Shown in pieces: positions 1 through 64,000 of a stretch of 64,000 nucleotides of DNA. A program made the translations under genes and the position numbers. Under the pieces are notes generated by a model, which worked only from the letters and a program-made list of their open reading frames with translations, searched no databases and was not told where the DNA came from. Source of the stretch: an uncultured Thiothrix sp. Its GTDB lineage: Bacteria; Pseudomonadota; Gammaproteobacteria; Thiotrichales; Thiotrichaceae. The stretch is from the NCBI GenBank assembly GCA_964293005.1, contig CAXYXW010000020.1, positions 3,766 to 67,765 of the forward strand. Reading direction: 5' to 3'. Every line of letters begins with the position of its first letter. The first letter of the stretch is position 1.

Positions 1-63
1 CAAAAAGGGGTGATTCGGTTATGATAGGGCTTGTGCATGTGAACGGTGGAAGGACGACATGAG

Positions 64-846
64 ATGGGTAAGCTAAAGATAATTCCCCTGCTGCTAGGCA
101 TGGGTTTGCCGCTGGCGGTATCTGCCGGTGAGGTGCAGGTCGCGGTGGCTGCCAATTTTGCCAAGCCTTTGCAGGAAATCGGGATGCAATTTAAGGCGGA
201 AACGGGGCATGAGCTCAAGGTTTCCTCGGGGGCAACCGGCAAGCTGTATGCACAGATTGAGCATGGCGCACCGTTTGAGGTGTTTTTGTCTGCGGATGCG
301 ACCACACCGGGAAAGCTGGTGGAGGCAGGCTTGGCGGAAGCGGATAGCCGCTTTGTGTATGCATTCGGCAAGTTGGCCTTGTGGAGCAGTGACCCGGCGA
401 CGGTTGATGCAGAAGGGGCAGTCTTGCAGGCGAATACCTTCAAGCACCTTGCCATTGCCAACCCCCGGACTGCACCGTATGGCGCGGCTGCCCTCCAGGT
501 TCTGGAAAAGCTCAAGTTGCTGGAGACGCTCAAGCCAAAGTTGGTGCAGGGTGAAAACATTACCCAAGCGTATGATTTTGTCGCCAGCGGCAATGCTGAG
601 TTGGGGTTTGTGGCACTGTCGCAAGTGCAACAGGCGGGCAAGCCTGTCAGCGGCTCATTGTGGCTTGTGCCAGCGGAGTGGTATGCACCGCTGGCGCAAG
701 AGGCTGTCTTGTTGGCGAAAGGCAAGGGCAACCCTGCCGCCCACGCTTTGCTGGACTACCTGAAAACCCCGGCTGCCCAAGCCATGCTGCGTTATAGCTA
801 CGGCTTACCTGACGCGGATACCCCTGCCGCCGTGACCAAGCCTTAA
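64..846 (+). CDS. modA: Molybdate ABC transporter periplasmic substrate-binding protein ModA
   Basis: Signal peptide MGKLKIIPLLLGMGLPLAVSA followed by the typical ModA fold sequence (SSGATGKLYAQIEHGAPFEVFLSAD). It is the first gene of the modABC order. Start could alternatively be the ATG at 46. Confidence 0.85.
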   Translation: MGKLKIIPLLLGMGLPLAVSAGEVQVAVAANFAKPLQEIGMQFKAETGHELKVSSGATGKLYAQIEHGAPFEVFLSADATTPGKLVEAGLAEADSRFVYAFGKLALWSSDPATVDAEGAVLQANTFKHLAIANPRTAPYGAAALQVLEKLKLLETLKPKLVQGENITQAYDFVASGNAELGFVALSQVQQAGKPVSGSLWLVPAEWYAPLAQEAVLLAKGKGNPAAHALLDYLKTPAAQAMLRYSYGLPDADTPAAVTKP

Positions 847-848
847 TC

Positions 849-1517
849 ATGTTCAGCGCCGATGATTGGGCTGCCATTGGGTTGACCTTGAAACTTGCCA
901 GCCTGACCACCTTGATTTTGTTGGTGATCGGTACACCACTGGCCTGGCATTTGGCACATACCCGGCGCTGGTGGAAAGCCCCGATGAATGCCGTGGTCGC
1001 TTTGCCTTTGGTGTTGCCGCCAACGGTCTTGGGCTTCTATCTGCTGGTATTGATGGGGCCAAAAGGCTGGGTCGGGCAATTTACCCAAGCCGTGGGGCTG
1101 GGAACCTTGCCATTTACGTTTACCGGGCTGGTGATTGCCTCCGTCTTGTATTCCCTGCCGTTTGTGGTGCAGCCGATCCAGAACGCGTTTTCCGCACTCG
1201 ACAGCCGTCTGCTGGAAGCCGCCAGTACCCTGCGTGCCAGCCCGCTGGATGCTTTCTTCACTGTTGCCGTGCCGTTGGCTCGTCCCGGTTTTCTGACCGC
1301 GACCATCCTCGGTTTTGCACATACCGTAGGTGAGTTTGGCGTGGTGCTGATGATCGGTGGCAATATTCCGGGGCAAACCCGTGTGGTGTCTGTGCAGATT
1401 TACGACCATGTGGAGGCAATGGATTATGCCGCTGCCCACGGGTTGGCGGGTGGGATGGTGGCATTTGCCTTTGTGGTGCTGCTGTTGATGTATGGGTTGA
1501 ACCGGGGGCGGGGGTAG
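849..1517 (+). CDS. modB: Molybdate ABC transporter permease ModB
   Basis: Multi-TM permease with an ABC transmembrane (EAA-like) region, directly following modA. Confidence 0.85.
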   Translation: MFSADDWAAIGLTLKLASLTTLILLVIGTPLAWHLAHTRRWWKAPMNAVVALPLVLPPTVLGFYLLVLMGPKGWVGQFTQAVGLGTLPFTFTGLVIASVLYSLPFVVQPIQNAFSALDSRLLEAASTLRASPLDAFFTVAVPLARPGFLTATILGFAHTVGEFGVVLMIGGNIPGQTRVVSVQIYDHVEAMDYAAAHGLAGGMVAFAFVVLLLMYGLNRGRG

Positions 1518-1529
1518 TAGGGTGGCTAT

Positions 1530-2633
1530 GTGTTATGCATGGGGGCGCGGCAAATTGTGAGTGCTTTGGTTGCCCGTTTCCGTTTGCCCTTGTCCGGTTT
1601 TGAGCTGGATGTTGACCTGGAGCTGCCTGCCCGTGGCGTGATTGTTCTGTCAGGTGCTTCTGGTTCCGGCAAAACGGTGCTGATGCGCTGCATTGCCGGG
1701 TTGGAGCGTGCCCCGGAGGGGTTTTGTGCAGTCAATGGTGCAGTTTGGCAGGACAGCCGCCAAGGGCAGTTTTTACCGACGCATCAGCGCCCCTTGGGGT
1801 ATGTGTTTCAGGAGTCGCGCCTGTTCCCGCACTTGAGCGTGCGGCGCAATCTGGAGTATGGGCGCAAGCGGGTCAGGACGGGGCTTCCGGCAGATGGCTT
1901 GGGGCAGGCGATTGACTTGCTGGGGATTGGACATTTATTGGAGCGGATGCCGGAGAGGCTGTCAGGTGGGGAGCGGCAACGGGTGGCGATTGCCCGTGCC
2001 TTGGCCTTATCCCCGCAAGTGCTGTTGATGGATGAGCCATTGGCAGCCCTGGATGCCGCCCGTAAACAGGAAATCCTGCCATTCCTGCGCCGTTTGCAGG
2101 CCGAACTGCACATTCCGGTGCTGTATATCACCCATTCACCCCGCGAAGTGACCCAACTCGCTGATTATCTGGTGGTATTGGAGCAGGGCAGGGTGCAGGC
2201 CAGTGGTACGCTGGCGGATGTCTTCACCCGGCTGGATTCACCGTTGGCACAGGGCAACCGGGCTTCGACCGTGCTGAGTGCCGAAGTCTGTGGGCATGAG
2301 CCAGCTTACCAGTTAACCCACCTGCGTTTTGCCGGGGGTGTGCTGAGTGTGCCACATCCACCCTTGCCGCTGGGGATAATGGTGCGCTTGCGCATTTATG
2401 CCCGTGATGTCAGCCTCAGCCGCGAACTACCACCCCTGTCCAGCAATACCAATCTTTTCAGCGCCCAAATCGACGGCATGCGGGATGATACCCAGGGTTA
2501 TACCGCTGTGCGGTTGCAATTCGGTGGGACTGTGGTGTTGGCGCATATCACCCGCAAAGCTGCTGCCGGGTTGGGTTTACAGGTCGGGATGGTGGTCTAT
2601 GCACAGGTGCAGGGGGCGGCGGTTTTGGGGTAG
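1530..2633 (+). CDS. modC: Molybdate ABC transporter ATP-binding protein ModC
   Basis: Walker A GASGSGKT, ABC signature LSGGERQRVAIARAL, and a C-terminal TOBE-like domain. Third gene of modABC. Confidence 0.85.
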   Translation: MLCMGARQIVSALVARFRLPLSGFELDVDLELPARGVIVLSGASGSGKTVLMRCIAGLERAPEGFCAVNGAVWQDSRQGQFLPTHQRPLGYVFQESRLFPHLSVRRNLEYGRKRVRTGLPADGLGQAIDLLGIGHLLERMPERLSGGERQRVAIARALALSPQVLLMDEPLAALDAARKQEILPFLRRLQAELHIPVLYITHSPREVTQLADYLVVLEQGRVQASGTLADVFTRLDSPLAQGNRASTVLSAEVCGHEPAYQLTHLRFAGGVLSVPHPPLPLGIMVRLRIYARDVSLSRELPPLSSNTNLFSAQIDGMRDDTQGYTAVRLQFGGTVVLAHITRKAAAGLGLQVGMVVYAQVQGAAVLG

Positions 2634-2651
2634 TTTTCAGGGGGATATAAT

Positions 2652-3674
2652 TTGACGCAAACTGATAACCAAACCCAAACTGGGGGTCGGCTGGTCTGGA
2701 TAACAAAAACGACAAGGGCGGGTGATACGAATGCGCGTATTGGTATTGCCGAGCATATCGGTGGGGTGTTTTTTGAGCTGGATATTCCCACGGCGTTTTG
2801 TACCTTAGCGCAGGTGAGGGAGCGTTTGTGCCAATCCCATCTTATTACTGCGGAGAATAACCGTTGGCCTGATGTCGTCATTGGCCCATGTTTCCATATA
2901 CCTTACATGCAAATGATCAAGACCCTATCGGGAAATAAAACGCGGGTTGTTGCCTTGCGCCCGCCTGTCCGTGGGTTGACAATAAAAGCCAATCAACATG
3001 ATATTGAAAAAACAGATATTATTGTCAGTTATCCTTATCATGATAATCAGGGTATCCCGAATCTCTTGCTCTGTGAGCTAATCGCAAACCGGGTCACTGC
3101 CAAGCAGTTGCAGGCTGCAAAGCGGCAATGGTCGGCTGTTTTTGCACGGTTTTCCAGACATGCCCCGGTCATTGGTTTGCTGATGGGGGGCGATGTTGGT
3201 GAGCAGCGCCGGATATTCTCTGCGGCTATCGCTCAGGGGCTGGGGGCTATGGTTAATACAATGGCAACACAAATGAATAGTTCGCTGATCATAAGTGTGT
3301 CGGCACGTACTTCGGGTGAGGCTCAGGAGGCATTGTGCTCACAAATGACTGTCCCCTATTATTTATATGACCCAAAGTATACGCCCGGTGATAACCCTTA
3401 TTTTGGCATATTGGCTACGGCTGATTATATTGTGGTGACGGCTGATTCCATTTCCATGTGTTGTGAGGCAGTCGCTAGCGGTAAGCCGGTTTATATATTT
3501 TATGATCCTGATATTGTGGAGGATGCCCACCACGCCATGGTGTCTTGTTTGGTAAAGAAAGGGTATGCCCGTTTACTCAATCAGGCAGCGATGCTGGAAA
3601 GGTTTTCGTATACCCCTGAGAACAGCGCCCGTCTTATTGCCGACAAGGTGCATGCGCTTTTAAGTAGCCGGTGA
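2652..3674 (+). CDS. ELM1/DUF1022-family protein (putative nucleotide-sugar-dependent transferase-like)
   Basis: The N-terminus RLVWITKTTRAGDTNARIGIAEHIGG resembles the ELM1-family signature (DGKAGHENQSLGLAEAL). About 340 aa. Probable TTG start. Local GC is lower than the flanks. Confidence 0.4.
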   Translation: MTQTDNQTQTGGRLVWITKTTRAGDTNARIGIAEHIGGVFFELDIPTAFCTLAQVRERLCQSHLITAENNRWPDVVIGPCFHIPYMQMIKTLSGNKTRVVALRPPVRGLTIKANQHDIEKTDIIVSYPYHDNQGIPNLLLCELIANRVTAKQLQAAKRQWSAVFARFSRHAPVIGLLMGGDVGEQRRIFSAAIAQGLGAMVNTMATQMNSSLIISVSARTSGEAQEALCSQMTVPYYLYDPKYTPGDNPYFGILATADYIVVTADSISMCCEAVASGKPVYIFYDPDIVEDAHHAMVSCLVKKGYARLLNQAAMLERFSYTPENSARLIADKVHALLSSR

Positions 3675-3730
3675 CTTTATAAGCCCACCAGCCCCAACTT
3701 ACTGTTGGAGCCAGTGGGTAATCATGGTTA

Positions 3731-5002
3731 TCAGGCGAAGGTATCCCCAAACAGGCTGCTTGACCATTCAAACATCTTTTTGTAGTTCTTTGAGCTTGCG
3801 CCGTTGGATGCACCATACGATTCCGGCACGAGTTTCATGCTGTTGCTGGCGGCATCATAAGCAAAGACGGCGGTTAGCCAGGAAGCAGTGGTGGAGCTGA
3901 TCGGGCTGTAACAGGCTGAGTTGGTCGTGGGGTTGGCATAGGGCTGCCCACCGGACAAGAGCCGCAAGATCGCATCCGCACAGACTTTGGCTTCTGCATT
4001 GGCGATATGTCCGGCCTTGGGTTGCCCGGTTCCTTGTGAGTCGCCAATGATGTGGATGCCTGCAACTGCGGTTGATTCATAACTGAGCGGGTTCACATTT
4101 GCCCAATCGCCGGTTGTGCTATTAGCCAAGCCGCTAGCGCGGACGATGCTGCCTGCCTGGTGGGGTGGGATGATATTGAGGGTTCCGGCCTGATAATCGC
4201 CGAAGCTGGTCACTGCAATTTTCCGGTTGGAGTCGACGGATTGCAGGATAGCATTGGGCACATATTCAACGACCCCGGCATAGGTGCGGGTGAAGGCGTA
4301 ATTGAAGGTGTCCTTTTCCACGGTAATATCCGGGTTGCCATCCAGCACGATCACCCGTGACCCTGGTTTGTTGCGTTTGAGATAGTCAGCGACGACGCAC
4401 GCCCGTTCATAAGGCCCAGGGGGGCAGCGGTAAGGTGCTTTGGGGATGCTCATGACAAAGTGGCTGCCAGCCCGCATGGTAAGCAATTGCTTGCGTAAGA
4501 TATTGACAGGCGCACCAGATTGCCACGCATGCGGGATTTTGGTGCTGTCCAAACCGGGTACAGCCTTGAAACTGATGCCCGGTGCGAGGATCAGGCGCTC
4601 GTAACCGAGGGTTTTACCGTTGGCGAGTTTGACTGTGCGGCTGGCACTATTGATGGCAGTGACGGTGCTGCGTACCACGGTGATGCCATATTTTTGTGCC
4701 AATGGCGTATAACTGAATTTCAGTTGGTTGAGGGTGCGTTGCCCATTCAATACCAAATTGCTCAGGATCGGTGATGCATAAGTGGCATTTGGCTCCACTA
4801 AGGTGACATCGACGCTGTTGTTTGACCACAGGCGCAGGTATTTGGCAGCAGTTGCCCCGGCAAAGCCGCCCCCGACGACAATCACCCGTGGGCGGGTGAC
4901 GGCGGCATGGGTCAGGCCAGCAGGCAGGGCAAAAGCCCCCACCCCCAGGCCAAGGGTGGTCAGGAAGCTACGGCGGGAAAGGGTCTGTTTGTCTTGGTTC
5001 AT
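3731..5002 (-). CDS. fccB: Flavocytochrome c sulfide dehydrogenase flavoprotein subunit FccB
   Basis: Tat signal SRRSFLTTLGLGVGAFA, an FAD-binding motif VIVVGGGFAGATAAKYL, and overall similarity to FCSD/SoxF flavoproteins. Immediately downstream of a monoheme cytochrome c gene. Confidence 0.8.
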   Translation of the reverse strand: MNQDKQTLSRRSFLTTLGLGVGAFALPAGLTHAAVTRPRVIVVGGGFAGATAAKYLRLWSNNSVDVTLVEPNATYASPILSNLVLNGQRTLNQLKFSYTPLAQKYGITVVRSTVTAINSASRTVKLANGKTLGYERLILAPGISFKAVPGLDSTKIPHAWQSGAPVNILRKQLLTMRAGSHFVMSIPKAPYRCPPGPYERACVVADYLKRNKPGSRVIVLDGNPDITVEKDTFNYAFTRTYAGVVEYVPNAILQSVDSNRKIAVTSFGDYQAGTLNIIPPHQAGSIVRASGLANSTTGDWANVNPLSYESTAVAGIHIIGDSQGTGQPKAGHIANAEAKVCADAILRLLSGGQPYANPTTNSACYSPISSTTASWLTAVFAYDAASNSMKLVPESYGASNGASSKNYKKMFEWSSSLFGDTFA

Positions 5003-5052
5003 GCTAATGTCCTCAGGGTAATGATGATGTGGTTTGTGGAGTGGGATGCCAA

Positions 5053-5469
5053 TTAATCGTCATTCCCGCTGCTCCCATTGCTGCCCCCACCGAGGCTGGC
5101 GATATAGGCTGCAATCATCTGGATTTGCACATCGGTATAACCCCGTGCCTGATAGTGCATCAGGTCATTATCGGCCTCTGCCTTCATTTCACGCATTTCT
5201 TGCAATAGCTCGTTTTCACTTTCCCCGGCAAGGCTATCTATCCCGGTGGTGGATTGCCCATTTGTACCGTGGCATTGGAAGCATTGTGAGGCTAGCAGGC
5301 GTGAGCCATCAGGGATAACCGCACCCGCACGGGTGAAGTTTGTGTTGGCAGAGTCTGTCCCCGTATAATCGGCTGCATAGGCCGTGTTGAAAGCGCCATC
5401 TTCCCCGCAGGCAGACAGCAATAAACCAGCCGCCATCAGCAGCGTGGCCTTGAGGTTCGTTTTCATCAT
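5053..5469 (-). CDS. fccA: c-type cytochrome, probable flavocytochrome c cytochrome subunit FccA
   Basis: Lipoprotein-type signal (LLLSAC) and a single CXXCH motif (CFQCH). Located directly upstream of fccB on the same strand. Confidence 0.6.
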   Translation of the reverse strand: MMKTNLKATLLMAAGLLLSACGEDGAFNTAYAADYTGTDSANTNFTRAGAVIPDGSRLLASQCFQCHGTNGQSTTGIDSLAGESENELLQEMREMKAEADNDLMHYQARGYTDVQIQMIAAYIASLGGGSNGSSGNDD

Positions 5470-5547
5470 ATCGCTCCGTTTTCAAAAGTGCTTGCCCGTC
5501 AGGGCAGGTGAGTCTGCCCGGCAGTACCAATGCCGGGCTTTTTAGCT

Positions 5548-7014
5548 TCAATCGTCGCCGTTTGTGATCTCCAGCTTGTTGGCCTGTAGCCAATTGCTCC
5601 CCAGATCCGTGCCTTCCACCTGGACGATGCTTTGTCCTGCAACGAGTGCAGCAAAAAAGTCATTGCGGCTGAGGCTCACGCCACTAGCCGATTCAAATTC
5701 AGTCTGGTCATTGACCAGAATCGAAATACCCATAATGCTCAAGATGCCATTTGCAGCATCCACCTGGCTGACAACCCCCTGCAATTCGCGCTCGCCACTG
5801 GCATCCGGCGTTTCGCGGTCGATGCGCAGGGCAAGCAATTGACCATTTGCCAATGGCATGGCCTTGACTTCGAGCAGGTCGTTGACGCGCAGGTCAGCAA
5901 AGCGGATGGATACATCCTCATCATTGACCTCCTCCAGCAAGATGGTGCGGGTATCAACCATCAGGGTATTGCCCATCAGGGTCAGGGTTTGGCTGGCTGT
6001 ATCCAGGGAGCTGATCGTGCCTTCCAGTTTAAGGGGGGCTGTGCCGCTGGTTTGACGGATGGATATTTCTTCTGCCACCAGTTCACCGGCTGCATTGGCT
6101 GTACCTTCCACCTCGATATGGGCATTGAGCTTCAGGTCACTCACCGTACCGTGTTCATATTCGGTATTTGCCGTGGTCACAATAGCTTGCCCATTCAGCA
6201 GGAAGCGGGAAGGGTGGGCAAAGGCGGTAATCAACCCTTCCAGCTCAATTTTTGTGCCATTGCTAAAGGCAGGGTAGGCGCTCTCCGCACTGACCAGGCT
6301 GGCTAATAAGTGTTGGTTTTGCACGGCCTGCTGGCTGGTGACTTGCACGTATTGGTTCACTGTGGGCTGTCCGCCGGGTAAGGCGTTGAGCATTGCCTGG
6401 CTGTAATCAATGGTCAGCCCATGCAGGACGAAGGTTTGGTTCATGCTGTCCACCTGGCTGATATAGCCTGCCAACACCTGGCTGGAAACTCCGGGGGTGA
6501 AGCTGCTTGCTCGCCGTGTGATGCTGCTGGCACGGATGACCCCTTGTGCATCCCGTACCCCGGACACTTCCAGCATATTGCCGACTACGACCTCAGTGAG
6601 CAGGGAAAAGCCGTGGAACAAGGTCAGGCTATCGGCATGCACGGTTTGTCCAAGCAGGGTCAGGTTGTTGCCGTTATGGGCAGTGACCATCCCATACAGG
6701 CTCCTGCTGGCCTCAACCTGCTGGGCGACCCCGTTGATGCCATCGCTCTGGATCGTGCCGTAGATGGTGACAATTTCCCCGATCTGGTAGGCATTTTGCC
6801 CGCCCACGAGCGCACCATCACGGTAGAAGTGCGCGGTACTGACATCGTAGCGCACCCCATTCTGGATAATGCTGCCAAAACCCGTAATGGGCCCGAGTGA
6901 AATGCCTGTACCACCGATACCACCCTCTGCCAGTTGGGTATCTGCACAGCCTGCCAGCCATCCCAGCAGGAAGAGGCTGGCAGCGGTGCGTTGCAGGAGG
7001 TGTTTAACGTTCAT
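5548..7014 (-). CDS. Lipoprotein with repeated beta-rich domains (DUF5666-like), unknown function
   Basis: Lipobox LAGCADT. Internal repeats of roughly 100 aa with G-rich motifs (GGIGGTGISLGPITGFGSI...). Overlaps the upstream gene by 4 nt (ATGA). Confidence 0.45.
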   Translation of the reverse strand: MNVKHLLQRTAASLFLLGWLAGCADTQLAEGGIGGTGISLGPITGFGSIIQNGVRYDVSTAHFYRDGALVGGQNAYQIGEIVTIYGTIQSDGINGVAQQVEASRSLYGMVTAHNGNNLTLLGQTVHADSLTLFHGFSLLTEVVVGNMLEVSGVRDAQGVIRASSITRRASSFTPGVSSQVLAGYISQVDSMNQTFVLHGLTIDYSQAMLNALPGGQPTVNQYVQVTSQQAVQNQHLLASLVSAESAYPAFSNGTKIELEGLITAFAHPSRFLLNGQAIVTTANTEYEHGTVSDLKLNAHIEVEGTANAAGELVAEEISIRQTSGTAPLKLEGTISSLDTASQTLTLMGNTLMVDTRTILLEEVNDEDVSIRFADLRVNDLLEVKAMPLANGQLLALRIDRETPDASGERELQGVVSQVDAANGILSIMGISILVNDQTEFESASGVSLSRNDFFAALVAGQSIVQVEGTDLGSNWLQANKLEITNGDD

Positions 7015-7847
7015 GTCCGGTTTCCTTTGTCTTCTGTATCCGCCGGAGGGATAACCGGCTCCTCAAAATAATAAATGCCGACACCTGCCCGCATCCGCCC
7101 CTGCCCACCGGCATCCGGGTTGCGGTCACGGTCATGCTGGGCGAGCCAGTTGTTGAATTTCACCAACAAGGCCATGCCATCCTGATTGACCATCTGCTGG
7201 AACTGATCCAGCACCCCGACCGGCAAGTTGTCATAGCTGACCTTACGCTGGAAACGCCGCTCATGGCTGGCTGCTTGCAGGTTATGGTCAATGGTATTGA
7301 TCAGCAGGCTGACATCGGCTGCGAGGATGGACAGCTTTTCATCCTCATGGCCTTGCGGGATATAAGCATCGGTCAATAACTGCACCTTACCGTCCGGGGT
7401 AGCTGTGACCACACCACTTTGTACCAGCTCCCGCAACATGGCACGGCAGGGCATATCACCACTGTAACGGCAGACCAGTTGTTCAAAACTTTGACCGGGG
7501 CCGTGCAAGGCCAGTTCAGCCGCTTGACCGTCTGCGGTATTGAAGTCCGGGTCATTCAACCAGCCACCAATCACCCGTACCCCCCGGTTGTAACGGGCGG
7601 CAGTTACCACATTGCCTGCTCCCGTGTGGCGCAACTGCGCGACTTCCTTGCGGGTCAGGCCGGTGGTGATGGCAATGCGGGAGCTGGTTGCCTTTTCCCC
7701 ATTGCCCAATAAGGCCTCTTCTGCCATTTCGACATAAACTTTCCGCGCAAGTTGGCTGAACTCGCCGAACGCAATCCCTTTCCGGTGGAGGATGCGGATC
7801 AGTGGGCGCAGGACATGCAGGATGACTTGATGCAAAAGAGTGTTCAT
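7011..7847 (-). CDS. Hypothetical protein with a putative HTH segment (ITTGLTRKEVAQL)
   Basis: ORF 7011..7904; the probable start is the MNTLLHQ ATG at 7845-7847. Upstream of, and overlapping by 4 nt, the lipoprotein gene on the same strand. Confidence 0.4.
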   Translation of the reverse strand: MNTLLHQVILHVLRPLIRILHRKGIAFGEFSQLARKVYVEMAEEALLGNGEKATSSRIAITTGLTRKEVAQLRHTGAGNVVTAARYNRGVRVIGGWLNDPDFNTADGQAAELALHGPGQSFEQLVCRYSGDMPCRAMLRELVQSGVVTATPDGKVQLLTDAYIPQGHEDEKLSILAADVSLLINTIDHNLQAASHERRFQRKVSYDNLPVGVLDQFQQMVNQDGMALLVKFNNWLAQHDRDRNPDAGGQGRMRAGVGIYYFEEPVIPPADTEDKGNRT

Positions 7848-7851
7848 TTGT

Positions 7852-7865
7852 GGGAATTTATTCCC
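7852..7865. promoter_or_regulatory. Perfect 14 bp palindrome GGGAATTTATTCCC in a divergent promoter region
   Basis: Seen directly in the sequence, between the start of the 7011..7847 gene and the start of the LuxR-type gene at 7922. Confidence 0.3.
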
Positions 7866-7921
7866 AAAAACTGCCAAATGCAATAAGATAAATGTCCTAT
7901 ACAAGGATGGAAGGTGAAAAA

Positions 7922-8428
7922 ATGTTCAATTTTCGCGTACAAGAATTGTTTTTTGTGGTTTTGTTGGTGGTGATTACCCTCATGACTACTGCTGATCTGG
8001 TGGCTGATTATGCAGAGGGAACGGATAACTGGCATTTGTTGGTGGAGGCCTTGGTGGTTGTGGTATCGGTTTTTGGCATTGGTTTTCTGTTGCGTGAATA
8101 CATGCGGCGGCAACGTGAGCTGGAAAACCTGAGCATGCAGTTGGAGCAGTCCAATGAAAACCTCTCCGAATCACGCGCCCAACTACAGGCTGCCGGGCGT
8201 GAATACCAGCAGGTTATCCAGAAACAGTTCGATGAGTGGCAGTTTACCCCCAGCGAGAAGGAAGTGGCTGCCTTGCTGCTGAAAGGTTTGAGCTTCGACG
8301 AGATTGCCAGCGTGCGTGACACCAAGGAGAAGACTGTGCGCCAACAGGCCACCGCCATTTACCGCAAGGCGGGGCTAAATGGGCGGCATGAGTTTGCGGC
8401 GTGGTTTTTTGAGGATTTTCTGGGGTAG
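7922..8428 (+). CDS. Membrane-anchored LuxR/GerE-family HTH transcriptional regulator
   Basis: Two N-terminal TM helices and a coiled-coil segment. The C-terminal LuxR-type HTH is EKEVAALLLKGLSFDEIASVRDTKEKTVRQQATAIYRKAGL. An RBS-like ggaaggtg precedes the ATG at 7922. Confidence 0.6.
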   Translation: MFNFRVQELFFVVLLVVITLMTTADLVADYAEGTDNWHLLVEALVVVVSVFGIGFLLREYMRRQRELENLSMQLEQSNENLSESRAQLQAAGREYQQVIQKQFDEWQFTPSEKEVAALLLKGLSFDEIASVRDTKEKTVRQQATAIYRKAGLNGRHEFAAWFFEDFLG

Positions 8429-8492
8429 AGGCTGAGGATCAGCCGGTGTCACTGATCCTCCTGTCAGGCGAGGGATTGCTTTTATGCCTTGC

Positions 8493-9041
8493 TTATTTCG
8501 ACCAGGCCGGAGTCATGCGTTGCAAGGTCTTGTCCTTGACCACGTAATGGTGGAACAGGGCAGCAGCAGCATGCAGGCCAATCAGGAAATAGCCCAAGGT
8601 TCCGCCCGTTTCGTGCAATTCCTCAAAGGTTTCGACCAGTTCGGGGTTGGCACTGACCAAGGCAGGCAGTTCCAGCCCGAAGAAGGGGATCACTTTCCCT
8701 TTGGCGCTCAAATACAACCAGCCCAGTAGTGGCAAGCCAACCATCAGGCCATAGAGTGCCAAATGCATGAATTTGGCAAACCATTTTTGCCAGCCTTGTG
8801 TCGCCGCCGCCGGTGGTGCAGGGTAAATAAAACGGACAGCAATACGGATAAATACCAGCAGCATAATGCTCAAACCCAGCATGAAGTGCCATGCTTTGAG
8901 CATTTCGCGGGGGTCACTGCCTTTCGGGAAAAACACCCGCAGTTCGATGCAGGCATAGACCGCTACCAGCATTAGCAGCATCAGCCAGTGCAGGCCAATT
9001 GACAGGGGGTTATAACGTTCTGGGTTGTTTGTTGTGCTCAT
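8493..9041 (-). CDS. Cytochrome b561 family protein
   Basis: Four-TM protein with conserved His ligands (LSIGLHW..., HFMLG, HLALYGLM, LHAAAALFHH). CybB-like. Confidence 0.8.
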   Translation of the reverse strand: MSTTNNPERYNPLSIGLHWLMLLMLVAVYACIELRVFFPKGSDPREMLKAWHFMLGLSIMLLVFIRIAVRFIYPAPPAAATQGWQKWFAKFMHLALYGLMVGLPLLGWLYLSAKGKVIPFFGLELPALVSANPELVETFEELHETGGTLGYFLIGLHAAAALFHHYVVKDKTLQRMTPAWSK

Positions 9042-9242
9042 CGGGTTCTACTTCGGTTGATAATGTTTGCGAAGGGGCACTATGCCGCCGATACCGGACG
9101 AATACCATTGGGCAGATGGCCTATCTCCAAAGCTGTTGGGATGCCGAAGCATGCTATCCGACAAATATCCAATGCATGTAAATACGTGTAAATATGCGTA
9201 TCTAATGCGCAATTTTATGGCTGTCTGGGTGGGGAATGGGAG

Positions 9243-10859
9243 TCAGAAACCTGTTTGTGTACCGATAACAAGCTGGTAATCATCGGTTTTACCTTGGGTA
9301 TTGACCGGCAGTGCCAGATCGATGTGTAGCACCTTGCCGCTGCTGGAGCGGGTAGAGACGACCCGCAAGCCCACCCCTATATCCCCCAGCCATTCTGCAG
9401 GTTTGCCCTGTCCCCATGCTGTCCCCGCATCGGCGAAGGCGACAGCCCCGACTTTGGCTACATGGAAAGGATAGCCATTGAAGTAAAAGCGCTTCTCCAT
9501 TTTTAGCACAATGGATTTATCGCCCGTTTGGTAGCCGGTCGGATAGCCACGCAAACCTTCTGTGCCCCCCAGGAGGATTTGCTCCCCGAGCACTAGGTTA
9601 TCAGCGGCTTTGGCAATACCCGAGACATGCCAACTGCTGTTGGGGGTGTTGAAATAATTCCACTCACCTTTGAGGGTGGTGCGCCCGCCACGGTGCAGGC
9701 CGTTGCCCAGCCAGGTGGTGTTTTCCAGTGAAACCAAACCCAGTTGTTGCGGGCTTAAGCTAAAACCTTTGCTGTAGCTGGCATTGAGCTTCAGGTAGGT
9801 GGCATCTGCCCCCAACTGCGGGTGCAGCAAACCGGCACTGACTGCCCCTTGATGCCCCAAGGCGATGTCTTCGGTATTGCCCATGGTGTGGAAGTTTTCG
9901 CGCTGGGTGTATTTATCCTGGACATATTCGTAACCCAGCCACGGATAGGATTGCACCTCGGGTGGTGGGTAATCGGTGTTGCTGGGGGTTGTGAAATAGC
10001 CTTTCCGCGCATATTGCCAGCCAATCAGGTAGCGCTCAGTACGGTCTTGGCGGCGGCCTTCTGACCAGCCATAGAAAAAATTGGCTGCCAAGTTATCTTC
10101 GCCGATTTTGTGCAGAACTTGGCCTTGTCCATAAATAGGCGTTTCCTGTTCAAGGTGCTGGGCGCTGATACCCCATGCCCGCTTGCTGTCAAATTGGTAA
10201 AAGGGCAGGGTGAGGTTGAATTGGTAGCCATTACCATCGCTATTGTCCTGGGCGGCAGCGGTTAGCTGGTAGTGTGTGCCGAACAGGTTGGGGTCATGGT
10301 AGCCCAGATGTATCTGGTTGCGGTCATTGTCTTGTTTATACCCCAGGGTGAGTGATTTGCCCATGCCCAGAAGGTTGTGCTCATCGATTTCGATGCCGCT
10401 ATTACTGTTACCCCCGGCTTGCCCGAAGGAAACACCCGTTGTCAGTGTCCAATTGTCGCGGGTATGCACCGTCACCTGAATGTGCTTGCCACACACCTTT
10501 TCGGCAACGATCCTGGCCTCTTTGAGGTAGCGCTGCGCCCGTAACAGCCGTTCGGATTCAGCCAGTTTTGCCGCCACATACGGGTCGCCCGGTTTGAACA
10601 GCAATTGGTGGATGATGACGTTTTTATCCGTTTGGATGTGCAGCCGGTTGGCTGTCCGGTTGTACCAGTGGCTCTCCTTAGGGTCGTTCAGGTCGAAAAT
10701 ATCCTGGCTTTGTACGGTAATCGTACCGATCCGTAGCGCCGTATTTTGCGCATCACTGCTCTGCCAAGGTCGGCAGGATTCGGCTTGCACGTTGCTTAAG
10801 GTGCAGCCAAGCAGTGACAGACTGGCGATGAAGCGCCCTGTGGTTGGCTTATTTGCCAT
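9243..10859 (-). CDS. Omp85-superfamily outer-membrane beta-barrel protein (TamA/ShlB-like, POTRA plus barrel)
   Basis: Signal-like N-terminus. A long beta-rich C-terminal domain ends in an aromatic residue (...GTQTGF). Overlaps the upstream sulfatase-family gene by 11 nt. Confidence 0.5.
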   Translation of the reverse strand: MANKPTTGRFIASLSLLGCTLSNVQAESCRPWQSSDAQNTALRIGTITVQSQDIFDLNDPKESHWYNRTANRLHIQTDKNVIIHQLLFKPGDPYVAAKLAESERLLRAQRYLKEARIVAEKVCGKHIQVTVHTRDNWTLTTGVSFGQAGGNSNSGIEIDEHNLLGMGKSLTLGYKQDNDRNQIHLGYHDPNLFGTHYQLTAAAQDNSDGNGYQFNLTLPFYQFDSKRAWGISAQHLEQETPIYGQGQVLHKIGEDNLAANFFYGWSEGRRQDRTERYLIGWQYARKGYFTTPSNTDYPPPEVQSYPWLGYEYVQDKYTQRENFHTMGNTEDIALGHQGAVSAGLLHPQLGADATYLKLNASYSKGFSLSPQQLGLVSLENTTWLGNGLHRGGRTTLKGEWNYFNTPNSSWHVSGIAKAADNLVLGEQILLGGTEGLRGYPTGYQTGDKSIVLKMEKRFYFNGYPFHVAKVGAVAFADAGTAWGQGKPAEWLGDIGVGLRVVSTRSSSGKVLHIDLALPVNTQGKTDDYQLVIGTQTGF

Positions 10860-12771
10860 GCTGCCCGCCCAAACGCCGCAATTCGGCAGCCGCTGTCTGG
10901 TAATAGGCCACGACTGCATCGATCAATTCGGCATTGGCTTCGCGCTTGTCCCCGGTTTTGGCATCCACGGTGTTGATGGTTTGTTTCGGCATTAACTCCA
11001 CCACCTTGTCCCCTTCCAGATAGCCGACGGTCAGGTAGTTTGCCATGAATGCACGCGGATGGGTGCGGGCTGCCAGACGGATGTCCTGCCCAAAAAATTC
11101 TGAGGTATAAGGGATATTCAGCAAGCCAAGCAGGGTCGGGGCGACATCAATCTGTGAGGCAAGGTCGGTGATGGCTTGGGCTGGAATGAAACCGGGTGAA
11201 TAAATCACCAGCGGGATATGGTAATGCTCCGGTGGCAAATCGGTTCTGCCCCGACCGTGTGAGGTATGGTCAGCGACAAAGACAAACACGGTATCGGCAA
11301 ACCACGGTTGCTGGCGGGCTTCCTGCATGAAGTTGCCAATCGCCCAGTCGGTGTATTTCACTGCACCATCACGCCCCGTACCGGAAGGGATGTCAATGCG
11401 TCCATTCGGGTAAGTGTAAGGGCGGTGGTTGGAGGTGGTCATGACATGCGCAAACACTTTCTGCCCTTGACTGGCCTGCTCCGTGATGACCTTGAGGGCA
11501 TGGTGCAGGATGTCCTCATCGGCAATCCCCCAGATGGTTTCATGGTGGATGTCGGCTTCAGCGACGGCGGTACGGTCAACCACGGTATAACCATTGCCGC
11601 TAAAAAAGTTTTCCATATTGTCGAAATAGCTATAGCCACCATAGATATAAAACGGTTGGTAGCCGTTATCTTTCAGCACCCCGCCCAATGTTTGCAGGCC
11701 GGTGTTGTGTTTGCGCACCGGCACGGCATGCCCCGGTGTGGGCGGGATTGACAGGGTGAGGGCTTCCAGCCCCCGTACCGTGCGTAAGCCCGTAGCATAC
11801 AGTTGGGTGAACATCATACCTTCTTTTGCCAGTTGGTCGAGGTTCGGGGTCAAGCCCGGTTTGCCACCGAAAGCGCCGACATAATCTGCCCCGAGACTTT
11901 CAATCGACACCATCACCACATGCTTGTTGGCAGGGGGGGCAGCCGGTTTGACTTCGTGTCGGATCGGTAAGCCTTCACCAATAAAACTCAGATCCGGCTG
12001 GCCTTTGCGGAATGCCTGCTGCAAGGCGGTGTGTGCCTGTTGTTCCGGCAAGGTCTTGTAAAAGCTGAAGTAATCGAGGTCATTGGCGCGGAACGCCCGC
12101 ATGAACTCGTAATAGCCATTACTGGACAGTTCACGGGCGGCGGGTTGCCCGAAACTTTCACGCGGCTGATCATTCACCAGCAGGAAGCTGCTGACGGGCA
12201 GGCCAAGCAAGAGCAGGGTCATCAACAGGCGCTTGGGCAAGGAACCACCATCGGCATTGACCGCATTCCAAAACGGGCGATAAACCAGCCACAACAACAG
12301 CAAGGCCAGCATGCCTATTCCGGTCAGCAACCAGGCAACCGGGTAGGATTGCCAGATATTGCCCAATACTTCGCGAGTGTAAATCAGGTAATCGACAGCA
12401 ATGAAGTTGAAGCGTGAGGAAAACTCATTCCAGAACGTACCCTCTGCCAAACCGGTAAACAGGAAGCCAAAGGTCATGCTTGCCAAGAGCAGCAAGGCCA
12501 GCAGTGCGTGCAGCCGTTTGCGTTTCGGGCCATTGCCAAAAACCAATGCCAACAAGGTAAACGGGATCAGGACATAACAGGCGGCTGCCAAGTCATAGAG
12601 CACGCCGACCAGCATGATCTTCGGCAGTTGCAGGAGGGGCAGTGGGTTGCCCATCCCTTCAAAGAACCACAAGCCCAGCCGTGTCAGGGTATTGGTGAGC
12701 AGGAAAAGCAGGGCAACCCATAGTAAGGCATGGTAGCGCGGCGGAATCAGGGGGGGACGTTGGTTGATCAT
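10849..12771 (-). CDS. LTA synthase / phosphoglycerol-phosphoethanolamine transferase family protein (sulfatase superfamily, membrane)
   Basis: N-terminal multi-TM region followed by a sulfatase-like periplasmic domain (VVMVSIESLGADYVG, TSNHRPYTYP, DHTSHGRG). Probable start at MINQRPPL. Confidence 0.7.
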   Translation of the reverse strand: MINQRPPLIPPRYHALLWVALLFLLTNTLTRLGLWFFEGMGNPLPLLQLPKIMLVGVLYDLAAACYVLIPFTLLALVFGNGPKRKRLHALLALLLLASMTFGFLFTGLAEGTFWNEFSSRFNFIAVDYLIYTREVLGNIWQSYPVAWLLTGIGMLALLLLWLVYRPFWNAVNADGGSLPKRLLMTLLLLGLPVSSFLLVNDQPRESFGQPAARELSSNGYYEFMRAFRANDLDYFSFYKTLPEQQAHTALQQAFRKGQPDLSFIGEGLPIRHEVKPAAPPANKHVVMVSIESLGADYVGAFGGKPGLTPNLDQLAKEGMMFTQLYATGLRTVRGLEALTLSIPPTPGHAVPVRKHNTGLQTLGGVLKDNGYQPFYIYGGYSYFDNMENFFSGNGYTVVDRTAVAEADIHHETIWGIADEDILHHALKVITEQASQGQKVFAHVMTTSNHRPYTYPNGRIDIPSGTGRDGAVKYTDWAIGNFMQEARQQPWFADTVFVFVADHTSHGRGRTDLPPEHYHIPLVIYSPGFIPAQAITDLASQIDVAPTLLGLLNIPYTSEFFGQDIRLAARTHPRAFMANYLTVGYLEGDKVVELMPKQTINTVDAKTGDKREANAELIDAVVAYYQTAAAELRRLGGQHGK

Positions 12772-12978
12772 GATGTGGGCAGCCCGGATATTTTGTGGTC
12801 GGTATCTTACGCAGGCGTTGGGCGTTGGCACAGTAGGCAAAGGTGGGTTTTATGGTGTATAAGTGAAAAAACACCCTATAGGACATATGCCGGATGGACT
12901 TTGGGCTGCCCATTGCTTATAAAATTGCCCCGGCTTTTATTTCCAACACTTTTTCAATTTAACTCCAATACAGTAGCC

Positions 12979-13479
12979 ATGAAAAAAATATTATCCCTGT
13001 CTTTCCTGCTCGCCTTTACCTTGGCGGCATGCAGTGCCAATGAGCATAAACACCACGAGGCCGCAGGTGCAGGCCATGAAAGCGGTAAGGCTGGTGCGGC
13101 TGATCCCGCAGCGGCAATCGCTGCCATGAGCCATCCCGGTGCAAAGGTGTACCAGTCTGCCTGCATGAAGTGCCATGCGGTGGGGGGTGGTGAAGAAGGT
13201 GTTGCCCCACCAATTTTTGGGGTGAAAGACCATGTAATAAAGGCTTATCCAGAAAAGGCGGCCTTTGTCGCACGGGTGACAGCATGGGTGAAAGCCCCGA
13301 ATGCCAATGATGTGTTGATGCCCGGAGCCGTTGGCAAGTTTGGCCTGATGCCTGCCATGCCACAAATCAGCGATGCTGATTTGCAAGCAGTCGCTGAGTT
13401 CCTGTATGACACGGATTTGGGTCAACCTGAATGGTATAAGGCGCATTACGAGGCGGAACACGGCAAGAAGCCCCATTGA
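12979..13479 (+). CDS. c-type cytochrome lipoprotein (monoheme)
   Basis: Signal plus lipobox LAACS, and a CXXCH motif (CMKCH). Confidence 0.7.
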   Translation: MKKILSLSFLLAFTLAACSANEHKHHEAAGAGHESGKAGAADPAAAIAAMSHPGAKVYQSACMKCHAVGGGEEGVAPPIFGVKDHVIKAYPEKAAFVARVTAWVKAPNANDVLMPGAVGKFGLMPAMPQISDADLQAVAEFLYDTDLGQPEWYKAHYEAEHGKKPH

Positions 13480-13552
13480 GTGGGGTTTAAACTGGTTTTT
13501 TGAGGGTGTTTTCAGGAAAGGGGGTATATCACTACGCCCCTGCCATTAGGGT

Positions 13553-14128
13553 TCATGACTGTTCGTGTGATGGGGTGGTGTTGTTTTTCGGCCATCCCAT
13601 GCGGGTCAAGGTATTGTCGCCGCGCCCAACATGGTGGATCAGTGCAAAACCGGCATGCAGCACAATCAATACATAACCGATGGAGCCTGCCAGGGCATGG
13701 TAGTGTTTCAGGTCTTTGCCCAGTGCTTTGTCTTCCATGATCAGGGCAGGTAACTCCAGCCCGAAAAAGGATAAGGTCTTGCCTTCGGCACTCAACAGCA
13801 GCCAGCCCAGGATGGGCATGCCGATCATCAGCGCATACAGTATGTAATGCATCAGCGTGGACATAAGCCGTTGCCAGGCTGGCGGGCTAGGCTGGATGCG
13901 TGGTGTTGGGCTGGTGAGGCGCACGCCCAGGCGCACGATTGCCAAGATCAGCACCGCGAAGCCCAGCAGGTAATGCCATGTCTTCAGCATTTCGCGGGGG
14001 TCGCTGCCTTTGGGGAACAGTACCCGCAACTCAATGCAGGCATAAACGGCAATCAGCAGGATTAGCATGATCCAATGCAGGCCAATGGACAGTGAACCGT
14101 AGCGTTCTTGGTTGTTTCGCCAGCTCAT
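13553..14128 (-). CDS. Cytochrome b561 family protein (paralog of 8493..9041)
   Basis: About 65% identical by eye to the other b561 over the TM core (LSIGLHWIMLILLIAVYACIELRV...). Confidence 0.8.
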   Translation of the reverse strand: MSWRNNQERYGSLSIGLHWIMLILLIAVYACIELRVLFPKGSDPREMLKTWHYLLGFAVLILAIVRLGVRLTSPTPRIQPSPPAWQRLMSTLMHYILYALMIGMPILGWLLLSAEGKTLSFFGLELPALIMEDKALGKDLKHYHALAGSIGYVLIVLHAGFALIHHVGRGDNTLTRMGWPKNNTTPSHEQS

Positions 14129-14280
14129 CGGGGGTCTCCGCGTTATTCAGGTTAGGCAGGTTTTTGGGTACTGTATTTTTCAGTACCCATGCTGTCGTGC
14201 TTATCTGTTACAAAGCGCGGCATAAGCCGGATGGATGGCAAGATTAAGTGGTGTGCTGATGCAACATCTGTAACATTTGC

Positions 14281-15411
14281 TCAACACAATAACTGTCTGG
14301 CGGCTGCTTGCATGGGGTTTAGTAATGGCTCCAGCCGTTTGCGCATCACTGAACCAACCGCATCATTGCCCCCAAAAGCGGTATTGAGGCTGTCTTCGCC
14401 CAACTGTGCCAGCAACAGCATAGCCTTGAAATGTGGCAAATGCGCCTGATCCAGTGTTCCTGCCACCGTTTGCACAGCTTCTGCACCCACTTCGCCCTGG
14501 CAGAACTGCTCCGCCCTGGATTGGGCTTGCTGGATGTCACGCACACCGTGGGCTTCGGGAAACGGCAGATTGAAGCGTTTTTGCACCGCCTTGAACAGGG
14601 AAATCACCACCTCTTGGTCAACTGGTTTTTCCAACGCCAACAACAGGGCATGCAGCCATTTTTGCCCGGCAGCGGACAGCGCAAGGTGGAAAGCATGGGC
14701 AAACGGGTTATTGGCGGCTTGGGCGGCTGCCAAGCGTTGCCCGATGTCGGCATGGAAACGGTGGTCGGCCTGTTCCAGCGGGATGCAGGCGGCATCGGCA
14801 TGCAGGAAGCCAATATAAAACGGGTTTTTGCGTTTGGCGCGGCTCCAGAGCTTGTCCCGCTCCGGTGCTGAAACCAGCTCACCTTGCAGGCAAAGGCGCA
14901 CGCTATCCACCACATCCAGGGGGATTTCTTCAAACGGCAGGAATTCCAACAAATAGCGAGCCAATTCCTTGCCCAAGGCTCCTGCCACCACCTCCGGCTT
15001 TTCCAACAGGCGGCGGGCGGTGTCGGCAGACGGGTAAGCCCACCATGCCCGCCGCGCCAGTTCATGGCTGAGGTCGGGGGCGTGTACCACGGCAACCACT
15101 GCTTCCGGTTCGCCGAGCAACAGCATTTGCACCAGGTTATTGCGGGCATGTCCGGTACGTGTCCAGCGTTGCAGGAAAACCGGGTAGCCTCCGGGTGAAC
15201 CCGTTACTTTCAGTGATAGCAGTTCACGCACCCAGCGTAAGTACTGTTCATCACGCACGGTCGGGTTGAGCCGCACTTTGGCCTCACCTTTTTCGGTCAG
15301 GGCATGTACCGTCATGGTGGCCTCATTGATGCGGATGGCGTGCAGGGGTTGGGCTAACAGCACATTCAGGCGCAGGTTGTCTTCATTGGAGAGTTGCATG
15401 CCAGTTTCCAT
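14281..15411 (-). CDS. Conserved hypothetical protein (376 aa), no recognisable motif
   Basis: Long ORF with good codon structure, divergent from the SWIM-module operon. Confidence 0.4.
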   Translation of the reverse strand: METGMQLSNEDNLRLNVLLAQPLHAIRINEATMTVHALTEKGEAKVRLNPTVRDEQYLRWVRELLSLKVTGSPGGYPVFLQRWTRTGHARNNLVQMLLLGEPEAVVAVVHAPDLSHELARRAWWAYPSADTARRLLEKPEVVAGALGKELARYLLEFLPFEEIPLDVVDSVRLCLQGELVSAPERDKLWSRAKRKNPFYIGFLHADAACIPLEQADHRFHADIGQRLAAAQAANNPFAHAFHLALSAAGQKWLHALLLALEKPVDQEVVISLFKAVQKRFNLPFPEAHGVRDIQQAQSRAEQFCQGEVGAEAVQTVAGTLDQAHLPHFKAMLLLAQLGEDSLNTAFGGNDAVGSVMRKRLEPLLNPMQAAARQLLC

Positions 15412-15571
15412 CGTGGGGTCAAGCGCTGATTATCCGTGGGATGCAGCATGACTCCAATAGCCCCGGTGGACAAAAGGGCATGGATTCGCTGAATCGGGTT
15501 TGTAAATGCTGGAAAGTTTTCCTACATTTTTCTACACTGCACCCACATCATTTATAAAATAACGAAAACAC

Positions 15572-16915
15572 ATGACGACCCATCCTCATACCATCCGTTG
15601 GACGACCCAACATGTTGCTGCCCTCGCACCTGATGCGGCTTCCTTGAAAGCAGGGGAAAAACTCAGTCAGGCTCACCAATGGCTCACGCTCGGGCGTGCC
15701 GGTGAAATCCTGTGGGGAGAAATCAAAGGCAGCGGCAAAAATCCCTATCAGACCGCGATTGCCTTGGCAGAACCAGCTTTCAAATGTTCCTGCCCCAGCC
15801 GTAAATTTCCCTGTAAGCACGGATTGGGGCTGGCACTGGTGTTTGCCGCCAGTGCGGATGCCTTGGTGGAAGCTGAGCCACCAGCCTGGTTACAGGAGTG
15901 GCTGGACAAGCGTGGGCAACGCGCCCAAAAACAGGCGGAAAAAGCTGCTAGTGCTGCTGAGCCAGTGGACGAGGCCACGGTGCAGAAACGGGCGGCTGCC
16001 CAGCAAAAGCGTAACCATGCGCGTGATGAAAAAGTCAGTGCTGGGGTGACAGAGCTGCAACGCTGGCTATTTGACCTGATCCGTCAGGGCTTGGCACACG
16101 CTGATGATACCCAGTGGCAGCACATGGCAGCCCGCATGGTCGATGCCCAAGCCCCTGGTCTTGCCCGCCGTTTGCAAAATGCGGGCAACTTGCGTTATCA
16201 GGGTAGTGCCTGGCAGGAAAAACTTCTGCTGGAGATGGCTCGCCTTCATCTGTTACTGGAGGCATGGCAACGCCGCGACAGCCTGCCTGCCGCTGTGCAG
16301 GCGGATGTGTTGGCGCAGATCGGCTTTAACCTCAATAAAGAGGAGGTGCAGGCAACGGAGGGTATCCCAGACCTTTGGCAGGTTGTCGGGCAACGGCAGG
16401 AAGATGATGGGCAAATGCGCACGCAACGCACTTGGCTATATGGCTTGCACTCCCGGCGCTATGCCTTGCTGCTGGATTTTGCCGTGCAGAACCAGACGAT
16501 GGCATTGCGCCCCGGTATCGGCGGGCGCATCGAGGGGCTGTTGGCCTATTACCCATCGGCTGTCCCCTTGCGGGCATTAGCCCCTGTCCCCAGTGCCGTT
16601 CCTGTCAGTGGGGAGGACAACGGGCTGTTGTTTTTGCCACTAACCGACAACTTCAGCGCTTATGGACTTGCCTTGGCACAATGCCCGTGGTTGGGCATGT
16701 TTCCGTTTGCCATCGCTGATGTGGTTCCGGTGCAGCATGAGGGTGAATGGTTATTGGTCGATGCCCATCAACAGGCTATTCCGCTGCGCATCAGTGACGC
16801 GGAAGGATGGGGTCTGCTAGCGGAGAGTGGCGGGCATCCCTTGGCAGTGTTTGGTGAATGGGATGGCAGCATCCTGCATATCTGCGGCACATTCCAAGCC
16901 CAAGGGGGGCGATAG
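15572..16915 (+). CDS. SWIM zinc finger domain protein (first gene of the MoxR/VWA-associated module)
   Basis: SWIM-type CxC...CxH motif (FKCSCPSRKFPCKHG) near the N-terminus, followed by a long helical region. The stop lies 2 nt before the next start. Confidence 0.7.
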   Translation: MTTHPHTIRWTTQHVAALAPDAASLKAGEKLSQAHQWLTLGRAGEILWGEIKGSGKNPYQTAIALAEPAFKCSCPSRKFPCKHGLGLALVFAASADALVEAEPPAWLQEWLDKRGQRAQKQAEKAASAAEPVDEATVQKRAAAQQKRNHARDEKVSAGVTELQRWLFDLIRQGLAHADDTQWQHMAARMVDAQAPGLARRLQNAGNLRYQGSAWQEKLLLEMARLHLLLEAWQRRDSLPAAVQADVLAQIGFNLNKEEVQATEGIPDLWQVVGQRQEDDGQMRTQRTWLYGLHSRRYALLLDFAVQNQTMALRPGIGGRIEGLLAYYPSAVPLRALAPVPSAVPVSGEDNGLLFLPLTDNFSAYGLALAQCPWLGMFPFAIADVVPVQHEGEWLLVDAHQQAIPLRISDAEGWGLLAESGGHPLAVFGEWDGSILHICGTFQAQGGR

Positions 16916-16917
16916 TC

Positions 16918-18486
16918 ATGCAATTACAACCATTACCACAGGATTTGCTCAAAACTGCCCTGTTGGGAACCGAGCGCCAAACACAAGCTCCGCATGGCAA
17001 TAGCGCGTTGCAGCCTTATTTGGCGCAACTTTACCCGCAAGGGCAAGTACCTGCCGGTAGCAACCGTGAGTCTGCGTTTCTTGGGGCGGTTGCGTTGGCT
17101 TTGCACTACCGGGCGGCGGGTGCTGTACCCACCCCTTTTACCGGCACACTGCCACCCCCCGATCAGGGAGCTGATTTGCCCCTGATTCCCCCGGCTGCGG
17201 AACTGCATTTGCGGCGTATGTTGGTGGATAACAGCCTGCGCCCCTTGCTGGATGGCTGGTTGGAAACCGTTGCTACCCGGCGTTTACGGGTTCCGGCTGG
17301 TTTTATCCCGACCTTGCTGGAGCTGGCACAGCAAAGCCGCCGTATCCGCCCAGCGCTCAGTGTTGTGATTGGGCAGCGTGGGCATTGGCTCGCCAAGCAG
17401 CGGCAGGAGTGGCAGCGCTTGCTGGTGCTTGCGCCTGAGCCTGAGCAGGGGGCTGACTCGGCAATACCGCATCCTGCCATTTGGGACGAGGGCAATACCG
17501 ATCAGCGTAGCGAATATTTACGCCAGGTACGGGCTCAAGACCCCGTTGCCGCGCGTGGCTTATTGCAGGCGGTCTGGAAACAGGAGTCGGCAGCCGTCAG
17601 GCAGGATTTGTTGGCAACATTGACCGTGGGTTTAAGCCTTGCCGATGAAGCGTGGCTGGAAAGCTGTCTGGATGACCGCAGCAAAGGGGTACGCCAGTTG
17701 GCAGCCTCCTTATTGGGTGGCCTGACCGGTTCGGCATTCAGCCAGCGTGCCCAAGCCCGCTTGCTCGGATGGTTGGCGGTGCAGGGCAGTGGTGGCTTGC
17801 TGGGCAAATTGACTGGCAAGAAAACCTTGCAAGTGAACCTGCCCGAAGCGTGGGACAAGGCGTGGCTACGTGATGGCATCGAAGAGAAGCCACCGCAAGG
17901 GACAGGTGCAAAGGCATGGTGGTTGGAGCAAGCCCTGTCGTATGTGCCCCCGGCGGTCTGGACACAGCATTGGCAGGTGGAGCCTGCTGAGATGTTGGCC
18001 TATGCGACAAAAAGTGACTGGAAAGCGCCGTTGCTGTCCGGTTGGCAAGCGGCATTGGGGCGTTATCCCGATAGCCGCTGGGCGCAAGTCTGGTTATTGC
18101 AAACCGATGCCCGCGCTTCATCCTTATGGCAGGTATTAAGCGTGGCTGAGGCGGAGCAATCGGCCTGTGAGTTGCTGGGGCGTGCCAAAAAACTGGAGCA
18201 CTGTGAGTTTCTGACCCAGCTTGGGCATGAGTGGAGCCAGCCGTTTTCCATGCAGGTGCTGCTAGCCGTGGCATCGCATATCGACCGCAAGCAAACCTAT
18301 GTGTATAGCATCTATAGCCTGTTCCGTCATCTGGCGGTGCATCTGGATGCAAGCTGCGTGGACGCACTGGCTGACAGTTGGCAGCAGCCCTTGCAGGCAG
18401 AAGATCACCCCTTCCATTCCCTTTTGACTGAAACCTTATTCACGGTGCGTTTCCGGGCAGACATGCTCGCCGCACTCCATGTATGA
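16918..18486 (+). CDS. DUF5691-like protein (second gene of the module)
   Basis: Large Ala/Leu-rich helical protein immediately after the SWIM gene. Its position matches the conserved SWIM-DUFx-MoxR-DUFy-VWA neighbourhood. The DUF number is from memory. Confidence 0.5.
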   Translation: MQLQPLPQDLLKTALLGTERQTQAPHGNSALQPYLAQLYPQGQVPAGSNRESAFLGAVALALHYRAAGAVPTPFTGTLPPPDQGADLPLIPPAAELHLRRMLVDNSLRPLLDGWLETVATRRLRVPAGFIPTLLELAQQSRRIRPALSVVIGQRGHWLAKQRQEWQRLLVLAPEPEQGADSAIPHPAIWDEGNTDQRSEYLRQVRAQDPVAARGLLQAVWKQESAAVRQDLLATLTVGLSLADEAWLESCLDDRSKGVRQLAASLLGGLTGSAFSQRAQARLLGWLAVQGSGGLLGKLTGKKTLQVNLPEAWDKAWLRDGIEEKPPQGTGAKAWWLEQALSYVPPAVWTQHWQVEPAEMLAYATKSDWKAPLLSGWQAALGRYPDSRWAQVWLLQTDARASSLWQVLSVAEAEQSACELLGRAKKLEHCEFLTQLGHEWSQPFSMQVLLAVASHIDRKQTYVYSIYSLFRHLAVHLDASCVDALADSWQQPLQAEDHPFHSLLTETLFTVRFRADMLAALHV

Positions 18487-18526
18487 CAACATGACAATCT
18501 TCAAGGCATAACAACAAGGATCAACC

Positions 18527-19633
18527 ATGAGCGACACCAACAGCGGTACTATTATCCAGAACGTCCTGCGCCAGCACGCGGAAACGGAATTTGCCCACGA
18601 ACTGGCAGCCCTGCGTGAATATGATACTCAACCCCGCCCCCCACGCTGGCAATTGTCGCCGTGGGCAGTGCGTACTTATTTGCTGGGGGGGGAGCTGCCC
18701 GGTGGCATTGTCATTAGCCCCAAATACATCGGCAGTTCGCGCCTGATGGAGATTGCCATTTCCACGCTGGCAACCGACCGTGCCTTGCTGCTGTATGGTT
18801 TGCCCGGTACGGCAAAGTCGTGGGTTTCCGAACACTTGGCCGCCGCCATTTCGGGGCGCTCGACCCTGATTGTGCAGGGGACAGCAGGCACGGGCGAGGA
18901 AACCCTGCGTTATAACTGGAACTATGCGCAACTGATTGCCAAAGGCCCTTCTGAAGCGGCGTTGATTGAAAGCCCGGTGATGCATGCCATGCGTAATGGC
19001 CTGATTGCGCGGGTGGAGGAGCTGACCCGCATCCCGGCAGATGTGCAGGATACGCTGATCACCATCTTGTCGGAAAAGATGCTGCCAATCCCGGAGTTGA
19101 ATAGTGAATGTCAGGCACAAAAGGGCTTTAACCTGATTGCCACCGCCAATAACCGTGATAAGGGTGTCAATGAGCTGTCAAGTGCTTTGAAGCGGCGTTT
19201 TAATACGGTGATTTTACCCATCCCGGAAACGCTGGATGAGGAAGCCAGCATTGTCGATCGTCGGGTGGGCAGTTTGGGGCGTGCGCTTGAATTACCGGCA
19301 GAAAAACCGGCCTTGGCTGAAATCCGCCGAATTGTCACGATTTTCCGGGAGTTGCGCAGTGGTGTAACCGAAGATGGTAAAACCAAACTGAAAATCCCGA
19401 CCGGTACACTCAGCACTGCCGAAGCAATCTCCGTGGTGGGCAGCGGCATGGCTTTGGCAGCCCATTTCGGCGATGGCAGCCTGACGGCGCGTGATTTTGC
19501 GGCAGGTTTGATCGGGGCAGTGGTGAAGGATCCGGTGCAGGATAGTGTGGTCTGGAAAGAATACCTGGAAACTGTGGTTAAGGAACGTTCAGACTGGAAA
19601 GATTTATATCGTGCCTGCCGTGAGGTCATTTGA
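18527..19633 (+). CDS. MoxR-family AAA+ ATPase
   Basis: Walker A LLYGLPGTAKS, Walker B and sensor regions typical of MoxR/CbbQ-like ATPases. About 368 aa. Confidence 0.8.
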   Translation: MSDTNSGTIIQNVLRQHAETEFAHELAALREYDTQPRPPRWQLSPWAVRTYLLGGELPGGIVISPKYIGSSRLMEIAISTLATDRALLLYGLPGTAKSWVSEHLAAAISGRSTLIVQGTAGTGEETLRYNWNYAQLIAKGPSEAALIESPVMHAMRNGLIARVEELTRIPADVQDTLITILSEKMLPIPELNSECQAQKGFNLIATANNRDKGVNELSSALKRRFNTVILPIPETLDEEASIVDRRVGSLGRALELPAEKPALAEIRRIVTIFRELRSGVTEDGKTKLKIPTGTLSTAEAISVVGSGMALAAHFGDGSLTARDFAAGLIGAVVKDPVQDSVVWKEYLETVVKERSDWKDLYRACREVI

Positions 19634-19690
19634 GAATTTCTGAGTATTTAAACAGCGGATCGACTTGAATTGCCTATTTAATCGGCGCTG

Positions 19691-19724
19691 GGCAAGGCTG
19701 TACCTTTATCGGAAAAGCCTTGCC
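19691..19724 (+). terminator. Candidate intrinsic terminator/hairpin after the ATPase gene
   Basis: Perfect 9 bp stem GGCAAGGCT ... AGCCTTGCC with a 16 nt loop, followed by a T-rich tract. A TATAAT lies at about 19734. Confidence 0.3.
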
Positions 19725-19881
19725 ATTCATCTATAATATTTATACTGTTAGCTTATTCGCGCCCGTATTCACCCACAAACCATATAAAAAATTAATAAGG
19801 TGGCGTTTTGATAACGGGTCTTTTGCCGATTATTATGGCTTAAACAGCCTTTAACTCGGTTCCTGATTTCAGGTTGATCGG

Positions 19882-22260
19882 ATGAGCACACAAAATTATA
19901 CCAAGCTGAAATTATTACAAGCACTCGACGGCGCATTGCTGGTGGTGATGTTGTTGACGTTTGCAACACTGACATGGCTGAGCTTGAGTGATCTTTCAGC
20001 AAAAGCCCAGCATAACCTGTTGGAGTCGACTGCCGTGCTGGAGCAGGTGGAAAAAGACTTCATCGGGCAGCTCAGCAGGGAAGCGCATATTGATGAAAAC
20101 CGCAAAACCCTTGAGCAATTGAATGATGCTTTTTTCAAGCTGGCCTTTGATCCGGGCAGCATTGAGGAGAGCTTGCCACACCTGCGGACATTGGGTGAAA
20201 CATTCGATGCCCAGCGCCAAGTGTTGTTGCAGGAATGGCCGGGTAATTTCAGACCCTTGCTGCGTGACTCTTATGAGCTTGTCAGCGATAAGCTGGTTGC
20301 AAGCCTTGTGCAAAGCCAAACCTTAGCTTCGGATCAATGGACGGTATTTGCGGCGGATATTCGTACCCAGTTGTTGGCAACCCGTGAAGTGGTGGAGGAA
20401 ATCGACAGTATTGGTAATAGCCTCGGCGTATTGGTGAGTGACAGTATCCAGCTTTCGATCAATAGTGCCAACCGCAGTGTGGGGCAAATGAAAAGCCAGA
20501 TTGTGCAAATCCGCGAGAATGCGGTTTGGGCGATGCTGGGTTTGATGATCCTGCTGCTGTTGAGCCGGATTTATTTCTCCCACCGTTTCGGCATGCTGAC
20601 CCGCGATGCCCAGCAGGCACAGCAGCAGGCAGAAAATGCAGTCAAGACCAAGACCCGTTTCCTGGCGACCATGAGCCATGAAATCCGTACCCCGATGAAT
20701 GGGGTGATTGGTATGACCCGCTTACTGATGGATACCCCTTTGAACCAGCGGCAAGCTGATTTTGTCGAGAGTATCCGCCTGAGTGGTGAACATTTGTTGA
20801 CCGTGATTAATGATGTGCTGGATTTTTCACGGATTGAGGCAGGCAGGTTTGAACTCAAACAGGAGGCTTTTGAGCTGCGTTCCTGCGTTGAGGAAATCCT
20901 GAGCCTGCTGCATGCCAAGGCGGTGGAGAAAAACCTGGAGTTGACCTATGCAGTGCACACCGCCGTGCCACTCTTTATTGTCGGCGATCAGGTGCGTTTG
21001 CGGCAGATACTCACCAACCTGATTGGTAATGCCATCAAGTTTACGGAAAGTGGCGAAGTGACAGTATTCGTGAACCAGAAATCCGAGGCTAAATCAATGC
21101 GTGATCTGGTTGGCGTATCAGTTCATGAGCTGGAGTTTGAGATCCGTGATACCGGCCCTGGTATCCGTGCCAGCCGTTTGGGTAGTATTTTTGAGCAATT
21201 CAGCCGTGCCGATGAAACCTTGGTCAGGCAGCACGAAGGTACTGGGTTGGGCTTGAGCATTTCCCGCCATTTGGTGGGAATGATGGGCGGGTCTATCTGG
21301 GTGGAAAGCCGGGTTGGGGTTGGCAGCCGCTTTTTCTTTACCCTACAGGCACGGCAAGGAACAGGCGCATTGCAGGCTATCCATCAGGCCTCTATTCCCG
21401 CCATCAGTGGCAAACGCATCCTGGTTATTGAAAACAATCCTGCCAATAGCCAGGCCTTGCGTGATTATTGCTTGGGTTGGGGGGCAGAGGTTGAGCTTGC
21501 CAGTTCGGTTGCGGAAGCGGTCAGTTGGTTGGCATCCGGCAAAACGTATGGGTTAGCCTTGCTGGATGGGCATGTGGCAGAAACCGCTGCCATGGATTTT
21601 GCCCAGTATGTGCGCCAGCGTTCCCAACAGAAAGCATTGCCGCTGGTGCTGATGATCCAGCCCAATGATCGGCAGGAGGCGGTGCATGTCCTGTATAATG
21701 CCCTCCTGACCAAGCCGATGACCCGCAGCCGCTTGCTGGACAGTTTGCTGGCAGCTCTGGGTGGGCAAGCCGCCCTGCCTGAGTCGAAGGTGGTTGTGGA
21801 GGGCCAGAAATTAGGGGAGAGTTTGCCGCTGAGTGTTTTGCTGGTGGAGGATAACCGCATTAACCAGATCGTTGCCACGGCTATCCTCAAGCAGTTGGGC
21901 TATCAGGCTGACCTGGCGGAAAATGGCTTGGTCGCGGTCGCTGCCATGCACAAGAAAGCTTACGATGTTGTCTTTATGGATATGCAAATGCCAGAAATGG
22001 ATGGCGTGCAGGCCACCCGCTGTATCCGTGCCGAATTGCCGCCTGAGCGCCAGCCGGTAATTATTGCCATGACAGCGAATGCCCTAGAAAGTGACCGGCA
22101 GGAGTGTGTGGCAGCAGGCATGAATGATTACACCAGCAAGCCGGTTTTGCCGGAAACGGTTAAAGCCCTGCTGGAAAAGTGGGGGGCGGGTAGGGTTGCC
22201 CATACCCGTACAGCCCCGTCTGGCTCAGGTTTGCCTAACGCTTACCTGCCTGTTGCGTAA
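19882..22260 (+). CDS. Hybrid sensor histidine kinase / response regulator (periplasmic sensor, HisKA, HATPase_c, two receiver domains)
   Basis: Two TM helices flank a ~170 aa extracytoplasmic domain. H-box MSHEIRTPMNGVIGM, N/G boxes, then a degenerate REC (VIENN...LLDGH...LTKP) and a canonical REC (LLVEDNRINQ...VFMDMQMPEMDG...YTSKP). Confidence 0.85.
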   Translation: MSTQNYTKLKLLQALDGALLVVMLLTFATLTWLSLSDLSAKAQHNLLESTAVLEQVEKDFIGQLSREAHIDENRKTLEQLNDAFFKLAFDPGSIEESLPHLRTLGETFDAQRQVLLQEWPGNFRPLLRDSYELVSDKLVASLVQSQTLASDQWTVFAADIRTQLLATREVVEEIDSIGNSLGVLVSDSIQLSINSANRSVGQMKSQIVQIRENAVWAMLGLMILLLLSRIYFSHRFGMLTRDAQQAQQQAENAVKTKTRFLATMSHEIRTPMNGVIGMTRLLMDTPLNQRQADFVESIRLSGEHLLTVINDVLDFSRIEAGRFELKQEAFELRSCVEEILSLLHAKAVEKNLELTYAVHTAVPLFIVGDQVRLRQILTNLIGNAIKFTESGEVTVFVNQKSEAKSMRDLVGVSVHELEFEIRDTGPGIRASRLGSIFEQFSRADETLVRQHEGTGLGLSISRHLVGMMGGSIWVESRVGVGSRFFFTLQARQGTGALQAIHQASIPAISGKRILVIENNPANSQALRDYCLGWGAEVELASSVAEAVSWLASGKTYGLALLDGHVAETAAMDFAQYVRQRSQQKALPLVLMIQPNDRQEAVHVLYNALLTKPMTRSRLLDSLLAALGGQAALPESKVVVEGQKLGESLPLSVLLVEDNRINQIVATAILKQLGYQADLAENGLVAVAAMHKKAYDVVFMDMQMPEMDGVQATRCIRAELPPERQPVIIAMTANALESDRQECVAAGMNDYTSKPVLPETVKALLEKWGAGRVAHTRTAPSGSGLPNAYLPVA

Positions 22261-23407
22261 CAATTCCAGCCTTGGCAGCCCAGATACCCAAATCCTGTTT
22301 GCTTAAGGCATTCGCCATCAGCTCCGGGAACTGGTCGGGGGTACAAGCAAACGTCGGGATGCCCAAGGCGGCAAATTGTGCCGCCATGTCATGGTCATAA
22401 AACGGCGCACCTTCATCGCTTAAAGCCAGCAATGAAATCACCTGTACGCCAGAGGCCACCAGACTTGCCACCCGTTTGAGCATTTCCTTGCCATTTCCCC
22501 CCTCGTACAAATCGCTGATGAGGATAAAAACCGTGTCTTCCGGGCGTGAAATCAGTCCTTGGCAATAGCCGACTGCCCGGTTGATGTCGGTCCCCCCGCC
22601 CAGTTGCAAGCCAAACAGCAAATCCACCGGGTCATCATGCAACTCAGCGGTGAGGTCAACAATCGAGGTATCGAATACCACCATGCGTGTACTTAACGCC
22701 GGGATGGAGGCCATCACTGCCGCAAAAATGCTGGAATAAACGACCGATGGGGCCATCGAGCCACTTTGGTCAATGCACAGTACCACCTCTTTCAGGGCAG
22801 AGCGCTTGCGTCCGTAGCCGATACGGATTTCCGGCACAATCGCATTGTATTCCGGCAAGTAGTTCTTGATATTGGCGCGGATGGTACGGTTCCAGTCGAT
22901 TTCTTGCAGACGCGGACGGCGGTTGCGGATGGAGCGGTTGAGTGCGCCTTTGACGGCCTGTTGCATCGGTTGTTGCAAACGGCGCAGCAATTCATCAACC
23001 ACCTTGGCAACCACCAGCCGCGCAGTTGACTTGGTTTTGCCAGGAATCACATTTTTCAGGGAAATCAGCGTGGCAACCAGGTGGATGTCGGCTTCTACCG
23101 CTTGCAGCACTTCGGGTTCCAGCAACAATTGGCGTAAACCCAGCCGCTCAATCGCATCTTGCTGGATCACACGCACGACCGAAGAAGGGAAATATTGGCG
23201 GATGTCGCCCAGCCAGCGGGTGACATTGGGCGCAGAAGCGTTGAGGCTACCCCGTTTGCCCCCGCCATTGTTTGCCCCATCGCCATACACAGCAGACAGG
23301 CAATTGTCCATGCCCTGCTCTAAGCCACTGAGTGAGCAGCCAATGCCATCGGCATCCCCACCACCGAGGATCAAGCGCCAGCGTTTTTGGTGTTGTTCGT
23401 TGTTCAT
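22235..23407 (-). CDS. VWA domain protein (MIDAS motif DxSGS)
   Basis: VLCIDQSGSM is a MIDAS-like motif. Overlaps the upstream DUF5682-like gene by 4 nt (ATGA). Confidence 0.75.
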   Translation of the reverse strand: MNNEQHQKRWRLILGGGDADGIGCSLSGLEQGMDNCLSAVYGDGANNGGGKRGSLNASAPNVTRWLGDIRQYFPSSVVRVIQQDAIERLGLRQLLLEPEVLQAVEADIHLVATLISLKNVIPGKTKSTARLVVAKVVDELLRRLQQPMQQAVKGALNRSIRNRRPRLQEIDWNRTIRANIKNYLPEYNAIVPEIRIGYGRKRSALKEVVLCIDQSGSMAPSVVYSSIFAAVMASIPALSTRMVVFDTSIVDLTAELHDDPVDLLFGLQLGGGTDINRAVGYCQGLISRPEDTVFILISDLYEGGNGKEMLKRVASLVASGVQVISLLALSDEGAPFYDHDMAAQFAALGIPTFACTPDQFPELMANALSKQDLGIWAAKAGIVTQQAGKR

Positions 23408-25710
23408 GCTGCTAACCCCAATAGCATCGCCAGCAATGGCAAGGCCGTTTGTGCCCGTTCCTCATCTACATCAGTATTGGCTGCCACTACCACTGGCAAG
23501 GCTGCTTGCCCTTGTTTGACCCGCTCACCCATTTGCCGCCGTTCGGGGGCTTCAAAGGTGGAGAAGGTACGGCGTAGAACGGGCAACAGCGCTTGGAAAG
23601 CTTCATCCGTGAGGCTGGCTACCCAGCGGTCGATCAGGTTCCAGAGGGTTTCATCATAGATCAGCAGTTGCCCGCTGCCACGCAGGAAACCATCTACCCA
23701 AGCGGCGGCATGGGCAGGCTCATTGGCAGCGGATAAGGCCAGGCCGAAACGACGGGCGCTGGCTTCCCCGTCCAGCAGACCCGATTGCAGCAGCAGGCGG
23801 CAACAACGCCCTGCCAACAGCGGATGCAGGCCGTACTGATCCAGCAGGGTTTCCAGGGTGCGTGTCCATTGCCCGCTGAAATCGGCATCATCCAGCAGGT
23901 GGATGGCTTCCTGCACCGCCTGGATTTGCGTGAACATGGCTTCAGCCGCCTCTTCATTCAGCGCACTGCACGCATTCGGCAAGCCAATACAGATGCGTGT
24001 AACCATGCCATTGACCACATGACTGACTTGTCCGGCAGCGGTTTTACGCACATCGCCATAACGCAGCAATTGCGCCAGCTCAGGCAATGCCCGCATCAGG
24101 TGCAGGATGTCACTGCTGATCGCCGCTTCGGTTTGCAGGCGTTGCATCAGTATATGAACGGCGCTGGGCAGATTGGCATAAAGTGCGGCATGCGCCATCT
24201 GGGCAAGCTGCTCCAGGGCGGTGGTATCGCGTGCTTGGCTGGTCAGTTTGTGGCTGGCAGCGGTTTCCAGCGTATTGCCCCAAAAACCTGCCTCAATCAG
24301 GCGGATGGCAAATTCCGGTTGCCAGAGGATACGCCAGTTTTCCTTGAATGTGCCTTTGCCACTGGCACGCTTGCCACCCTTGCCCCAATCAATGCTGAGG
24401 ATTTGCAGGCGGCGCAGCAGGTAACTGCGTTCGAGGTCGGTCGGTTTGCGCAAGTCCAGCAGCAATTCAGCATCGCTGGCACTGGGTTTGAGGCGCAGGC
24501 GTTTTTGTTCCTGAGCCAAATCTTGCTGGAGTGGAGTTTGTGGGGTTTCATCCGGCACATTGCCCAAGGATTCACCGATCAACAAACGCCGGTGCAGGAG
24601 CTGCATCGGGGTGGCATCGCCAAACAGCATGACGCTTTGTACAGATTCATTCAGCTCTGCCAATCCGGGTAAGGGCCGCCCGCGCATCGCTGCCAAGGTT
24701 TCTGCCAGCCGCACGGTTTCGATAATGTGCGCCGATGAGATGTCGATGCCTTGGGTGCGGAAGGTGTGCGCCACTTGGGTTAGCCAGCGTGAAGTCAGGG
24801 TACTGGCAGCATGCCCCAGTGGGAATTTCAGGTTGTGGTTCCAGATATGCGCATACCATCCGGGCGCATCGACACCTGCCCCGTAGCCGCTGGCTTGGCT
24901 CAGGCGGTCATACGTCCAGGGAACCCAGGTGGCAGTTGTCTTGAGTTTGGGCAGCCCTTTGAGCAGGGCATCATCGGCTTTGGCGACTGGCATGTCCTGC
25001 AAGGCCGGGACGTGCCATGCACCGCAGACCACCGCAATGGTTTGGAAGCCGTCCTTCTGGGCTTGGCGGATAGTTTTACGCATGTGGGCTTCACGCCATT
25101 GCTCATGCATCTGTTCGGCTGGGTCGCGGGGGCTATCGGTCTGATCGGCATCGACGGCAGTCCGCAAGGCGGTCATGGCTTCGGCAATCGCCTGAAATAA
25201 TTCCGCAGAATCTTGCCGCTCCTCAACCATGTGTTCCCACCAACGTTCACTATCAGCGTAACCGGCAGCCTCTGCCAGTAAAGCCAGTGGGTCGTGGCGG
25301 ATGTTGCGCTTGTCACTGGCATCATTTAGCGGAGCTTGTCCGCTTTCGGCCTCTGGCGCTGGGGTGGCGGGTGTTGCTTCCAATGCCTTGTCGTGGGCAA
25401 AGCGGATGGCAACCGGCAAATCCATAAAACGTACCGGAATCCCCCGTTGCAGGGCATGGCGAATCGCTTGCCATTCGGGGGAAAAGTCCGCGAAGGGGTA
25501 GTAAACGGCACGTTGTGGTTCATCAGGGGCATATAACAGCAAGGCAACCGGTGCTTGCATTTGGGCGTGCAATACCAAGGGCAGGATGTTATCGGCTTCG
25601 GGTGGGCCTTCGACCAGAATGCAGTCCGGCTGCAAGTTGTCCAATGCGTGGGCAAGGCTGCGGGCAGAGCCGGGGCCGTGGTGACGGATACCGAACAGGT
25701 GGTATGGCAT
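23404..25710 (-). CDS. DUF5682-like large protein (module partner of MoxR and VWA)
   Basis: About 770 aa helical protein, translationally coupled to the VWA gene. Probable start MPYHLFGIRHHGPGS. The DUF number is from memory. Confidence 0.5.
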   Translation of the reverse strand: MPYHLFGIRHHGPGSARSLAHALDNLQPDCILVEGPPEADNILPLVLHAQMQAPVALLLYAPDEPQRAVYYPFADFSPEWQAIRHALQRGIPVRFMDLPVAIRFAHDKALEATPATPAPEAESGQAPLNDASDKRNIRHDPLALLAEAAGYADSERWWEHMVEERQDSAELFQAIAEAMTALRTAVDADQTDSPRDPAEQMHEQWREAHMRKTIRQAQKDGFQTIAVVCGAWHVPALQDMPVAKADDALLKGLPKLKTTATWVPWTYDRLSQASGYGAGVDAPGWYAHIWNHNLKFPLGHAASTLTSRWLTQVAHTFRTQGIDISSAHIIETVRLAETLAAMRGRPLPGLAELNESVQSVMLFGDATPMQLLHRRLLIGESLGNVPDETPQTPLQQDLAQEQKRLRLKPSASDAELLLDLRKPTDLERSYLLRRLQILSIDWGKGGKRASGKGTFKENWRILWQPEFAIRLIEAGFWGNTLETAASHKLTSQARDTTALEQLAQMAHAALYANLPSAVHILMQRLQTEAAISSDILHLMRALPELAQLLRYGDVRKTAAGQVSHVVNGMVTRICIGLPNACSALNEEAAEAMFTQIQAVQEAIHLLDDADFSGQWTRTLETLLDQYGLHPLLAGRCCRLLLQSGLLDGEASARRFGLALSAANEPAHAAAWVDGFLRGSGQLLIYDETLWNLIDRWVASLTDEAFQALLPVLRRTFSTFEAPERRQMGERVKQGQAALPVVVAANTDVDEERAQTALPLLAMLLGLAA

Positions 25711-25913
25711 ACAGGTTGTCCTTTTGGAGCGCATATTGTTGGTTATTGCTGGGGATTGTAGCAGGATTTTTACAGCTTATCCCCCATTCACCCCCGCCTA
25801 TCTTCCATTTTCCACACTTTATGAGCTGATCCCATGCCCCGTTACATTTGCGTCCTATGCTCAGGGAAGTAGAAGAACCTATTTATCCACCAAAAAACGC
25901 ATAGGTGAACGGC

Positions 25914-26462
25914 ATGGTGTTGAAAACAAGATCATTTTTATTGCTTTTTTTGTTGATGTTTGGCCCGAACCTGTCACATGCAGCTGATTCGCGTGAAAAG
26001 GAGGAGGCATTTATTCGCATCGTACTGGAAAACAAACGGCAGCCAATTATTGATATGTTGGAAAAAGGCGCTAATGTCAACCAGATCACGGGTACAGGCC
26101 AGACTATTTTATGTGCTGCCAGTATGCTGGGTAAGGCGGTGGCGGTGAAGGTGCTGATGGATCACGGTGCAAAGTTGCTGGATGATTGTTTGGTGACAGC
26201 CGTTGCCAATGGACAGGTGGAGATTACCGCCTTGTTCCTCGACCGTGGCAAAAAGCCCGATACGGTGGCAGATGAGAATGGCGACCGGCTGTTGCATATG
26301 GCGGTGCGTAATGGCGATGTTGCCGTGACCGGGTTGTTGCTGGAGCGGGGGGCGGATGTGAGCCTGAAAAATGCCGCCGGGGAAACACCCCATGACATTC
26401 TCGTCAAGGGGCGTGAGCTGATTGATGCGCTGGAGCACCTGTTGAAAAATGCCAGCCGTTAA
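25914..26462 (+). CDS. Secreted ankyrin-repeat protein
   Basis: Signal peptide, then 3-4 ankyrin repeats (GQTILCAASMLGKAVAVKVLMDHGA..., GDRLLHMAVRNGDVAVTGLLLERGADV). Confidence 0.7.
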   Translation: MVLKTRSFLLLFLLMFGPNLSHAADSREKEEAFIRIVLENKRQPIIDMLEKGANVNQITGTGQTILCAASMLGKAVAVKVLMDHGAKLLDDCLVTAVANGQVEITALFLDRGKKPDTVADENGDRLLHMAVRNGDVAVTGLLLERGADVSLKNAAGETPHDILVKGRELIDALEHLLKNASR

Positions 26463-27175
26463 GCCGCCTGTCCGCTATCCCATCCTTCCAGGGCAAATGC
26501 CACCGCCTGCGCTGCATGGATGGTGGTGGTGTCCAGCAGGGGTACGCCAGTATCGGCCTGTTTCACCAGCAGGCCAATTTCGGTACAACCCAGAATCACG
26601 GCTTCTGCCCCGCGTGCTGCCAGTTCATCCAGGATGCGCAGGTAATCTGCCCTGGATGCGTCCCGTGTTTTGCCCAGGCACAGCTCCTGATAAATCACCT
26701 GATGTACCCGTTGGCGGTCAGCCGCCTCAGGAACCAAGACCTCCAACCCATACTGCTGGCTGAGCCTGCCCTTGTAAAAATCCTGCTCCATCGTGAAGGC
26801 AGTCCCGAGCAGGCCAACCGTCTTGATACCGCGTTGTACCACCACTTCAGCAGTGGCATCGGCGATGTGCAGCAGGGGAATGCCTATCCGCGCCTGGATG
26901 TCGGGGGCAACCTTGTGCATGGTGTTGGTGCAGACCAAGAGGCAATCGGCTGCCGCCTGTTCAAGGCATTGGGCAGCCGTTGCCAGTATGTCAGCCGTGG
27001 CTTGCCAGTCCCCGGCATGCTGGAGGCGTTCGATTTCGGCGAAATCCACACTGTAGAGGACAATTTTTGCAGAATGTAATCCACCCAGTTTCTCCTTCAC
27101 ACCTTGGTTGATCATGCGGTAATAGTCGAGGGTGCTTTCCCAACTCATGCCGCCCAGCAAGCCAATCGTCTTCAT
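26459..27175 (-). CDS. Aspartate/glutamate racemase family protein
   Basis: MKTIGLLGGMSWEST and the two catalytic Cys regions (LLVCTNTMH, ILGCTEI). Confidence 0.8.
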   Translation of the reverse strand: MKTIGLLGGMSWESTLDYYRMINQGVKEKLGGLHSAKIVLYSVDFAEIERLQHAGDWQATADILATAAQCLEQAAADCLLVCTNTMHKVAPDIQARIGIPLLHIADATAEVVVQRGIKTVGLLGTAFTMEQDFYKGRLSQQYGLEVLVPEAADRQRVHQVIYQELCLGKTRDASRADYLRILDELAARGAEAVILGCTEIGLLVKQADTGVPLLDTTTIHAAQAVAFALEGWDSGQAA

Positions 27176-27178
27176 GCC

Positions 27179-28006
27179 TTATGCACCCAGGTTGGCCTTC
27201 AGGAAGGCGGTGGTACGCTCCCATGCCTGCTTGGCATTGGCTTCGTCATAGCGTGCGCCCGTCGGGTTGGCAAAGGCATGGTCAGCCTCATACCAATGGA
27301 CGGTCAGGCTGTCTTTTTTGCCTGCCTTTTCCATTTCACTTTCAAAGCCGGACACCATTTCCTGATTGATGTTTTTGTCGAGCTTGCCAAAATGCCCCAG
27401 CACGGGGCCTTTCAGGGCTTTCAACTCATCTGCCGGGTTGGTGACACGCCCGTAATAAATGATGGTGGCATCCACCGGGGTGGCGACCGAAGTGTTCAGT
27501 GACCAGCCGCCGCCAAAACACCAGCCCATTGTGGCTACCTTGCCATTACCCTTGGCATGGTTTTTCAGGAAATCGACCCAGCCTACCATCGTTTCTTTGG
27601 CGACTGCCGCATCCAGCCCACCCATCAGTGCCTTCGCCTCATCCGGGGAGGCCGCGACTTTACCGCCGTAGAGGTCAACTGCCAAGGCCACATAACCCAT
27701 GCTGGCAAGCTCAGCCGCCACCGCCTTGATCTGGTCATTCAAGCCCCACCATTCATGGATGAGGATTACCGTCGGGGCTTTTTCTGCGGCTGGCAAGGCC
27801 AATGCTGCCTTGACCTTTGCGCCGCTTTTCAGGTCAAGCGAGACATCTTCCAGCGTGGTTGCCGCTGCTTGTGCCAATTCCGGGAAGGCCAGCACGGTTG
27901 CCAATGGCAAGCAGGCCAAGCCTTGCAGGAACAGGCGGCGTTGTTCTGAGTCAAGCGGGATGGGGGGCAGGGTGGTTTGGGTTCCACAACCGTGTAAATC
28001 ACACAT
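27179..28006 (-). CDS. Dienelactone hydrolase family protein (secreted)
   Basis: Tat/Sec-like leader and an alpha/beta hydrolase nucleophile elbow GWCFGG. Confidence 0.7.
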   Translation of the reverse strand: MCDLHGCGTQTTLPPIPLDSEQRRLFLQGLACLPLATVLAFPELAQAAATTLEDVSLDLKSGAKVKAALALPAAEKAPTVILIHEWWGLNDQIKAVAAELASMGYVALAVDLYGGKVAASPDEAKALMGGLDAAVAKETMVGWVDFLKNHAKGNGKVATMGWCFGGGWSLNTSVATPVDATIIYYGRVTNPADELKALKGPVLGHFGKLDKNINQEMVSGFESEMEKAGKKDSLTVHWYEADHAFANPTGARYDEANAKQAWERTTAFLKANLGA

Positions 28007-28138
28007 GTTTGTTCTCCTCTTCATTGGCAGCAGTGGTTACAAGAACCCCGGCTTGGTCGGGGCTTGTGTATGCTACACCATTTAGGGCGTGACGGGTTTT
28101 ATCCTTGAAAATGCTGCCTGTTTATGCGGCTGGACAAC

Positions 28139-28831
28139 TTAAACTTCTTGCATGATCCGCACCACCCGCGCATCCAGACACGAGCGCAGGAAGGCATTCA
28201 TCGCGGTTTCATCGCCCGACGTATAAAACGCCAGCATCAAGGTGTTGAATTCCAGTTGGCGTTTGGCGGGCAGGTTGATGGCGGGGTAGCCATGCTGGAG
28301 CAAATGCCCATTCATCATGAAACGCCCCATGCGCTTGTTCACGTCGTAGAAAAACTGGCAACGTGCCATCGTCAGAAACAGATGGATGGCTTGGTCGTAA
28401 ATGTCGTCGATGTGGGCAAGGTCGGCAACCATTGCCTGGAAACGGGCAGGCAATTCGGCAACCGGCGGTGGCATATAATCCGTTCCGGCGATGAGTACGC
28501 CACCTGTGCGGAAACAGCCCCATTCCAGTGCTTCCTCTTTGCCTGCGACGGCGTGGAGTGCGCAGGCTGTTGCGGCGGAAACGCTGAATTCACCGCGCTC
28601 AAGCCAGCCAAACAATAACCGCCATGCGTTGCCTTGATTGACCGTGATTTGCTGGTCGGACAGTTTGTGTCCACCGACGGTGATGCCATCCAGCAGGGTT
28701 TGGACTTCCGGCAGGGTCATGTTGATGCCTTCCAGATTGACGGCATCGCAAACGAATTCGCTGAGTTGGCGTTTTGCCAGCATCAGGGCTTTGGCGGGGT
28801 TGGGGGGGATTTGCCAGTGGGTGTCTTGCAT
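28139..28831 (-). CDS. Fic/Doc-fold protein with a degenerate active-site motif
   Basis: QFFYDVNKRMGRFMMN aligns to the Fic motif HPFxDGNGRxxRLLxN. His->Gln and Gly->Val/Lys substitutions are seen directly. Confidence 0.6.
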   Translation of the reverse strand: MQDTHWQIPPNPAKALMLAKRQLSEFVCDAVNLEGINMTLPEVQTLLDGITVGGHKLSDQQITVNQGNAWRLLFGWLERGEFSVSAATACALHAVAGKEEALEWGCFRTGGVLIAGTDYMPPPVAELPARFQAMVADLAHIDDIYDQAIHLFLTMARCQFFYDVNKRMGRFMMNGHLLQHGYPAINLPAKRQLEFNTLMLAFYTSGDETAMNAFLRSCLDARVVRIMQEV

Positions 28832-28897
28832 GAAGCGATTCCGTTATTGCGTTGGGTAACAGGATTTTACCCCAACTCACCCAGCCGACAACGGCTA

Positions 28898-29407
28898 TTA
28901 CTTCATCCGCGCTCTTGCTACATCTTTCCAAAGTCTTGCACCTCTTGGTGCATGGGCATCTACACAAACTGAGGGAAAGTCCATAACTTCGCTCCGAACC
29001 TCCCCCCTCCCCAACCCTCCCCCCGCAAGGGGTGGAGGGGGCAAGAGGTGTTGGGATTGTTGGTGCAAGGCGTGACGAATTTGTTGTAAAACGGCTTCCT
29101 GATTGTTCAGGAGTTCATCATTCCAGAAACGCAGCAGTCTGAATTGTTGTTGCTGCATCCAGTTGTCGCGCTCACGGTCATACGCTTGTTGGTGGCGGTG
29201 TGGGTTGCCGTCCAGCTCAATTACCAACCGCGCATCCAGACAAACAAAATCAACGATATAGCGCCCCAATGGGGCTTGATGGCGGAAACGGTAGCCATCC
29301 AATTGGCGTTTCCTCAACAGCGCCCATAACGTCTGCTCTGGTATTGTCATGTTCTTACGCAGATTGCGGGCAAGGTCACGGTGAGTTTTGTTGTATTGCC
29401 TTTCCAT
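28898..29407 (-). CDS. DUF559 (Vsr-like very-short-patch-repair endonuclease fold) protein
   Basis: MERQYNKTHRDLARNLRKNMTIPEQTLWALLRKRQLDGYRFRHQAPLGRYIVDFVCLDARLVIELDG is typical DUF559. The C-terminal tail is encoded by read-through into the left inverted repeat. Confidence 0.65.
   Translation of the reverse strand: MERQYNKTHRDLARNLRKNMTIPEQTLWALLRKRQLDGYRFRHQAPLGRYIVDFVCLDARLVIELDGNPHRHQQAYDRERDNWMQQQQFRLLRFWNDELLNNQEAVLQQIRHALHQQSQHLLPPPPLAGGGLGRGEVRSEVMDFPSVCVDAHAPRGARLWKDVARARMK
28958..29045. repeat. Left arm of the inverted repeat
   Basis: See the mobile_element entry. Confidence 0.8.
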
Positions 29408-29463
29408 CGTTCGAGTGTCGGGGATACCATCCAACCCCGCAACAAATGCCGATAACCAGAACA

Positions 29464-29552
29464 TCTTACCCCCTCCACCCCTTGCGGGGGGAGGGTTGGG
29501 GAGGGGGGAGGTTCGGAGCGAAGTTATGGATTTTCTCTCAGTTTGTGTAGAT
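29464..29552. repeat. Right arm of the inverted repeat
   Basis: See the mobile_element entry. Confidence 0.8.
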
Positions 29553-29604
29553 ACTCATGCCGTTTGATGGCAGATTTCATGTAAGATATTGAAAGGGTAA
29601 ACAC

Positions 29605-29982
29605 ATGAGCAACCGCATCCTAACCATCAAAGTCGGTACAAGTATCCAGCCCTCGCTGGCACTCGCCCAGCAGATGCTGGAACAGCTAGAAACCGGCGAA
29701 GAGCCTACCCCCTATTTCGGCGTAGGCTTCAAAAATGTCAGCCAGATGCTCGGTGTTTTCACGCCCAAACGCTGGGATTTGTTGGCAACCTTACGCGAAC
29801 ATGGCGCGATGAGTGTTGCCGAACTCGCCCGCACCCTGCAACGCGACTACAAAAACGTCCACAACGACGTGGAGCGCCTGATGGAATGGCTGGCTATCGA
29901 GCGCGATGCACAGGGCAGGGTGTTTACGCCCTACGCGGAAATTGTGGTGGATGTGCATTTGCCGCAACAAAAAGCGGCGTAG
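29605..29982 (+). CDS. Small winged-helix/HTH DNA-binding protein
   Basis: About 125 aa. HTH-like segment MSVAELARTLQRDYKNVHNDVERL. Confidence 0.45.
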   Translation: MSNRILTIKVGTSIQPSLALAQQMLEQLETGEEPTPYFGVGFKNVSQMLGVFTPKRWDLLATLREHGAMSVAELARTLQRDYKNVHNDVERLMEWLAIERDAQGRVFTPYAEIVVDVHLPQQKAA

Positions 29983-30059
29983 ATAAGCGGGATAAGCACC
30001 TTGCCCAAAACGCATCCTGATCCTTAAAGTCGGCGCGTTTTCTGCCTATACCAAGTATA

Positions 30060-30857
30060 ATGGACGATATGCCTGCTTATACCCTGAACCCCAGTTTGAT
30101 CCAGTCCTACTTGCCTGCCCATGCAGCGGCGGCCTTGCGCCATATCCATGTGTTCCCGACCTTGCCGTCCACCAATGCCTGGCTGTTGGAGCAGGCCGAT
30201 GCCTGTGCCTGCGTCTGTCTGGCGGAGCAGCAGACGGCGGGGCGTGGGCGGCGTGGGCGGGTGTGGGAGTCACCGGATAGCCAGAATATCTATATGTCCT
30301 TGCGTTGGTGCTTTGCTGATGTGCCGCCGCACTATGGCTGGCTGGGGCTGGTGATGGGGGTGGCGGTGGCAAAAGGCTTGGCGGAGTATGGTTTGCAGGG
30401 GCATGCCTTGAAATGGCCGAATGACCTGTATTGCGGGGGGCGCAAGCTGGGGGGCATCCTGTTGCAAACCGCCCAGCCCCTGCAACAGGTGGTGATCGGC
30501 ATTGGCATCAATACCGGCATGCAGCCGGGTTTGGCGCAGAATATCAGCCAGCCGTGGTGTGATTTGGCTGACCTCTTGGGGGAAAAAGTTGACCGTAACC
30601 GCTTGGTAGCCGTTATACTGGGGCATCTGGTTCCTGCCCTGCAAACGTTCTTGGCCTTTGATAAGGCAGCGTTTATGGGTGAGTGGGCGCATTGGGATTG
30701 GCTATATGGTCAGCCGGTGCGCGTCGAGACTGGCGCAGAAAGCTTGTTTGGCACGGCTGGTGGGTTGGATGCCCAAGGGCAATTGGTGCTGGCGCTGGCA
30801 GATGGGAGCCGTCAGGCATTTTCCTCGGCAGATGTATCAGTAAGGCAAGCACAGTGA
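30060..30857 (+). CDS. birA: Biotin--[acetyl-CoA-carboxylase] ligase BirA (no N-terminal DNA-binding domain)
   Basis: GRGRRGRVWESP biotin-ligase motif. About 265 aa. Confidence 0.8.
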   Translation: MDDMPAYTLNPSLIQSYLPAHAAAALRHIHVFPTLPSTNAWLLEQADACACVCLAEQQTAGRGRRGRVWESPDSQNIYMSLRWCFADVPPHYGWLGLVMGVAVAKGLAEYGLQGHALKWPNDLYCGGRKLGGILLQTAQPLQQVVIGIGINTGMQPGLAQNISQPWCDLADLLGEKVDRNRLVAVILGHLVPALQTFLAFDKAAFMGEWAHWDWLYGQPVRVETGAESLFGTAGGLDAQGQLVLALADGSRQAFSSADVSVRQAQ

Positions 30858-31627
30858 CAACGATTCTGATTGATGCAGGCAACTCGCGCCTGAAATGGGC
30901 GCTGTTGACCGCAGGGGAGCGTAGCCCCCAACAGGCCTTGGCGTATGGTGGGCACTCCCCTCAGGCAGGTGCTTTGCAGCATTTGCAGGCATTGTTGGCG
31001 CACTATCCGGCGGTCACGCGGGTAGTGCTGGTGCATGTGCTGGGTGAGGCGTTTGCCCATGAAGCCCAAGCCTGCTGCGGTTTGGCGGGCAGGGATTTAT
31101 TGCTGGTCAAGTCCGGGGATGCTTATGGCGTGCGGGTCGCTTACCCCAACCCTGCGCATTTGGGCGCTGACCGCTTTGTTGGCTTATTGGCGGCACGGCG
31201 GCTGGTTCCGGGGCAGGCTGCTCTGGTCATTGATGCCGGTACAGCCGTGACCGTGGACGGTTTGTATGCTGATGGCACGCATTTGGGCGGTTTGATCCTG
31301 CCCGGCCTGCAATTGTTGGGTGATGTGCTGATCAGCCGTACCCAAGCCAAGCATATGGATGCAGCCTTGTTTGATAACCCGGTTGTGTTTGCCAATAACA
31401 CCCCGCAAGCGATGGGCAGTGGCTGTTTGTTTGCGTTGGTGGGGGCGCTGGAAGGGATTTGCCAGCGCATGCAGCAACAGATGCAGGAACCTGCTGGTAT
31501 TATCTTGTGTGGTGGTGATGCTGCCCTGCTGCATGCACACGTCGGTTTTAATGCCCTGTTGCACCCGGATGCACTGATGGATGGTTTGCACTATCTGGCG
31601 GAGCAAGCAGCATGTACGCCCTGCTGA
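30854..31627 (+). CDS. coaX: Type III pantothenate kinase CoaX
   Basis: GTG start overlaps the birA stop (GTGA). ILIDAGNSRLKWAL N-terminal motif and an ASKHA-fold signature. Confidence 0.8.
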   Translation: MTTILIDAGNSRLKWALLTAGERSPQQALAYGGHSPQAGALQHLQALLAHYPAVTRVVLVHVLGEAFAHEAQACCGLAGRDLLLVKSGDAYGVRVAYPNPAHLGADRFVGLLAARRLVPGQAALVIDAGTAVTVDGLYADGTHLGGLILPGLQLLGDVLISRTQAKHMDAALFDNPVVFANNTPQAMGSGCLFALVGALEGICQRMQQQMQEPAGIILCGGDAALLHAHVGFNALLHPDALMDGLHYLAEQAACTPC

Positions 31628-32259
31628 TCCTGTTGGTCATTCTGAATTTGTCGGTGATGGCGGTGACAGTGCTTGTCCCGGCGCGTGTGGCAAAGGACAT
31701 TCCCCTGACTGATCCGGGCATTCCGACCTTGGAGTTGGTCAATGATGTGGCTCCTGCCGTCTATAGCAGTGCTGCGGGGATTTCTGCCAGCAGTTGTTAT
31801 ACCCTGGGGCCTTATTCCAGTGAGCGGGCTGCCCAGTTGGTCATGGCAAAAATCCGCAATTACGGGTTGGCGGTGGAAATGCGCTCCCTGCAAACCATGG
31901 AAACCCTCAATTATCTGGTTTATATCCCGCCTTTGCCAAGCCGTGCCGAAGCAGAAAGTGTAATCCGCGATATGGGGCGTTTTGATGTGCAGGAACATTT
32001 GGTGATTGATGCCGGGCCTTACCAGAATGCCATTTCGCTGGGTTTTTTTGATGACCTGAACAAGGCGATCCGCCACGCCGAATATATCCGTTATCTGGGT
32101 TACGATGCCCGTTACACCGAGCAAAAAGCCCCCCGTGGTGTGTTCTGGCTGGATTATGACGAGCCGTTTGGCAGCAATACCCCGGTGAAGCTGTGGAGTG
32201 AATCCATTGATGCCACATCACGGGTGCAGTTGATCCCGCGAGCCTGCCAAGGCGCTTAA
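31612..32259 (+). CDS. Membrane-anchored protein with two SPOR-like repeats
   Basis: N-terminal TM helix. Two repeats of the SPOR pattern (CYTLGPYSSERAAQLVMAKIRNYGL, AISLGFFDDLNKAIRHAEYIRYLGY). Confidence 0.45.
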   Translation: MYALLILLVILNLSVMAVTVLVPARVAKDIPLTDPGIPTLELVNDVAPAVYSSAAGISASSCYTLGPYSSERAAQLVMAKIRNYGLAVEMRSLQTMETLNYLVYIPPLPSRAEAESVIRDMGRFDVQEHLVIDAGPYQNAISLGFFDDLNKAIRHAEYIRYLGYDARYTEQKAPRGVFWLDYDEPFGSNTPVKLWSESIDATSRVQLIPRACQGA

Positions 32260-32351
32260 GGGGCTTTAATCCAGCGGTGTGTCCAATGCTGGCGGGGCGA
32301 CGAGCAGTGGTATAAACTCAAGGTGAATCAATACCCTTGAGGAGGGGATTC

Positions 32352-33305
32352 ATGAAACCTTATCGCCATTCCTGCTGGATTGCTCTGCTGGTCTCAAGCG
32401 CTTGCTGCTTACTGCTGCATCCGGTGCATGCTGAGGTTGTGGCTGCCAAACTACAGCAATCCCCAGCCTCTTTTGCCCAGTTTGGTGGGGCTTATACGCA
32501 GGAAGACAGCCACGAGATGTGGTTGCCGTTGCGGGCAAAGTACTTTGCTGACCGCCCCATTATTGAAGGCATCGGGAGCCGTGTGACCTTGACCACCCCG
32601 GAGCGGGCAGAAAATGATGCGGCTGTCCCGGTCAGCATCCAGTTGCAAACCGACCCATCCACCACCGTTCAGCCAGTCAGTCAGGGCAATGCTGCACCTG
32701 CGTCTGGGGTGGGGCTGGCAGATAAGGATCCATTCAAAAAGGTCTACCTGATTGTGGATGTCAACCCTGCACCAGTCGGTGGTATTTTCACCTTGGCAGA
32801 CAAGCGGGCAATGACTGAAATCACCACCCATGTGCGGGTCAATGGTTACACCTACATCCGTGTTGTGGCAGAAACGGCGGCTGGCAAGCTGTATATGGAC
32901 AAGCGTTGGGTCAAGTCAACGGGGGCAGGTTGTTCTGCCCCGCCCAATATTGACCAGGAGGAACATAAAAAACGTCTGGGCAAAATGCGCTTTACCTTGC
33001 CGGACAATACGGCGGTGCTGGAGCCGCGTGTTTTGCGCCTGATGATTTCCCACCCCAACAATACCGGCATGCAGCGCGACCAGCTTTCTACCCTGTTTAT
33101 CCCTGAGCATTACGTCAAGCAGATCAAGGTGTCTTTCAACCAGCAACCGCTGCTGGAGGCGGAAACCAGCTTTACCCTGAGCGAAAACCCTGGGTTTGGC
33201 TTCAATTTCGCCCCGGATGAGTCGGGTATCCTGCGGGCAGACATGACCGACAGTGAGAACAAGACCTTCAGTACCGAAACCTCCATTCACGGGGTCGAGC
33301 GTTAG
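32352..33305 (+). CDS. Fused SoxY-like / SoxZ-like sulfur-carrier-family protein (secreted)
   Basis: Signal peptide. The N-terminal half is SoxY-like (AENDAAVPVSIQ). The C-terminal half strongly resembles SoxZ (ISHPNNTGMQRDQLSTLFIPEHYVKQIKVSFNQQPLLEAETSFTLSENPGFGFNF). No C-terminal GGCGG carrier motif. Confidence 0.55.
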   Translation: MKPYRHSCWIALLVSSACCLLLHPVHAEVVAAKLQQSPASFAQFGGAYTQEDSHEMWLPLRAKYFADRPIIEGIGSRVTLTTPERAENDAAVPVSIQLQTDPSTTVQPVSQGNAAPASGVGLADKDPFKKVYLIVDVNPAPVGGIFTLADKRAMTEITTHVRVNGYTYIRVVAETAAGKLYMDKRWVKSTGAGCSAPPNIDQEEHKKRLGKMRFTLPDNTAVLEPRVLRLMISHPNNTGMQRDQLSTLFIPEHYVKQIKVSFNQQPLLEAETSFTLSENPGFGFNFAPDESGILRADMTDSENKTFSTETSIHGVER

Positions 33306-33409
33306 CGCACATCTGCGTATCGAGGTACGTTCAGGCACGGGATATTTGTCGGCAAGTGCCGCACAGTCGGATACAATCGCGTTTTTGTTGAATATAGCCA
33401 CCGAACCTG

Positions 33410-35008
33410 ATGATACGTCTGACCGAATTGCGCCTGCCGCTTGACCATAGCCCGGATGCCCTGCCTGCTGCCATTGTGCGGCGTTTGGGGTTGGCTCCGG
33501 CTGATTTGCTGGAGTTCCATGTTTTCAAGCGCGGTTATGATGCCCGCAAGCGTGATGCCGTGGTGCTGGTGTATACCCTGGATGTGCAGCTTGCCGATGA
33601 GGGGGCGGTGCTTGCCCGGTTTGCGGCGGATGCGCAGGTATCACCCAGCCCGGATACCCGCTACCGTTTTGTTGCCCAAGCCCCGGAAGGCTTGCCATTG
33701 CGTCCGGTGGTGGTGGGCTTTGGCCCGTGTGGGATCATGGCGGCACTGGTATTGGCGCAGATGGGCTTCCGCCCGCTGGTGCTGGAGCGGGGTAAGCCGG
33801 TGCGTGAGCGTACCAAGGATACATGGGGTCTGTGGCGTAAGCATGTGCTGAACCCGGAGTCGAATGTGCAGTTTGGCGAGGGTGGGGCAGGGACGTTCTC
33901 CGATGGCAAGCTCTATAGCCAAATCAAGGACACCAAGCATTATGGGCGCAAGGTATTGGCTGAATTTGTCAAAGCCGGTGCGCCGGAAGAAATCCTGTAT
34001 GTCAGCAAGCCCCACATTGGCACTTTCCGGCTGGTGAAGATGGTTGAAAACATCCGGGCGCAAATTGAGGCGTTGGGTGGGGAAATCCGTTTCCAGCAAC
34101 AAGTGACGGATGTGCTGGTCGAGGAGGGGCATATCCGGGGACTGACCTTGGCGAGCGGTGAACAAATCCGTGCTGACCGGGTGGTTCTGGCGTTGGGGCA
34201 TAGTGCGCGGGATACCTGCGAAATGCTGTTTGGGCGCGGGGTTTTTATGGAGCAAAAGCCTTTCTCCGTCGGGTTCCGTGTCGAGCATCCGCAAAGCCTG
34301 ATTGACCAGGCACGGTTTGGCAAATTTGCAGGCAACCCCTTGTTGGGGGCGGCTGACTACAAGATTGTGCACCATGCCAAGAATGGGCGTTCGGTTTACA
34401 GTTTCTGCATGTGTCCGGGCGGGCAGGTGGTGGCAGCAGCTTCTGAACCGGGGAGGGTCGTCACCAACGGCATGAGCCAGTATTCACGCGCTGAACGCAA
34501 TGCCAATGCCGGAATTGTGGTGGGCATCACCCCGGAAGACTATCCGGGGAACCCCTTGGCGGGGATTGAGTTCCAGCGCCATTGGGAAGCACGTGCCTAC
34601 GAGCTGGGCGGTCGTGATTATTCAGCCCCGGCGCAATTGGTTGGTGATTTCATCAAAGGTATCCCCTCGCGGCAATTGGGGACAGTGGAGCCATCCTACC
34701 AGCCGGGCGTGCGCCTGACTGACCTCGCCAGTAGTCTGCCCGCTTATGCGATTGAGGCGATCCGTGAAGCTCTGCCTGCGTTCGAGCGCCAAATCAAGGG
34801 TTTTTCCATGTACGATGCGGTACTGACCGGTGTGGAAACCCGAACCTCCTCACCCTTGCGCATTACCCGTGGGCAGGATTTGCAAAGCCTGAATGTGCGT
34901 GGCCTGTATCCGGCAGGGGAAGGGGCAGGCTATGCCGGTGGGATTTTATCCGCCGGGGTTGATGGTATCCGCGTGGCAGAGGCGTTGGCATTGGCGACGG
35001 TGGGGTAA
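33410..35008 (+). CDS. FAD-dependent protein of the COG2509 family (NAD(FAD)-utilising dehydrogenase-like)
   Basis: Dinucleotide-binding VVVGFGPCGIMAALVLAQMG, GGAGTFSDGKL, and a C-terminal FAD-dependent domain. Confidence 0.7.
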   Translation: MIRLTELRLPLDHSPDALPAAIVRRLGLAPADLLEFHVFKRGYDARKRDAVVLVYTLDVQLADEGAVLARFAADAQVSPSPDTRYRFVAQAPEGLPLRPVVVGFGPCGIMAALVLAQMGFRPLVLERGKPVRERTKDTWGLWRKHVLNPESNVQFGEGGAGTFSDGKLYSQIKDTKHYGRKVLAEFVKAGAPEEILYVSKPHIGTFRLVKMVENIRAQIEALGGEIRFQQQVTDVLVEEGHIRGLTLASGEQIRADRVVLALGHSARDTCEMLFGRGVFMEQKPFSVGFRVEHPQSLIDQARFGKFAGNPLLGAADYKIVHHAKNGRSVYSFCMCPGGQVVAAASEPGRVVTNGMSQYSRAERNANAGIVVGITPEDYPGNPLAGIEFQRHWEARAYELGGRDYSAPAQLVGDFIKGIPSRQLGTVEPSYQPGVRLTDLASSLPAYAIEAIREALPAFERQIKGFSMYDAVLTGVETRTSSPLRITRGQDLQSLNVRGLYPAGEGAGYAGGILSAGVDGIRVAEALALATVG

Positions 35009-35245
35009 GCTTGTACTCGTGGTATCTGAGTTTTCATGCAGATCATCCCGATTAAATTTCCAAGTGTTGGCATTACCTTGTCCTGAGAGGGATAAAAACT
35101 CATCAAAACTGGCATTCGCTTGCTGCTGGCGGGTGAGTTGTTCCAAGTACTCGCGCACCATTTGGTTAAGGCTTTTGCCCATATCCTGCGCAATTTTGCG
35201 GGCATCATGGACAACTTTATCGTCTATTGATAGGGTGATATTCAT
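34946..35245 (-). CDS. Ribbon-helix-helix (VapB/CopG-like) antitoxin-type small protein, apparently without a cognate toxin gene
   Basis: MNITLSIDDKVVHDARKIAQDMGKSLNQMVREYLEQL is typical of RHH antitoxins. The 3' end overlaps the end of the FAD-dependent gene. Confidence 0.35.
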   Translation of the reverse strand: MNITLSIDDKVVHDARKIAQDMGKSLNQMVREYLEQLTRQQQANASFDEFLSLSGQGNANTWKFNRDDLHENSDTTSTSLPHRRQCQRLCHADTINPGG

Positions 35246-35277
35246 TACACAGTCTCCGTGTCCACGTAATAAATGCA

Positions 35278-36519
35278 TTATGGTATCAGACCTGACACGC
35301 AACGCTGGTAGCGCCCATTCACCGTGGTGGCAAATTTTTCGGTGGTAAGGATGCGAGATGCTTTTTCACTGCGCAGGGTGATGCCCGGAATGATGGCATA
35401 CGGGGCGGTTTGCCGGGTTTGTTTGCGGTAGGCTGCCATGATCGCCTTGTAGGTGCGGGTGTCGTTGAAGGCCAGTGTTTTTTCCTGTGCAAAATCCTTG
35501 CGGATGTCGCTGGCCTTTAAGGGCAGGCCGAGTTGCCCAGCCACGGCAAGGGTGGCTTTTTCTGTGCCACTGGTGCTGGCTGCCACTGCCCCGTCTTCTT
35601 GGTAAATCAACAGGTCGCCATCGGTGGCAAGCCCTTTGCCCTGCAAGGCACTGACGGCGGCTTGGAAGGCAGCATTGCGGCTGCTATAGCGCCCCGCATT
35701 AAAATCAGCAAAGCGGTAGATTTTCTTGTCATAGCCGGTTTTATACCCCAGCAATAACAGCGTGCCATAATATAAACTGCCCTTGCGGGTATATAACTTA
35801 TCCCTGACTCCATAAACCTCCTCCAGCGACAAGGCTTTACCGTTACGCTGTTCGGTTTCATATTGCACCGCAAAACTGACCGCCACTTGCATGGAGCCGA
35901 TGGTGTCGATTTCATTATTGCCCTCAATTAAATCGCGTGCAAAGCCATTATCCAGCAACAGGCCGAGTTTATATTGGCGGGCATATTGCCCCAAGCCCGT
36001 GATCAGGTCGCGGTAGGCCAGGTCAAGGTCACGTTCGGTTTTGGCCTTGCGGATACGCTGCATGAAACTGTTGCCCTTATCCGGGAATTGGTTAAGGAAT
36101 AAGGCTGCCCCATCCCCCAGCATGGGTATTTTGTTGAGTTTCTGCAAAACCGCCTGTTCAGAAAGCTTGCCCAGGTTTGGTACAGCGGGGTTGGCAACAA
36201 AGCCAGACTCCTGGTCGGTGATGGCAATCACGGCACACACATTTTCCAAGGATTGCGGCAAGCCATGCAAGCGCAGCGCCTCCAACAGGTCGAGCGCCCA
36301 ACCGCGTGGGTCGCGGGCGTTGGGTTCGGCGGCTTTGATCAGGCGTGCTGTTTGTTCAAGCGGAATGGCAGGTGCAGTCGGCTCATCGCTTGTTTGGATT
36401 TGCACATCCGTGAGCTGTTCCTTAATACTCGGATAAGCCCAAATACCCAGCGCAACCAGCAGAAAACCCAATAGCCACATCAGCAGTGACTGCACCTTTT
36501 CCCAGAGCCAATCCATCAT
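35278..36519 (-). CDS. Membrane-anchored hypothetical protein (possibly DUF1615-like)
   Basis: N-terminal TM helix followed by a ~380 aa domain. No catalytic motif recognised. Confidence 0.4.
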   Translation of the reverse strand: MMDWLWEKVQSLLMWLLGFLLVALGIWAYPSIKEQLTDVQIQTSDEPTAPAIPLEQTARLIKAAEPNARDPRGWALDLLEALRLHGLPQSLENVCAVIAITDQESGFVANPAVPNLGKLSEQAVLQKLNKIPMLGDGAALFLNQFPDKGNSFMQRIRKAKTERDLDLAYRDLITGLGQYARQYKLGLLLDNGFARDLIEGNNEIDTIGSMQVAVSFAVQYETEQRNGKALSLEEVYGVRDKLYTRKGSLYYGTLLLLGYKTGYDKKIYRFADFNAGRYSSRNAAFQAAVSALQGKGLATDGDLLIYQEDGAVAASTSGTEKATLAVAGQLGLPLKASDIRKDFAQEKTLAFNDTRTYKAIMAAYRKQTRQTAPYAIIPGITLRSEKASRILTTEKFATTVNGRYQRCVSGLIP

Positions 36520-36576
36520 TTTGCTGAAAACCTGTATACTGACAAGACCGCAAGTTTAACCGACAGGAGGCTTCTG

Positions 36577-37185
36577 ATGGCAATTAACCACCCCATTTCC
36601 CGTCGTCAATGGTTGCAGTATAGCGCAGCCGGTACACTGGGTTTACTGTTGCCTGTTTTTCCGATCCAGGCGGGGGCGCTGGATACCGGGGCAATCCTGC
36701 GCCTGCATCCGGTGCGTTATATCGGCGGTTTGATTTTCAATACCGTCGTGGCGGTTATCACCAAATTGGCGGAGGAGGAAATGGTGCAGGCGCTGCAAAC
36801 CGGCAAGCCCTTACCACCCTACCAGCGGCAAACCCGTTGCCAAGTGGCTTGTGATGACAGCCAGTTCCACCCTCCGCATTATAAGGCAGCGGTGGTTTTG
36901 TCAGGTTTGGCGGGTTATCAGGCTCACCGCCAGCGCCGTCTGGAGCTGCTGCTGCAAGACCCGGCACAGGTGGCACGTTTCAAGGATATGCTGCAATACC
37001 TGCGGGATGAGCGCCTGCGGGTGCGCCTGGTCGGGATGGAATACCCGCAATTGGTGGGCAAGGACATGATCCCGGATGATTTTTTCACTTTGGATCACTA
37101 CGGGTTGACCCCACACAAGGCCGAGCATGTGCAGGCCTTGGTGGAGCTGACGGGGACAGGGGCTTTTACGGATTGGAGCGTGTGA
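36577..37185 (+). CDS. Tat-signal hypothetical protein
   Basis: Twin-arginine motif SRRQWLQYSAAGTLGLLL. Its stop overlaps the start of the next gene (TGATG). Confidence 0.45.
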   Translation: MAINHPISRRQWLQYSAAGTLGLLLPVFPIQAGALDTGAILRLHPVRYIGGLIFNTVVAVITKLAEEEMVQALQTGKPLPPYQRQTRCQVACDDSQFHPPHYKAAVVLSGLAGYQAHRQRRLELLLQDPAQVARFKDMLQYLRDERLRVRLVGMEYPQLVGKDMIPDDFFTLDHYGLTPHKAEHVQALVELTGTGAFTDWSV

Positions 37186-39056
37186 TGCGGTTGTGGGTAG
37201 GGGTGATGGTGTGGTGCTTGGCAAGCACTGTGCAGGCGGATACCTTGACGCGGCGTGAGGTGCAGATCATGCACGATGCAGGTATCCGCATGGCCTTGAT
37301 GCGGGCGGATGGCACGAGTGAAAAGCCGTATGTGATCCCGGTGGAGATCAGGCCAGAGGTGTTGTTGCAAACCGAGTTACTGGATTTCTCCGGGCAACCG
37401 TTGAGCCAAGTGCCGGGTTGGTTGGTGAAGTTCAAAAACCTGCGCAAGCTGGATTTGTCCAATACCGGCCTGCGGGTGGATGGCAACCTGTTGGCAGCGT
37501 TGGGGAATATGCCGGAATTGAGTGTGCTGAACCTGTCCGGCAACCCCTTGTTCCCGGAGAATGACTGCCTGTTCTTTTGTGATCCGGTGGTGACATTGAA
37601 CGGCGTTTGGCAGAAGCTGACGCAACTCACCGAGCTGCGTTTGACCAATACGGGCGCAACGGCTGAGAACCTGGGCAGCTTTGCCCCTTTGGAAAACCTC
37701 ACCCATTTGTATCTGGGCGGCAATCGAATTGGCGATGGGATAACCAAGCTGGGCTTGGCGAACCCCTCCAACCTGAAGAAGCTCAATTTGGATAATAATG
37801 GCATCAGCCAAGACCCCTTGCCGGATTTGCCCACCCAAAGCCTCGTGGAGTTGAGTCTTGCCGAGAATGACCTGCGGGAACTGGCGTTTGTGGATATGCC
37901 GAATCTGGAGCAGTGGGATGTGAGCCGTAATCCCAACCTGAAACTGGCAACGGGGTTTGGGGATATGTTTGCTTTGGGGGCGTTGCAGGTGTTGGGGTAT
38001 GACCAACCGTACCACTTGCCCGCCCCACTGCTGAAGCGGATGCAGGCTAAGATGGAGCAGGCAAAGGCAGCGATAGCAAAGGCTGAACAGCTTGAACAGG
38101 AGCGCAAGAAAGCAGCGTTGCACGCTGAACAGGAACGGCAAGCAGCCATAGCAAAGGCTGAAGAGGAGCGTAAGAAAGCGGCAGAGCAAGCTGAACAGGA
38201 ACGGCAAGCAGCAGCCCGCCGTCAAGCGGAAGAGAAAGAAAGGGCAGCGATAGTAAAGGCTGAGCAGCTTGAGCAGGAACGCAAGAAAGCGGCGGCAAAA
38301 GCAGCCACCCGCCAGCCTTTCGAGCCGGAGATGGTATCAATCCCCGCTGGGAAATTCACGATGGGTTGTGACGGCAAGCGCGATGATGTGGAAGGCGGTT
38401 GTTTTGACAATGAAAAACCTGCCCACACAGTTACCCTCAATGCATTCGAAATGGGCAAATATGAGGTGACGTTTGATGAATGGGATGCCTGCGAACAGGC
38501 AAATGTCTGCCCCCATGCGGATGATTACGGTTGGGGTCGTGGCAAGCGCCCGGTGATCAATGTCAGTTGGAATGATATTACCCAAAAGTACCTCCCGTGG
38601 TTGAACCGGGAAACGGGTAAGCTCTACCGTTTACCGACCGAAGCGGAATGGGAGTATGCAGCGCGGGGTGGTCAGGGTGGGGCGTATCCTTGGGGGCAAG
38701 AGGCCAGCCATGAATATGCCAACTATGGTAAGGATACATGTTGCGGTGGTTTGGCTTCTGGCAAAGACCAGTGGGAGTACACTGCCCCTGTTGGCAGTTT
38801 TGCTGTAAATGGTTATGGCCTGCACGATATGCACGGCAACGTGTGGGAGTGGGTGGAAGATTGTTGGCAGGGTGATTACAAAGATGCCCCGGTGGATGGT
38901 AGCGCCCGTCAGGGTTGCGGCGCGGATGCGTCGCGTGTGTTGCGCGGCGGGTCGTGGTACGGCACTCCTCTGTGGTTGCGTTCCGCCTACCGCGACTACT
39001 ACACGCCCACGTACCGTACCTCCGGTGTGGGTTTTCGTGCTGCCAGGACTAATTGA
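37185..39056 (+). CDS. Secreted LRR / coiled-coil / formylglycine-generating-enzyme (FGE-sulfatase) domain fusion protein
   Basis: Signal peptide. LRRs (LRKLDLSNTGL, LSVLNLSGNPL, LTHLYLGGNRI, LKKLNLDNNGI). Repetitive KAEQLEQERKKAA coiled coil. C-terminal FGE domain (PAGKFTMG...YRLPTEAEWEYAARGG...LHDMHGNVWEWVEDCW...RVLRGGSWY). Confidence 0.7.
   Translation: MRLWVGVMVWCLASTVQADTLTRREVQIMHDAGIRMALMRADGTSEKPYVIPVEIRPEVLLQTELLDFSGQPLSQVPGWLVKFKNLRKLDLSNTGLRVDGNLLAALGNMPELSVLNLSGNPLFPENDCLFFCDPVVTLNGVWQKLTQLTELRLTNTGATAENLGSFAPLENLTHLYLGGNRIGDGITKLGLANPSNLKKLNLDNNGISQDPLPDLPTQSLVELSLAENDLRELAFVDMPNLEQWDVSRNPNLKLATGFGDMFALGALQVLGYDQPYHLPAPLLKRMQAKMEQAKAAIAKAEQLEQERKKAALHAEQERQAAIAKAEEERKKAAEQAEQERQAAARRQAEEKERAAIVKAEQLEQERKKAAAKAATRQPFEPEMVSIPAGKFTMGCDGKRDDVEGGCFDNEKPAHTVTLNAFEMGKYEVTFDEWDACEQANVCPHADDYGWGRGKRPVINVSWNDITQKYLPWLNRETGKLYRLPTEAEWEYAARGGQGGAYPWGQEASHEYANYGKDTCCGGLASGKDQWEYTAPVGSFAVNGYGLHDMHGNVWEWVEDCWQGDYKDAPVDGSARQGCGADASRVLRGGSWYGTPLWLRSAYRDYYTPTYRTSGVGFRAARTN
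38061..38306 (+). repeat. Imperfect tandem repeats (~60-70 nt units) encoding the coiled-coil linker
   Basis: Repeated ...gcgatagcaaaggctgaacagcttgaacaggagcgcaagaaagc... units. Confidence 0.5.
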
Positions 39057-39180
39057 CCTTTTCCCTTTACCGTCAGTGCCACCCAAACCAAGGCTTTAGG
39101 TAGGCTTTACCGGGTGGGCGGGCGGTGGGGCGGCCTTCATACCGCGCTTGGCGCGGTCGATTTTTGGGTGGGCGGGCTTT

Positions 39181-39206
39181 TGTAGGCTGGGCTTCAGCCC
39201 GACAGG
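39181..39206. repeat. Short REP-like palindromic element (copy 1)
   Basis: tgtaggctgggcttcagcccgacagg. Its reverse complement matches 55046-55069 with 2 mismatches. Confidence 0.3.
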
Positions 39207-39664
39207 TTTGTGAATGTGTGTAAACCCAAATCCCCCAACGCCTCCGCCGCCACTTCCTGCACGGCGGCATCCTGATCCTGCAAGCGGGCTTGCAGATAAG
39301 GCCGGGCGCTGTCTGCCCCGCTTAATCCGAGGTAATAACAGGCATCTGCCCGTACCCGTGCATCAGGATGTTGGCTGATTTTGCCCAGGGCATCCACCTG
39401 CTGTTGCAAGATGGCAGAGCCTGCCAAATCTTCCATCACTACCCCAATCCCGACGCGCCCGCTCAAGGGTGTGCGGGCATTCGCCAGCAATTCCAGCACT
39501 GCCTGCAAGGTCGCTGGTTCACGCTGGATGCGTGCTGTTACTTCGCCCGCCTTACCGCTCGATAATAGCGCATTGAAGTGGCTGCTCAGGTCATGTTCTT
39601 CCATCAGCCAGCGTGGGAAGTGGTGCAGTGGGGTGGTTTTGTCCATCCGTGGTTCCATGGTCAA
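39194..39664 (-). CDS. HEAT-repeat protein
   Basis: ARVRADACYYLGLSGADSARPYLQARLQDQDAAVQEVAAEALGDLG is a HEAT/PBS lyase-like repeat. Confidence 0.5.
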   Translation of the reverse strand: MTMEPRMDKTTPLHHFPRWLMEEHDLSSHFNALLSSGKAGEVTARIQREPATLQAVLELLANARTPLSGRVGIGVVMEDLAGSAILQQQVDALGKISQHPDARVRADACYYLGLSGADSARPYLQARLQDQDAAVQEVAAEALGDLGLHTFTNLSG

Positions 39665-39667
39665 GCC

Positions 39668-40417
39668 TTACGCCCAGCGATACCAGTGGTCAATGCCCAG
39701 TGTCCTGCCCCATGCGTCAATCAGTTCGCGGTCAAGGGTTTCATCAAACACCTGATGCAAGCAGGCTTCCAGCAGCAAGGCCGCCGCCGCTTCCATGCCG
39801 ACGCTGCGGTAAGGCGCGAACAGGTTGGGTTGCCCAAACAGTTCTGCCACCATCAGGGCTTGGGCGGCATTCATGACCTGGTTGGCACGCAATAAGGTAC
39901 GCGGGAACATGTCCGGGGTCATTTGCAAGCAGGCAATATGTTCAACCACTTGCTGGATTAGTGATTGTTGCTGGGTGGCATGCAGCTCCGGGTATTCGCG
40001 GTGCAGGGCAATATCAATCAGCATCCCGACCGGCACGGAACGCAACTGGGTGAGCACACCGCCGATGACATGCTCACTGAAGTTTTCGCGTTGGGCAATC
40101 GGTACGGACGGGTGCAGTTGCAGCAGCTCATTTTTAATGGGAGCCAAGGCAGATGGTTCCGGCTTCAGGTTGGCGCGTTCGGTTTCCGGCATCTGGTATT
40201 GGTGCAGGACAAAAGCGGCCTGCCATGCAATCAGGTAGTTGTTCTCATCGCTGGGCAGGCGCAGGACGATTTCATGCCGTTCTCGGCCTTCCCGACCCGC
40301 AATGCGTACACTGGAGGCGATGGGCAAGCTGGGGTCATAGATAATGTCAAAGCCCGCCCCGCTTAAATGGGTGGCCTTGTCGAGCAGCGTCTGGGTACTG
40401 GCTGGGTAAGGGGTCAT
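39668..40417 (-). CDS. Hypothetical protein (249 aa)
   Basis: ORF between argB and the HEAT-repeat gene on the same strand with short gaps, suggesting an operon. Confidence 0.4.
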   Translation of the reverse strand: MTPYPASTQTLLDKATHLSGAGFDIIYDPSLPIASSVRIAGREGRERHEIVLRLPSDENNYLIAWQAAFVLHQYQMPETERANLKPEPSALAPIKNELLQLHPSVPIAQRENFSEHVIGGVLTQLRSVPVGMLIDIALHREYPELHATQQQSLIQQVVEHIACLQMTPDMFPRTLLRANQVMNAAQALMVAELFGQPNLFAPYRSVGMEAAAALLLEACLHQVFDETLDRELIDAWGRTLGIDHWYRWA

Positions 40418-40427
40418 TAGAGGTTCC

Positions 40428-41330
<903 letters not shown>

Positions 41331-41448
41331 TCAGGAAACGAAGTCAGAAAATGGCGGCAAGTATAGCGGCTTTGTGCGGCGTGGAGAATGTATCGGTGGT
41401 GCTTATTCCTGCTATATTAGCAGCTCATGATGCCGTGGAGTGGCTTAG

Positions 41449-42618
41449 ATGGACTATGAGGTAATAATCGCAGGCGGTGGGATGGTCGGCTCGGCCTTGG
41501 CTTGCTTGTTGGGGCAGGCTGGCAAGCGGGTGGCAGTGCTGGAAGCGGCTGCTCCGGCTGCTTTTTCCGCTGCCGACCCTTTTGATGTGCGTGTGTCGGC
41601 ACTGAGCCGTGCTTCCCAGCGGATGTTGCTGGGGGCTGGGGCATGGGGGCGGGTGCTGGCGATGCGGGCAGCACCGTATGAGCGCATGCAGGTTTGGGAT
41701 GCGACTGGCTCCGGGCAAATCCGTTTTGATGCTGCCGATCTAGGGGAGCCTGATTTGGGGCATATTGTCGAAAACCGTGTCCTGCAATTGGCGTTGCTGG
41801 CTACTTTGGCGGATTACCCGACGGTTGATGTGTTTTGTCCGGCGCGGTTGGAGTCGTTTGCCTGTGAATCCACTGGTGTCACGGTGTTGTTGCAGGATGG
41901 CAGGCAATTGCAGGCGCAGTTGTTGGTGGGGGCGGATGGTGCACAGTCGGTGGTGCGTCACCTTGCCCAAGTGCCGGTCAGTGTTGAGGATTATGGGCAA
42001 AAAGGTTTGGTGTGTACCGTGCAGACGGCATTGCCGCATGCAGATACGGCATGGCAGCGCTTCCTTCCTGGCGGGCCATTGGCCTTTTTGCCCTTGCCGG
42101 AAGCCCATCATTGCTCGATTGTCTGGACATTACCGGCTGACCGGGCGGATGCCATGCTTGCCCTCGATGAGCCCCGCTTCTGCATCGAACTGGCACAAGC
42201 ATTGGAGGGGCGCTTGGGTGCGGTGATAGCAGTCGGGGAGCGGGCGGCTTTCCCCTTGCGCGGCATGCATGCGGGTGCTTATGTGCAGGAGCGGATAGCC
42301 TTGCTGGGGGATGCAGCCCATACCATCCATCCTTTGGCGGGGCAGGGGGTAAACCTGGGTTTTAAGGATGCCGCTGAGTTGGCAAGCCAGCTATTGGCAG
42401 CCCAGCGTGCTGATTGGGGCTCATTAAAAGTGTTACGCCGCTATGAACGCGCCCGGCGTGGTGATAACCTGTTGACACAAAAAGCAATGGAAGGTTTTCG
42501 CCTCCTGTTTGGCAATACGGTATTGCCTTTACAGGTGATGCGCAATATTGGGCTGGATCGGGTTAACCATTTTCCCCTCCTCAAATACCCACTGGTACGG
42601 CAGGCCATGGGCGTGTAG
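41449..42618 (+). CDS. UbiH/UbiF/VisC/COQ6-family FAD-dependent ubiquinone biosynthesis hydroxylase
   Basis: VIIAGGGMVGSALACLL FAD motif and DAAHTIHPLAGQGVNLG. Confidence 0.8.
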   Translation: MDYEVIIAGGGMVGSALACLLGQAGKRVAVLEAAAPAAFSAADPFDVRVSALSRASQRMLLGAGAWGRVLAMRAAPYERMQVWDATGSGQIRFDAADLGEPDLGHIVENRVLQLALLATLADYPTVDVFCPARLESFACESTGVTVLLQDGRQLQAQLLVGADGAQSVVRHLAQVPVSVEDYGQKGLVCTVQTALPHADTAWQRFLPGGPLAFLPLPEAHHCSIVWTLPADRADAMLALDEPRFCIELAQALEGRLGAVIAVGERAAFPLRGMHAGAYVQERIALLGDAAHTIHPLAGQGVNLGFKDAAELASQLLAAQRADWGSLKVLRRYERARRGDNLLTQKAMEGFRLLFGNTVLPLQVMRNIGLDRVNHFPLLKYPLVRQAMGV

Positions 42619-42631
42619 CACGCCCTGCATG

Positions 42632-43117
42632 TCAGTGTGTGCGGTTTGTTGGGGCTTGTTCGCGGATCAGTTGGCTGAGTGTTTGCACAAACTGTTCGAC
42701 CTGTTCGTGCCTGGGTTTGCTGCGCCAGAGGTAGAGAAAGTTTTCATTGCTGAGGGCGTGGCGGAAAATAATGAGGCGCGTGGTATACAGGAAAAAGCGG
42801 TAAGCCAGTACCAGGGTTGTCCCTGCCAGAATGGCAGCCAGCACATAAAGGATCATGATCGATTTCTGGTGTGCCCAGTAAAACAGCAGCCCACTGATCG
42901 AACCCATGAACAGGCTGTGTAGCAGCCATTTGACTGAAAACGATGAGGAATAGGTTGGGCTTGGGTGCAGCAGGCTGAGTGGAATCAGGGTCTCATGGCG
43001 GCGTGACAGTGATTGCTCACGTACCAGCAGGGCATCAGTGCCCTTGATGATGAATTCACGGCTGCCAAACAGGAAATGGCGTTGCTTGAGGTAGGTCTGG
43101 GTTGGCTGAGTCTGCAT
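42632..43117 (-). CDS. Hypothetical membrane protein
   Basis: Two to three TM helices. Lower-GC neighbourhood. Confidence 0.3.
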   Translation of the reverse strand: MQTQPTQTYLKQRHFLFGSREFIIKGTDALLVREQSLSRRHETLIPLSLLHPSPTYSSSFSVKWLLHSLFMGSISGLLFYWAHQKSIMILYVLAAILAGTTLVLAYRFFLYTTRLIIFRHALSNENFLYLWRSKPRHEQVEQFVQTLSQLIREQAPTNRTH

Positions 43118-43398
43118 TGTTATGATTTTATTCAGGTGAAGTTTTCACAATTGCCTACAGTATAGGCTGCTGAGTTGGATTCATGACACGATTTTCCGAC
43201 AGCCTGCGGTATTGGGTGTTTGCTGCTGACGGTGGTGGGTTGTCAGCATGCGCCTCCTATCTGTTTTTAATATCGTTGATAACGTTTTAGATGGAAAATT
43301 ATCCAGATCGAATGTGGTATAATCTGTTTAAATAAGTGTCAAACCATGGGCAAAAACAAAAAGAATCCCAGGTTTTCCTAACTATGGAGGTGTTGCAT

Positions 43399-43752
43399 AT
43401 GTATAAGGGAATCAAAAAAAATAGCAAGCCTTGGCTTGCACGGGGGCTGGTAGGGGTATGGCTTGCTTACGCTTCCTTGGCTGTTGCTGAGCCGGTGGTG
43501 CTGGAAGAGGAGGGGGTTGTCAAGTTGGTCGCCACCTTGCAGAACAACCCGGCCTTTACCAATGTCGTCTGGCGTGTTTACCGGCTGGATGATAGCCATG
43601 CACCTGTACAGATCATCCCCCGGCATACCGCCACCCTGAACCTCAGTCCCGGTAGTTATCGTGCGGTCGCTTACTTGAATAATAAGGAACGTGGGCGCTC
43701 ATTTCAGTTAAAATCCAACGGTGCGGAAAACATTGTCATTTCCATGGATTAA
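43399..43752 (+). CDS. Small secreted hypothetical protein
   Basis: RBS GGAGG precedes the ATG at 43399. Signal peptide-like N-terminus. Confidence 0.35.
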   Translation: MYKGIKKNSKPWLARGLVGVWLAYASLAVAEPVVLEEEGVVKLVATLQNNPAFTNVVWRVYRLDDSHAPVQIIPRHTATLNLSPGSYRAVAYLNNKERGRSFQLKSNGAENIVISMD

Positions 43753-43778
43753 CCTGAAAGAAAGATAAAGGATTGAGT

Positions 43779-44606
43779 ATGCCTTTGCAGCTTGACCGGT
43801 ACGCGGTCTTTGGCAACCCTGTTGCCCACAGCAAGTCCCCTGCTATCCATACCTTGTTTGCTGGGCAGACCCGGCAAGCACTGGAGTATGGTGCAATCCT
43901 GGCTCCCTTGGATGGTTTTACCCCGGCAGCCCGTGCCTTTTTTGCTGCGGGGGGACGTGGCTGCAATATCACTGTGCCATTCAAGCAGGAAGCCTGGGCA
44001 TTAGCGGACGAGCGTAGCGCTTATGCGGAGCGGGCAGGGGCACTAAATACCCTGATGCTGCGGGCAGATGGCAGCCTGTATGGGTACAATACGGATGGTT
44101 TGGGGTTGTTGCGTGATTTGCAGGCCAATCATGGGGTCAGCTTGCGTGGCAAACGTGTCCTGTTGCTGGGTGCGGGCGGGGCAGTGCGTGGGGTTTTGCA
44201 ACCGTTGCTGGAGGCTAACCTGGCTGAATTGTTTGTTGCCAACCGTACTGCTGCCACGGCAGAAGCGTTGGCGGATGACTTTGCAGGCTTGGGTCGGGTA
44301 AGTGGTGGTGGGTTCGCGGATGTTGACGGTGGGTTTGATGTCATCATCAACGGCACGGCTGCCAGTTTGCAAGGCGATTTGCCACCCCTGCCTGAGGGTT
44401 GCCTGCGGGCAGGTGGGGTCTGTTACGACATGATGTATGCCGCCGAGCCGACAGCCTTTGTGCGTTGGGGCTGGGAACAGGGCGCTGGGCAGTCACTGGA
44501 CGGTTTGGGGATGCTGGTTGAGCAGGCGGCTGAGTCATTTGCACTGTGGCGCGGGGTCAGGCCGGAAACCTCAGCGGTATTGGCGGCGGTGCGTCCACGT
44601 CCGTGA
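43779..44606 (+). CDS. aroE: Shikimate dehydrogenase
   Basis: [22 protein letters not shown] and GAGGA motifs. Confidence 0.85.
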
Positions 44607-44667
44607 GTGGTGCTTGTGTCAGAGTCCGCTACTCCGTCCTATCAGCTAAACAACCACGGGAGTTCCC

Positions 44668-45057
44668 ATGCGTCAATCTTTAACCCTGCTTACCTTGGTC
44701 GTCCGGGATTATGATGAGGCGATCACTTTTTATGTCAACACACTCGGATTTGAGCTGGAAGAAGATAGGCCTGTCCCTGAGCAAGCTAAACGTTGGGTGG
44801 TTGTGCGTCCACCGGGATCGCCTGTTGCTCTTTTGCTGGCTCGTGCAGCTACGCCAGAACAACAGGCACGGGTCGGCGACCAAACGGGAGGCAGGGTTTT
44901 CCTGTTCCTGCATACAGATGATTTTGCACGTGATTATCAGCGTTATACCACTGCCGGAGTACACTTCATCCGTGGCCCGGAGGAGCAGCCTTACGGCACG
45001 GTCGGGGTGTTCAGGGATTTATATGGCAATCTATGGGATTTAATCCAGCCGAATTAA
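44668..45057 (+). CDS. VOC (glyoxalase/bleomycin-resistance) family protein
   Basis: About 129 aa with a glyoxalase-fold pattern. Confidence 0.65.
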   Translation: MRQSLTLLTLVVRDYDEAITFYVNTLGFELEEDRPVPEQAKRWVVVRPPGSPVALLLARAATPEQQARVGDQTGGRVFLFLHTDDFARDYQRYTTAGVHFIRGPEEQPYGTVGVFRDLYGNLWDLIQPN

Positions 45058-45097
45058 ATGGGCGAGAGTAATGAAGTGGTGAATGCCCGTCAAAAAG

Positions 45098-45763
45098 TCA
45101 ATCCTTTAGGTTGAGCTTAACCACCGGCAAGCCCAACCGCCAGTAAATCGCCGCCAGCCGAATCAGAAACACCACTGCCATACCGATCAGGATGGCAGGC
45201 ACTTCTGGCAATACCTGATCCAGCAGGGTGTAAACGACTGCCCCGCTGATGGCGGCAGAGGCATAGAGTTCACTGCGCATCACGGCAGGTGTGGTGGCGG
45301 TAAGCATGTCGCGGATCATGCCGCCCGCAATGCCAGTAATTACCCCCATCACCACCGCTACCGGTGCGGACAAACCCAATTGCAGGGTTTTTTGTGCACC
45401 CAGAATGGCAAATAGCGCCAAACCAGCCGCATCAGCAATATCCAGCAGGCGTAACCGGATACCGCGTCCGGGTGGGATGAGCCGTACCAGCAGGATACTG
45501 AGCAAGGTGGTCGGGATAATGATATTGAGGTAAAGCAGGTTGGTTGCCCAAAAGACCGGGGTTGCGCCAATCAACAAATCACGCAGTGTCCCCCCGCCCA
45601 AGGCACAGACACAAGCCAGCACCAATGCGCCAAAAAAGTCGAGCTGATGCCGCGCCGCCTGCAATACCCCACTGACCGCCAAGGTGACGGTTGCCAAAAT
45701 ATTGAGGGTTTGAATAAAGCCCTCAAAGGATAGCCAAGATAAAATAGCCTGCATTAGCCCCAT
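45098..45763 (-). CDS. TRIC-type cation channel / UPF0126 (YadS-YicG) family membrane protein
   Basis: Two Gly-rich repeats (GGGTLRD, GGMIRD) in a 7-TM protein. Confidence 0.65.
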   Translation of the reverse strand: MGLMQAILSWLSFEGFIQTLNILATVTLAVSGVLQAARHQLDFFGALVLACVCALGGGTLRDLLIGATPVFWATNLLYLNIIIPTTLLSILLVRLIPPGRGIRLRLLDIADAAGLALFAILGAQKTLQLGLSAPVAVVMGVITGIAGGMIRDMLTATTPAVMRSELYASAAISGAVVYTLLDQVLPEVPAILIGMAVVFLIRLAAIYWRLGLPVVKLNLKD

Positions 45764-45782
45764 CCCCTGATACCAGATGTAT

Positions 45783-46370
45783 TTATACCCCTGGAATAAC
45801 CAGGCCATGCAGCCGCAGCATTTCCATCAGACGGATCAGGGGCAAACCAACCAGTGCGCTCGGGTCGTCGCCATGCATGCGTTTGAACAGGCTGATGCCC
45901 AAGCCTTCTGATTTGAAGCTGCCTGCACAGTTATAAGGTTGTTCGTGGCGCAGGTAGTTGTCGATTTCAGCCGCTGTCAGCACCCGAAAGTCGACGCTAA
46001 AAGGAATCATGTCCAGTTGCAGGCTACCATCACGGCTATCCAGCAAGCACAGGCCGGTGAGGAATTGCACACGGCTGCCGGAAGAAGCCTGCAATTGTTC
46101 GGTGGCTTTGGCATGGGTTCCCGGTTTCCCCAGTACTTGCTCCCCCAAGACGGCACACTGGTCAGAACCGATAATCAGCGCGTCCGGGTAGCGGGCAGCA
46201 ACCGCTTCCGCTTTCTGTTGTGACAGGCGCAACACCATATCTTGGGCGCTTTCATCAGGCAGGCGGGTTTCATCAATATCCGGTGCAGCCGTCAGGAACG
46301 GGATGTGCAAACGTTCCAGCAGTTCACGCCGGTAGGCTGACGTGGAGCCGAGCACCAAAGTACGGGACAT
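45783..46370 (-). CDS. maf: Maf-like nucleoside triphosphate pyrophosphatase
   Basis: LVLGSTSAYRRELLERL and the Maf fold. Confidence 0.85.
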   Translation of the reverse strand: MSRTLVLGSTSAYRRELLERLHIPFLTAAPDIDETRLPDESAQDMVLRLSQQKAEAVAARYPDALIIGSDQCAVLGEQVLGKPGTHAKATEQLQASSGSRVQFLTGLCLLDSRDGSLQLDMIPFSVDFRVLTAAEIDNYLRHEQPYNCAGSFKSEGLGISLFKRMHGDDPSALVGLPLIRLMEMLRLHGLVIPGV

Positions 46371-46542
46371 GGCATTTCCTTTTTGGGGGAGTCTTGGACA
46401 GCTTCTTGGGTAATCTTAAGATAGCAGGGGCGCTTTTCGGGCAGCATCATACCTTATATGCCGGGGGCAGGCCATGTTTCAGCAACCGGCGATGCGATTT
46501 TTCTTTACACTGTAGGGGCTTGGTTCATATAATCCCGCGCTT

Positions 46543-47076
46543 ATGTCGAACAGGTTGCCCATTGAAGTTAATCCATTCCGTCTGATTGAGCAGCGCCGGT
46601 CGTTGTCCGGTGGTGTTTCCTTGCAGCATTTGCCGCGTTTGCGTGAGCTGGTGCTGGGGGCAGAAGGGGCGTTCGCCGTGGAAATGGATTTCACCCATTC
46701 AGCGAGTGGTTTGCCAATGATTGCAGGCCGAGTGCAGGGTGGGGTTACGTTGGCATGCCAACGTTGCCTTGAACCCGTGAGGGTGGGGGTTGATACACGG
46801 TTAAATGTCGTGTTGACAACTTCACAAACCGACCGCGAGCCTGAAGAAGAAGGCTACGAAATTTACATCGTTGACGATGAACGCTTGTTTTTACAGGATT
46901 TTATTGAAGATGAAATCCTGTTGGCCTTGCCGGTTGTACCCCGGCACGACAGTTGCCAACCTGTCCGGCCCTTGCATGAAGCATCGCCCGATGATGTTGA
47001 TGAACATGAAGACCCAGCACAGGGGGGGCGGCAAAACCCCTTCGCTGCATTAAAAGATTGGAAGAAAACGGAGTAA
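46543..47076 (+). CDS. yceD: YceD/DUF177 family protein
   Basis: Conserved position upstream of rpmF. CQRCLEP motif. Confidence 0.8.
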   Translation: MSNRLPIEVNPFRLIEQRRSLSGGVSLQHLPRLRELVLGAEGAFAVEMDFTHSASGLPMIAGRVQGGVTLACQRCLEPVRVGVDTRLNVVLTTSQTDREPEEEGYEIYIVDDERLFLQDFIEDEILLALPVVPRHDSCQPVRPLHEASPDDVDEHEDPAQGGRQNPFAALKDWKKTE

Positions 47077-47082
47077 ATTGCC

Positions 47083-47286
47083 ATGGCAGTTCAACAAAAT
47101 CGTAAATCACGTGCCAAGCGTGGCATGCGTCGTGCCCACGATGCACTGAGCAACCCAACCACTTCAGTGGATCAAGTATCGGGTGAAACCCATTTGCGTC
47201 ATCACATGACTCCAGACGGGTTCTATCGCGGTCGTCAGCTCATCAAGTCTGCCGTTGAAGTTGATGCAGACGACCAAGACCAGTAA
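47083..47286 (+). CDS. rpmF: 50S ribosomal protein L32
   Basis: [22 protein letters not shown]. Confidence 0.9.
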
Positions 47287-47374
47287 TGGGATGGTGGCGA
47301 GGGTTTTACCTTGCCTTGATGTCAAGAATAAAAATCGCGGGCTTTGACCCGCGATTTTTTTGCAGGAGATGTGC

Positions 47375-48403
47375 ATGGGTACAATGTACCGCATTGCCTT
47401 GGATGCAATGGGTGGCGATCATGGGCTGAGCGTTATTGTGCCTGCCGCGTTGAAGGCGTTGGAACAGTACCAGGATGTTGCCCTTATATTGGTTGGGGAC
47501 GAGCAACAAGTGCGGGCTGCTTTGGCTGCTCAGAGTGCTGTCGTCAGTGACCGTTTGCAGGTCAAGCATGCATCCCAAGTGGTTGCGATGGATGAGTCCC
47601 CTGCGTTGGCGTTGAAAAACAAGAAAGATTCCTCGATGCGGGTGGCAATCAACCTGGTCAAGGAAGGTGAGTCGGATGCTGTGGTCAGTGCCGGGAATAC
47701 CGGTGCACTGATGGCAACCGCCCGTTTTGTCCTGAAGATGTTGCCCGGTATTGACCGGCCTGCTATCTGTACGGTGATGCCCTCCCTCAATGGTCATACC
47801 CATATGCTGGATCTGGGGGCGAATGTCGATTCTTCCGCCGAACACCTCTACCAGTTTGCCCTGATGGGTTCCGAGCTGTGCAAAGCCATTGATGAAATCC
47901 CCAACCCCAGGGTCGGCCTGTTGAATATCGGGCAGGAAGCAATCAAGGGCAATGAGCAGGTCAAGGCGGCGAATGCCTTGCTGGAAACGTCTCCCCTCAA
48001 TTACATTGGCTATGTCGAAGGTGATGACATTTACCTGGGTGAGGTCGATGTGATTGTGTGTGACGGCTTTGTGGGCAATGTTGCCCTCAAGACCAGCGAA
48101 GGTTTGGCGAAAATGATTTCCACCAAGCTCAAGGGCAGCTTTGGCAAGTCGCTATTTAGTCGTTTGGCGGGTCTTATATCCCTTCCGGTTTTGCGTGGTT
48201 TCCGCCACGAGGTCGATCCAAGGCGCTATAATGGAGCCAGCCTATTGGGCTTGCAGGGCATTGCCATTAAAAGCCACGGTGGGGCAGACAGCTTGGCCTT
48301 TGCCAATGCCATTGGGATTGCCCGGACGGAAATTATTAAAAAAGTACCGCAACGTATTGATAAACAAATTGCGGGACTACTGGCGCAGGGACAAACGGCA
48401 TGA
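47375..48403 (+). CDS. plsX: Phosphate acyltransferase PlsX
   Basis: [12 protein letters not shown]-terminus. Overlaps fabH by 4 nt. Confidence 0.9.
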
Positions 48404-49365
48404 CATATGCACGAATTATCGGTACAGGCAGTTACCTGCCTCCCAAGGTGGTGACTAACCGCGATCTGGAGCAGGCAGTGGATACCACTGACGCATGGAT
48501 TGTGGAGCGTACCGGTATTCGCCAACGCCATGTTGCTGATCAGGAAACGACATGCGATTTGGCTGAGGTTGCTGCCCGGCGTGCGTTGGAAATGGCAGGC
48601 AAGCGCCCGGAAGATATTGACCTGATCGTGTTGGGCACATCCACCCCTGATTTGGTATTCCCCAGTACGGCGTGCTTGTTGCAGGGGCGTTTGGGTATAC
48701 AGGGCTGCCCGGCTTTTGATGTCAATGCCGCCTGTTCTGGCTTTATTTATGCCCTGGGCGTAGCAGATAACTTTGTCCGTGCTGGAACCAGCAAATGCGC
48801 CCTGGTGGTCGGCAGTGAGGTGATGACCCGCATCCTCGATTGGAATGACCGCACGACCTGCGTGTTGTTTGGTGACGGGGCAGGGGCGATGGTGTTGGAG
48901 GCCGGTGACGAACCGGGTATCCTTTCTACCCATTTACATGCCGATGGCAAATACGACCATTTATTGAATGTCTCAGCGGGCATTTCCCGCAACCATCATT
49001 TGCTGCGTGAAAGCGGTGCTTTCCTGCAAATGAAGGGCAATGAAGTGTTCCGTATGGCGGTCAACACCTTGGGTCGGATCGTTGATGAAACCCTGGAAGC
49101 CAACCAGATGACCAAGGAGCAGGTCGATTGGCTGGTTCCCCATCAGGCCAATATCCGTATTATCCAGGCGACTGCCAAGAAATTGGGCATGCCGATGGAG
49201 CGGGTGGTGGTGACGGTGGGTGAGCATGGCAATACCTCGTCTGCGTCCATCCCGCTGGCTTTGGATGCCGCTATCCGTGACGGGCGCATCCAGCGCGGTG
49301 AAACCATCCTGCTGGAAGCTTTCGGCGGCGGTTTCACCTGGGGATCGGCGTTGGTACGTTACTGA
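48400..49365 (+). CDS. fabH: Beta-ketoacyl-ACP synthase III
   Basis: Active-site Cys context AACSGF, plus His/Asn regions. Confidence 0.9.
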
Positions 49366-49387
49366 TCATCGATAAGGGGAGGGGGCG

Positions 49388-49885
49388 ATGGCAACTGAAA
49401 TTGAGCACAAATTCTTAATCGTTTCTGATGCATGGCGCACGCAAACCAGCCGTTCCGAACTATTCCGCCAAGGCTACCTGAGTAATAACCCGGCAGCCTC
49501 GGTGCGTGTCCGCATCGCTGGTGATCAGGCAACCCTGAATATCAAGGGCATGACGGTTGGCACACACCGCCCGGAATACGAATACAGCATCCCCTTGGCT
49601 GATGCTGCTGAACTGCTGGATACCCTCTGTACCCGCCCCATCATTGAAAAGACCCGCCATTTTGTCGAATTTGCTGGTAAAACGTGGGAAATTGACGAGT
49701 TTGCCGGGGAAAATGCGGGTCTGGTGGTGGCTGAAGTGGAGCTGGATGCGGTCGGTGAAGCGTTTCAGTGTCCTGCGTGGGCAGGGCAGGATGTGTCCGG
49801 GATTGTGCGCTATTACAATGTCAGCCTGCTGAATTACCCTTATTGCCGCTGGACGGCAGAGGAGCAAGCCGGTGCAAGCGCTTAA
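49388..49885 (+). CDS. CYTH-domain protein (CyaB/thiamine-triphosphatase-like)
   Basis: The EIEHKFL N-terminal motif is characteristic of CYTH. Confidence 0.6.
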   Translation: MATEIEHKFLIVSDAWRTQTSRSELFRQGYLSNNPAASVRVRIAGDQATLNIKGMTVGTHRPEYEYSIPLADAAELLDTLCTRPIIEKTRHFVEFAGKTWEIDEFAGENAGLVVAEVELDAVGEAFQCPAWAGQDVSGIVRYYNVSLLNYPYCRWTAEEQAGASA

Positions 49886-50534
49886 GGCCATCCTGTTTGA
49901 CCATGATGGTACCTTGGTTGATTCGGAAGCGGTGCATTGCCAGTTGTGGCTGGATGTACTGAAGCCGTATGGGGTCAGTTTCAGCGAGGATGACTACATC
50001 CGCCGTTATTCCGGGATGCCAACCATTGCCAATGCCCGCGACTTGGTGGCGCGTTTTGCTTTGCCGGTGAGTGCGGAGGATTTGTCTGCCCGCAAGATTG
50101 CCGTTGCTGCTGAATTCCTGACACACAATGCCTTCCCCCTGATGCCACAGGCGCGGGCAATACTCGACCATTTTGCCGCCCAAGGCCTGGTGTTGGCGGT
50201 GGTGACAGGTGCAGGACATGATGCCGTGCGTGCCAGCCTCCGGGCGCATGGCTTGCTGGAGCGGTTTGCAACCGTGGTATCCTGCGATGATGTTGCACAT
50301 AGCAAACCTGCCCCGGATTGCTACCTGCTGGCGGCGCAGCGGTTGGGCTTGTCTCCGGCGGAGTGCATCGCCATTGAGGACACCGAACATGGCCTGGTGG
50401 CAGCGGCAGATGCCGGAGTCCCCTGTATCGCCATCCCGAATGCCATGTCCGCCCATCATGACTTTTCCCGTGCCACCGTGATATTGCCGGATTTGCAGGC
50501 GGCTAGGGCGTGGGTGGAGGAGCGGTTTTTTTAG
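49872..50534 (+). CDS. HAD-superfamily hydrolase (beta-phosphoglucomutase-like subfamily)
   Basis: GTG start. DxDGT motif (LFDHDGTLVDSE). Confidence 0.75.
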   Translation: MQALKAILFDHDGTLVDSEAVHCQLWLDVLKPYGVSFSEDDYIRRYSGMPTIANARDLVARFALPVSAEDLSARKIAVAAEFLTHNAFPLMPQARAILDHFAAQGLVLAVVTGAGHDAVRASLRAHGLLERFATVVSCDDVAHSKPAPDCYLLAAQRLGLSPAECIAIEDTEHGLVAAADAGVPCIAIPNAMSAHHDFSRATVILPDLQAARAWVEERFF

Positions 50535-50592
50535 AGCATTCGTATGGATACTTATAGGTGGACAACCTCAGCAGTAATGCAACCCACCCCCA

Positions 50593-52206
50593 TCACTGCA
50601 ACCCCGCCTTCAGTTCAGCAGCAAGCTTGCTGTCCAATACCCCATTCAGGTACATGCCAAAATGGGGGGATGCCAAGTCACGGTAAGCCCACAATCCCCA
50701 ATGTAGCCCAGCTTCGTTCATGATGCTGATTTTGTCGCGCACCAAGTTATGGCGGGTGTTTTTGGGTGCAGAGGAAATGACCCCGAACTCACCGACATAC
50801 AAAGGCACATGGTTTGTTTTTGCCCAATCCGTATATTTTTTTATATCCAGCCTGAGCTGTTTCTTATTGTATGGGGTATAAATACCCCGCAAATAGTCGG
50901 CACTGATGCTGATCTCGCCCTTGTTGTCCGGGGCAAGCACCCATCCATCTACCCGAATGCGTTCACCCGCTTTCACTTTGACCAGTGGATTGGTGTAGAA
51001 GTTGTACTGTTGGTTCCAGACCCCAAAACCATCGCTGCTGTTGCCGGTGATTTTCAGGCTATATTGCCCTCCGGTGGCAAGGCGGTTTTTTTTGTCCCAT
51101 TTGCCCGTGAAGCCTGTTTCGCTCCAGAAATACCAGTTGGCGGGTAGGCTTTTGTCCAAGATGGCGGATTTTTCCATCGAGGCATTGAACATATTGAACA
51201 GCTTCCCTTGATGTGTGACGCTGACATCATCAAACCAAACGGAACCAGTATTGCCGCTGGCTGCCAGTTTAACGGTGGCAAACTCCACGCCAGTAGGTAC
51301 AGTCAGCCAACCGCTGCTGACCTTTTGCCAAGTGCTGGCTTTTTGCCGAAACCCTTGGGCATCCTGCGCCCAGTCAGCCCACTCCGTGTTGACCAATGCC
51401 TTACCGGGGTAGGCATACTGGTTCGGGACAGGGGAGTCCCATGCCCAGGCATAACCGGCGTGGGTCATGACAAAAGGGGTATAATCATGGTAGGAGTAAA
51501 CCACGTTGCTGTCTTCCACACGCTCCAGCCGTTCGTCTCCCACCAAGGGAGGCTCAACGAACAGGATATGTCGTTTGTCCACGGCACGGATGGTGCGGAT
51601 GGTATCCGCTACCAATTCCCACCAATCGGCTGCTTGGGGAGGGATTGGCTCATTGTAGAGGTCATAACCTGCGATGATGGTCTTGCTGGCATAACGGGTG
51701 GCGATGCTTTGCCACAAGTTAAGGAATGCCTGCTTGGACTCCGGGTCATCCCACAGGAGGCGGTCGCTTGGCTCCTCATCGGGTGGTGCAATGTGCATGT
51801 CCAGGATCAAGTAAATCCCCGCCTGCTCACACCAGCGGATGTAGGTGTCGATCAGCTGGAAGCCCAGGTCGGTGTCGAAGTAGCGCCAGTGTAACGCCAA
51901 GCGGATGGCAGTCACACCCAATGATTTCAGGTAGCGGATGTCCTGCTGGGTGGCGTTTTGCCACGGTGAATTTTCATCCCACTGGTATTGGTAGTAATAA
52001 GTGTGGAGGTTGATCCCGCGCAGGAATATCGGCTCCCCTGCGCCGTTGAGGATATTGCGCCCACTGGTCTTGAGGAAGCCAACCGGGGCAGCCCGGTGTT
52101 GTACCGTTGGGTCAGGCTCTGCCGCCATTATTGGAGTGGCAAAGCCAAGGTTCAGTGTGACGAGGGAAAGAACGAGGTATCGGCGTAGTGATATGTCGGG
52201 CAGCAC
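50593..52206 (-). CDS. Glycoside hydrolase family 5 (cellulase-family) protein with an additional beta-sandwich region, secreted
   Basis: Signal peptide. GH5 catalytic acid context DLYNEP and nucleophile context VGEFGV. Confidence 0.6.
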   Translation of the reverse strand: MLPDISLRRYLVLSLVTLNLGFATPIMAAEPDPTVQHRAAPVGFLKTSGRNILNGAGEPIFLRGINLHTYYYQYQWDENSPWQNATQQDIRYLKSLGVTAIRLALHWRYFDTDLGFQLIDTYIRWCEQAGIYLILDMHIAPPDEEPSDRLLWDDPESKQAFLNLWQSIATRYASKTIIAGYDLYNEPIPPQAADWWELVADTIRTIRAVDKRHILFVEPPLVGDERLERVEDSNVVYSYHDYTPFVMTHAGYAWAWDSPVPNQYAYPGKALVNTEWADWAQDAQGFRQKASTWQKVSSGWLTVPTGVEFATVKLAASGNTGSVWFDDVSVTHQGKLFNMFNASMEKSAILDKSLPANWYFWSETGFTGKWDKKNRLATGGQYSLKITGNSSDGFGVWNQQYNFYTNPLVKVKAGERIRVDGWVLAPDNKGEISISADYLRGIYTPYNKKQLRLDIKKYTDWAKTNHVPLYVGEFGVISSAPKNTRHNLVRDKISIMNEAGLHWGLWAYRDLASPHFGMYLNGVLDSKLAAELKAGLQ

Positions 52207-52294
52207 GAAGGCTTTACCTCATGGTTGTGGCGTTATTGTCCCCATTATGTAACAACGGCTAATCGCACTCAATGATTTGAGTGATACTGTTGGC

Positions 52295-53146
52295 CTATTT
52301 CCCCTCAAGCAACCACTCCACCCGCCAGTTGGCTTGCGAGTCGGTTGCTAGTGCCTTGCACAGGCGTGACAGCAGGGTTTTCAGTTGCGTATCCAGTTGC
52401 CACGGGGCATTGATGATGGCAAGCCCGGAGCCATGCATGCCGAAGTCCATGTGCTGTTCCGCCACACTGAGTTCGGCGACCAGCAGGCTTTTGCAATCAC
52501 TCTTGCGCAAGTCTTGCAGCAGTTTGCGGCTGCCGTCGCGCCCTTTTGCCAGCAGCGGATACCAGATCACATACGTGCCGGTCGCCCAGCGCTGGATGGC
52601 TTTCTGGAGGCTTTGGGTAACGAGGGTGTAGTCTTCGCGGCGTTCATAGGGCGGGTCAATCAGTACCAGTCCGCGCCGTGGGGTGGGTGGAAGCAGGGCA
52701 GCCAAGCCTTCAAAACCGTCGCGGTGGTGCAGGGTAATGCGCCGGTCGCGCCCGAAGTTTATGCTTAGGTTTTCAGCCTCTTGGGGGTGCAGCTCCAGCA
52801 GGGTGAGTTTGTCTTGGGCACGGGTCAGTTGGCGGGCTATGTCCGGTGAGCCAGGGTAGTAACGCAGGCCACCTGCATTATTGTGGCTGGCAATGCTCTG
52901 GAAATAGTCTGCCAGTTCAGGCCAGTCCTTTTGCGTGTCCCACAGACGGGCAATGCCGCCTGCCGATTCACCCGTTTTCTTTGCCCAGTCGCTGCGCAGG
53001 TCATACAAGCCGCCGCCTGCGTGGGTATCGAGGTAAATGAACGGCTTGTCTTTCTGGCGGAAGCTGGCAAGCAGCAGGCTTAAGGTGGCGTGCTTGAGGA
53101 CATCGGCATGGTTGCCTGCATGGAAAGCGTGGCGGTAACTAAGCAA
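52295..53146 (-). CDS. rlmJ: 23S rRNA (adenine2030-N6)-methyltransferase RlmJ
   Basis: LSYRHAFHAGNHADVLKH matches the RlmJ N-terminus. Probable TTG start at 53144-53146. The longer ORF to 53383 is an upstream extension. Confidence 0.8.
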   Translation of the reverse strand: MLSYRHAFHAGNHADVLKHATLSLLLASFRQKDKPFIYLDTHAGGGLYDLRSDWAKKTGESAGGIARLWDTQKDWPELADYFQSIASHNNAGGLRYYPGSPDIARQLTRAQDKLTLLELHPQEAENLSINFGRDRRITLHHRDGFEGLAALLPPTPRRGLVLIDPPYERREDYTLVTQSLQKAIQRWATGTYVIWYPLLAKGRDGSRKLLQDLRKSDCKSLLVAELSVAEQHMDFGMHGSGLAIINAPWQLDTQLKTLLSRLCKALATDSQANWRVEWLLEGK

Positions 53147-53174
53147 AAGTATTCTCCAATCAGGGCAAAAGGGG

Positions 53175-53726
53175 TCAGTCGCGGTGGCGGTAATCCCACG
53201 GGGCTTGTGGTTTTTTATCATGCCACAGGCCTGCTTTGGCGCGGCGGGCTTGCTGTTCGGCGGCGGCGTAGGCGGCCTGGTCAGTGTGGCTTTGTTCTTT
53301 GGCATAGGCGGCATAATGCCAGCCGCAACCGTTACGGATTTGCTCCAGCGCAACATCCTTGCCATTGATGCTGACCTTGGCAACCACCCGCCCGTAGCGG
53401 TCTTTCTTGTAGGCTTCCACGGTGGCGGGCAGGTTGGCGGTGAGCATCATCAGGGATTCTTTGCACTTCTGCCCATAAGGTTGTTTTTTCTCAGGGGCAT
53501 CAATCCCTTGCAGGCGGATTTTGTAGGTTTTTTTATCAGGCCCCAGGACGGTCAGGGTATCGCCATCACTGACCCGGATAATGCGGGCTTCCGCCAATAG
53601 TGTCCCGGCTGCGGTGATTTCAGCCCCCTTGGGCAGTTTCTGGTAAGAGCCAGGTTTGATGTCCAGTGTGCCAAGGCAGCCCGCCAACAGGCTGATGGGC
53701 AAGCATAAAACGAGAAATGGTTTCAC
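53175..53726 (-). CDS. Thermonuclease (SNase-like) family lipoprotein
   Basis: Lipobox LLAGC. SNase motifs (RVSDGDTLTV, RLQGIDAPE). Probable GTG start. Confidence 0.6.
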   Translation of the reverse strand: MKPFLVLCLPISLLAGCLGTLDIKPGSYQKLPKGAEITAAGTLLAEARIIRVSDGDTLTVLGPDKKTYKIRLQGIDAPEKKQPYGQKCKESLMMLTANLPATVEAYKKDRYGRVVAKVSINGKDVALEQIRNGCGWHYAAYAKEQSHTDQAAYAAAEQQARRAKAGLWHDKKPQAPWDYRHRD

Positions 53727-53727
53727 C

Positions 53728-54393
53728 TTATTGCCCTGTTGTAGCTGGTTTGAGGGCAGGTTCGAGTGTTTTCCAGACATGCTCCAGAATCAGTGGCTGT
53801 GCTTCTGCGGTCGGGTGTAGGCCATCTTCCTGCATCAGTTTGTAATCGAGTGCCACCCCTTCCAGCAGGAATGGGATTAGTGGCAAGCTGTATTGGGAGG
53901 CAAGGTCGGTATATGCCTTGTCAAACTGCTCGGTATAGGCCATGCCATAATTGGGTGGCAGTTTGATGCCAATTAGCACGGTTTTGGCCTTGGCCTCACC
54001 CACCAGCTTGATCATTTTATCGAGGTTGTCCTGCATGTGCGCTACTGGCAAGCCGCGCAAGCCATCGTTTGCGCCCAGTTCAATGAGCACGAACTGTGGC
54101 TGATGGGTTCTGAGTGCATCCGGCAGTCGGGTCAGGCCGCCATCGGTGGTTTCACCACTGATACTGCCATTGATGACTTTATAGGAGTCACCCAGTTTGG
54201 CTTGCAGCAAGCTAACCCAGCCTTTTTCAACCGGAATGCCATAAGCGGCACTGAGGCTGTCCCCCCAAACCAATACCGTTTGTGGGAGTGGCTCAGGGGT
54301 TGCCGCTGCACTGCTGCTGGTGGCATGGAGCGGTGTGGCTGCCAGGCAAAACAAACCCAGCAGCACAGAAAATAAACGGTTCAAATAATGCAT
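53728..54393 (-). CDS. SGNH/GDSL arylesterase-lysophospholipase (TesA-like), secreted
   Basis: GDSLS block I, GANDG block III and a DGLHP block V. Confidence 0.75.
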   Translation of the reverse strand: MHYLNRLFSVLLGLFCLAATPLHATSSSAAATPEPLPQTVLVWGDSLSAAYGIPVEKGWVSLLQAKLGDSYKVINGSISGETTDGGLTRLPDALRTHQPQFVLIELGANDGLRGLPVAHMQDNLDKMIKLVGEAKAKTVLIGIKLPPNYGMAYTEQFDKAYTDLASQYSLPLIPFLLEGVALDYKLMQEDGLHPTAEAQPLILEHVWKTLEPALKPATTGQ

Positions 54394-54456
54394 GGCTTAT
54401 CCTGAAATCAAACAGGGAAAGGGGCATAGCCTACCTGAAGCCGCTCCCGGACGCAC

Positions 54457-54924
54457 TTATTCCAGCATGCTGCGTAACATCCATGCATTCTTTTCATGCA
54501 ATTGCATACGCTGGGTGAGCAAGTCGGCTGTCGGTTCGTCGCTGGCCGCATCCACGATGGGGAAGAGGCTACGGGCAGTACGTACCACTGCTTCTTGGCC
54601 TGCAACCAGGTTGCGCAGCATGTCGGTTGCGTTCGGCACGCCTTCCTCTTCCTGAATGGAAGACAAGCGGTTGTAAGCGGCATATGTGCCCGGTGCAGGG
54701 TAGCCAAGGGCGCGGATACGCTCAGCAATCAGGTCAACTGCCAATGACAGCTCGGTATATTGTGTCTCAAACATGAGGTGCAGGGTATTGAACATCGGCC
54801 CAGTCACATTCCAGTGGTAGTTATGGGTTTTGAGGTACAGGGTATACGTGTCTGCCAACAAACGGGAAAGGCCATCAGCGATAGCCTTGCGCTGGTCGTT
54901 GGGGATGCCGATATTGATGTCCAT
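54457..54924 (-). CDS. dps: Dps (DNA starvation/stationary-phase protection) ferritin-like protein
   Basis: [16 protein letters not shown] ferroxidase-site region. Confidence 0.85.
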
Positions 54925-55045
54925 TTTACTTGTCTCCGTGCGTGTATGGTTGTTTCGATAGGGGACAGTATAGGCGGGGTATGATTTTTATTAAAATCGA
55001 GTGTTTTGAATGTTTCGATCTGTTTTTTGATATTTTCTGGTTTTA

Positions 55046-55069
55046 GTGTCGGGCTAAAGCCCAACCTAC
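55046..55069. repeat. Short REP-like palindromic element (copy 2)
   Basis: gtgtcgggctaaagcccaacctac. Compare 39181-39206. Confidence 0.3.
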
Positions 55070-55121
55070 GCAACTATTGACGTGAATAGTCTGGTAGGTC
55101 AGGCTTCAGTTTGACACAGGG

Positions 55122-56285
55122 TTATGATGCTTTCGGCTTATCGGTCAAGCGTACCAAATCGTTCATCACACCCTCCAGACCGCCGTAGACGTTCAAGGTG
55201 CTGATGTGGGCAGTGACCCGTTCCAGCACTTCCAGCTCTTTCAGGCGCAGCAACACCGGGTTGCCTTCCATGACTTTGGCGGTGTTGTGCATGGAGCGGG
55301 TTTCCTGTGTTTCTTCGCGGCGGCGGATTTGGTTGGCTTCGGCCTTTTTCTCGGCTTCGACCACTTGCGCCAAAATCGCTTTCATTTCACCGGGCAACAC
55401 AATGTCACGCGCCCCGACGGTTTTCAGGTCGATGCCGTAAGTCGCCGCCTTTTCTGCCACGGTTTGCTGGATGGTTTGGTTGAGCAGGTTTTTGTCTGCC
55501 AGCAATTCGTCCAGCGTTTGCGTGGAAACCACCGCCCGCAATGCGAGTTGCAGTTCGCGGTACAGGTAGTCCTTGTGGTCTGCCAGCGCCGTTTTTACTT
55601 GTTGCGGATCAATAATCTGCCACATGGCGGACAGGTTGATGCGCAAGCCTACGCGGTCTTTGGTGAGGATTTCCTGACCATTAACCTCCATATTTTGCAG
55701 GCGGCAATCCAGTTGCGTGACCTTGATGATACGGTTGAACGCCCACCAAACGTGTTGCCCGGTGCTCAGGGTGGCTTGCTGCTCGCCGTTTACTTCCAGA
55801 AAGCCGGTGTGACCTTCGGGGATATGGGCGATCACCAGGGCGTTCAAGGCGGCAGAGCGCAGCAATGTTTCCTTGGTGGCCAGCAATTGACTTGCCAAGG
55901 CTTGTGGCAACTTGAAATCGTTACCGATGTCGAGTTTGCGCACTTCGATGACCCGCTGACCTTGCCAGCATGCACCCCGTTGGGCAGGCGGCTTGATGTC
56001 TTTCAACACTTTGTCCTGGTAGAGCAAACCGACTTCCTGTTCACCCGTTTCCCAGCGTAATAGGTGCGCCGCAAACTTGTCCGGGTGCAAGTCGGCAAGG
56101 CTGACCACTTCATCCGGCACGAAGGTTTGCGCACTGCCGGTGACAGCGAATTGCTGCACGCGGTATTGGTTTTTCCAGCCATGAAAGGTGTGGACACCCG
56201 CAGGCAGTACTTGCACGAACTGTTCGTCTTTGAACAACAGCCCGCGATGTGTTTCTGGAACAATAATCTTGGTTTTGAATAACAT
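55122..56285 (-). CDS. SPFH/band-7 (slipin/stomatin-like) domain protein
   Basis: Start MLFKTKIIVPETHRGLLFKDEQ. SPFH core, then a C-terminal coiled coil (AEKKAEANQIRRREETQE). The ORF-track extension to 56720 runs through the tRNA-like sequences and is rejected. Confidence 0.75.
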   Translation of the reverse strand: MLFKTKIIVPETHRGLLFKDEQFVQVLPAGVHTFHGWKNQYRVQQFAVTGSAQTFVPDEVVSLADLHPDKFAAHLLRWETGEQEVGLLYQDKVLKDIKPPAQRGACWQGQRVIEVRKLDIGNDFKLPQALASQLLATKETLLRSAALNALVIAHIPEGHTGFLEVNGEQQATLSTGQHVWWAFNRIIKVTQLDCRLQNMEVNGQEILTKDRVGLRINLSAMWQIIDPQQVKTALADHKDYLYRELQLALRAVVSTQTLDELLADKNLLNQTIQQTVAEKAATYGIDLKTVGARDIVLPGEMKAILAQVVEAEKKAEANQIRRREETQETRSMHNTAKVMEGNPVLLRLKELEVLERVTAHISTLNVYGGLEGVMNDLVRLTDKPKAS

Positions 56286-56516
56286 GGCGTTGTCCTTTAA
56301 AAATAAGGTGGCATTCCCCCACACCCTTGCAGGCTTGGCGGTTTGTGTTGGATGGGAATGCCGCATGAGCCGGAGCTGTAGCGGTTTCGCATCCACCAAA
56401 CCCACCGTCAAGGCAGCGCGGGTGCTGGTCGTAGCCTTTTTGCACGAATGCAGTCGGGCATTGACCGTAGGGGATTGCCGTTTGTTTGCCCTTGCGGGCC
56501 AAGCTACCATTAGGGT

Positions 56517-56587
56517 AGTTACCAGTTGGAGTCGAACCAACGACAGCTTGATCAAGTCAAGTGCTCTACCGATTGAGCTATGGTAAG
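56517..56587 (-). tRNA. tRNA-like sequence 2 (canonical D- and T-arms, atypical anticodon arm)
   Basis: Reverse complement reads CTTACCA-TA-GCTC-AATCGGTA-GAGC-A-CTTGA-CTTGA-TCAAG-CTGTC-GTTGG-TTCGACT-CCAAC-TGGTAAC-T. The T-loop TTCGA is present. The anticodon loop appears to be 5 nt. Confidence 0.4.
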
Positions 56588-56588
56588 G

Positions 56589-56656
56589 AGCAGCTAATGG
56601 GGGTCGAACCCATGACCACCGCTTGTGCGGTTGCTCTACCACTGAGCTATAGCCGC
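56589..56656 (-). tRNA. tRNA-like sequence 1 (canonical D- and T-arms, atypical anticodon arm)
   Basis: Reverse complement reads GCGGCTA-TA-GCTC-AGTGGTA-GAGC-A-ACCGC-ACAA-GCGGT-GGTC-ATGGG-TTCGACC-CCCAT-TAGCTGC-T. It is 68 nt, about 3-5 nt short of a standard tRNA. Separated from tRNA-like 2 by 1 nt. Confidence 0.4.
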
Positions 56657-57041
56657 ATGTCTGGCGTTCTGTTAACCGATACACATACTTGCCAGTGGCA
56701 GTTGTGTCAGGCAGGCACACAGAACCTGCTCCACGGGTTAGACAGTTAGTCCAGACAGGATTAGGTATAGCAAAGGTCGTGCCAATGAAGGGTTTTGTTT
56801 TTAGTATTTTGATTTTTATTGTTTTTTTATTTTAGACTGTTGCGGGTGGAGAGTAGGGATTTTGGTAAAATTATCCTTATAGATATATTTCTATCTGTCA
56901 CTGCTGGTCTTATCAATTGTTTCCTTTCTTATTTTATTCCTTTGCAATAACCCCACCCCCGCCCCTGTAAATTACCCAGCAGACGGGTATCCGATAATCT
57001 GCTAAGGTATCTGTGCGTCATGCATTGAGAGGAGCCTGCCG

Positions 57042-58100
57042 ATGAAAACAGCTTATTTCCTGTCTATCCACCGCTATGCAGTGGTTTTTTCATTGATTTT
57101 GTCTTTATGCAGCCTGGGGAATGCCTTTGCTGAAACCCCAGCCCCTGAAACCCCAAAGACCCAACGTGGCACACTCGCGGGTGGTGTGCAATATGAAACC
57201 CCCGCTTGGTTTAAGGACAGTTTCCTCGACATCCAGGATGATGTGGATGAGGCCAAAGCCGCAGGCAAGCATGTTTTGCTGTTTTTCCATCTGAATGATT
57301 GCCCCTATTGTGAACGCATGTTGCGGGAAAGCTTCTCCCAGGAACCGCTGCAAGGTTTTATCCAGCAGCATTTTGATGTGATCGGCATTAATATCAAGGG
57401 CGACCGCGAGATTGCTTTTGATAAAGAAACTTCCCTGCTGGAGAAAGAGCTGGCGGAGAAGATCAAGGTCGAATATACCCCGACCATCCTGTTTCTTGAT
57501 GGCAAAAACGATGCCGTGGCACGGCTGAATGGCTACCGCTCCCCGGCACGCTTCAAGACTATTCTCGAATACGTACAAAGCAATGCCTACGAAAAGGGCA
57601 CATTGGCGGATTATGTTGCCACCCATCAGCCCAAGGATGTTTACACTTTGCGCGATAACCCGCTGTTTAAAACCATCACGGATTTTTCTGCCATCAAGAC
57701 ACCGCTGGCGGTGATTTTTGAGGACACTTCCTGCGATGAGTGCAGCCATTTCCATGACAAGCTCCTGTCGCGCCCGGATGTGCAAACGGAGCTGAAGGCG
57801 CTGACGGTCGTGCGCCTGGATGCCAATTCCACCGATGCCATCACCGACACTGATGGCAAGCAGACCACCGCCAAGGATTGGGCAAAAACACTCGATATGC
57901 TTTATCGCCCCGGTTCGGTGCTGTTTGATGGCGGCAAAGAGGTTCAGCGTATTGACGGCATGCTCTACAGTTTCCATTTCAAGGAGCTTATCCGTTATGT
58001 TGGCGGGGGATTCCATAAAACAGCTACCATGCGGGATTATATGCGGGCGCGGCAGGAAGAGCTGTTGGCGGCGGGCATAAACATTAACCTTGCGGAATAA
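57042..58100 (+). CDS. Periplasmic thioredoxin-fold protein with two Trx-like domains
   Basis: Signal peptide. CPYC redox motif (NDCPYCERM) and a second CDEC motif. Immediately upstream of dsbD. Confidence 0.65.
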   Translation: MKTAYFLSIHRYAVVFSLILSLCSLGNAFAETPAPETPKTQRGTLAGGVQYETPAWFKDSFLDIQDDVDEAKAAGKHVLLFFHLNDCPYCERMLRESFSQEPLQGFIQQHFDVIGINIKGDREIAFDKETSLLEKELAEKIKVEYTPTILFLDGKNDAVARLNGYRSPARFKTILEYVQSNAYEKGTLADYVATHQPKDVYTLRDNPLFKTITDFSAIKTPLAVIFEDTSCDECSHFHDKLLSRPDVQTELKALTVVRLDANSTDAITDTDGKQTTAKDWAKTLDMLYRPGSVLFDGGKEVQRIDGMLYSFHFKELIRYVGGGFHKTATMRDYMRARQEELLAAGININLAE

Positions 58101-58104
58101 GGGC

Positions 58105-60018
58105 ATGCGTATCCATTTCAAGAACCATCTGACCACACTGTTCTTTGCTCTGCTGTTTGGCCTGCTGCTGTTGCCATTGACGGTATCCGCTGAAAAGCTG
58201 TTCCCGATCGGCAACCTCGACATCAAGGGCGTGGATGCAGCCGCCGTGGATGAGGGCGAACCCCTGCCGCCTGAGCAGGCTTTTGCCCTCACCCCGCCCT
58301 TGTATGATGGTAAGCAGATCCTGTTCCGCTGGGATATTGCCCCGCACTATTACTTGTACCGTGATAAATTGAAGGTGCGGGTACTGAGTCCGGGAATGCA
58401 GGCTGGGGAGCTGCAATTGCCTGCTGGGGAAACCAAACAGGATGAATTTTTTGGCACGATCCAGGCCATGCACAATACTGTCGATGCCCAGTTGCCCCTC
58501 GATCTGGGTGGCAAAACCGGCGGCTCGGTACAACTGGAAATCGGTTGGCAGGGTTGTGCTGAGGATCTGGGCGTGTGCTACCCGCCAGAACTGAAATACT
58601 ACAGTGCCACCTTGCCAGAGGATGCGGCGAAACTGGCAGCCGGGGTCACACTCGAGCCAACCGCCGCACCGGCTGCCGGGACAGCCGCCAACCCCAGTGC
58701 CTTAGCGCCCAGCGATACCCCGCCCGTGTTCAAGTCGGAGCAGGATACCATCGCCGATACCTTGGCGAGTGGCAATATCCCCTTGACCCTGCTCAGTTTT
58801 CTTGGTTTTGGTTTGATCCTGGCCTTTACCCCCTGTGTATTCCCCATGATCCCGATCCTGTCGGGGATTATTGCCGGACAAAAGAACCTCAGCACCCGCA
58901 AGGCCTTCACCCTCTCATTGGTCTATGTGCTGGCAATGGCACTCACCTACACCGTTGCCGGTGTGTTGGCGGGGCTATTTGGCAGCAATTTACAGGCGAT
59001 TTTCCAGAATCCGTGGATATTGGGGGCATTCAGCGCCATTTTTGTGCTGCTGGCCTTGCCCATGTTTGGCTTCTATGAACTGCAAATGCCTGCCAGCATC
59101 CAGAGCCGCCTCACCGAACTCAGCAACAAACAATCGGGTGGCACATTAACTGGGGTTGCCATTATGGGCATGCTCTCCGCCCTCATTGTCGGCCCCTGTG
59201 TCGCGGCTCCCTTGGCAGGTGCACTAATTTACATCGGGCAAAGCGGCAATGCCTTCTTGGGCGGGGCTGCCCTGTTTGCCCTCAGCCTTGGCATGGGGCT
59301 GCCGCTGCTCCTGATTGGCACATCCGCAGGCAAGTTGCTACCGCGTGCCGGGGCTTGGATGGAAGCAGTCAAAGCCGTTTTTGGTGTGCTGCTGCTGGGT
59401 GTGGCGATCTGGATGCTGGAACGTGTCCTGCCTGCCCCTGTGACCCTGTTGCTTTGGGCGGCCTTGCTGGTGGTTTCCGCCATCTTCATGGGCGCTTTGG
59501 CAAACCTGCCGGATGGCAGCAACGGCTGGCGCAAACTCTGGAAAGGTTTGGGTATCCTGATGCTGGTTTATGGCATTGCGCTGGTGGTGGGGGCAGTGGC
59601 GGGCAGCAAAGATGTCTTCCAGCCCCTGAAAGGGGTGTTTGCGGGCAAGGTGGAACAGCACCTCAACTTCCGGCAGGTATCCGGCGTGCAAAATTTGGCT
59701 GAGGCTTTGGCTCAAGCCAAGGGCAAACCGGTGATGCTGGATTTCTATGCTGACTGGTGTGTGAGCTGCAAGGAAATGGAGGCTTACACCTTCCCTGACC
59801 CTGCCGTGCAAGCGGCACTGAAGGGCTTTGTGTTGCTCCAAACCGATGTCACTGCCAACACCGCAGACGACAAGGCACTCCTGAAGCAGTTCGGGCTGGT
59901 CGGCCCGCCTGCCATGTTGTTCTTTGATGCGAGCGGTGAAGAGCGCAAAAACCTGCGGCTGGTCGGTTATGTACCTGCCGCGCCTTTTGCTGCCCACGTG
60001 GGAAAGGTTGGCAAGTAA
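58105..60018 (+). CDS. dsbD: Thiol:disulfide interchange protein DsbD (protein-disulfide reductase)
   Basis: N-terminal periplasmic domain, central multi-TM region with conserved Cys (TPCVFPMIP, GPCVAAP), and a C-terminal thioredoxin domain with WCVSC. Confidence 0.85.
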   Translation: MRIHFKNHLTTLFFALLFGLLLLPLTVSAEKLFPIGNLDIKGVDAAAVDEGEPLPPEQAFALTPPLYDGKQILFRWDIAPHYYLYRDKLKVRVLSPGMQAGELQLPAGETKQDEFFGTIQAMHNTVDAQLPLDLGGKTGGSVQLEIGWQGCAEDLGVCYPPELKYYSATLPEDAAKLAAGVTLEPTAAPAAGTAANPSALAPSDTPPVFKSEQDTIADTLASGNIPLTLLSFLGFGLILAFTPCVFPMIPILSGIIAGQKNLSTRKAFTLSLVYVLAMALTYTVAGVLAGLFGSNLQAIFQNPWILGAFSAIFVLLALPMFGFYELQMPASIQSRLTELSNKQSGGTLTGVAIMGMLSALIVGPCVAAPLAGALIYIGQSGNAFLGGAALFALSLGMGLPLLLIGTSAGKLLPRAGAWMEAVKAVFGVLLLGVAIWMLERVLPAPVTLLLWAALLVVSAIFMGALANLPDGSNGWRKLWKGLGILMLVYGIALVVGAVAGSKDVFQPLKGVFAGKVEQHLNFRQVSGVQNLAEALAQAKGKPVMLDFYADWCVSCKEMEAYTFPDPAVQAALKGFVLLQTDVTANTADDKALLKQFGLVGPPAMLFFDASGEERKNLRLVGYVPAAPFAAHVGKVGK

Positions 60019-60059
60019 GCGGCAACCGGCAACTGCTACTTACCAACACCGTACCCCGC

Positions 60060-60785
60060 TTACCAGCGGTACGCCAGCCCCACCTGACCACCCCAAAGGG
60101 TGCTGCGTTCGATAATGGGGCTGTCACGCACCTCACTGCCATACGCCGTCACATCGACACCGCCGACCAAGGTCAGGGCAGGGCTTAGCGGCTGCTCCAG
60201 GTTGACACCCGCCTTCAGCGCAAAGGTGGCATCTGCCTGGTAAGCCGGGCGGCCTGCCTTGGCCTCATCCGCATCAACCCCAACATAGTAGTCCGTGACA
60301 TCTGCCGACAGCCACTGCACTTCCGCATACGGGCGCATCCGGGCTTGGTGTGGGGCAGGGTTCAAGGTATAACGCAGCTTGGCCTGTGTGCCTTTGTGGG
60401 CAGTCATATCCTGCGCCAAGTCCGCCATGACCACGCCCGCAGGCAGTTTCCAGGCCGCCCCAACCCGCACATTAATGGCACGATCCAGCTCGTGCATATC
60501 ACTCAATGCGGCACTATCCCCGCGCTGGTGATCCCAGTCATCCAGGCTTGCCCCCACATACAGCTCGTGGGCAGGCGCTTTCTTGAACGACCACGACAAA
60601 CCGGGAATGTCAAAGCCACTGCGATCCAATATCACCGGCTTGCCACCGATCTCGGTATCCCCCTGTACAAACGGGGACTGCTTGACCGTCACCACCACAC
60701 CAATATCACGGGGCGGGGCAGCGCTTTCTGCTTGGGCAAGGAGCGGCATAGCCAGCAACAAAAACGGGATGAGCTTGTTTTGCAT
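60060..60785 (-). CDS. MipA/OmpV-family outer-membrane protein
   Basis: Signal peptide. Beta-barrel pattern ending ...GLAYRW. Confidence 0.65.
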   Translation of the reverse strand: MQNKLIPFLLLAMPLLAQAESAAPPRDIGVVVTVKQSPFVQGDTEIGGKPVILDRSGFDIPGLSWSFKKAPAHELYVGASLDDWDHQRGDSAALSDMHELDRAINVRVGAAWKLPAGVVMADLAQDMTAHKGTQAKLRYTLNPAPHQARMRPYAEVQWLSADVTDYYVGVDADEAKAGRPAYQADATFALKAGVNLEQPLSPALTLVGGVDVTAYGSEVRDSPIIERSTLWGGQVGLAYRW

Positions 60786-60998
60786 ACAAAATTACCCTGT
60801 GTTAAGAATCTTGACCGGATTCTAACATCGATTGGTGCAATACGCTGAAATCATCCGCTAGCCTGATGGTTGTTGATCCGTCATGCTGTCATGGAAAAAG
60901 ATAATCTGCTATCTATAAAGATAAACCTTCTGTAAGGCAAGATTTTTAAAAACAAGGCTTTAAGAAATTAAACTTAGTATTTTCAATACCATAAAAAC

Positions 60999-61016
60999 CT
61001 AAAGCATACTTGGCAC
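60999..61016 (+). promoter_or_regulatory. Sigma-54-type (-24/-12) promoter upstream of rtcB
   Basis: cTTGGCACagccaTTGCAat has GG and GC elements with the canonical spacing (TGGCAC-N5-TTGCA). It lies about 55 nt upstream of the rtcB ATG. Confidence 0.5.
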
Positions 61017-61072
61017 AGCCATTGCAATACTTTAAGCACAATACAACGGCAATGAGCCAAGGAGAACCTACC

Positions 61073-62305
61073 ATGACAACCACATCCCAATACGAAGTAC
61101 TGCATCAGGCCGGACATGCGCCGGTGAAATCGTGGACACGCGGTGTCGTCTTTGATGACAACTCCAAACAGCAATTGCTGAACATTGCGCAAATGCCATT
61201 CATTCACCAATGGGTCGCCGCGATGCCAGATGTGCATTTGGGGAAGGGGGCAACCATTGGCAGTGTGATTCCGACCATTGGTGCAATCATCCCGGCTGCG
61301 GTGGGGGTGGATTTGGGCTGCGGGATGATGGCGGCAAAAACCACGCTCAAGGCCAGCGACCTGCCCGACTCGCTGGAAGCGTTGCGTCACGCGATTGAAA
61401 AGGCCGTCCCTCATGGGCGCAGTGCGGATTTTCGAAGTAAGCGCGATGTCGGTAGCTGGGGTGAGCCGCCTGAAGACGTGCTGGAAAAGTGGCTGCAACT
61501 GAGTGAAGGCTTCCAGCGCCTGTGCGAAAAGCATCCCTTCCTGAAAAACACCAATAACCTGAAGCACTTGGGGACGCTGGGAACAGGCAACCATTTCATC
61601 GAGGTATGCCTGGATGAAACGCAAGCCGTGTGGGTGATGCTGCATAGCGGTTCACGCGGGGTGGGGAATGCCATCGGTACACACTTTATCGAGCAGGCAA
61701 AAAAGGACATGACACGCTGGTTTATCAGCCTGCCCGACAAAGACTTGGCCTACATCCCTGAAGGCAGCGAGCATTTCCGTGATTACGTGCGGGCAGTGGC
61801 ATGGGCGCAGGATTTCGCGCAAGCCAACCGTGAAGTGATGATGGCACGCACCCTGCAAGCGATGCGTGAGGTATTGCCCATGCCCTTCACGGCGGATGTG
61901 GAGGCGGTAAATTGCCACCACAACTACATCAGCCGCGAACACCACTACGGTAAGGATGTGTGGGTAACGCGCAAAGGTGCGGTGAGTGCGCAAAAAGGCC
62001 AGCTTGGGATTATTCCGGGCAGCATGGGGGCGAAATCCTTCATCGTGCGCGGTTTAGGGAACGAGGAAAGCTTTTGCAGTTGCAGCCACGGTGCGGGGCG
62101 CGTGATGTCGCGTACTGAAGCGAAACGCCGCGTGTCGCTGGATGAGCATAAACGCGCTGTCGCCGGGGTGGAATGCCGCGTGGATGAGGCGGTGATTGAC
62201 GAAACACCGTCCGCTTACAAACCGATTGAAAAGGTGATGGCAGCGCAGAGCGATTTGGTGGAGATTATGCATACCTTGAAACAGGTGGTTTGTGTGAAGG
62301 GGTAA
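61073..62305 (+). CDS. rtcB: RNA-splicing ligase RtcB
   Basis: Near full-length collinearity with E. coli RtcB (MPDVHLGKGATIGSVIPT, GTLGTGNHFIE, NCHHNY, SFCSCSHGAGR, VVCVKG C-terminus). RBS AAGGAG. Confidence 0.9.
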   Translation: MTTTSQYEVLHQAGHAPVKSWTRGVVFDDNSKQQLLNIAQMPFIHQWVAAMPDVHLGKGATIGSVIPTIGAIIPAAVGVDLGCGMMAAKTTLKASDLPDSLEALRHAIEKAVPHGRSADFRSKRDVGSWGEPPEDVLEKWLQLSEGFQRLCEKHPFLKNTNNLKHLGTLGTGNHFIEVCLDETQAVWVMLHSGSRGVGNAIGTHFIEQAKKDMTRWFISLPDKDLAYIPEGSEHFRDYVRAVAWAQDFAQANREVMMARTLQAMREVLPMPFTADVEAVNCHHNYISREHHYGKDVWVTRKGAVSAQKGQLGIIPGSMGAKSFIVRGLGNEESFCSCSHGAGRVMSRTEAKRRVSLDEHKRAVAGVECRVDEAVIDETPSAYKPIEKVMAAQSDLVEIMHTLKQVVCVKG

Positions 62306-62334
62306 CGTTCCAGCGCGATTTCAAAGAGTTTATC

Positions 62335-62367
62335 GAGATACTCAACAATCACTCGGTTGAGTATCTT
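62335..62367. other. Strong hairpin at the GC/AT composition boundary after rtcB
   Basis: GAGATACTCAAC - 9 nt loop - GTTGAGTATCTT. No clear U-tract. Confidence 0.35.
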
Positions 62368-62434
62368 GCCAAGTTCCGATAGATTACATACTCTGTTTTG
62401 AACGAAATATCTTCGCGGGGCTTGATTTTAACGC

Positions 62435-63142
62435 ATGAAAATTATCACATGGAATTGCAATGGAGCATTCAGGAAGAAATACAGCTTACTTGAAGCATTT
62501 GACGCTGATCTGCTTATTATTCAAGAATGTGAAGACCCAGCACAATCAACTGCTGAATATAAAAACTGGGCAAGAGAATATTTATGGATAGGTGATAATA
62601 AAAATAAAGGTCTTGGCGTATTTTCAAGAAAAGGACATAAGCTCGTAAAGCTTAATTGGGATTGCGGTCGTCTGCAACTATTCCTGCCATTTCAGTTTGA
62701 TAGTAAAACGACCATTGTAGCAATATGGACAAAGCAAGCAGGGTCAAAGCATTTTGGGTACATAGGCCAGCTTTGGAAGTATCTTCAACTGCACAAATCA
62801 AAATTAACTCAGGGAAATACCATTTTGTGTGGTGACTGGAATAGCAATGCTATTTGGCATGATCATGAGGCGTGGTGGAATCATTTGGATGTAGTACGTG
62901 AGTTGGAGGAGCTTGATATATGCAGCTTGTATCATAGACTATATAATCGGCAGCAAGGTCAAGAAATACATCCAACGCTATATATGTACCGTAAGCGCGA
63001 ACGTCCGTTTCACATTGATTACATTTTTATGCATCAGAAAATTTTTGACAATGAAACCTCACTGGATATAGGGAAAGCAGATGAATGGCTTGCGCACAGT
63101 GATCACATGCCAATCATGGCAACCATTAGTCTTGGAAAATAA
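62435..63142 (+). CDS. Endonuclease/exonuclease/phosphatase (EEP) family protein
   Basis: MKIITWNCNG N-terminus and the EEP pattern (GDWNS, SDHMP). GC is markedly lower than the flanks. Confidence 0.6.
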   Translation: MKIITWNCNGAFRKKYSLLEAFDADLLIIQECEDPAQSTAEYKNWAREYLWIGDNKNKGLGVFSRKGHKLVKLNWDCGRLQLFLPFQFDSKTTIVAIWTKQAGSKHFGYIGQLWKYLQLHKSKLTQGNTILCGDWNSNAIWHDHEAWWNHLDVVRELEELDICSLYHRLYNRQQGQEIHPTLYMYRKRERPFHIDYIFMHQKIFDNETSLDIGKADEWLAHSDHMPIMATISLGK

Positions 63143-63144
63143 AC

Positions 63145-63771
63145 ATGGAAAAACAAATGCTTCCAGATTTTTTTAGTTTCAATAGATCAAGCGATCATGC
63201 GCTAATAACAACAGAGGAGCTTAATTGGGAAGGGCCTTTCTCTTGGAATGGCTATGGCAAATGTGACCATCTCGATGATGTTCATGACATTGCTGGTGTG
63301 TATTTATTTACTTTTGAGTACCAGGATGGTTATATTCTACGATCAGTGGGGGTAAGTAACTCGATAAAGAAGAGGATAAGCCAGCATACTCGTGAATATA
63401 AAAAAGGTAATTATACAATACTGAATGTAGAATCTGCAAAAGAAGGCATAAGAAAGGAGATATGGCACGGATGGAGTTATGCCAAGAAAAACATTGATCA
63501 GTTTAATCTGCATAAAGACGATATGCTGTTGGCAGTTGACAAAGAGTTGGCAGCATATCGTTTATTTACTGCTAGTGTTTCGGATAAAAGGAAGCGGGAA
63601 AGAATCGAATTTTCTATCATGCACCATGTATATGGATCAAAAGAACCTTGGTCTGACTTGGTTGATGGAGGAATGTATTTAATAGGAAGATCGAACTATG
63701 ATATTCCTGTTATCATCAATAACAAATGCATGCATAAAATATATGGACTTGCTGAATCTTTAGAGGTGTAA
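63145..63771 (+). CDS. Hypothetical protein with a GIY-YIG-like nuclease motif
   Basis: GVYLFTFEYQDGYILRSVGVSNSIKKRISQH resembles GIY-x(9)-YIG-x(n)-R-x2-QH. Starts 3 nt after the EEP gene. AT-rich. Confidence 0.35.
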   Translation: MEKQMLPDFFSFNRSSDHALITTEELNWEGPFSWNGYGKCDHLDDVHDIAGVYLFTFEYQDGYILRSVGVSNSIKKRISQHTREYKKGNYTILNVESAKEGIRKEIWHGWSYAKKNIDQFNLHKDDMLLAVDKELAAYRLFTASVSDKRKRERIEFSIMHHVYGSKEPWSDLVDGGMYLIGRSNYDIPVIINNKCMHKIYGLAESLEV

Positions 63772-63782
63772 GCCTGCAATAA

Positions 63783-63986
63783 TCATAAACTGCGCAACGC
63801 CTTTAACTCCGCTTCGAGTTCACCGGGTTCGTAGTTGGTGACGGGGATTTTGTATTTAGCGCATTCTTCGTAAAAGCGGTAGCGAGCTACATCTGCAAAC
63901 TCACAAGCAAAACCAGCGGAGTGAAACCAGCGGAGTGGTTGATGCCATACGCGCCAACTTAAGCCCCTATCCTCTTGATTAAACAC
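63783..63986 (-). CDS. Small ORF at the window edge (possibly the C-terminal part of a longer gene)
   Basis: ORF track only. Contains a direct repeat accagcggagtg. Cannot be resolved within the window. Confidence 0.15.
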   Translation of the reverse strand: MFNQEDRGLSWRVWHQPLRWFHSAGFACEFADVARYRFYEECAKYKIPVTNYEPGELEAELKALRSL

Positions 63987-64000
63987 GGCTCATCCCCATT

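Follow-up and report, generated by a model that had tools for sequence, protein, structure and literature searches.

Does the interval between positions 15572 and 25734 of the analysed window, a 64,000-nucleotide stretch of DNA from an uncultured Thiothrix sp., encode one system, and what could such a system do? A preliminary description had listed five genes there, for a SWIM zinc finger protein, a DUF5691-like protein, a MoxR-type AAA+ ATPase, a VWA protein and a DUF5682-like protein of ~770 aa. All five family assignments were confirmed by Pfam, and the motifs quoted for them (CxC...CxH, GLPGTAKS and DQSGS) are real and conserved. The five families are thus present, but the interval holds six genes, as a hybrid sensor histidine kinase gene had been overlooked (Table 1). 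The gene set itself is known and uncharacterised, and the window carries a rearranged member of it.

Table 1. Genes and sequence features of the locus (positions in the window)
Feature	Position	Strand	Basis
SWIM-domain protein, 447 aa	15572-16915	+	Pfam SWIM, 20.7 bits (cut-off 19.6)
SWIM zinc finger CxCx6CxH	15785-15820		
DUF5691 protein, 522 aa	16918-18486	+	Pfam DUF5691, E=5e-129
MoxR-type AAA+ ATPase (AAA_5), YehL subfamily, 368 aa	18527-19633	+	Pfam AAA_5, E=3e-36
Walker A motif GLPGTAKS, residues 91-98	18797-18820		
Promoter-like site of the kinase gene	19808-19836		
Hybrid sensor histidine kinase, 792 aa	19882-22260	+	Pfam and NCBIfam
CoxE-type VWA protein, YehP-like, 390 aa	22235-23407	-	Pfam VWA_CoxE, E=2e-50
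MIDAS motif D213-Q-S-G-S217	22757-22771		
DUF5682 protein, YehM-like, 768 aa	23404-25710	-	Pfam DUF5682, E=2.4e-280
DUF5682 N-terminal alpha/beta domain, residues 1-265	24916-25710		

The DUF5682 ORF reaches 25734 with a likely true start at 25710, and of the two possible DUF5691 starts, 16858 and 16918, the latter matches the gene call on contig L004, a 99 % identical contig from an independent metagenome. The five families lie together, as proposed, but do not form a single operon here: the SWIM, DUF5691 and MoxR genes make up one unit on the forward strand and the DUF5682 and VWA genes a second, convergent unit on the reverse strand, 2.6 kb from the ATPase gene, with the kinase gene in between. 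The DUF5691 gene starts 2 nt past the stop codon of the SWIM gene, the VWA start codon overlaps the DUF5682 stop codon (ATGA), and the kinase gene shares 26 nt with the VWA gene where their 3' ends meet. The described "fusion" of a MoxR-VWA pair to the SWIM and scaffold proteins was not found, since the five proteins are encoded by separate genes. None of the five ORFs is truncated and each retains its motifs, and both halves are also intact on L004. Because the gene order on this contig is identical to that in the window, the arrangement is not an assembly artefact.

The claim that these genes recur as a conserved neighbourhood was borne out. The canonical five-gene order on one strand was found at 50 of the 61 loci with enough flanking sequence; at the other 11 a 10 kb range contains only part of the module, which means that strict co-location has exceptions. 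Canonical loci span at least eight phyla and include Gammaproteobacteria, Cyanobacteria, Chloroflexota, Acidobacteriota, Bacteroidota, Verrucomicrobiota, Planctomycetota, Deinococcota and others. Pairwise distances are correlated among all five proteins (Spearman 0.63-0.86), which vary in length only within narrow ranges and keep a fixed architecture (41 loci). The window encodes the complete SWIM-DUF5691-AAA_5-DUF5682-VWA set and shares five orthologues with the canonical operons of, among others, Thiothrix lacustris, T. nivea, Leptolyngbya and Chitinophaga (DUF5682 identity 45-80 %). It differs from them in the inverted DUF5682-VWA pair and in the histidine kinase gene between the halves, that is, in a convergent 3+2 layout instead of one strand with short or overlapping junctions. 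Since the module is colinear in T. lacustris, T. nivea and Ca. T. moscowensis, the gene order in the window is derived: ancestrally the genes were colinear, and the DUF5682-VWA pair was later inverted.

The ATPase carries conserved Walker A and Walker B-like (VEE) motifs and an RRF motif, and is 40 % identical to E. coli YehL over the full length (359 residues, E=2e-74). Its nearest solved structures are the AAA domains of Midasin and NorQ. The VWA protein has a complete MIDAS site (DxSxS...T...D), conserved together with GGGTD and SDL in 62 sequences, and is 35 % identical to E. coli YehP, while the DUF5682 protein is 26 % identical to YehM. The genes yehL, yehM and yehP share one neighbourhood in E. 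coli, and the core trio of the window is homologous to them. The E. coli cluster has the order ATPase-DUF5682-VWA-SWIM, but its SWIM-domain protein YehQ has only the zinc-finger motif in common with the SWIM protein of the window. DUF5691 is missing from it, and upstream lie instead the genes for YehI, a DUF4132 protein, and YehF, a WGR protein. The subtype found in the window is far more conserved across phyla than the E. coli type; yehLMPQ is nevertheless present as a single chromosomal copy in 5353 of 5426 complete E. coli genomes (98.7 %). The word "undescribed" therefore suits the system only in part: neither DUF5682 nor DUF5691 is mentioned, and no experiment on any module member was found, in the literature searched, but YehL is a named subfamily of MoxR ATPases (PMC3893208) and RefSeq labels yehM a DUF5682 family protein.

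The DUF5682 protein had been described as a helical partner. This is correct for the C-terminal ~500 residues, a helical repeat, but not for the N-terminal alpha/beta domain, whose fold, with a parallel beta-sheet core, matches a TraB family protein and ChaN. In an alignment of 79 sequences E34, E79, R206, E207 and H233 never vary and H10/H11 hardly do, and all of them follow beta-strands. The active site of TIKI enzymes consists of two histidines, two glutamates and a basic residue (PMC6254334), and the His/Glu/Arg set placed after successive strands of DUF5682, as a candidate catalytic set, fits the same pattern. Sequence and profile comparisons gave no significant similarity to the TIKI/TraB/PrgY/GumN/ChaN/erythromycin-esterase superfamily: Pfam TraB_PrgY_gumN (PF01963) did not match DUF5682 even at E<=10, homology of its N-terminus to PF01963 members was not detected, and profile searches of PDB sequences found nothing. 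The structural search with Foldseek against the PDB gave no significant match either. An hhalign alignment with E. coli YbaP (TraB/GumN), with a probability of only 0.6 %, nevertheless places H10 opposite the histidine of GxxH and E34 opposite the glutamate of VEAD. Unlike members of that superfamily, the domain is joined to the long helical repeat and belongs to a MoxR-VWA module. By its fold and motif pattern, the N-terminus of this large family (at least 8000 clusters at 90 % identity) looks like a putative TIKI/TraB/ChaN-type hydrolase.

The SWIM protein consists of an N-terminal SWIM zinc finger, a long helical bundle (residues ~105-260) and two C-terminal beta-rich subdomains (265-447). 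The CxCxnCxH signature lies inside the Pfam match, and in CSCPSRKFPCKH the residues C72/C74/C81/H83 are invariant across 24 orthologues. The best structural match of the protein is ZSWIM8, the substrate receptor of a Cullin-RING ubiquitin ligase, although sequence identity to the eukaryotic protein is only 10 %, the C-terminal beta-domains differ and ubiquitin machinery is absent in the window. DUF5691 (4187 family representatives at 50 % clustering) is the fastest-diverging component, with a mean pairwise identity of 28 % over 41 loci, compared with 42 % for the SWIM protein and 75 % for the ATPase. Two full-length SWIM::DUF5691 fusion proteins exist; they are possibly gene-calling artefacts, since both genes are only 2-3 nt apart.

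It is about an even chance, in our estimate, that the window carries, in rearranged form, a widespread cytoplasmic machine of five proteins that is self-contained and in which an ATP-driven MoxR-VWA pair gates or delivers a TIKI-like hydrolase. In the general MoxR-VWA mechanism, as reviewed in PMC7159879, the VWA protein captures a peptide, which is released in an altered conformation at the expense of ATP. In the present case the VWA protein, via its intact MIDAS, would grip a partner or substrate by one of its acidic residues or by a peptide, and the MoxR ring would remodel the bound complex using ATP. The remodelling could then gate, load or release the N-terminal hydrolase of DUF5682, for which peptidase or esterase activity is most likely, with the helical C-terminal half of the same protein as a scaffold. 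SWIM and DUF5691, which diverge in a correlated manner, occur fused in some cases and vary more than the rest of the module, may together form the recognition or regulatory arm. The analysis establishes family membership, motifs, synteny, co-evolution and the rearrangement; formation of the complex, the hydrolase activity and this division of labour are inferred.

The same ATPase and VWA families also occur in maturation systems, and the module could accordingly insert a metal or cofactor in the manner of CoxD/CoxE, NorQ/NorD, CbbQ/CbbO or the chelatases, with DUF5682 as a metal- or tetrapyrrole-handling subunit and the client enzyme encoded elsewhere, as with RavA-ViaA. Such a role appears unlikely. 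It would agree with the membership of the VWA protein in the Pfam CoxE family, with NorQ among the nearest structures of the AAA_5 ATPase, with the match of the DUF5682 N-terminus to ChaN, a haem-binding protein, and with the potential metal ligands of DUF5682, in which numerous His, Glu, Asp and Cys positions are invariant. Mg- and Co-chelatases resemble the three-part layout of an AAA+ protein, a VWA protein and a ~770-aa subunit. The E. coli cluster adjoins DUF4132 genes, one of which, the pseudogene yehH, has been called molR, "molybdate metabolism regulator". Mutations in yehM that arose in copper-evolved E. coli (PMC12409786) are a very weak hint in the same direction. CoxD/CoxE, NorQ/NorD, CbbQ/CbbO and RavA/ViaA all pair an AAA_5/MoxR ATPase with a MIDAS VWA partner, as the window does, but here no client-enzyme gene lies nearby and three extra conserved proteins are present, of which SWIM and DUF5691 have no counterpart in known maturation systems. 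No candidate client enzyme was found to recur, whether in the flanks of the window, among 96 directly adjacent genes elsewhere or in a 10 kb range at 75 loci, which argues, in agreement with the preliminary description, against a dedicated cofactor-insertion chaperone of the CoxDE/NorQD type. The His/Glu/Arg pattern of DUF5682 fits a hydrolytic TIKI site equally well as a metal site.

The preliminary description had favoured an NTP-dependent sensing or conflict system. In such an anti-phage or anti-mobile-element system SWIM and DUF5691 would sense the invader, MoxR-VWA would act as a threshold switch and the DUF5682 peptidase would be the effector, in parallel to the MoxR-vWA-VMAP ternary systems; we consider this improbable. 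The ternary systems of the VMAP, iSTAND and FtsH types (Kaur, Burroughs, Iyer, Aravind 2020, PMC7159879) likewise combine a MoxR-VWA pair, the VWA protein having a CoxE-like N-terminal region, with dedicated extra components, and in their third component a putative peptidase is joined to a helical domain that diverges rapidly, an architecture parallel to that of DUF5682. The window, in contrast, has no VMAP, iSTAND or FtsH component, its partners being DUF5682, DUF5691 and SWIM, and the terms SWIM, YehL, TraB, DUF4132 and WGR do not occur in the text of that paper. Variable effector domains on the VWA protein and high architectural variability are listed there as hallmarks of conflict systems (PMC7159879). 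The module shows the opposite, with constant protein lengths and architectures and without effector displacement: at 41 loci the VWA protein is 377-424 aa throughout, without C-terminal effector domains or architectural diversification.

The much faster divergence of DUF5691 and SWIM than of the ATPase would fit a defence role, as would cross-phylum identities as high as within-class ones, which suggest horizontal transfer, and the four different chromosomal positions of the module in four Thiothrix-group genomes. A Mks/Wadjet-like cluster adjoins it in Ca. T. moscowensis, many hosts are filamentous or multicellular bacteria (a descriptive observation), and yehL and yehM are silenced by H-NS in E. 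coli (PMC3686432). However, apart from a chance-level IetA match of the ATPase, the five proteins matched no PADLOC-DB 2.0 model and the module does not reside among defence genes: of the 96 genes directly next to it in other genomes only 2 matched defence models, both of them Ser/Thr kinases. The neighbours are heterogeneous and mostly metabolic, with no Pfam family in more than 3 of the 96, and housekeeping genes flank the module in the window and in T. lacustris. The bpMoxR score of the ATPase (19.8 bits) is under the Pfam cut-off of 27. Its identity of 62-100 % across phyla is unusual for arms-race genes; the mean value is, presumably, comparable to that of core informational proteins. Defence systems are typically accessory, in contrast to the single-copy, nearly universal yehLMPQ. 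Conservation this extreme, together with the fixed architecture, suggests that the target is a conserved intracellular one and not a fast-evolving invader. The conserved gene set of the preliminary description was confirmed, its interpretation only in part.

The histidine kinase is probably not part of the conserved module. It is a membrane-bound protein with two transmembrane segments, HisKA and HATPase_c domains and two receiver domains, one of them degenerate, and its gene is preceded by its own promoter-like site. T. lacustris, T. nivea and most of 80 loci have no histidine kinase gene in the corresponding place. That the module of the window is decaying or rewired, with uncoupled halves and the hybrid kinase now controlling or replacing part of its function, is very doubtful: the convergent split, the interposed kinase with its 3' overlap and the hybrid kinase gene of Ca. 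T. moscowensis, which likewise converges on the VWA gene, would agree with it, but the five ORFs are full length with no motif lost, the independent sample keeps the arrangement at 99 % identity, T. lacustris and T. nivea lack a kinase in this place, and the window and Ca. T. moscowensis kinases are only 33 % identical and differ in architecture.

The value of the window copy itself is modest, as an intact but rearranged member which shows that the module tolerates a split into three-gene and two-gene units. The ATP-gated hydrolase reading bears on the YehL-type ATPases, one of seven MoxR subfamilies, which has been without an assigned function since it was named. More tentatively, YehL-type modules may represent a new class of ATP-gated intracellular hydrolase machines, in which MoxR-VWA controls DUF5682 as a TIKI/TraB-like peptidase and the SWIM/DUF5691 receptor pair selects the substrate, loosely as ZSWIM8 picks destruction targets in eukaryotes. 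As a variant is present in almost every E. coli genome, the TIKI-like site of YehM/DUF5682, the SWIM/DUF5691 recognition pair and the five-protein complex are directly testable. If the proposal is true, thousands of bacteria of many phyla, and in a variant form nearly all E. coli, would possess a hydrolase machine whose target is a cellular component of high conservation, or which serves as an immune sensor conserved to an unusual degree.

The region 15572-25734 of the window contained an intact, correctly annotated but rearranged YehL-type MoxR-VWA module. The region comprised six substantial ORFs, against the five counted in the preliminary description. All five protein families named there (SWIM, DUF5691, AAA_5/MoxR, DUF5682 and VWA) were recovered by the Pfam HMM search, to whose assignments an NCBIfam search of the module ORFs made no specific additions. 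The quoted SWIM, Walker A and MIDAS motifs were present and conserved in orthologues: C72, C74, C81 and H83 of the SWIM zinc finger CSCPSRKFPCKH were invariant in 24 orthologues, the ATPase carried conserved Walker A (GLPGTAKS), Walker-B-like (VEE) and RRF motifs, and DQSGS, GGGTD and SDL of the VWA protein made up a complete, conserved MIDAS site. The fusion that had been postulated was not borne out, as no fused genes occurred in the window.

The likely start of the DUF5691 gene is 16918, 2 nt past the SWIM stop codon, and that of the DUF5682 gene is 25710 (MPYHLFGIRHH); both match the gene calls on L004, an independent metagenome contig. The DUF5682 stop codon and the start of the VWA gene share an ATGA sequence. 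An Rfam search of the module region gave no match, and promoter and terminator scans of the region were at chance level overall. An exact-sequence look-up of the window DUF5682 protein retrieved no entry; it was a 99 % relative that led to L004.

Genes of the module region and of the nearby cluster, with mean pairwise identities of the module proteins among 41 loci with all five
Gene	Position	Strand	Pfam evidence	Mean pairwise identity
SWIM	15572-16915	+	SWIM, 20.7 bits (barely over the 19.6 cut-off)	42%
DUF5691	16858/16918-18486	+	DUF5691, E=5e-129, whole model length covered	28%
AAA_5 ATPase	18527-19633	+	AAA_5, E=3e-36	75%
Hybrid histidine kinase	19882-22260	+	HisKA, HATPase_c, two Response_reg matches	
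VWA	22235-23407	−	VWA_CoxE, E=2e-50	66%
DUF5682	23404-25734	−	DUF5682, E=2.4e-280	52%
Fic/DOC protein	28139-28831	−		
DUF559 endonuclease-like protein	28898-29464	−		
HVO_A0114/MarR-type HTH protein	29605-29982	+		

The five genes described previously are all present, but they form two convergent units with a hybrid kinase gene between the halves. This arrangement is not a mis-assembly, since the independently assembled L004 shares the identical six-gene layout and flanks at 99 % identity. The module is colinear in Thiothrix lacustris, T. nivea and Ca. T. moscowensis, which makes the window order a derived one, produced by inversion of the DUF5682-VWA pair; inverted repeats were looked for at the rearrangement junctions and none were found. 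The nearest relatives of all the proteins came from Thiothrix, Thiolinea and Thiofilum, which identifies the source of the window as a member of the Thiotrichaceae. Divergent from the outer ends of the module, and also present in L004, lie genes for a protein of 376 aa that Pfam did not match (14281-15411, minus strand) and a 185-aa ankyrin-repeat protein (25905-26462, plus strand).

The gene between the two halves codes for a typical hybrid sensor kinase, membrane-bound and equipped with an extra, degenerate receiver domain. Its 3' end overlaps that of the VWA gene by 26 nt, and a promoter-like site was found upstream of it in the scan that was at chance level overall. In Ca. T. moscowensis a different hybrid kinase gene (L001 13614-15464) is likewise convergent with the VWA gene. 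An inversion block of three genes, DUF5682-VWA-kinase, common to both genomes was considered, and the kinase was dropped from it: the identity between the two kinases is only 33 %, their architectures differ, and neither T. lacustris nor T. nivea has one. No kinase occupies this position in the other relatives. The hybrid kinase is regarded as a neighbour and probably not a component of the module.

A pattern scan with one genome per species yielded 80 loci with DUF5682 relatives of 45-78 % identity, in Gammaproteobacteria, Cyanobacteria, Melainabacteria, Chloroflexota, Acidobacteriota, Bacteroidota (Chitinophaga), Verrucomicrobiota, Planctomycetota, Deinococcota, Methylomirabilota and others. 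The ORFs of these loci were searched with the window proteins, and the 61 loci with enough flank were counted. The order SWIM-DUF5691-AAA_5-DUF5682-VWA on one strand was found in 50 of them, so the expected co-occurrence held for most loci but not as an invariant unit: the remaining 11 had a partial module within 10 kb, namely DUF5682 alone, DUF5682-VWA or AAA_5-DUF5682-VWA, and in one (L029) the four genes from SWIM to DUF5682 with no VWA gene within 10 kb. In the 41 loci with all five genes the pairwise distances of the proteins were correlated (Spearman 0.63-0.86), their lengths were almost constant and the architecture never varied.

Among the best 150 of the 4187 DUF5691 family representatives (50 % clustering), two proteins, P0375 (984 aa) and P0412 (970 aa), contained an entire SWIM protein and, C-terminal to it, an entire DUF5691. 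If real, these fusions would give Rosetta-stone support for the protein pair; equally, they may be read-through or gene-calling artefacts, because the genes are only 2-3 nt apart and loss of the stop codon, or an error in sequencing, would look the same. A conserved sixth gene was searched for around the module in the loci and none was found except in two kinds of cases. In five loci of the Chitinophaga group (L082 13529-16456, L072, L076, L077 and L083) a DUF4132/HEAT-repeat protein of about 975 aa starts about 20 nt past the VWA gene. Its family also includes E. coli YehI, encoded upstream of yehL, and since DUF4132 proteins stand beside the module in both E. coli and these loci, this occasional accessory looks like an optional sixth component common to both module subtypes. 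In T. nivea (L088 17501-21326) the module is followed on the same strand by genes for an SNF2-family helicase (DUF3670 and SNF2) and for another SWIM protein, unrelated to the first, and one Ca. T. moscowensis MAG (L006 16382-20551) has a similar helicase some 3 kb downstream of the module; none was seen near the module in the other loci. Ser/Thr kinase genes, present within 10 kb in 15 loci, were rejected as associated genes, their rate being judged compatible with chance in kinase-rich phyla.

The module had been presented as a candidate for an undescribed system, but as a set of genes it was known, and had a name, before. In E. coli K-12 yehL, yehM, yehP and yehQ encode AAA_5, DUF5682, VWA_CoxE and SWIM proteins, respectively, and YehL serves as type member for a MoxR subfamily, one of seven with names, that has no known function (PMC3893208). 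Of 5426 complete E. coli genomes, 5353 carried the yehLMPQ cluster (L005 14597-20945), in a single copy and nearly always on the chromosome. The window proteins are 40 % (YehL), 26 % (YehM) and 35 % (YehP) identical to their counterparts, whereas the SWIM protein shares only the zinc-finger motif with YehQ. The E. coli cluster also lacks DUF5691, in place of which YehI (a DUF4132 protein) and YehF (a WGR protein) are encoded upstream. With hhalign no homology of DUF5691 or the SWIM protein to YehQ, YehI or DUF4132 was detected, nor any of DUF5691 to DUF5682, and megablast of the module region against E. coli gave no match. The literature search found DUF5682 and DUF5691 nowhere mentioned and no function given for yehLMPQ.

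The motifs of DUF5682, each straight after a β-strand, are G-I-R-H10-H11, LVE34GP, SPE79W, D97LP, R206-E207-A-x-M and C-G-A-W-H233. In 79 sequences, YehM among them, E34, E79, D97, R206, E207 and H233 were invariant and H10/H11 nearly so; an alignment of 27 N-terminal sequences, again with YehM, had H10/H11 invariant. This pattern mirrors that of the E. coli TraB/GumN protein YbaP. A putative TIKI-like hydrolase domain at the DUF5682 N-terminus has moderate support. The domain is put forward in such qualified terms because every sequence-level test was negative: Pfam PF01963 did not match DUF5682 even at E<=10, profile searches of PDB sequences found no relatives, and hhalign against YbaP gave a probability of 0.6 %, although H10 and E34 were aligned to the TraB residues expected. 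A Foldseek search of the PDB gave only helical-repeat noise and no significant match. The nearest solved relatives of the ATPase by sequence were NorQ and the AAA domains of Midasin. In the likeliest mechanism, to which we give roughly an even chance, an ATP-driven MoxR-VWA motor would control the TIKI-like hydrolase/scaffold protein DUF5682, with SWIM and DUF5691 serving as the recognition pair.

The proposal that the module is an NTP-dependent sensing or conflict system is possible but unsupported. It would accord with the ternary-like layout, the fast divergence of the putative recognition proteins SWIM and DUF5691, the differing chromosomal position of the module among four Thiothrix-group genomes, the Mks/Wadjet-like cluster adjoining it in one of them (Ca. 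T. moscowensis) and the silencing of the E. coli module by H-NS, which represses yehL and yehM (PMC3686432). However, none of the five proteins matched PADLOC beyond noise, and residence in defence islands was not apparent, as only two of 96 first-neighbour proteins (48 canonical loci, one gene each side) gave a PADLOC match, both kinases, and no Pfam family occurred more than three times. Displaced effectors and diverse architectures characterise conflict systems (PMC7159879), whereas the architecture of this module is fixed. The E. coli form is near-universal in that species. That no family recurred more than three times among the 96 neighbours also speaks against a dedicated chaperone for an enzyme encoded next to the module, although a client encoded elsewhere is conceivable.

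In T. lacustris the module is flanked on one side by aromatic amino-acid and histidine biosynthesis genes and on the other by genes for a DEAD helicase, fabH and plsX. The flanks in the window encode a sulfatase-family protein, cytochromes, an ankyrin-repeat protein, a racemase, dienelactone hydrolase, BirA, CoaX, SoxYZ, an ArgB-like protein, PlsX, FabH, DsbD and RtcB, and the only hints of mobile or toxin functions among them are the Fic and DUF559 proteins. Their cluster (28139-29982), 2.5-4 kb from the module, is the sole toxin- or mobile-element-like content nearby. One ORF (32337-33305, plus strand) has both SoxY and SoxZ domains, which fits a sulfur-oxidising Thiothrix-like host. A 627-aa protein (37173-39056, plus strand) has leucine-rich repeats and, at its C-terminus, an FGE-sulfatase (formylglycine-generating-enzyme-like) domain, a domain type known from some bacterial systems as a diversified module for ligand binding. 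Two adjacent tRNA genes (56517-56656, minus strand) are spanned by a spurious 532-aa ORF in the mechanical ORF list. The G+C content falls to 0.42 at 62001-64000, against about 0.55 elsewhere in the window, and an Exo_endo_phos family ORF (62435-63142) lies just past the RtcB RNA ligase gene (61010-62305); these last 2 kb may be foreign DNA.

The window copy adds an intact, rearranged example to a known, uncharacterised module, whose wider biological question is open to testing in E. coli.

Follow-up and report, generated by a model that had tools for sequence, protein, structure and literature searches.

A DUF559 nuclease gene and two inverted BoxC/PIT-type repeats form a compact mobile cassette in Thiothrix, with counterparts in distant bacteria

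DUF559 genes and repeats of the BoxC/PIT/TM type are partners in a single compact and mobile cassette, which is under selection and occurs across distant phyla. We describe this cassette from a 64-kb stretch of DNA of an uncultured Thiothrix sp. (hereafter the window, meaning the whole stretch analyzed) and from its relatives. In different Thiothrix species, the cassette is a unit, consisting of two repeat arms, a 48-nt leader and the gene, that occupies unrelated chromosomal sites. It moves or has moved, leaving gene-less derivatives behind, and its arms belong to a dispersed repeat class for which no mobilizing enzyme is known. Both partners have long been orphans: DUF559 is a very large family of "unknown function," while the BoxC/PIT/TM repeats were first reported in the early 1990s. 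The link between DUF559 and these triplex repeats is apparently unreported so far, as literature searches found no paper connecting DUF559 with BoxC/PIT/TM or REP-like repeats.

A repeat search of the window returned an inverted pair at 28950-29054 and 29456-29560, the arms being 105 nt each and 92% complementary, with 401 nt between them. By direct count, there were 8 mismatches over the 105 nt of the arms, and 3 over the 88-nt stretch 28958-29045 versus 29464-29552. This agrees with the first-pass annotation of this DNA, made from the sequence alone, which had described near-perfect inverted repeats of ~88 bp with 3-4 mismatches. Its suggestion that the repeat extends somewhat further was also correct: the outer limit is CATG on both sides, at 28951 and 29559, slightly past the point that had been guessed. 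The features of the cassette are as follows:

28951..29559, minus strand (the gene strand): whole cassette, 609 bp, with ends CATG(G/A)G...C(T/C)CATG, defined by the extent of the inverted repeat
28950..29054, plus strand: left arm, which is the 3' arm relative to the gene, from the inverted-repeat search and direct count
about 28951-28998: outer, family-specific part of the left arm, common to cassettes L003, L025 and L022 and to the solitary copy L109
28999-29041: BoxC/TM-type core of the left arm, common to about 125 copies in Thiothrix-like genomes
29042-29054: inner part of the left arm, CAAGAGGTG
29456..29560, minus strand: right arm, which is the 5' arm relative to the gene and the reverse complement of the left arm
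28999..29041, minus strand: triplex-motif core of the left arm, in Y-R-R order, read directly from the sequence
29469..29511, plus strand: triplex-motif core of the right arm, in Y-R-R order, read directly
28898..29407, minus strand: DUF559 endonuclease CDS, 169 aa from the MERQ start, the start being taken from homologue alignments
29066-29383, minus strand: part of the CDS coding for the DUF559 domain (Pfam PF04480 match)
29408..29455, minus strand: leader of 48 nt, from the 5' arm to the start codon

Within the triplex-motif core, the blocks run in the order pyrimidine CCCCCTCCACCCC, loop TTGC, purine GGGGGGAGGG, TT and mirror purine GGGGAGGGGGG. The mirror purine block could fold back on the GC hairpin to give an intrastrand triplex. 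The 64-kb window contains exactly two copies of this GC-rich core of 43 nt, against none in 100 shuffles. No Rfam family was detected in the region, the sole match being a chance one to mir-150 (E 0.36).

The presence of a DUF559 ORF between the arms, as first proposed, is well supported: the ORF at 28898-29464 (minus strand) matches Pfam DUF559 with an E value of 4.4e-40 over profile positions 3-108 of 109, and it also matches the NCBIfam YcjD model (E 5e-32) and PDB 3HRL (E 2.7e-23). Its C-terminal tail (PPPPLAGGGLGRGEV...) is indeed translated from the left arm, as had been noticed; the last ~50 codons of the window CDS pass through the whole of this arm and 53 nt beyond, to 28898. The window copy is unusually long at this 3' end, since homologues stop 18-24 codons into the arm. 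In most homologues, the ORF abuts or overlaps the 3' arm, and a "P.P..G.G" tail, i.e., the translated hairpin, ends 65 of the best 118 protein homologues. The N-terminal extension that had been placed inside the right repeat, starting from the ATG at 29464, proved to be an artefact of ORF calling, because it is found in no homologue and all homologues begin with MER/MEK, corresponding to 29407 in the window.

The encoded protein carries the conserved acidic/His core of DUF559/PF04480 (D..F, E.DG..H, D..R) and a predicted restriction-endonuclease-like fold, with D53, E64, D66, G67, H70, D77 and R80 (MERQ numbering) invariant in 45 homologues. In the AF2 model (pLDDT 80.6), the core aligns to 3HRL with a TM score of 0.90 and to the catalytic domain of I-Bth0305I with a TM score of about 0.8 (Foldseek E 1e-4), compared to 0.48 for E. 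coli Vsr, while the arm-encoded tail is disordered. Among the Thiothrix cassettes, the protein shows dN/dS values of 0.05-0.13 at dS of 0.8-2.3, and this purifying selection argues for a functional protein. Besides DUF559 and the related MTES_1575, no Pfam family was detected in it. Defence-system models (PADLOC) gave no real match, with only a marginal hit to DpdF (E 1.6e-4 over 50 residues), and phage records contained almost no close homologue (1 match). The nuclease domain, of ~115 aa, has no evident strand-transfer chemistry and no separate DNA-binding domain. The exact protein is also recorded in the Thiothrix metagenome-assembled genome GCA_964397075.1.

Two divergent genes flank the window cassette, which lies in the promoter region that separates them: a Fic-family gene (28139-28831, minus strand) on one side and an HVO_A0114-type HTH gene (29605-29982, plus strand) on the other, with birA and coaX further out. 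One could imagine an invertible switch at this position, in which the 105-nt repeats invert the 401-bp interior and thereby flip the gene with respect to outside promoters on the Fic side and the HTH side. The arms have the length and similarity that recombination needs and, in the enrichment table of Milman et al. (PMC9881135), DUF559 ranks with the CDS families that show the strongest enrichment of inverted repeats overlapping them (odds ratio 14), corresponding to a 14-fold enrichment of DUF559 CDSs among predicted programmed-inversion targets. However, repeats that overlap the CDS account for this enrichment by their presence alone; moreover, no invertase or recombinase gene is adjacent, and the orientation is the same in two independent assemblies. 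Inversion would leave the cassette itself unchanged, because its arms are symmetric. We consider a switch of this kind highly improbable.

The same arrangement of gene and repeats was found elsewhere in the genus. The closest homologue, from T. unzii (78% identity), has a flanking inverted repeat of 77 nt that is 96% complementary, and the Ca. T. anitrata homologue (72% identity) has homologous inverted repeats at both sides. More cassettes were found in Ca. T. singaporensis (L019), Thiothrix sp. STA_22 (L025) and Ca. T. namsaraevi (L029). In all four cassettes with both cores detected (the window, L003, L004 and L025), the core-to-core distance is exactly 428 nt. The neighbouring genes differ at every cassette locus, and no conserved insertion target was found among these loci. 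In T. unzii, the cassette separates hsdS from hsdM (an N6 methylase) within a type I R-M operon, and the Ca. T. anitrata cassette lies inside BREX. Cassettes are located in variable or defence regions that are prone to recombination.

A sign of mobility comes from T. fructosivorans, in which a Lactamase_B_2 gene is followed, directly after its stop codon, by a 284-bp, internally deleted copy (L022) with both arms full and with termini CATGAGT...ACTCATG. At the orthologous position, Ca. T. moscowensis (L116/L117) has just 17 unrelated nt and no repeat, and the homology between the two loci ends exactly at the cassette termini. Since this empty site is without any repeat, arms and interior were gained, or lost, jointly there; the comparison is of a single occupied/empty pair in species about 15% diverged, and precise deletion is a possible alternative to insertion. 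Further damaged copies in T. fructosivorans comprise one with an in-frame internal deletion (L102) and one split by an IS3-family element (L042). Target-site duplications, which had been thought worth looking for immediately outside the arms, were not seen by eye at the junctions of the window cassette, L003 and L022, the flanks of the empty site being diverged. For the window locus itself, an empty site was sought via Fic orthologues (87-93% identical), whose neighbourhoods are unrelated and offer no counterpart site.

The arms belong to a far larger population of repeats. When one genome per species was scanned for a 19-nt core, 110 stretches were recovered, of which Thiothrix and its close relatives account for about 75, and only a handful of the 110 contain DUF559. 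The common repeat unit is about 55 nt long and consists of (CACTCC)GAAC, a C-run tail and the hairpin CCCTTC-CCCC-GCAA-GGGG-T-GAAGGG, followed by GG-CAAGA; read on its G-rich strand, each unit has a pyrimidine block, a complementary purine block and a mirror purine block. We counted 127 cores in 618 kb of Thiothrix-like blocks. T. fructosivorans has no fewer than 15 exact-core copies and T. caldifontis no fewer than 12; in the blocks sampled from the latter, no cassette was found despite these cores.

The repeat occurs as dozens of solitary copies, many of which lie directly after stop codons, and as gene-less inverted doublets. All of the short doublets (29/29) are of the "+-" type, i.e., they have the same "tails-out" sense as the cassette, and their spacers are mutually unrelated; many combine a "ATCCCCAG..TTC" unit with a "CTCCCTAA..CTC" unit, representing two subtypes. 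The "+-" pairs at exactly 428 nt spacing are the cassettes. We also listed all inverted repeat pairs up to 2.5 kb apart in the sampled blocks, and between these pairs only DUF559 cassettes or their remnants were present, in addition to intragenic copies in host genes. No other gene family was bracketed by the repeat in the sampled 618 kb. The in-frame copies inside genes were found in an HlyD-family gene and in the pyruvate dehydrogenase genes for E2 and E3, where they lie in the linkers.

These observations bear on the possibility that the gene is a mere passenger. According to such a model, DUF559 is an ordinary, solitary Vsr-type nuclease of repair or defence, the repeats are independent elements that, being dispersed, serve as portable homology, and RecA-dependent recombination or transformation moves a gene situated between two of them from one repeat doublet to another, much as for the "minimal mobile elements" of Neisseria, so that the nuclease has no part in its own movement. 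Repeats do far outnumber cassettes, gene-less doublets share the cassette geometry, and the regions in which cassettes lie recombine often. Likewise, TM loci are hotspots of recombination and instability (PMC4666352), and Caulobacter VsrA has a host-level, methylation-linked role (PMC12907096). However, the repeat-free empty site indicates that the arms arrived with the interior at that locus, and about 50 nt of outer arm sequence is specific to cassettes and absent from generic solitary copies. The passenger model also leaves the choice of gene unexplained, as DUF559 alone is bracketed in our sample, and is bracketed also in lineages with different repeats. We therefore regard it as unlikely, although it deserves to be kept in view.

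In comparisons between Thiothrix species, the arm core (65 nt) shows 81-95% identity, on a par with codon positions 1+2 (84-90%) and far higher than codon position 3 (56-73%) and the leader (55-85%). Within a single element, one arm is 88-98% identical to the other. Judging from these identities, the arms, like the protein, appear to be under selection; alternatively, gene conversion with the many genomic copies may conserve the arms.

The association extends beyond Thiothrix. A metagenome scan gave 80 DUF559 loci that were 38-57% identical to the query, of which the 58 with at least 300 nt on both sides were analyzed, using as controls 190 equally sized intervals shifted along the same contigs and scoring the best inverted repeat between the upstream and downstream flanks. 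The median score was 24 for the 58 DUF559 loci, compared to 9.5 for the 190 controls, and a score of at least 20 was reached by 64% of DUF559 loci but only 1% of controls (Mann-Whitney p 1.8e-22). About a third of the metagenomic loci were without a clear flanking repeat. The metagenomic arms were 33-111 nt long and all of the hairpin-plus-purine-tail kind, with lineage-specific sequences; "tails-out" and "tails-in" units were both present, and the median length of the whole unit was 453 bp.

Cultured bacteria provided further examples. A 56-nt inverted repeat (95%) is found at the DUF559 gene of Deinococcus proteolyticus pDEIPR03 and a 29-nt repeat (79%) at N. gonorrhoeae NGO0050, which encodes the protein of PDB 3HRL, while in Azospirillum a repeat doublet lies just upstream of a DUF559 gene. 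In E. coli, the stop codon of ycjD is inside a degenerate hairpin and repeats are present on one side only; the BoxC copy TMECO no. 9 (Table 1, PMC4666352) is located 186 nt downstream of ycjD, between ycjD and fabI. With 23 copies in 4.6 Mb, the chance of such proximity is, on a rough estimate, about 0.5%. E. coli strains without ycjD were ruled out as a clean empty site, since an efflux operon fills their sapF-fabI spacer. The association of the gene with inverted repeats holds across distant bacteria.

The arms might instead act in cis, with an inverted symmetry that serves expression instead of mobility, controlling the gene as terminators or insulators, or forming a long 5'-3' RNA stem that silences a potentially toxic nuclease, for which type I toxin mRNAs, whose RNA stem keeps a toxic product untranslated, would be the analogue. 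Such control would be in keeping with the ORF abutting or overlapping the 3' arm in most homologues, with the terminator-like position of the many solitary copies after stop codons, and with a leader that is exactly 48 nt long in 5/5 Thiothrix cassettes compared while its sequence is just 55-85% conserved. Nor does the gene have a detectable promoter of its own: a promoter/terminator scan found no sigma-70 consensus in the leader and no promoter or terminator inside the cassette. However, although folding predicts the hairpin part of the core, RNA folds of the single arms are no more stable than shuffles of the same GC content and composition (z -0.9 and -1.0), and PIT elements had no promoter or terminator activity in the work of Maher and co-workers, as summarized in PMC4666352. 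The occurrence of both "tails-in" and "tails-out" units is hard to fit to one RNA mechanism, and the dispersal of the repeats, the empty sites and the copies inside genes are left unexplained. Cis-regulation thus appears improbable as the reason for the association.

The explanation that we favour, and to which we would give an even chance, is that of a compact selfish cassette, made up of a DUF559 nuclease gene and two inverted, lineage-specific repeats of the BoxC/PIT type, whose nuclease acts on its own arms. We infer that the nuclease is the mobilizing enzyme of the arms. It would recognize the structured arms, whether as hairpin, triplex or cruciform, and nick or cut at or near them. The unit with both its arms, or a derivative reduced to arms alone, would then be copied to a new site by host replication or recombination, without duplication of the target. 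The nuclease would then play a role parallel to that of RAYT for REP/REPIN, or of a homing endonuclease for its own gene, by means of a PD-(D/E)XK enzyme. The regulatory and inversion readings explain less. Several observations speak against the selfish cassette, namely the repeat-rich T. caldifontis without a cassette in the sampled blocks, the one-sided repeats at E. coli ycjD, the in vivo role of VsrA, the single occupied/empty pair, the third or so of loci that are repeat-less, the lack of evident strand-transfer chemistry in the nuclease domain, and the failure to find a target-site duplication or a conserved target at the loci read.

A broader proposal, which we put forward tentatively and with less than even confidence, is that DUF559 cassettes are the autonomous form of an unrecognized class of prokaryotic mobile element, that their sole protein, the Vsr-like PD-(D/E)XK nuclease, recognizes BoxC/PIT repeats able to form triplexes or hairpins, that orphan repeats are non-autonomous derivatives and that YcjD is the missing enzyme of BoxC in E. 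coli K-12. The orphan repeat families concerned would be those of E. coli, cyanobacteria, Thiothrix and hundreds of other genomes.

In light of these data, the first-pass annotation, which had seen a small, non-autonomous mobile unit of MITE-like character carrying an endonuclease gene, can be refined. That the unit is mobile or selfish is supported by its recurrence and by the empty orthologous site in Ca. T. moscowensis, while nothing indicates that it is non-autonomous. The term MITE-like suits the gene-less doublets, the internally deleted copies and the 105-nt terminal repeats; the window cassette itself is not a strict MITE, because it contains an intact protein gene under strong purifying selection. 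A repeat found once only, in a conserved context, would have spoken for an immobile locus, and we found instead that the arm is multicopy, recurring many times in related genomes, that its contexts differ and that other DUF559 genes are similarly flanked, in Thiothrix, in metagenomic loci and in the cultured examples. The membership of the arm core in the BoxC/PIT/TM class (PMC4666352) had not been recognized in that annotation.

The association gives both orphans, DUF559 and the BoxC/PIT/TM repeats, a concrete hypothesis, and ycjD with the BoxC copy close to it would allow this to be tested in E. coli K-12. The DUF559 nuclease may be the partner of an orphan repeat family, and there is a fair chance that this repeat-plus-associated-nuclease system is a new class of mobile element. 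Should the repeats prove to be driven by the nuclease, the two would make up a second partnership of the REP/RAYT kind, built on an unrelated enzyme fold. The association also accounts for two oddities of DUF559 annotations, the tails of proline and glycine and the spurious N-terminal extensions, as well as for the enrichment of DUF559 among "predicted programmed inversions," and it flags in-frame repeat insertions in housekeeping genes.

Among known systems, MITEs resemble the cassette in their terminal inverted repeats, small size, presence/absence polymorphism and internally deleted, gene-less derivatives (here L022 and L102). In contrast to a MITE, the window cassette is coding and selected, lacks a DDE or other known transposase, and shows no target-site duplication at the junctions read. 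I-Bth0305I is a selfish nuclease gene of a phage group I intron that is spread by host repair, and its product has an added DNA-binding region. This Vsr-like EDxHD homing endonuclease (PDB 3R3P) has the same catalytic fold as the cassette nuclease, whereas the cassette has neither an intron or intein nor a single conserved target gene.

Vsr and VsrA, which are nucleases of very-short-patch repair, belong to the same superfamily as the cassette nuclease. However, repeat flanks are part of no Vsr model, and the match to the E. coli Vsr fold is weak (TM 0.48). Caulobacter VsrA, the one DUF559 protein with in vivo data, carries a DUF559 domain, is genetically unlinked to its methyltransferase and acts in vivo as a methylation-linked, SOS-induced Vsr-like enzyme (PMC12907096). 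By analogy, the cassette nuclease may conceivably have an unlinked C5-methyltransferase partner. No C5-methyltransferase gene lies beside the cassette in the three loci read (the window, T. unzii and Ca. T. anitrata).

Another parallel concerns the Rickettsia palindromic elements, which were reportedly described by Ogata and colleagues in Science in 2000 as inserted in frame in protein-coding genes. To our knowledge, no nuclease gene is associated with them. Their sequence is unrelated to that of the Thiothrix repeats, with which they share the habit of in-frame palindromic insertion in genes, here the PDH E2/E3 linkers and the HlyD-family gene.

The REP/REPIN-RAYT system is similar in that a nuclease gene has on either side a copy, inverted with respect to the other, of a short palindromic repeat belonging to the genome itself, in that singlets and inverted doublets are dispersed, and in that there are few gene copies to many repeats. 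The enzymes are different, the cassette encoding a Vsr-like PD-(D/E)XK nuclease and RAYT being of the HUH/Y1 type (IS200/IS605-like). Moreover, the GTAG or CGTC tag is absent from the aligned Thiothrix units, which begin with (CACTCC)GAAC and a C-run; the Thiothrix doublet spacers are unrelated to each other; and cassettes are found at non-orthologous sites and as decaying multiple copies in one genome, rather than as single-copy, vertically inherited genes.

The closest likeness in the repeats themselves is to the BoxC/PIT/"TM" intrastrand-triplex repeats described by Holder et al. 2015 (PMC4666352), citing Bergler 1992 and Hoyne 2000. According to these authors, TM repeats fold as triplexes in vitro, E. 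coli K-12 has 23 copies that include five inverted pairs, always of type A with type B, and no transposase or integrase was found near them (PMC4666352). The published work reports no associated gene or mobility function and, in E. coli, intergenic copies only. In contrast, the Thiothrix repeats serve as the terminal inverted repeats of a gene cassette, with about 50 extra outer nt, and also occur in frame inside genes. The TMECO consensus, CCCTCNCCC N3-6 GGGNGAGGG N3 GGGNGAGGG, is not matched by the window or the Thiothrix units, whose blocks are CCCTTC/GAAGGG instead of CCCTCNCCC/GGGNGAGGG. The architecture is nevertheless shared: the arm core has three blocks (pyrimidine, complementary purine and mirror purine) with short loops, and the Thiothrix repeats are GC-rich and dispersed, with many similar copies and close inverted pairs of two subtypes. 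In addition, one of the 23 E. coli K-12 copies adjoins a DUF559 gene, ycjD. On this comparison of sequences, the Thiothrix repeats are placed in the BoxC/PIT/TM class by their architecture, and not in the E. coli family by their sequence.

Each of the two arms flanking the DUF559 nuclease gene carries four G-runs on its purine strand (GGGGGG-A-GGG-TT-GGGG-A-GGGGGG), which on sequence grounds makes that strand, besides being a triplex mirror repeat, a strong candidate for a G-quadruplex.

Window 29486-29511 (+) and 28999-29024 (-): G-run purine strand of the arms.

The Fic gene next to the cassette (window 28139-28831), which has weak PADLOC matches to PDC-S04 and SoFic, is 87-93% conserved in other Thiothrix (L115-L117), where its gene surroundings are unrelated and defence-like (helicase/YagJ; AAA_14/HNH_2). 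The Fic gene, too, probably belongs to a mobile or variable island. In T. unzii and Ca. T. anitrata, further arm copies, either single or in closely spaced inverted pairs (doublets), were found no more than a few kb away from the cassettes, which suggests that the repeats cluster locally in defence loci.

L003 2864-2943: T. unzii, extra single or doublet copy between hsdR and the next gene.
L004 9063-9186: Ca. T. anitrata, extra single or doublet copy.

A metagenomic DUF559 gene is preceded by five tandem copies of the upstream arm plus leader, with a period of 157 nt, on a contig that also holds a tails-in doublet at 2010-2102. At L042 1371-2533, an IS3-family element (orfA/orfB) breaks a T. 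fructosivorans cassette just behind the 5' arm and leader; this cassette has lost its DUF559 gene. The 3' arm repeat of the Ca. T. anitrata cassette contains a 27-nt insertion (L004 5389-5415; GGCGAAGCGCCGCGTTCAAGCGGCTGG...) that is read into the protein tail, and a similar insert occurs in L045.

L184 3254-4181: five arm-plus-leader copies in front of the metagenomic DUF559 gene.

The Ca. T. namsaraevi cassette (L029), which has additional nested repeat units, starts directly after the orthologue of window gene 37173-39056. Homology between the two stops at CAGTGCCACC (about 39085 in the window), where the window lacks the repeat; because the far side of this junction is not homologous, the comparison represents only half of an empty-site comparison.

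Window 38826-39086 and 39078-39100; L029 1008-1268: compared junction.

In E. coli, the DUF559 gene ycjD ends within a degenerate hairpin; behind it come, in this order, a duplicated fragment of the ycjD 3' end and BoxC/TMECO copy no. 9. Of 5426 complete E. coli genomes, 3374 carry ycjD at a coverage of at least 80%. In the two genomes without ycjD that were inspected (L199, L206), its place after sapF is taken by an MFS efflux operon.

L198 1459-2035 (corresponding to MG1655 about 1,351,204-1,351,760): ycjD and its 3' repeats.

Whereas E. coli BoxC/TM copies are reported as intergenic in every case (PMC4666352), some Thiothrix doublets of this type lie in frame within real genes, encoding pyruvate dehydrogenase E2 and E3 (in linkers, 'SPSPLAGEGLGMGG') and an HlyD-family protein; in this they resemble the Rickettsia palindromic elements.

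L066 2328-2424 and 3632-3716; L065 about 2471-2497: in-frame BoxC/TM-type doublets inside Thiothrix genes.

Follow-up and report, generated by a model that had tools for sequence, protein, structure and literature searches.

Lectin domains of the formylglycine-generating enzyme (FGE) fold that are diversified by DGRs are the principal counterpart, in prokaryotes, of antibody-like, anticipatory variation. FGE-type and Lcl_C/DUF1566-type domains are the two main classes of C-type-lectin-like (CLec) DGR targets, and remote targets have been documented for cellular DGRs (Wu et al. 2018; PMC5758913). Most partners described for such lectin heads are death or immunity modules of the cytoplasm (TIR, caspase, STAND, MoxR-vWA), or else adhesins of phages and pili, and a term search for LRR in the main texts of three DGR target surveys gave zero occurrences. 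Here, we describe a conserved and previously undescribed two-gene unit, located on a 64-kb stretch of DNA (referred to as the window), in which a Tat-type protein (ORF1) is coupled to a protein with a leucine-rich repeat (LRR) base and an FGE-fold head (ORF2). ORF2 is most likely a ligand-binding receptor of the cell envelope.

Organization and Conservation of the ORF1–ORF2 Unit

The unit and its closest surroundings comprise the following features:

36577-37185, + strand: ORF1, 202 aa, with an SRRQWL twin-arginine leader
37185-39056, + strand: ORF2, 623 aa, exported, with LRRs, a helical stalk, and a CLec (FGE-fold) head
37175-37187, + strand: coupling junction, with GGAG at 37175-37178, the ORF1 TGA at 37183-37185, and the ORF2 ATG at 37185-37187
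39141-39165, + strand: likely intrinsic terminator of the ORF1–ORF2 unit, ACCGCGC-TTG-GCGCGGT followed by a T-run
35278-36519, - strand: divergent neighbour with a DUF1615 domain (Pfam E = 5e-99), membrane-anchored, with ES...GSMQ...FNAG motifs

The stop codon of ORF1 and the start codon of ORF2 have a single A in common (TGATG), and the GGAG Shine–Dalgarno sequence lies 6 nt 5' of the ORF2 ATG, which is an ideal spacing. The same arrangement of ORF1 end and ORF2 start was found in L001, L008, L009, L010, L016, and L017. ORF1 homologues (27–78% identity) are directly adjoined by an LRR-module gene in L001, L008–L013, L016–L020, L023, and L024, in reversed order in L022, and lie beside a CLec-only gene in L014 and L021. 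By tblastn, the LRR module adjoined ORF1 homologues in 17 loci, and all 25 loci examined carried an LRR and/or CLec gene beside the ORF1 homologue. Hosts of the unit include Thiorhodospira sibirica, Thiodictyon, Thiothrix MAGs, Ca. Electrothrix gigas, and Sulfurovum. The two-gene unit proposed by an earlier, sequence-only reading on the basis of the TGATG overlap is confirmed, as the gene order, and often the overlap too, recurs in independent loci. The same reading had regarded the combination of LRR and FGE domains as an unusual architecture; the architecture is indeed present, but a search of other genomes showed that it is no one-off. ORF2 defines a small conserved family consisting of LRRs, a variable stalk, and a C-type-lectin-fold head, which is always partnered by a member of the ORF1 family. 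The head is either of the FGE type or of the Lcl_C/DUF1566 type, and the two types are interchangeable.

Substitutions in ORF1 and ORF2 fall mostly on third codon positions, which points to purifying selection on each of the two genes. Together with the independently recurring gene order, this identifies them as separate genes and not as products of a frameshift, a concern that had also been raised. The exact ORF2 protein is present on three public contigs, the longest of which has 67,765 bp. Besides the DUF1615 gene, the neighbours of the unit in the window encode a HEAT protein, ArgB, and an FAD oxidoreductase; siderophore or secondary-metabolite genes do not flank the unit, and neither ORF1 nor ORF2 matched a defence system in PADLOC.

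The DUF1615 gene adjoins ORF1 in L001, L003, L008, L009, L014, L017, and L021, and is missing beside ORF1 in L012, L016, L018, L019, L022, and L023. Its linkage is restricted to Thiothrix-like lineages, and it was therefore rejected as a third core component. In the PDB, the DUF1615 protein matched only an endolysin, and weakly so (E = 0.016). Scanning GTDB species genomes for the syntenic locus by means of the DUF1615 protein revealed no relatives, and relatives were recovered upon rescanning with the ORF1 alignment.

ORF1 Represents a Rare Family with a Twin-Arginine Leader

The N-terminus of ORF1 is formed by the following feature:

36577-36678, + strand: twin-arginine (Tat-type) leader of ORF1, MAINHPISRRQWLQYSAAGTLGLLLPVFPIQAGA, with cleavage likely after AGA

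The residues S8-R9-R10-Q-W-L are followed by the hydrophobic stretch AAGTLGLLLPVF and by AGA. The motif S-R-R-x-[FW]-L is conserved among 37 ORF1 family members, with R9 being invariant and R10 present in at least 90%. Twin-arginine motif, h-region, AGA, and family conservation thus bear out the Tat signal predicted earlier for the 202 aa protein. A profile comparison with the CueO signal-peptide chain gave a weak match (E = 0.8), which is suggestive at most. The family is rare (60 clusters among 1.84 billion representatives), has no match in Pfam, NCBIfam, PADLOC, or PHROG, and was previously undescribed. The mature part is predicted to form an alpha/beta domain, a fold that gave no clue to function, and a recognisable cofactor motif or cofactor-binding fold was not found. 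In the syntenic allele P0123, the first 36 aa of ORF1, i.e., the Tat leader, are joined directly to a CLec domain.

ORF2 Combines a Conserved LRR Base with a Stalk of Variable Length

Five features were assigned to ORF2:

37185-37238, + strand: Sec-type signal peptide, MRLWVGVMVWCLASTVQA followed by D, without lipobox, as read from the sequence
37239-38000, + strand: family-specific N-terminal cap and eight LRRs, the conserved module of the family (Pfam, AlphaFold2, alignment)
38022-38294, + strand: helical stalk rich in E/K/R/Q/A, with imperfect tandem repeats in its DNA and strain-variable length
38325-39047, + strand: FGE-sulfatase-fold (C-type-lectin-like) domain without FGE catalytic cysteines, closest solved relative PvdO
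38958-39029, + strand: stretch resembling a DGR variable region (VR), YGT-P-LW-LRSA-Y-R-DYY-TP-TY-R-TSG-V on the scaffold GGSW...GFRAARTN

The hydrophobic N-terminus is kept in eight of eight aligned ORF2 family members, and the AlphaFold2 model has pLDDT values < 50 for aa 1-18. Pfam matches to LRR_4 (7.6e-13) and LRR_8 (1.3e-12) lie above cutoff and cover about aa 67-250, where AlphaFold2 placed eight LRR strands (aa 65, 88, 114, 150, 174, 199, 222, and 243; pLDDT 88-98). Invariant positions were found within the LRR module of the family alignment. The N-terminal LRRs of an exported protein are thereby supported by Pfam, AlphaFold2, and the Sec-type leader. Foldseek searches with the ORF2 model returned SDS22, Leptospira LRR proteins, and internalins, which repeats the sequence matches.

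The stalk was modelled as a single uninterrupted helix (aa 280-370; pLDDT ~75). Its imperfect tandem DNA repeats, seen before in the sequence, were recovered both by TRF (33-bp period at 38110-38213, 3.3 copies, 70% matches) and by self-BLAST, which paired 38055-38117 with 38232-38294 (86%). The earlier designation as a coiled coil holds in part: the segment is helical and rich in E/K/R/Q/A, hydrophobic residues at a/d positions are few, and the composition would also fit a single alpha-helix or a TolA-domain-II-like spacer. Among homologues, stalk length ranges from 0 to ~95 aa, with no stalk in P0005, P0027, and P0032, and differing lengths in L001, P0018, and P0007.

The FGE-Fold Head Lacks the Catalytic Residues of FGE

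The C-terminal FGE-like domain was confirmed (Pfam FGE-sulfatase, PF03781: aa 381-621, E = 2e-52, 178.8 bits vs. a cutoff of 23.3). In the PDB, the head matched PvdO best (5hha, 1.3e-41), followed by FGEs (~1e-28) and TvpA (2y3c, 7.7e-19). AlphaFold2 modelled the CLec half poorly, with pLDDT < 50 over aa 500-614. Conservation of the catalytic cysteines had been named as a check, and both are absent from ORF2: the position of human C336 is occupied by Gly, and that of C341 by a gap or Trp (GGSWYGTPLW---LRSAYR of ORF2 vs. GGSYMCHRSYCYRYRCAAR in the alignment to 1y1e/31dc). NCBIfam scores stayed far below cutoffs for PvdO (166.4 vs. 500 bits), EgtB (80.6 vs. 360), SenA (86.7 vs. 420), and OvoA (41.6 vs. 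400), and likewise for GldK. The N-terminus of ORF2 consists of LRRs, and neither a DinB nor a His-triad domain was found. With the cysteines and a DinB domain missing, and with so low a score against PvdO, an enzymatic role of the head is unlikely, and with it the previous interpretation as a modification factor. Lacking the FGE catalytic cysteines, the head most likely binds a ligand. The sole PF00884 gene in the window (10849-12840) encodes a multi-TM LtaS/MdoB-type transferase without the C/S-x-P-x-R motif, and was thus rejected as a client of a true FGE.

The C-Terminus of the Head Resembles a DGR Variable Region

The FGE-type CLec domain ends three codons short of the ORF2 stop codon, and its last ~40 residues are built on the scaffold seen in DGR variable regions. 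The head can be assigned to the CLec class that is hypermutated by DGRs (TvpA, 'FGS' domains). In the VR-like stretch, each of the 11 codons equivalent to Asn is of the NNY type (NNY fraction of the whole gene 0.47; p ~ 2e-4 in a post hoc test), and adenine amounts to 11.5% compared to 22% in the remaining domain; the codons TGG (38973) and ACG (39009) do not fit a simple mutagenesis of AAY. The scaffold aligns to the TR-encoded peptide of L014 and to the 'GFRAART' family, and seven caspase-, TIR-, or PEGA-fused proteins combine the same scaffold with different variable positions. Between the LRR-FGE orthologues P0027 and P0032, the ratio of differences at codon positions 1 + 2 to those at position 3 is 23:3 in the VR vs. 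92:129 elsewhere (Fisher p = 4e-6).

A bona fide DGR acts on the CLec gene next to the ORF1 homologue in L014. In this locus, the ORF1 homologue is followed by the CLec gene (VR 7533-7658), HRDC, an RT with the motifs IGxxxSQ and YMDD, and the TR (9029-9154), which encodes ...GGSWNNNAQNVRSANRNNNTPDNRNNNIGFR; 17 of 18 TR/VR mismatches are located at TR adenines. A separate LRR-module gene lies 2.5 kb beyond.

In the 64-kb window, BLASTN of 38800-39100 (word size 7) and a self-BLAST of the window revealed no TR repeat in cis, tblastn with L014 proteins gave only noise for RT and HRDC, and there is no second FGE paralogue. With neither TR nor RT in the window, ORF2 would be either a remote (in trans) DGR target or a frozen former one. 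Most LRR-CLec loci have no RT within ±10 kb, and a DGR beside the 'GFRAARTN' family member P0094 (L025) was rejected on the same grounds. Two IUPAC patterns, one specific to the window and one resembling a TR with AAY codons, had 0 matches in JGI metagenome contigs and IMG/VR, a result that is uninformative as the contig of the window evidently lies outside these collections. In L014 and L003, the VR is closely followed on its 3' side by a GCGGC-loop-GCCGC hairpin, which is missing in the window; about 18 nt after the stop codon are common to the window and an unrelated gene in L025. The cluster of ORF2 at 90% identity contains no VR variants, the exact protein occurs on several contigs, and the VRs of the sister alleles P0123 and P0214 are identical; signs that diversification is still going on are thus absent. 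DGR action on this copy of ORF2 is putative, and current diversification is unproven.

Stalk and Head Are Exchanged between Closely Related Strains

In the syntenic allele L003, 92% DNA identity to the window stops exactly at 38957. Strain L017 (96.8% identical) lacks the segment 38052-38298, shows an apparent frameshift inside the LRR region, and its contig ends at 38939. L008 and L009 are 97.4% identical through the LRR end and then unrelated for ~1.4 kb. Turnover of cassettes at the strain level was thus seen twice (window/L003/L017 and L008/L009), with stalk and head being replaced between ~97%-identical strains. Full, stalk-less, and LRR-less heads in near-identical strains represent natural 'experiments', which mark head and stalk as exchangeable cassettes. 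Both this swapping and the VR-like C-terminal 40 residues had been overlooked by the first interpretation as an FGE-type factor; taken together, they indicate a variable ligand-binding head.

Proposed Role and Alternative Explanations

We consider it reasonably probable that ORF1 and ORF2 form a receptor-like envelope module, with the head of ORF2 being a variable ligand binder that bears a DGR imprint. ORF1 would be a small alpha/beta protein exported in folded form via the Tat pathway, and ORF2 a Sec-exported, receptor-like protein with a conserved base of eight LRRs, a lectin-fold head of the FGE subtype, and between them a helical stalk that varies in length. The last ~24 codons of the head would bear the mark of an adenine-targeted mutagenesis acting on AAY codons, and the whole stalk-plus-head cassette is additionally exchanged among near-identical strains. 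ORF2 could thus bind or sense ligands in the periplasm or at the surface, with rapidly changing specificity, and its conserved LRR base probably docks to ORF1 or another constant partner. A more far-reaching version, which we put forward only tentatively, holds that sulfur-oxidising and other filamentous or aggregating bacteria possess an envelope 'variable receptor' system, in which the LRR is docked to the Tat-exported partner and the head is re-specified by a DGR in trans as well as by cassette exchange.

PvdO, the closest solved relative (E = 1.3e-41 over the whole domain), is tied to a redox step and its model tops the NCBIfam matches, making a PvdO-like periplasmic enzyme or cofactor conceivable, e.g., one that oxidatively matures a secreted metabolite or peptide. 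The LRR would then deliver the substrate, and ORF1 would be a cofactor-bearing redox partner, in line with Tat export being typical for redox proteins containing cofactors. However, the score reaches only 166 of the 500 bits required for the equivalog, siderophore and secondary-metabolite genes are absent from the flanks, and neither a cofactor motif nor a cofactor-type fold could be recognised in ORF1. Moreover, the non-enzymatic Lcl_C domain freely substitutes for the head in orthologous loci, and a hypervariable C-terminal segment is unlike an active site. We therefore regard this explanation as quite improbable. A genuine FGE or an EgtB/OvoA-type sulfoxide synthase, targeted by the LRR to a sulfatase or other client, is suggested by the strong Pfam match and by the PF00884 'Sulfatase' family gene in the window, but is practically negligible given the loss of both cysteines, the lack of DinB and His-triad domains, EgtB, SenA, and OvoA scores far below cutoff, and the transferase nature of the PF00884 protein.

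The VR-like pattern may also be an inherited scaffold, shaped by ordinary diversifying selection and recombination between paralogues in a copy that never was a DGR target. This would agree with TR and RT being absent from the window and from the vicinity of most family members, with identical VRs across contigs, and with the differences between the VRs of the window and L003, which affect non-adenine positions and the tail and thus imply cassette recombination. We nevertheless consider it unlikely, as the NNY-only codons and the depletion of adenine are hard to achieve by ordinary substitution, the multi-base changes between P0027 and P0032 gather at codon positions 1 and 2, a true DGR works on the equivalent gene of L014, and remote targets of cellular DGRs have precedents (PMC5758913). 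Finally, the apparent frameshift in L017 could hint at an artefact, i.e., a frameshift-split gene or a decaying pseudogene; this is very improbable in view of the two-ORF layout kept across many loci with a separate export signal on each ORF, the third-position-dominated substitutions, the ideally spaced Shine–Dalgarno sequence, and the occurrence of the exact proteins on several contigs.

The locus contributes an exported, LRR-based chassis for lectin heads of the DGR class, and a rare, strictly co-occurring, and unannotated family of partners with predicted Tat export. It furthermore calls for a correction of annotations, since the names 'formylglycine-generating enzyme' and 'SUMF1/EgtB/PvdO family nonheme iron enzyme' sit on proteins without catalytic residues.

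Comparison with Known Systems

Like PvdO from the pyoverdine maturation of Pseudomonas (5hha), its best solved relative over the whole domain, ORF2 is predicted to be periplasmic and lacks the FGE cysteines. In contrast, PvdO is a single-domain protein without hypervariable tail, and ORF2 has no pyoverdine context and scores below the equivalog cutoff. SUMF1 (FGE) and SUMF2 (pFGE) have the fold in common with the ORF2 head, which is devoid of Cys336/Cys341 equivalents, as is the inactive paralogue pFGE, and there is no fGly-type sulfatase nearby in the window. With internalins and Leptospira LIC LRR proteins, ORF2 shares an LRR solenoid behind a signal peptide (weak Foldseek and NCBIfam matches). 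This similarity is of a generic kind, as the N-terminal cap is family-specific and the C-terminal modules differ.

Sister members of ORF2 bear Lcl_C/DUF1566 heads in place of FGE, which connects the family to Legionella LdtA and other DUF1566/Lcl_C DGR targets ('category d', CLec2). LdtA is displayed on the cell surface and reportedly has a Tat leader (Arambula et al. 2013). Allele P0123, with its direct fusion of Tat leader and CLec domain, brings this trait to the present locus. Unlike LdtA, the window has the Tat leader on the partner protein, ORF2 is without lipobox, and there is no adjacent DGR.

ORF2 further resembles the FGE-type DGR variable proteins (Treponema denticola TvpA; 'category b' of Wu et al. 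2018; 'FGS' of Kaur et al. 2020; putative antigen sensors of Dore et al. 2024), which share with ORF2 a C-terminal FGE-sulfatase-fold domain without the residues for FGE activity. Common to both are the variable last ~40 residues on GGSW-xxx-..-RSA-x-R-xxx-.P-..-R-xxx-.GFR, NNY variable codons, and N-terminal partner domains that are freely swapped, always N-terminal to the CLec domain. The FGE-type CLec family is expanded in filamentous and aggregating sulfur bacteria, where it is fused to TIR, caspase, CHAT, and kinase domains. ORF2 differs in that the 64 kb are free of TR and RT and that diversification was not observed, that its N-terminal partner is an exported LRR array, in contrast to the cytoplasmic STAND or MoxR-vWA systems, and that it is coupled to a partner of an undescribed family with predicted Tat export. 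If true, the variable receptor would mirror, in the periplasm or at the surface, the cytoplasmic antigen sensors that are diversified by DGRs and have been proposed for multicellular bacteria.

Layout and Domains of the ORF1–ORF2 Pair

The two genes share one base, as the stop of ORF1 and the start of ORF2 overlap in TGATG (37183-37187), and a GGAG motif lies 6 nt 5' of the ORF2 ATG.

36577-37185, + strand: ORF1, 202 aa
37185 (ATG) to 39056, + strand: ORF2, 623 aa

Pfam assigned LRR_4 and LRR_8 (~aa 67-250) and an FGE-sulfatase domain (aa 381-621, E = 2e-52) to ORF2, and gave no family assignment for ORF1, to which NCBIfam, PADLOC, and PHROGs added nothing. ORF1 begins with a twin-arginine leader, MAINHPISRRQWLQYSAAGTLGLLLPVFPIQAGA, and ORF2 with a Sec-type leader, MRLWVGVMVWCLASTVQA/D. 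In the AlphaFold2 model of ORF2, the LRR region comprises eight strands (pLDDT 88-98), aa 280-370 form a single unbroken helix, and the C-terminal half is badly resolved. The linker DNA consists of imperfect repeats, with a 33-bp period at 38110-38213 (TRF) and a repeat pair at 38055-38117/38232-38294 (self-BLAST). Domain, leader, repeat, and model results therefore confirm what the sequence-only reading had described, i.e., a putatively exported fusion of LRRs and an FGE fold with a repetitive linker and a start codon overlapping the upstream stop. The proposed coiled coil was borne out only as a long helical spacer rich in E/K/R/Q/A.

Conservation of the Gene Pair

A first word-indexed search returned three ORF1 relatives only; when 1.84 billion representatives were scanned exhaustively with HMMER, the family came to 60 clusters, almost all with proteins of ~200 aa. 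None of the 40 proteins from a profile search carried a Pfam domain. Across 37 aligned family members, the RR motif is kept (R9 invariant, R10 at least 90%), and P45, R47, G51, Y102-K103-A104, G110, Y141, D167, T192, and F197 are likewise invariant. In every readable locus, the ORF1 homolog adjoins an LRR-module gene and/or a gene for a C-type-lectin-fold (CLec) domain, and the recurrence of this pairing, often with a stop/start overlap, upholds the suggested two-gene unit.

Gene order in the window and at homologous or related loci (L numbers)
ORF1, then LRR-CLec gene, often with stop/start overlap: window, L001/2, L008, L009, L010, L011, L012/13 (Ca. Electrothrix gigas), L016, L017, L018, L019 (Thiorhodospira sibirica), L020, L023, L024 (Sulfurovum)
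Inverted order: L022 (Thiodictyon)
ORF1, then CLec-only gene: L014/15, L021

When the window is compared with L001 or L008, substitutions in ORF1 and in the LRR module alike fall mostly on third codon positions, so that both are real, constrained genes; that the two reading frames are an artifact is extremely improbable. A divergent DUF1615 gene beside ORF1 was rejected as part of the core unit, since its synteny is confined to Thiothrix-like lineages. Its product (35278-36519, - strand) carries a membrane anchor at its N-terminus and shows ES...GSMQ...FNAG motifs resembling those of soluble lytic transglycosylases; in the PDB, it matched a single protein, an endolysin, and only weakly (E = 0.016).

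The FGE-Fold Domain as a Candidate Enzyme

The closest solved relative of the ORF2 FGE-fold domain is PvdO (5hha, E = 1.3e-41), with solved FGEs ranking after it (~1e-28); TvpA, the variable protein of a Treponema diversity-generating retroelement (DGR), matched at 7.7e-19 (2y3c). In the alignment to human FGE, neither catalytic position holds a cysteine, C336 lying opposite Gly and C341 falling in a gap beside Trp. Scores against the NCBIfam equivalogs were all far under cutoff (PvdO, 166 vs. 500; GldK, 99 vs. 350; SenA, 87 vs. 420; EgtB, 81 vs. 360). With the catalytic residues gone and such equivalog scores, the "modification factor" proposed earlier becomes unlikely, and so does FGE-, EgtB-, or PvdO-type catalysis. 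A true FGE has next to no chance, given the two missing cysteines and the lone PF00884 "Sulfatase" protein of the window (10849-12840, - strand), which lacks the C/SxPxR motif. A PvdO-like redox function of the head, to which the proximity to 5hha points, is improbable in light of the PvdO equivalog score. The PF00884 protein itself is a multi-TM, LtaS/MdoB-like transferase (VSIESLG...LRTVRG), and was ruled out as a formylglycine-dependent sulfatase on account of this type and the missing motif.

Turnover of Head and Stalk between Strains

Among eight aligned members of the ORF2 family, the signal, cap, and LRR region are well conserved, the linker ranges from zero (proteins P0005, P0027, and P0032) to ~95 aa, and the C-terminal domain is either FGE-type or made of one or two Lcl_C/DUF1566 domains. 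According to Wu et al. 2018 (PMC5758913), these types are the two main CLec classes found in proteins that DGRs target. Three alleles occur at the window locus among strains with 96-97% flank identity, namely those of the window, L017, and L003-L006. The L017 allele is missing exactly the linker (38052-38298), and its LRR is apparently frameshifted. In L003-L006, syntenic to 36577-39056, nine unrelated bases link the Tat leader of ORF1 (its first 36 codons) directly to the CLec domain, making one 282-aa gene (proteins P0123 and P0214) with the tail of another variable region (VR) family (GFRLVLP). Another case comes from a second species, where L008 and L009 show 97.4% identity across DUF1615, ORF1, and the LRR, have essentially nothing in common in the stalk and head (~1.4 kb), and return to 95% identity beyond. 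The ORF2 head is an interchangeable part.

The variable stretches of this second species (L008:2894-4358 vs. L009:2800-3812) encode unrelated stalk/Lcl_C heads, with two Lcl_C domains vs. one, between conserved flanks and with a BrnT/BrnA toxin-antitoxin pair downstream. L003-L006 carry an extra downstream PDDEXK_2 (Rpn-like) gene that the window lacks. A second strain-variable spot near the pair is the gap between an FAD-dependent gene and DUF1615 (window 34946-35302, - strand), which holds small toxin-antitoxin-like genes that differ by strain (window, DUF6364; L017, PIN+RHH; L001, UPF0175+DUF3368) and is empty in L003.

A DGR at a Homologous Locus and a DGR-Like Footprint in the Window

Locus L014 comprises, in this order, DUF1615 (- strand), an ORF1 homolog, a 317-aa signal-peptide CLec gene, HRDC, a reverse transcriptase (RT; 8373-9011, with IGxxxSQ and YMDD), and a template repeat (TR), then an Rpn-like gene and, as a gene of its own, the LRR module (10219-11613; Sel1-like C-terminus). 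The TR (9029-9154), which encodes ...GGSWNNNAQNVRSANRNNNTPDNRNNNIGFR..., and the VR (7533-7658) show 18 mismatches, 17 of them at TR adenines. L014:6710-11613 is a true and complete HRDC-type DGR that acts on the CLec gene beside the ORF1 homolog. Thus, LRR module, ORF1, and DGR-diversified CLec are separate but linked in L014, and fused or coupled in the window.

The tail of ORF2 (GGSW-YGT-P-LW-LRSA-Y-R-DYY-TP-TY-R-TSG-VGFRAARTN) can be aligned to the scaffold encoded by the L014 TR. In the VR-like stretch of the window (38958-39029), all 11 Asn-equivalent codons are NNY (47% gene-wide), and adenine makes up 11.5% vs. 22% across the remaining domain. The 92% DNA identity to L003 along the domain ends exactly at 38957, the base preceding the first variable codon; the L017 contig stops at 38939, short of the stretch. 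The invariant scaffold "...P..LRSA.R....P..R...VGFRAART" recurs, with differences at interspersed positions, in seven other proteins of Thiothrix- or Thiolinea-like origin, all of them fusions with caspase, TIR, or PEGA domains. Two LRR-FGE orthologs, P0027 and P0032, show 82% identity outside the VR vs. 37% inside, and their substitutions at codon positions 1+2 and 3 shift from 92:129 to 23:3 (Fisher p = 4e-6). Furthermore, ~18 nt past the stop (ACCTTTNCCCTTTAYC) are common to window 39054-39075 and L025:11600-11622; the L025 gene, one of these seven, is an unrelated TIR-PEGA-FGE fusion from a Thiolinea MAG with a matching GFRAARTN tail. The common stretch is a possible cis element of this family of VRs.

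Neither a TR, an RT, nor a second FGE paralog was found in the 64 kb of the window, and TR-pattern scans of public collections from which the window's contig is evidently absent (JGI metagenomes, IMG/VR) gave zero matches. A GC hairpin 3' of the VR is present in L014 and L003, not in the window. The exact ORF2 protein occurs on three contigs, no VR variants are contained in its 90% cluster, and P0123 and P0214 have the same VR; moreover, two codons of the VR-like stretch are at odds with AAY mutagenesis. The absent elements, invariant VRs, and misfit codons therefore limit our assessment: the window copy was probably shaped by a DGR at some time, and its diversification in trans at present is less likely than not. 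That the pattern is a scaffold inherited without a DGR is rather unlikely. A remote TR would read roughly ...CGTGTGTTGCGCGGCGGGTCGTGG AAC AAC AAT CCT CAG AGG TTG CGT TCC GCC AAC CGC AAC AAC AAC ACG CCC ... GGT TTT CGT GCT GCC AGG ACT AAT.

Other Features of the Window

A MoxR-vWA-type system (15572-25734) lies 11-20 kb upstream of ORF1–ORF2, and no link to the pair was found.

within 15572-25734: 447-aa protein, unassigned
16858-18486: DUF5691
18527-19633: AAA_5 MoxR-like ATPase
19882-22260: hybrid histidine kinase/response regulator
22235-23407, - strand: VWA_CoxE
23404-25734, - strand: DUF5682

Inverted repeats of 100 bp (28950-29049/29461-29560; 94% identity, ~400 bp between) adjoin a Fic/DOC gene (28139-28831) and may be a small mobile or MITE-like element. 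Direct repeats at 8654-9045/13738-14132 (71-77% identity, ~5 kb apart) are probably paralogous gene segments near an Omp85-family gene. The stretch 62001-64000, after RtcB (61010-62305), has a GC content of 0.42 vs. ~0.55 elsewhere, holds an Exo_endo_phos gene (62435-63142), and may be foreign DNA.

Proposed Function and Comparison with Known Systems

Our functional reading has moved from a modification factor to a variable binding head that sits on a conserved LRR chassis and is accompanied by a novel Tat partner. The architecture, the missing catalytic residues, the conserved pairing, and the turnover of cassettes are established, and the remainder of the proposed mechanism is inferred. ORF1 would be exported folded via Tat and ORF2 via Sec; the constant LRR base could have ORF1 or some other invariant part of the envelope as its partner, the helical stalk would set the reach, and the CLec head might bind a changing ligand, e.g., a phage, a neighboring cell, or a surface polymer. 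LRR partners are not mentioned in the main text of PMC7159879, PMC10907252, or Roux et al. 2021. The footprint in the window and the related sequences agree with published accounts of FGS/CLec sensors in multicellular bacteria (Kaur et al. 2020, PMC7159879; Dore et al. 2024, PMC10907252).
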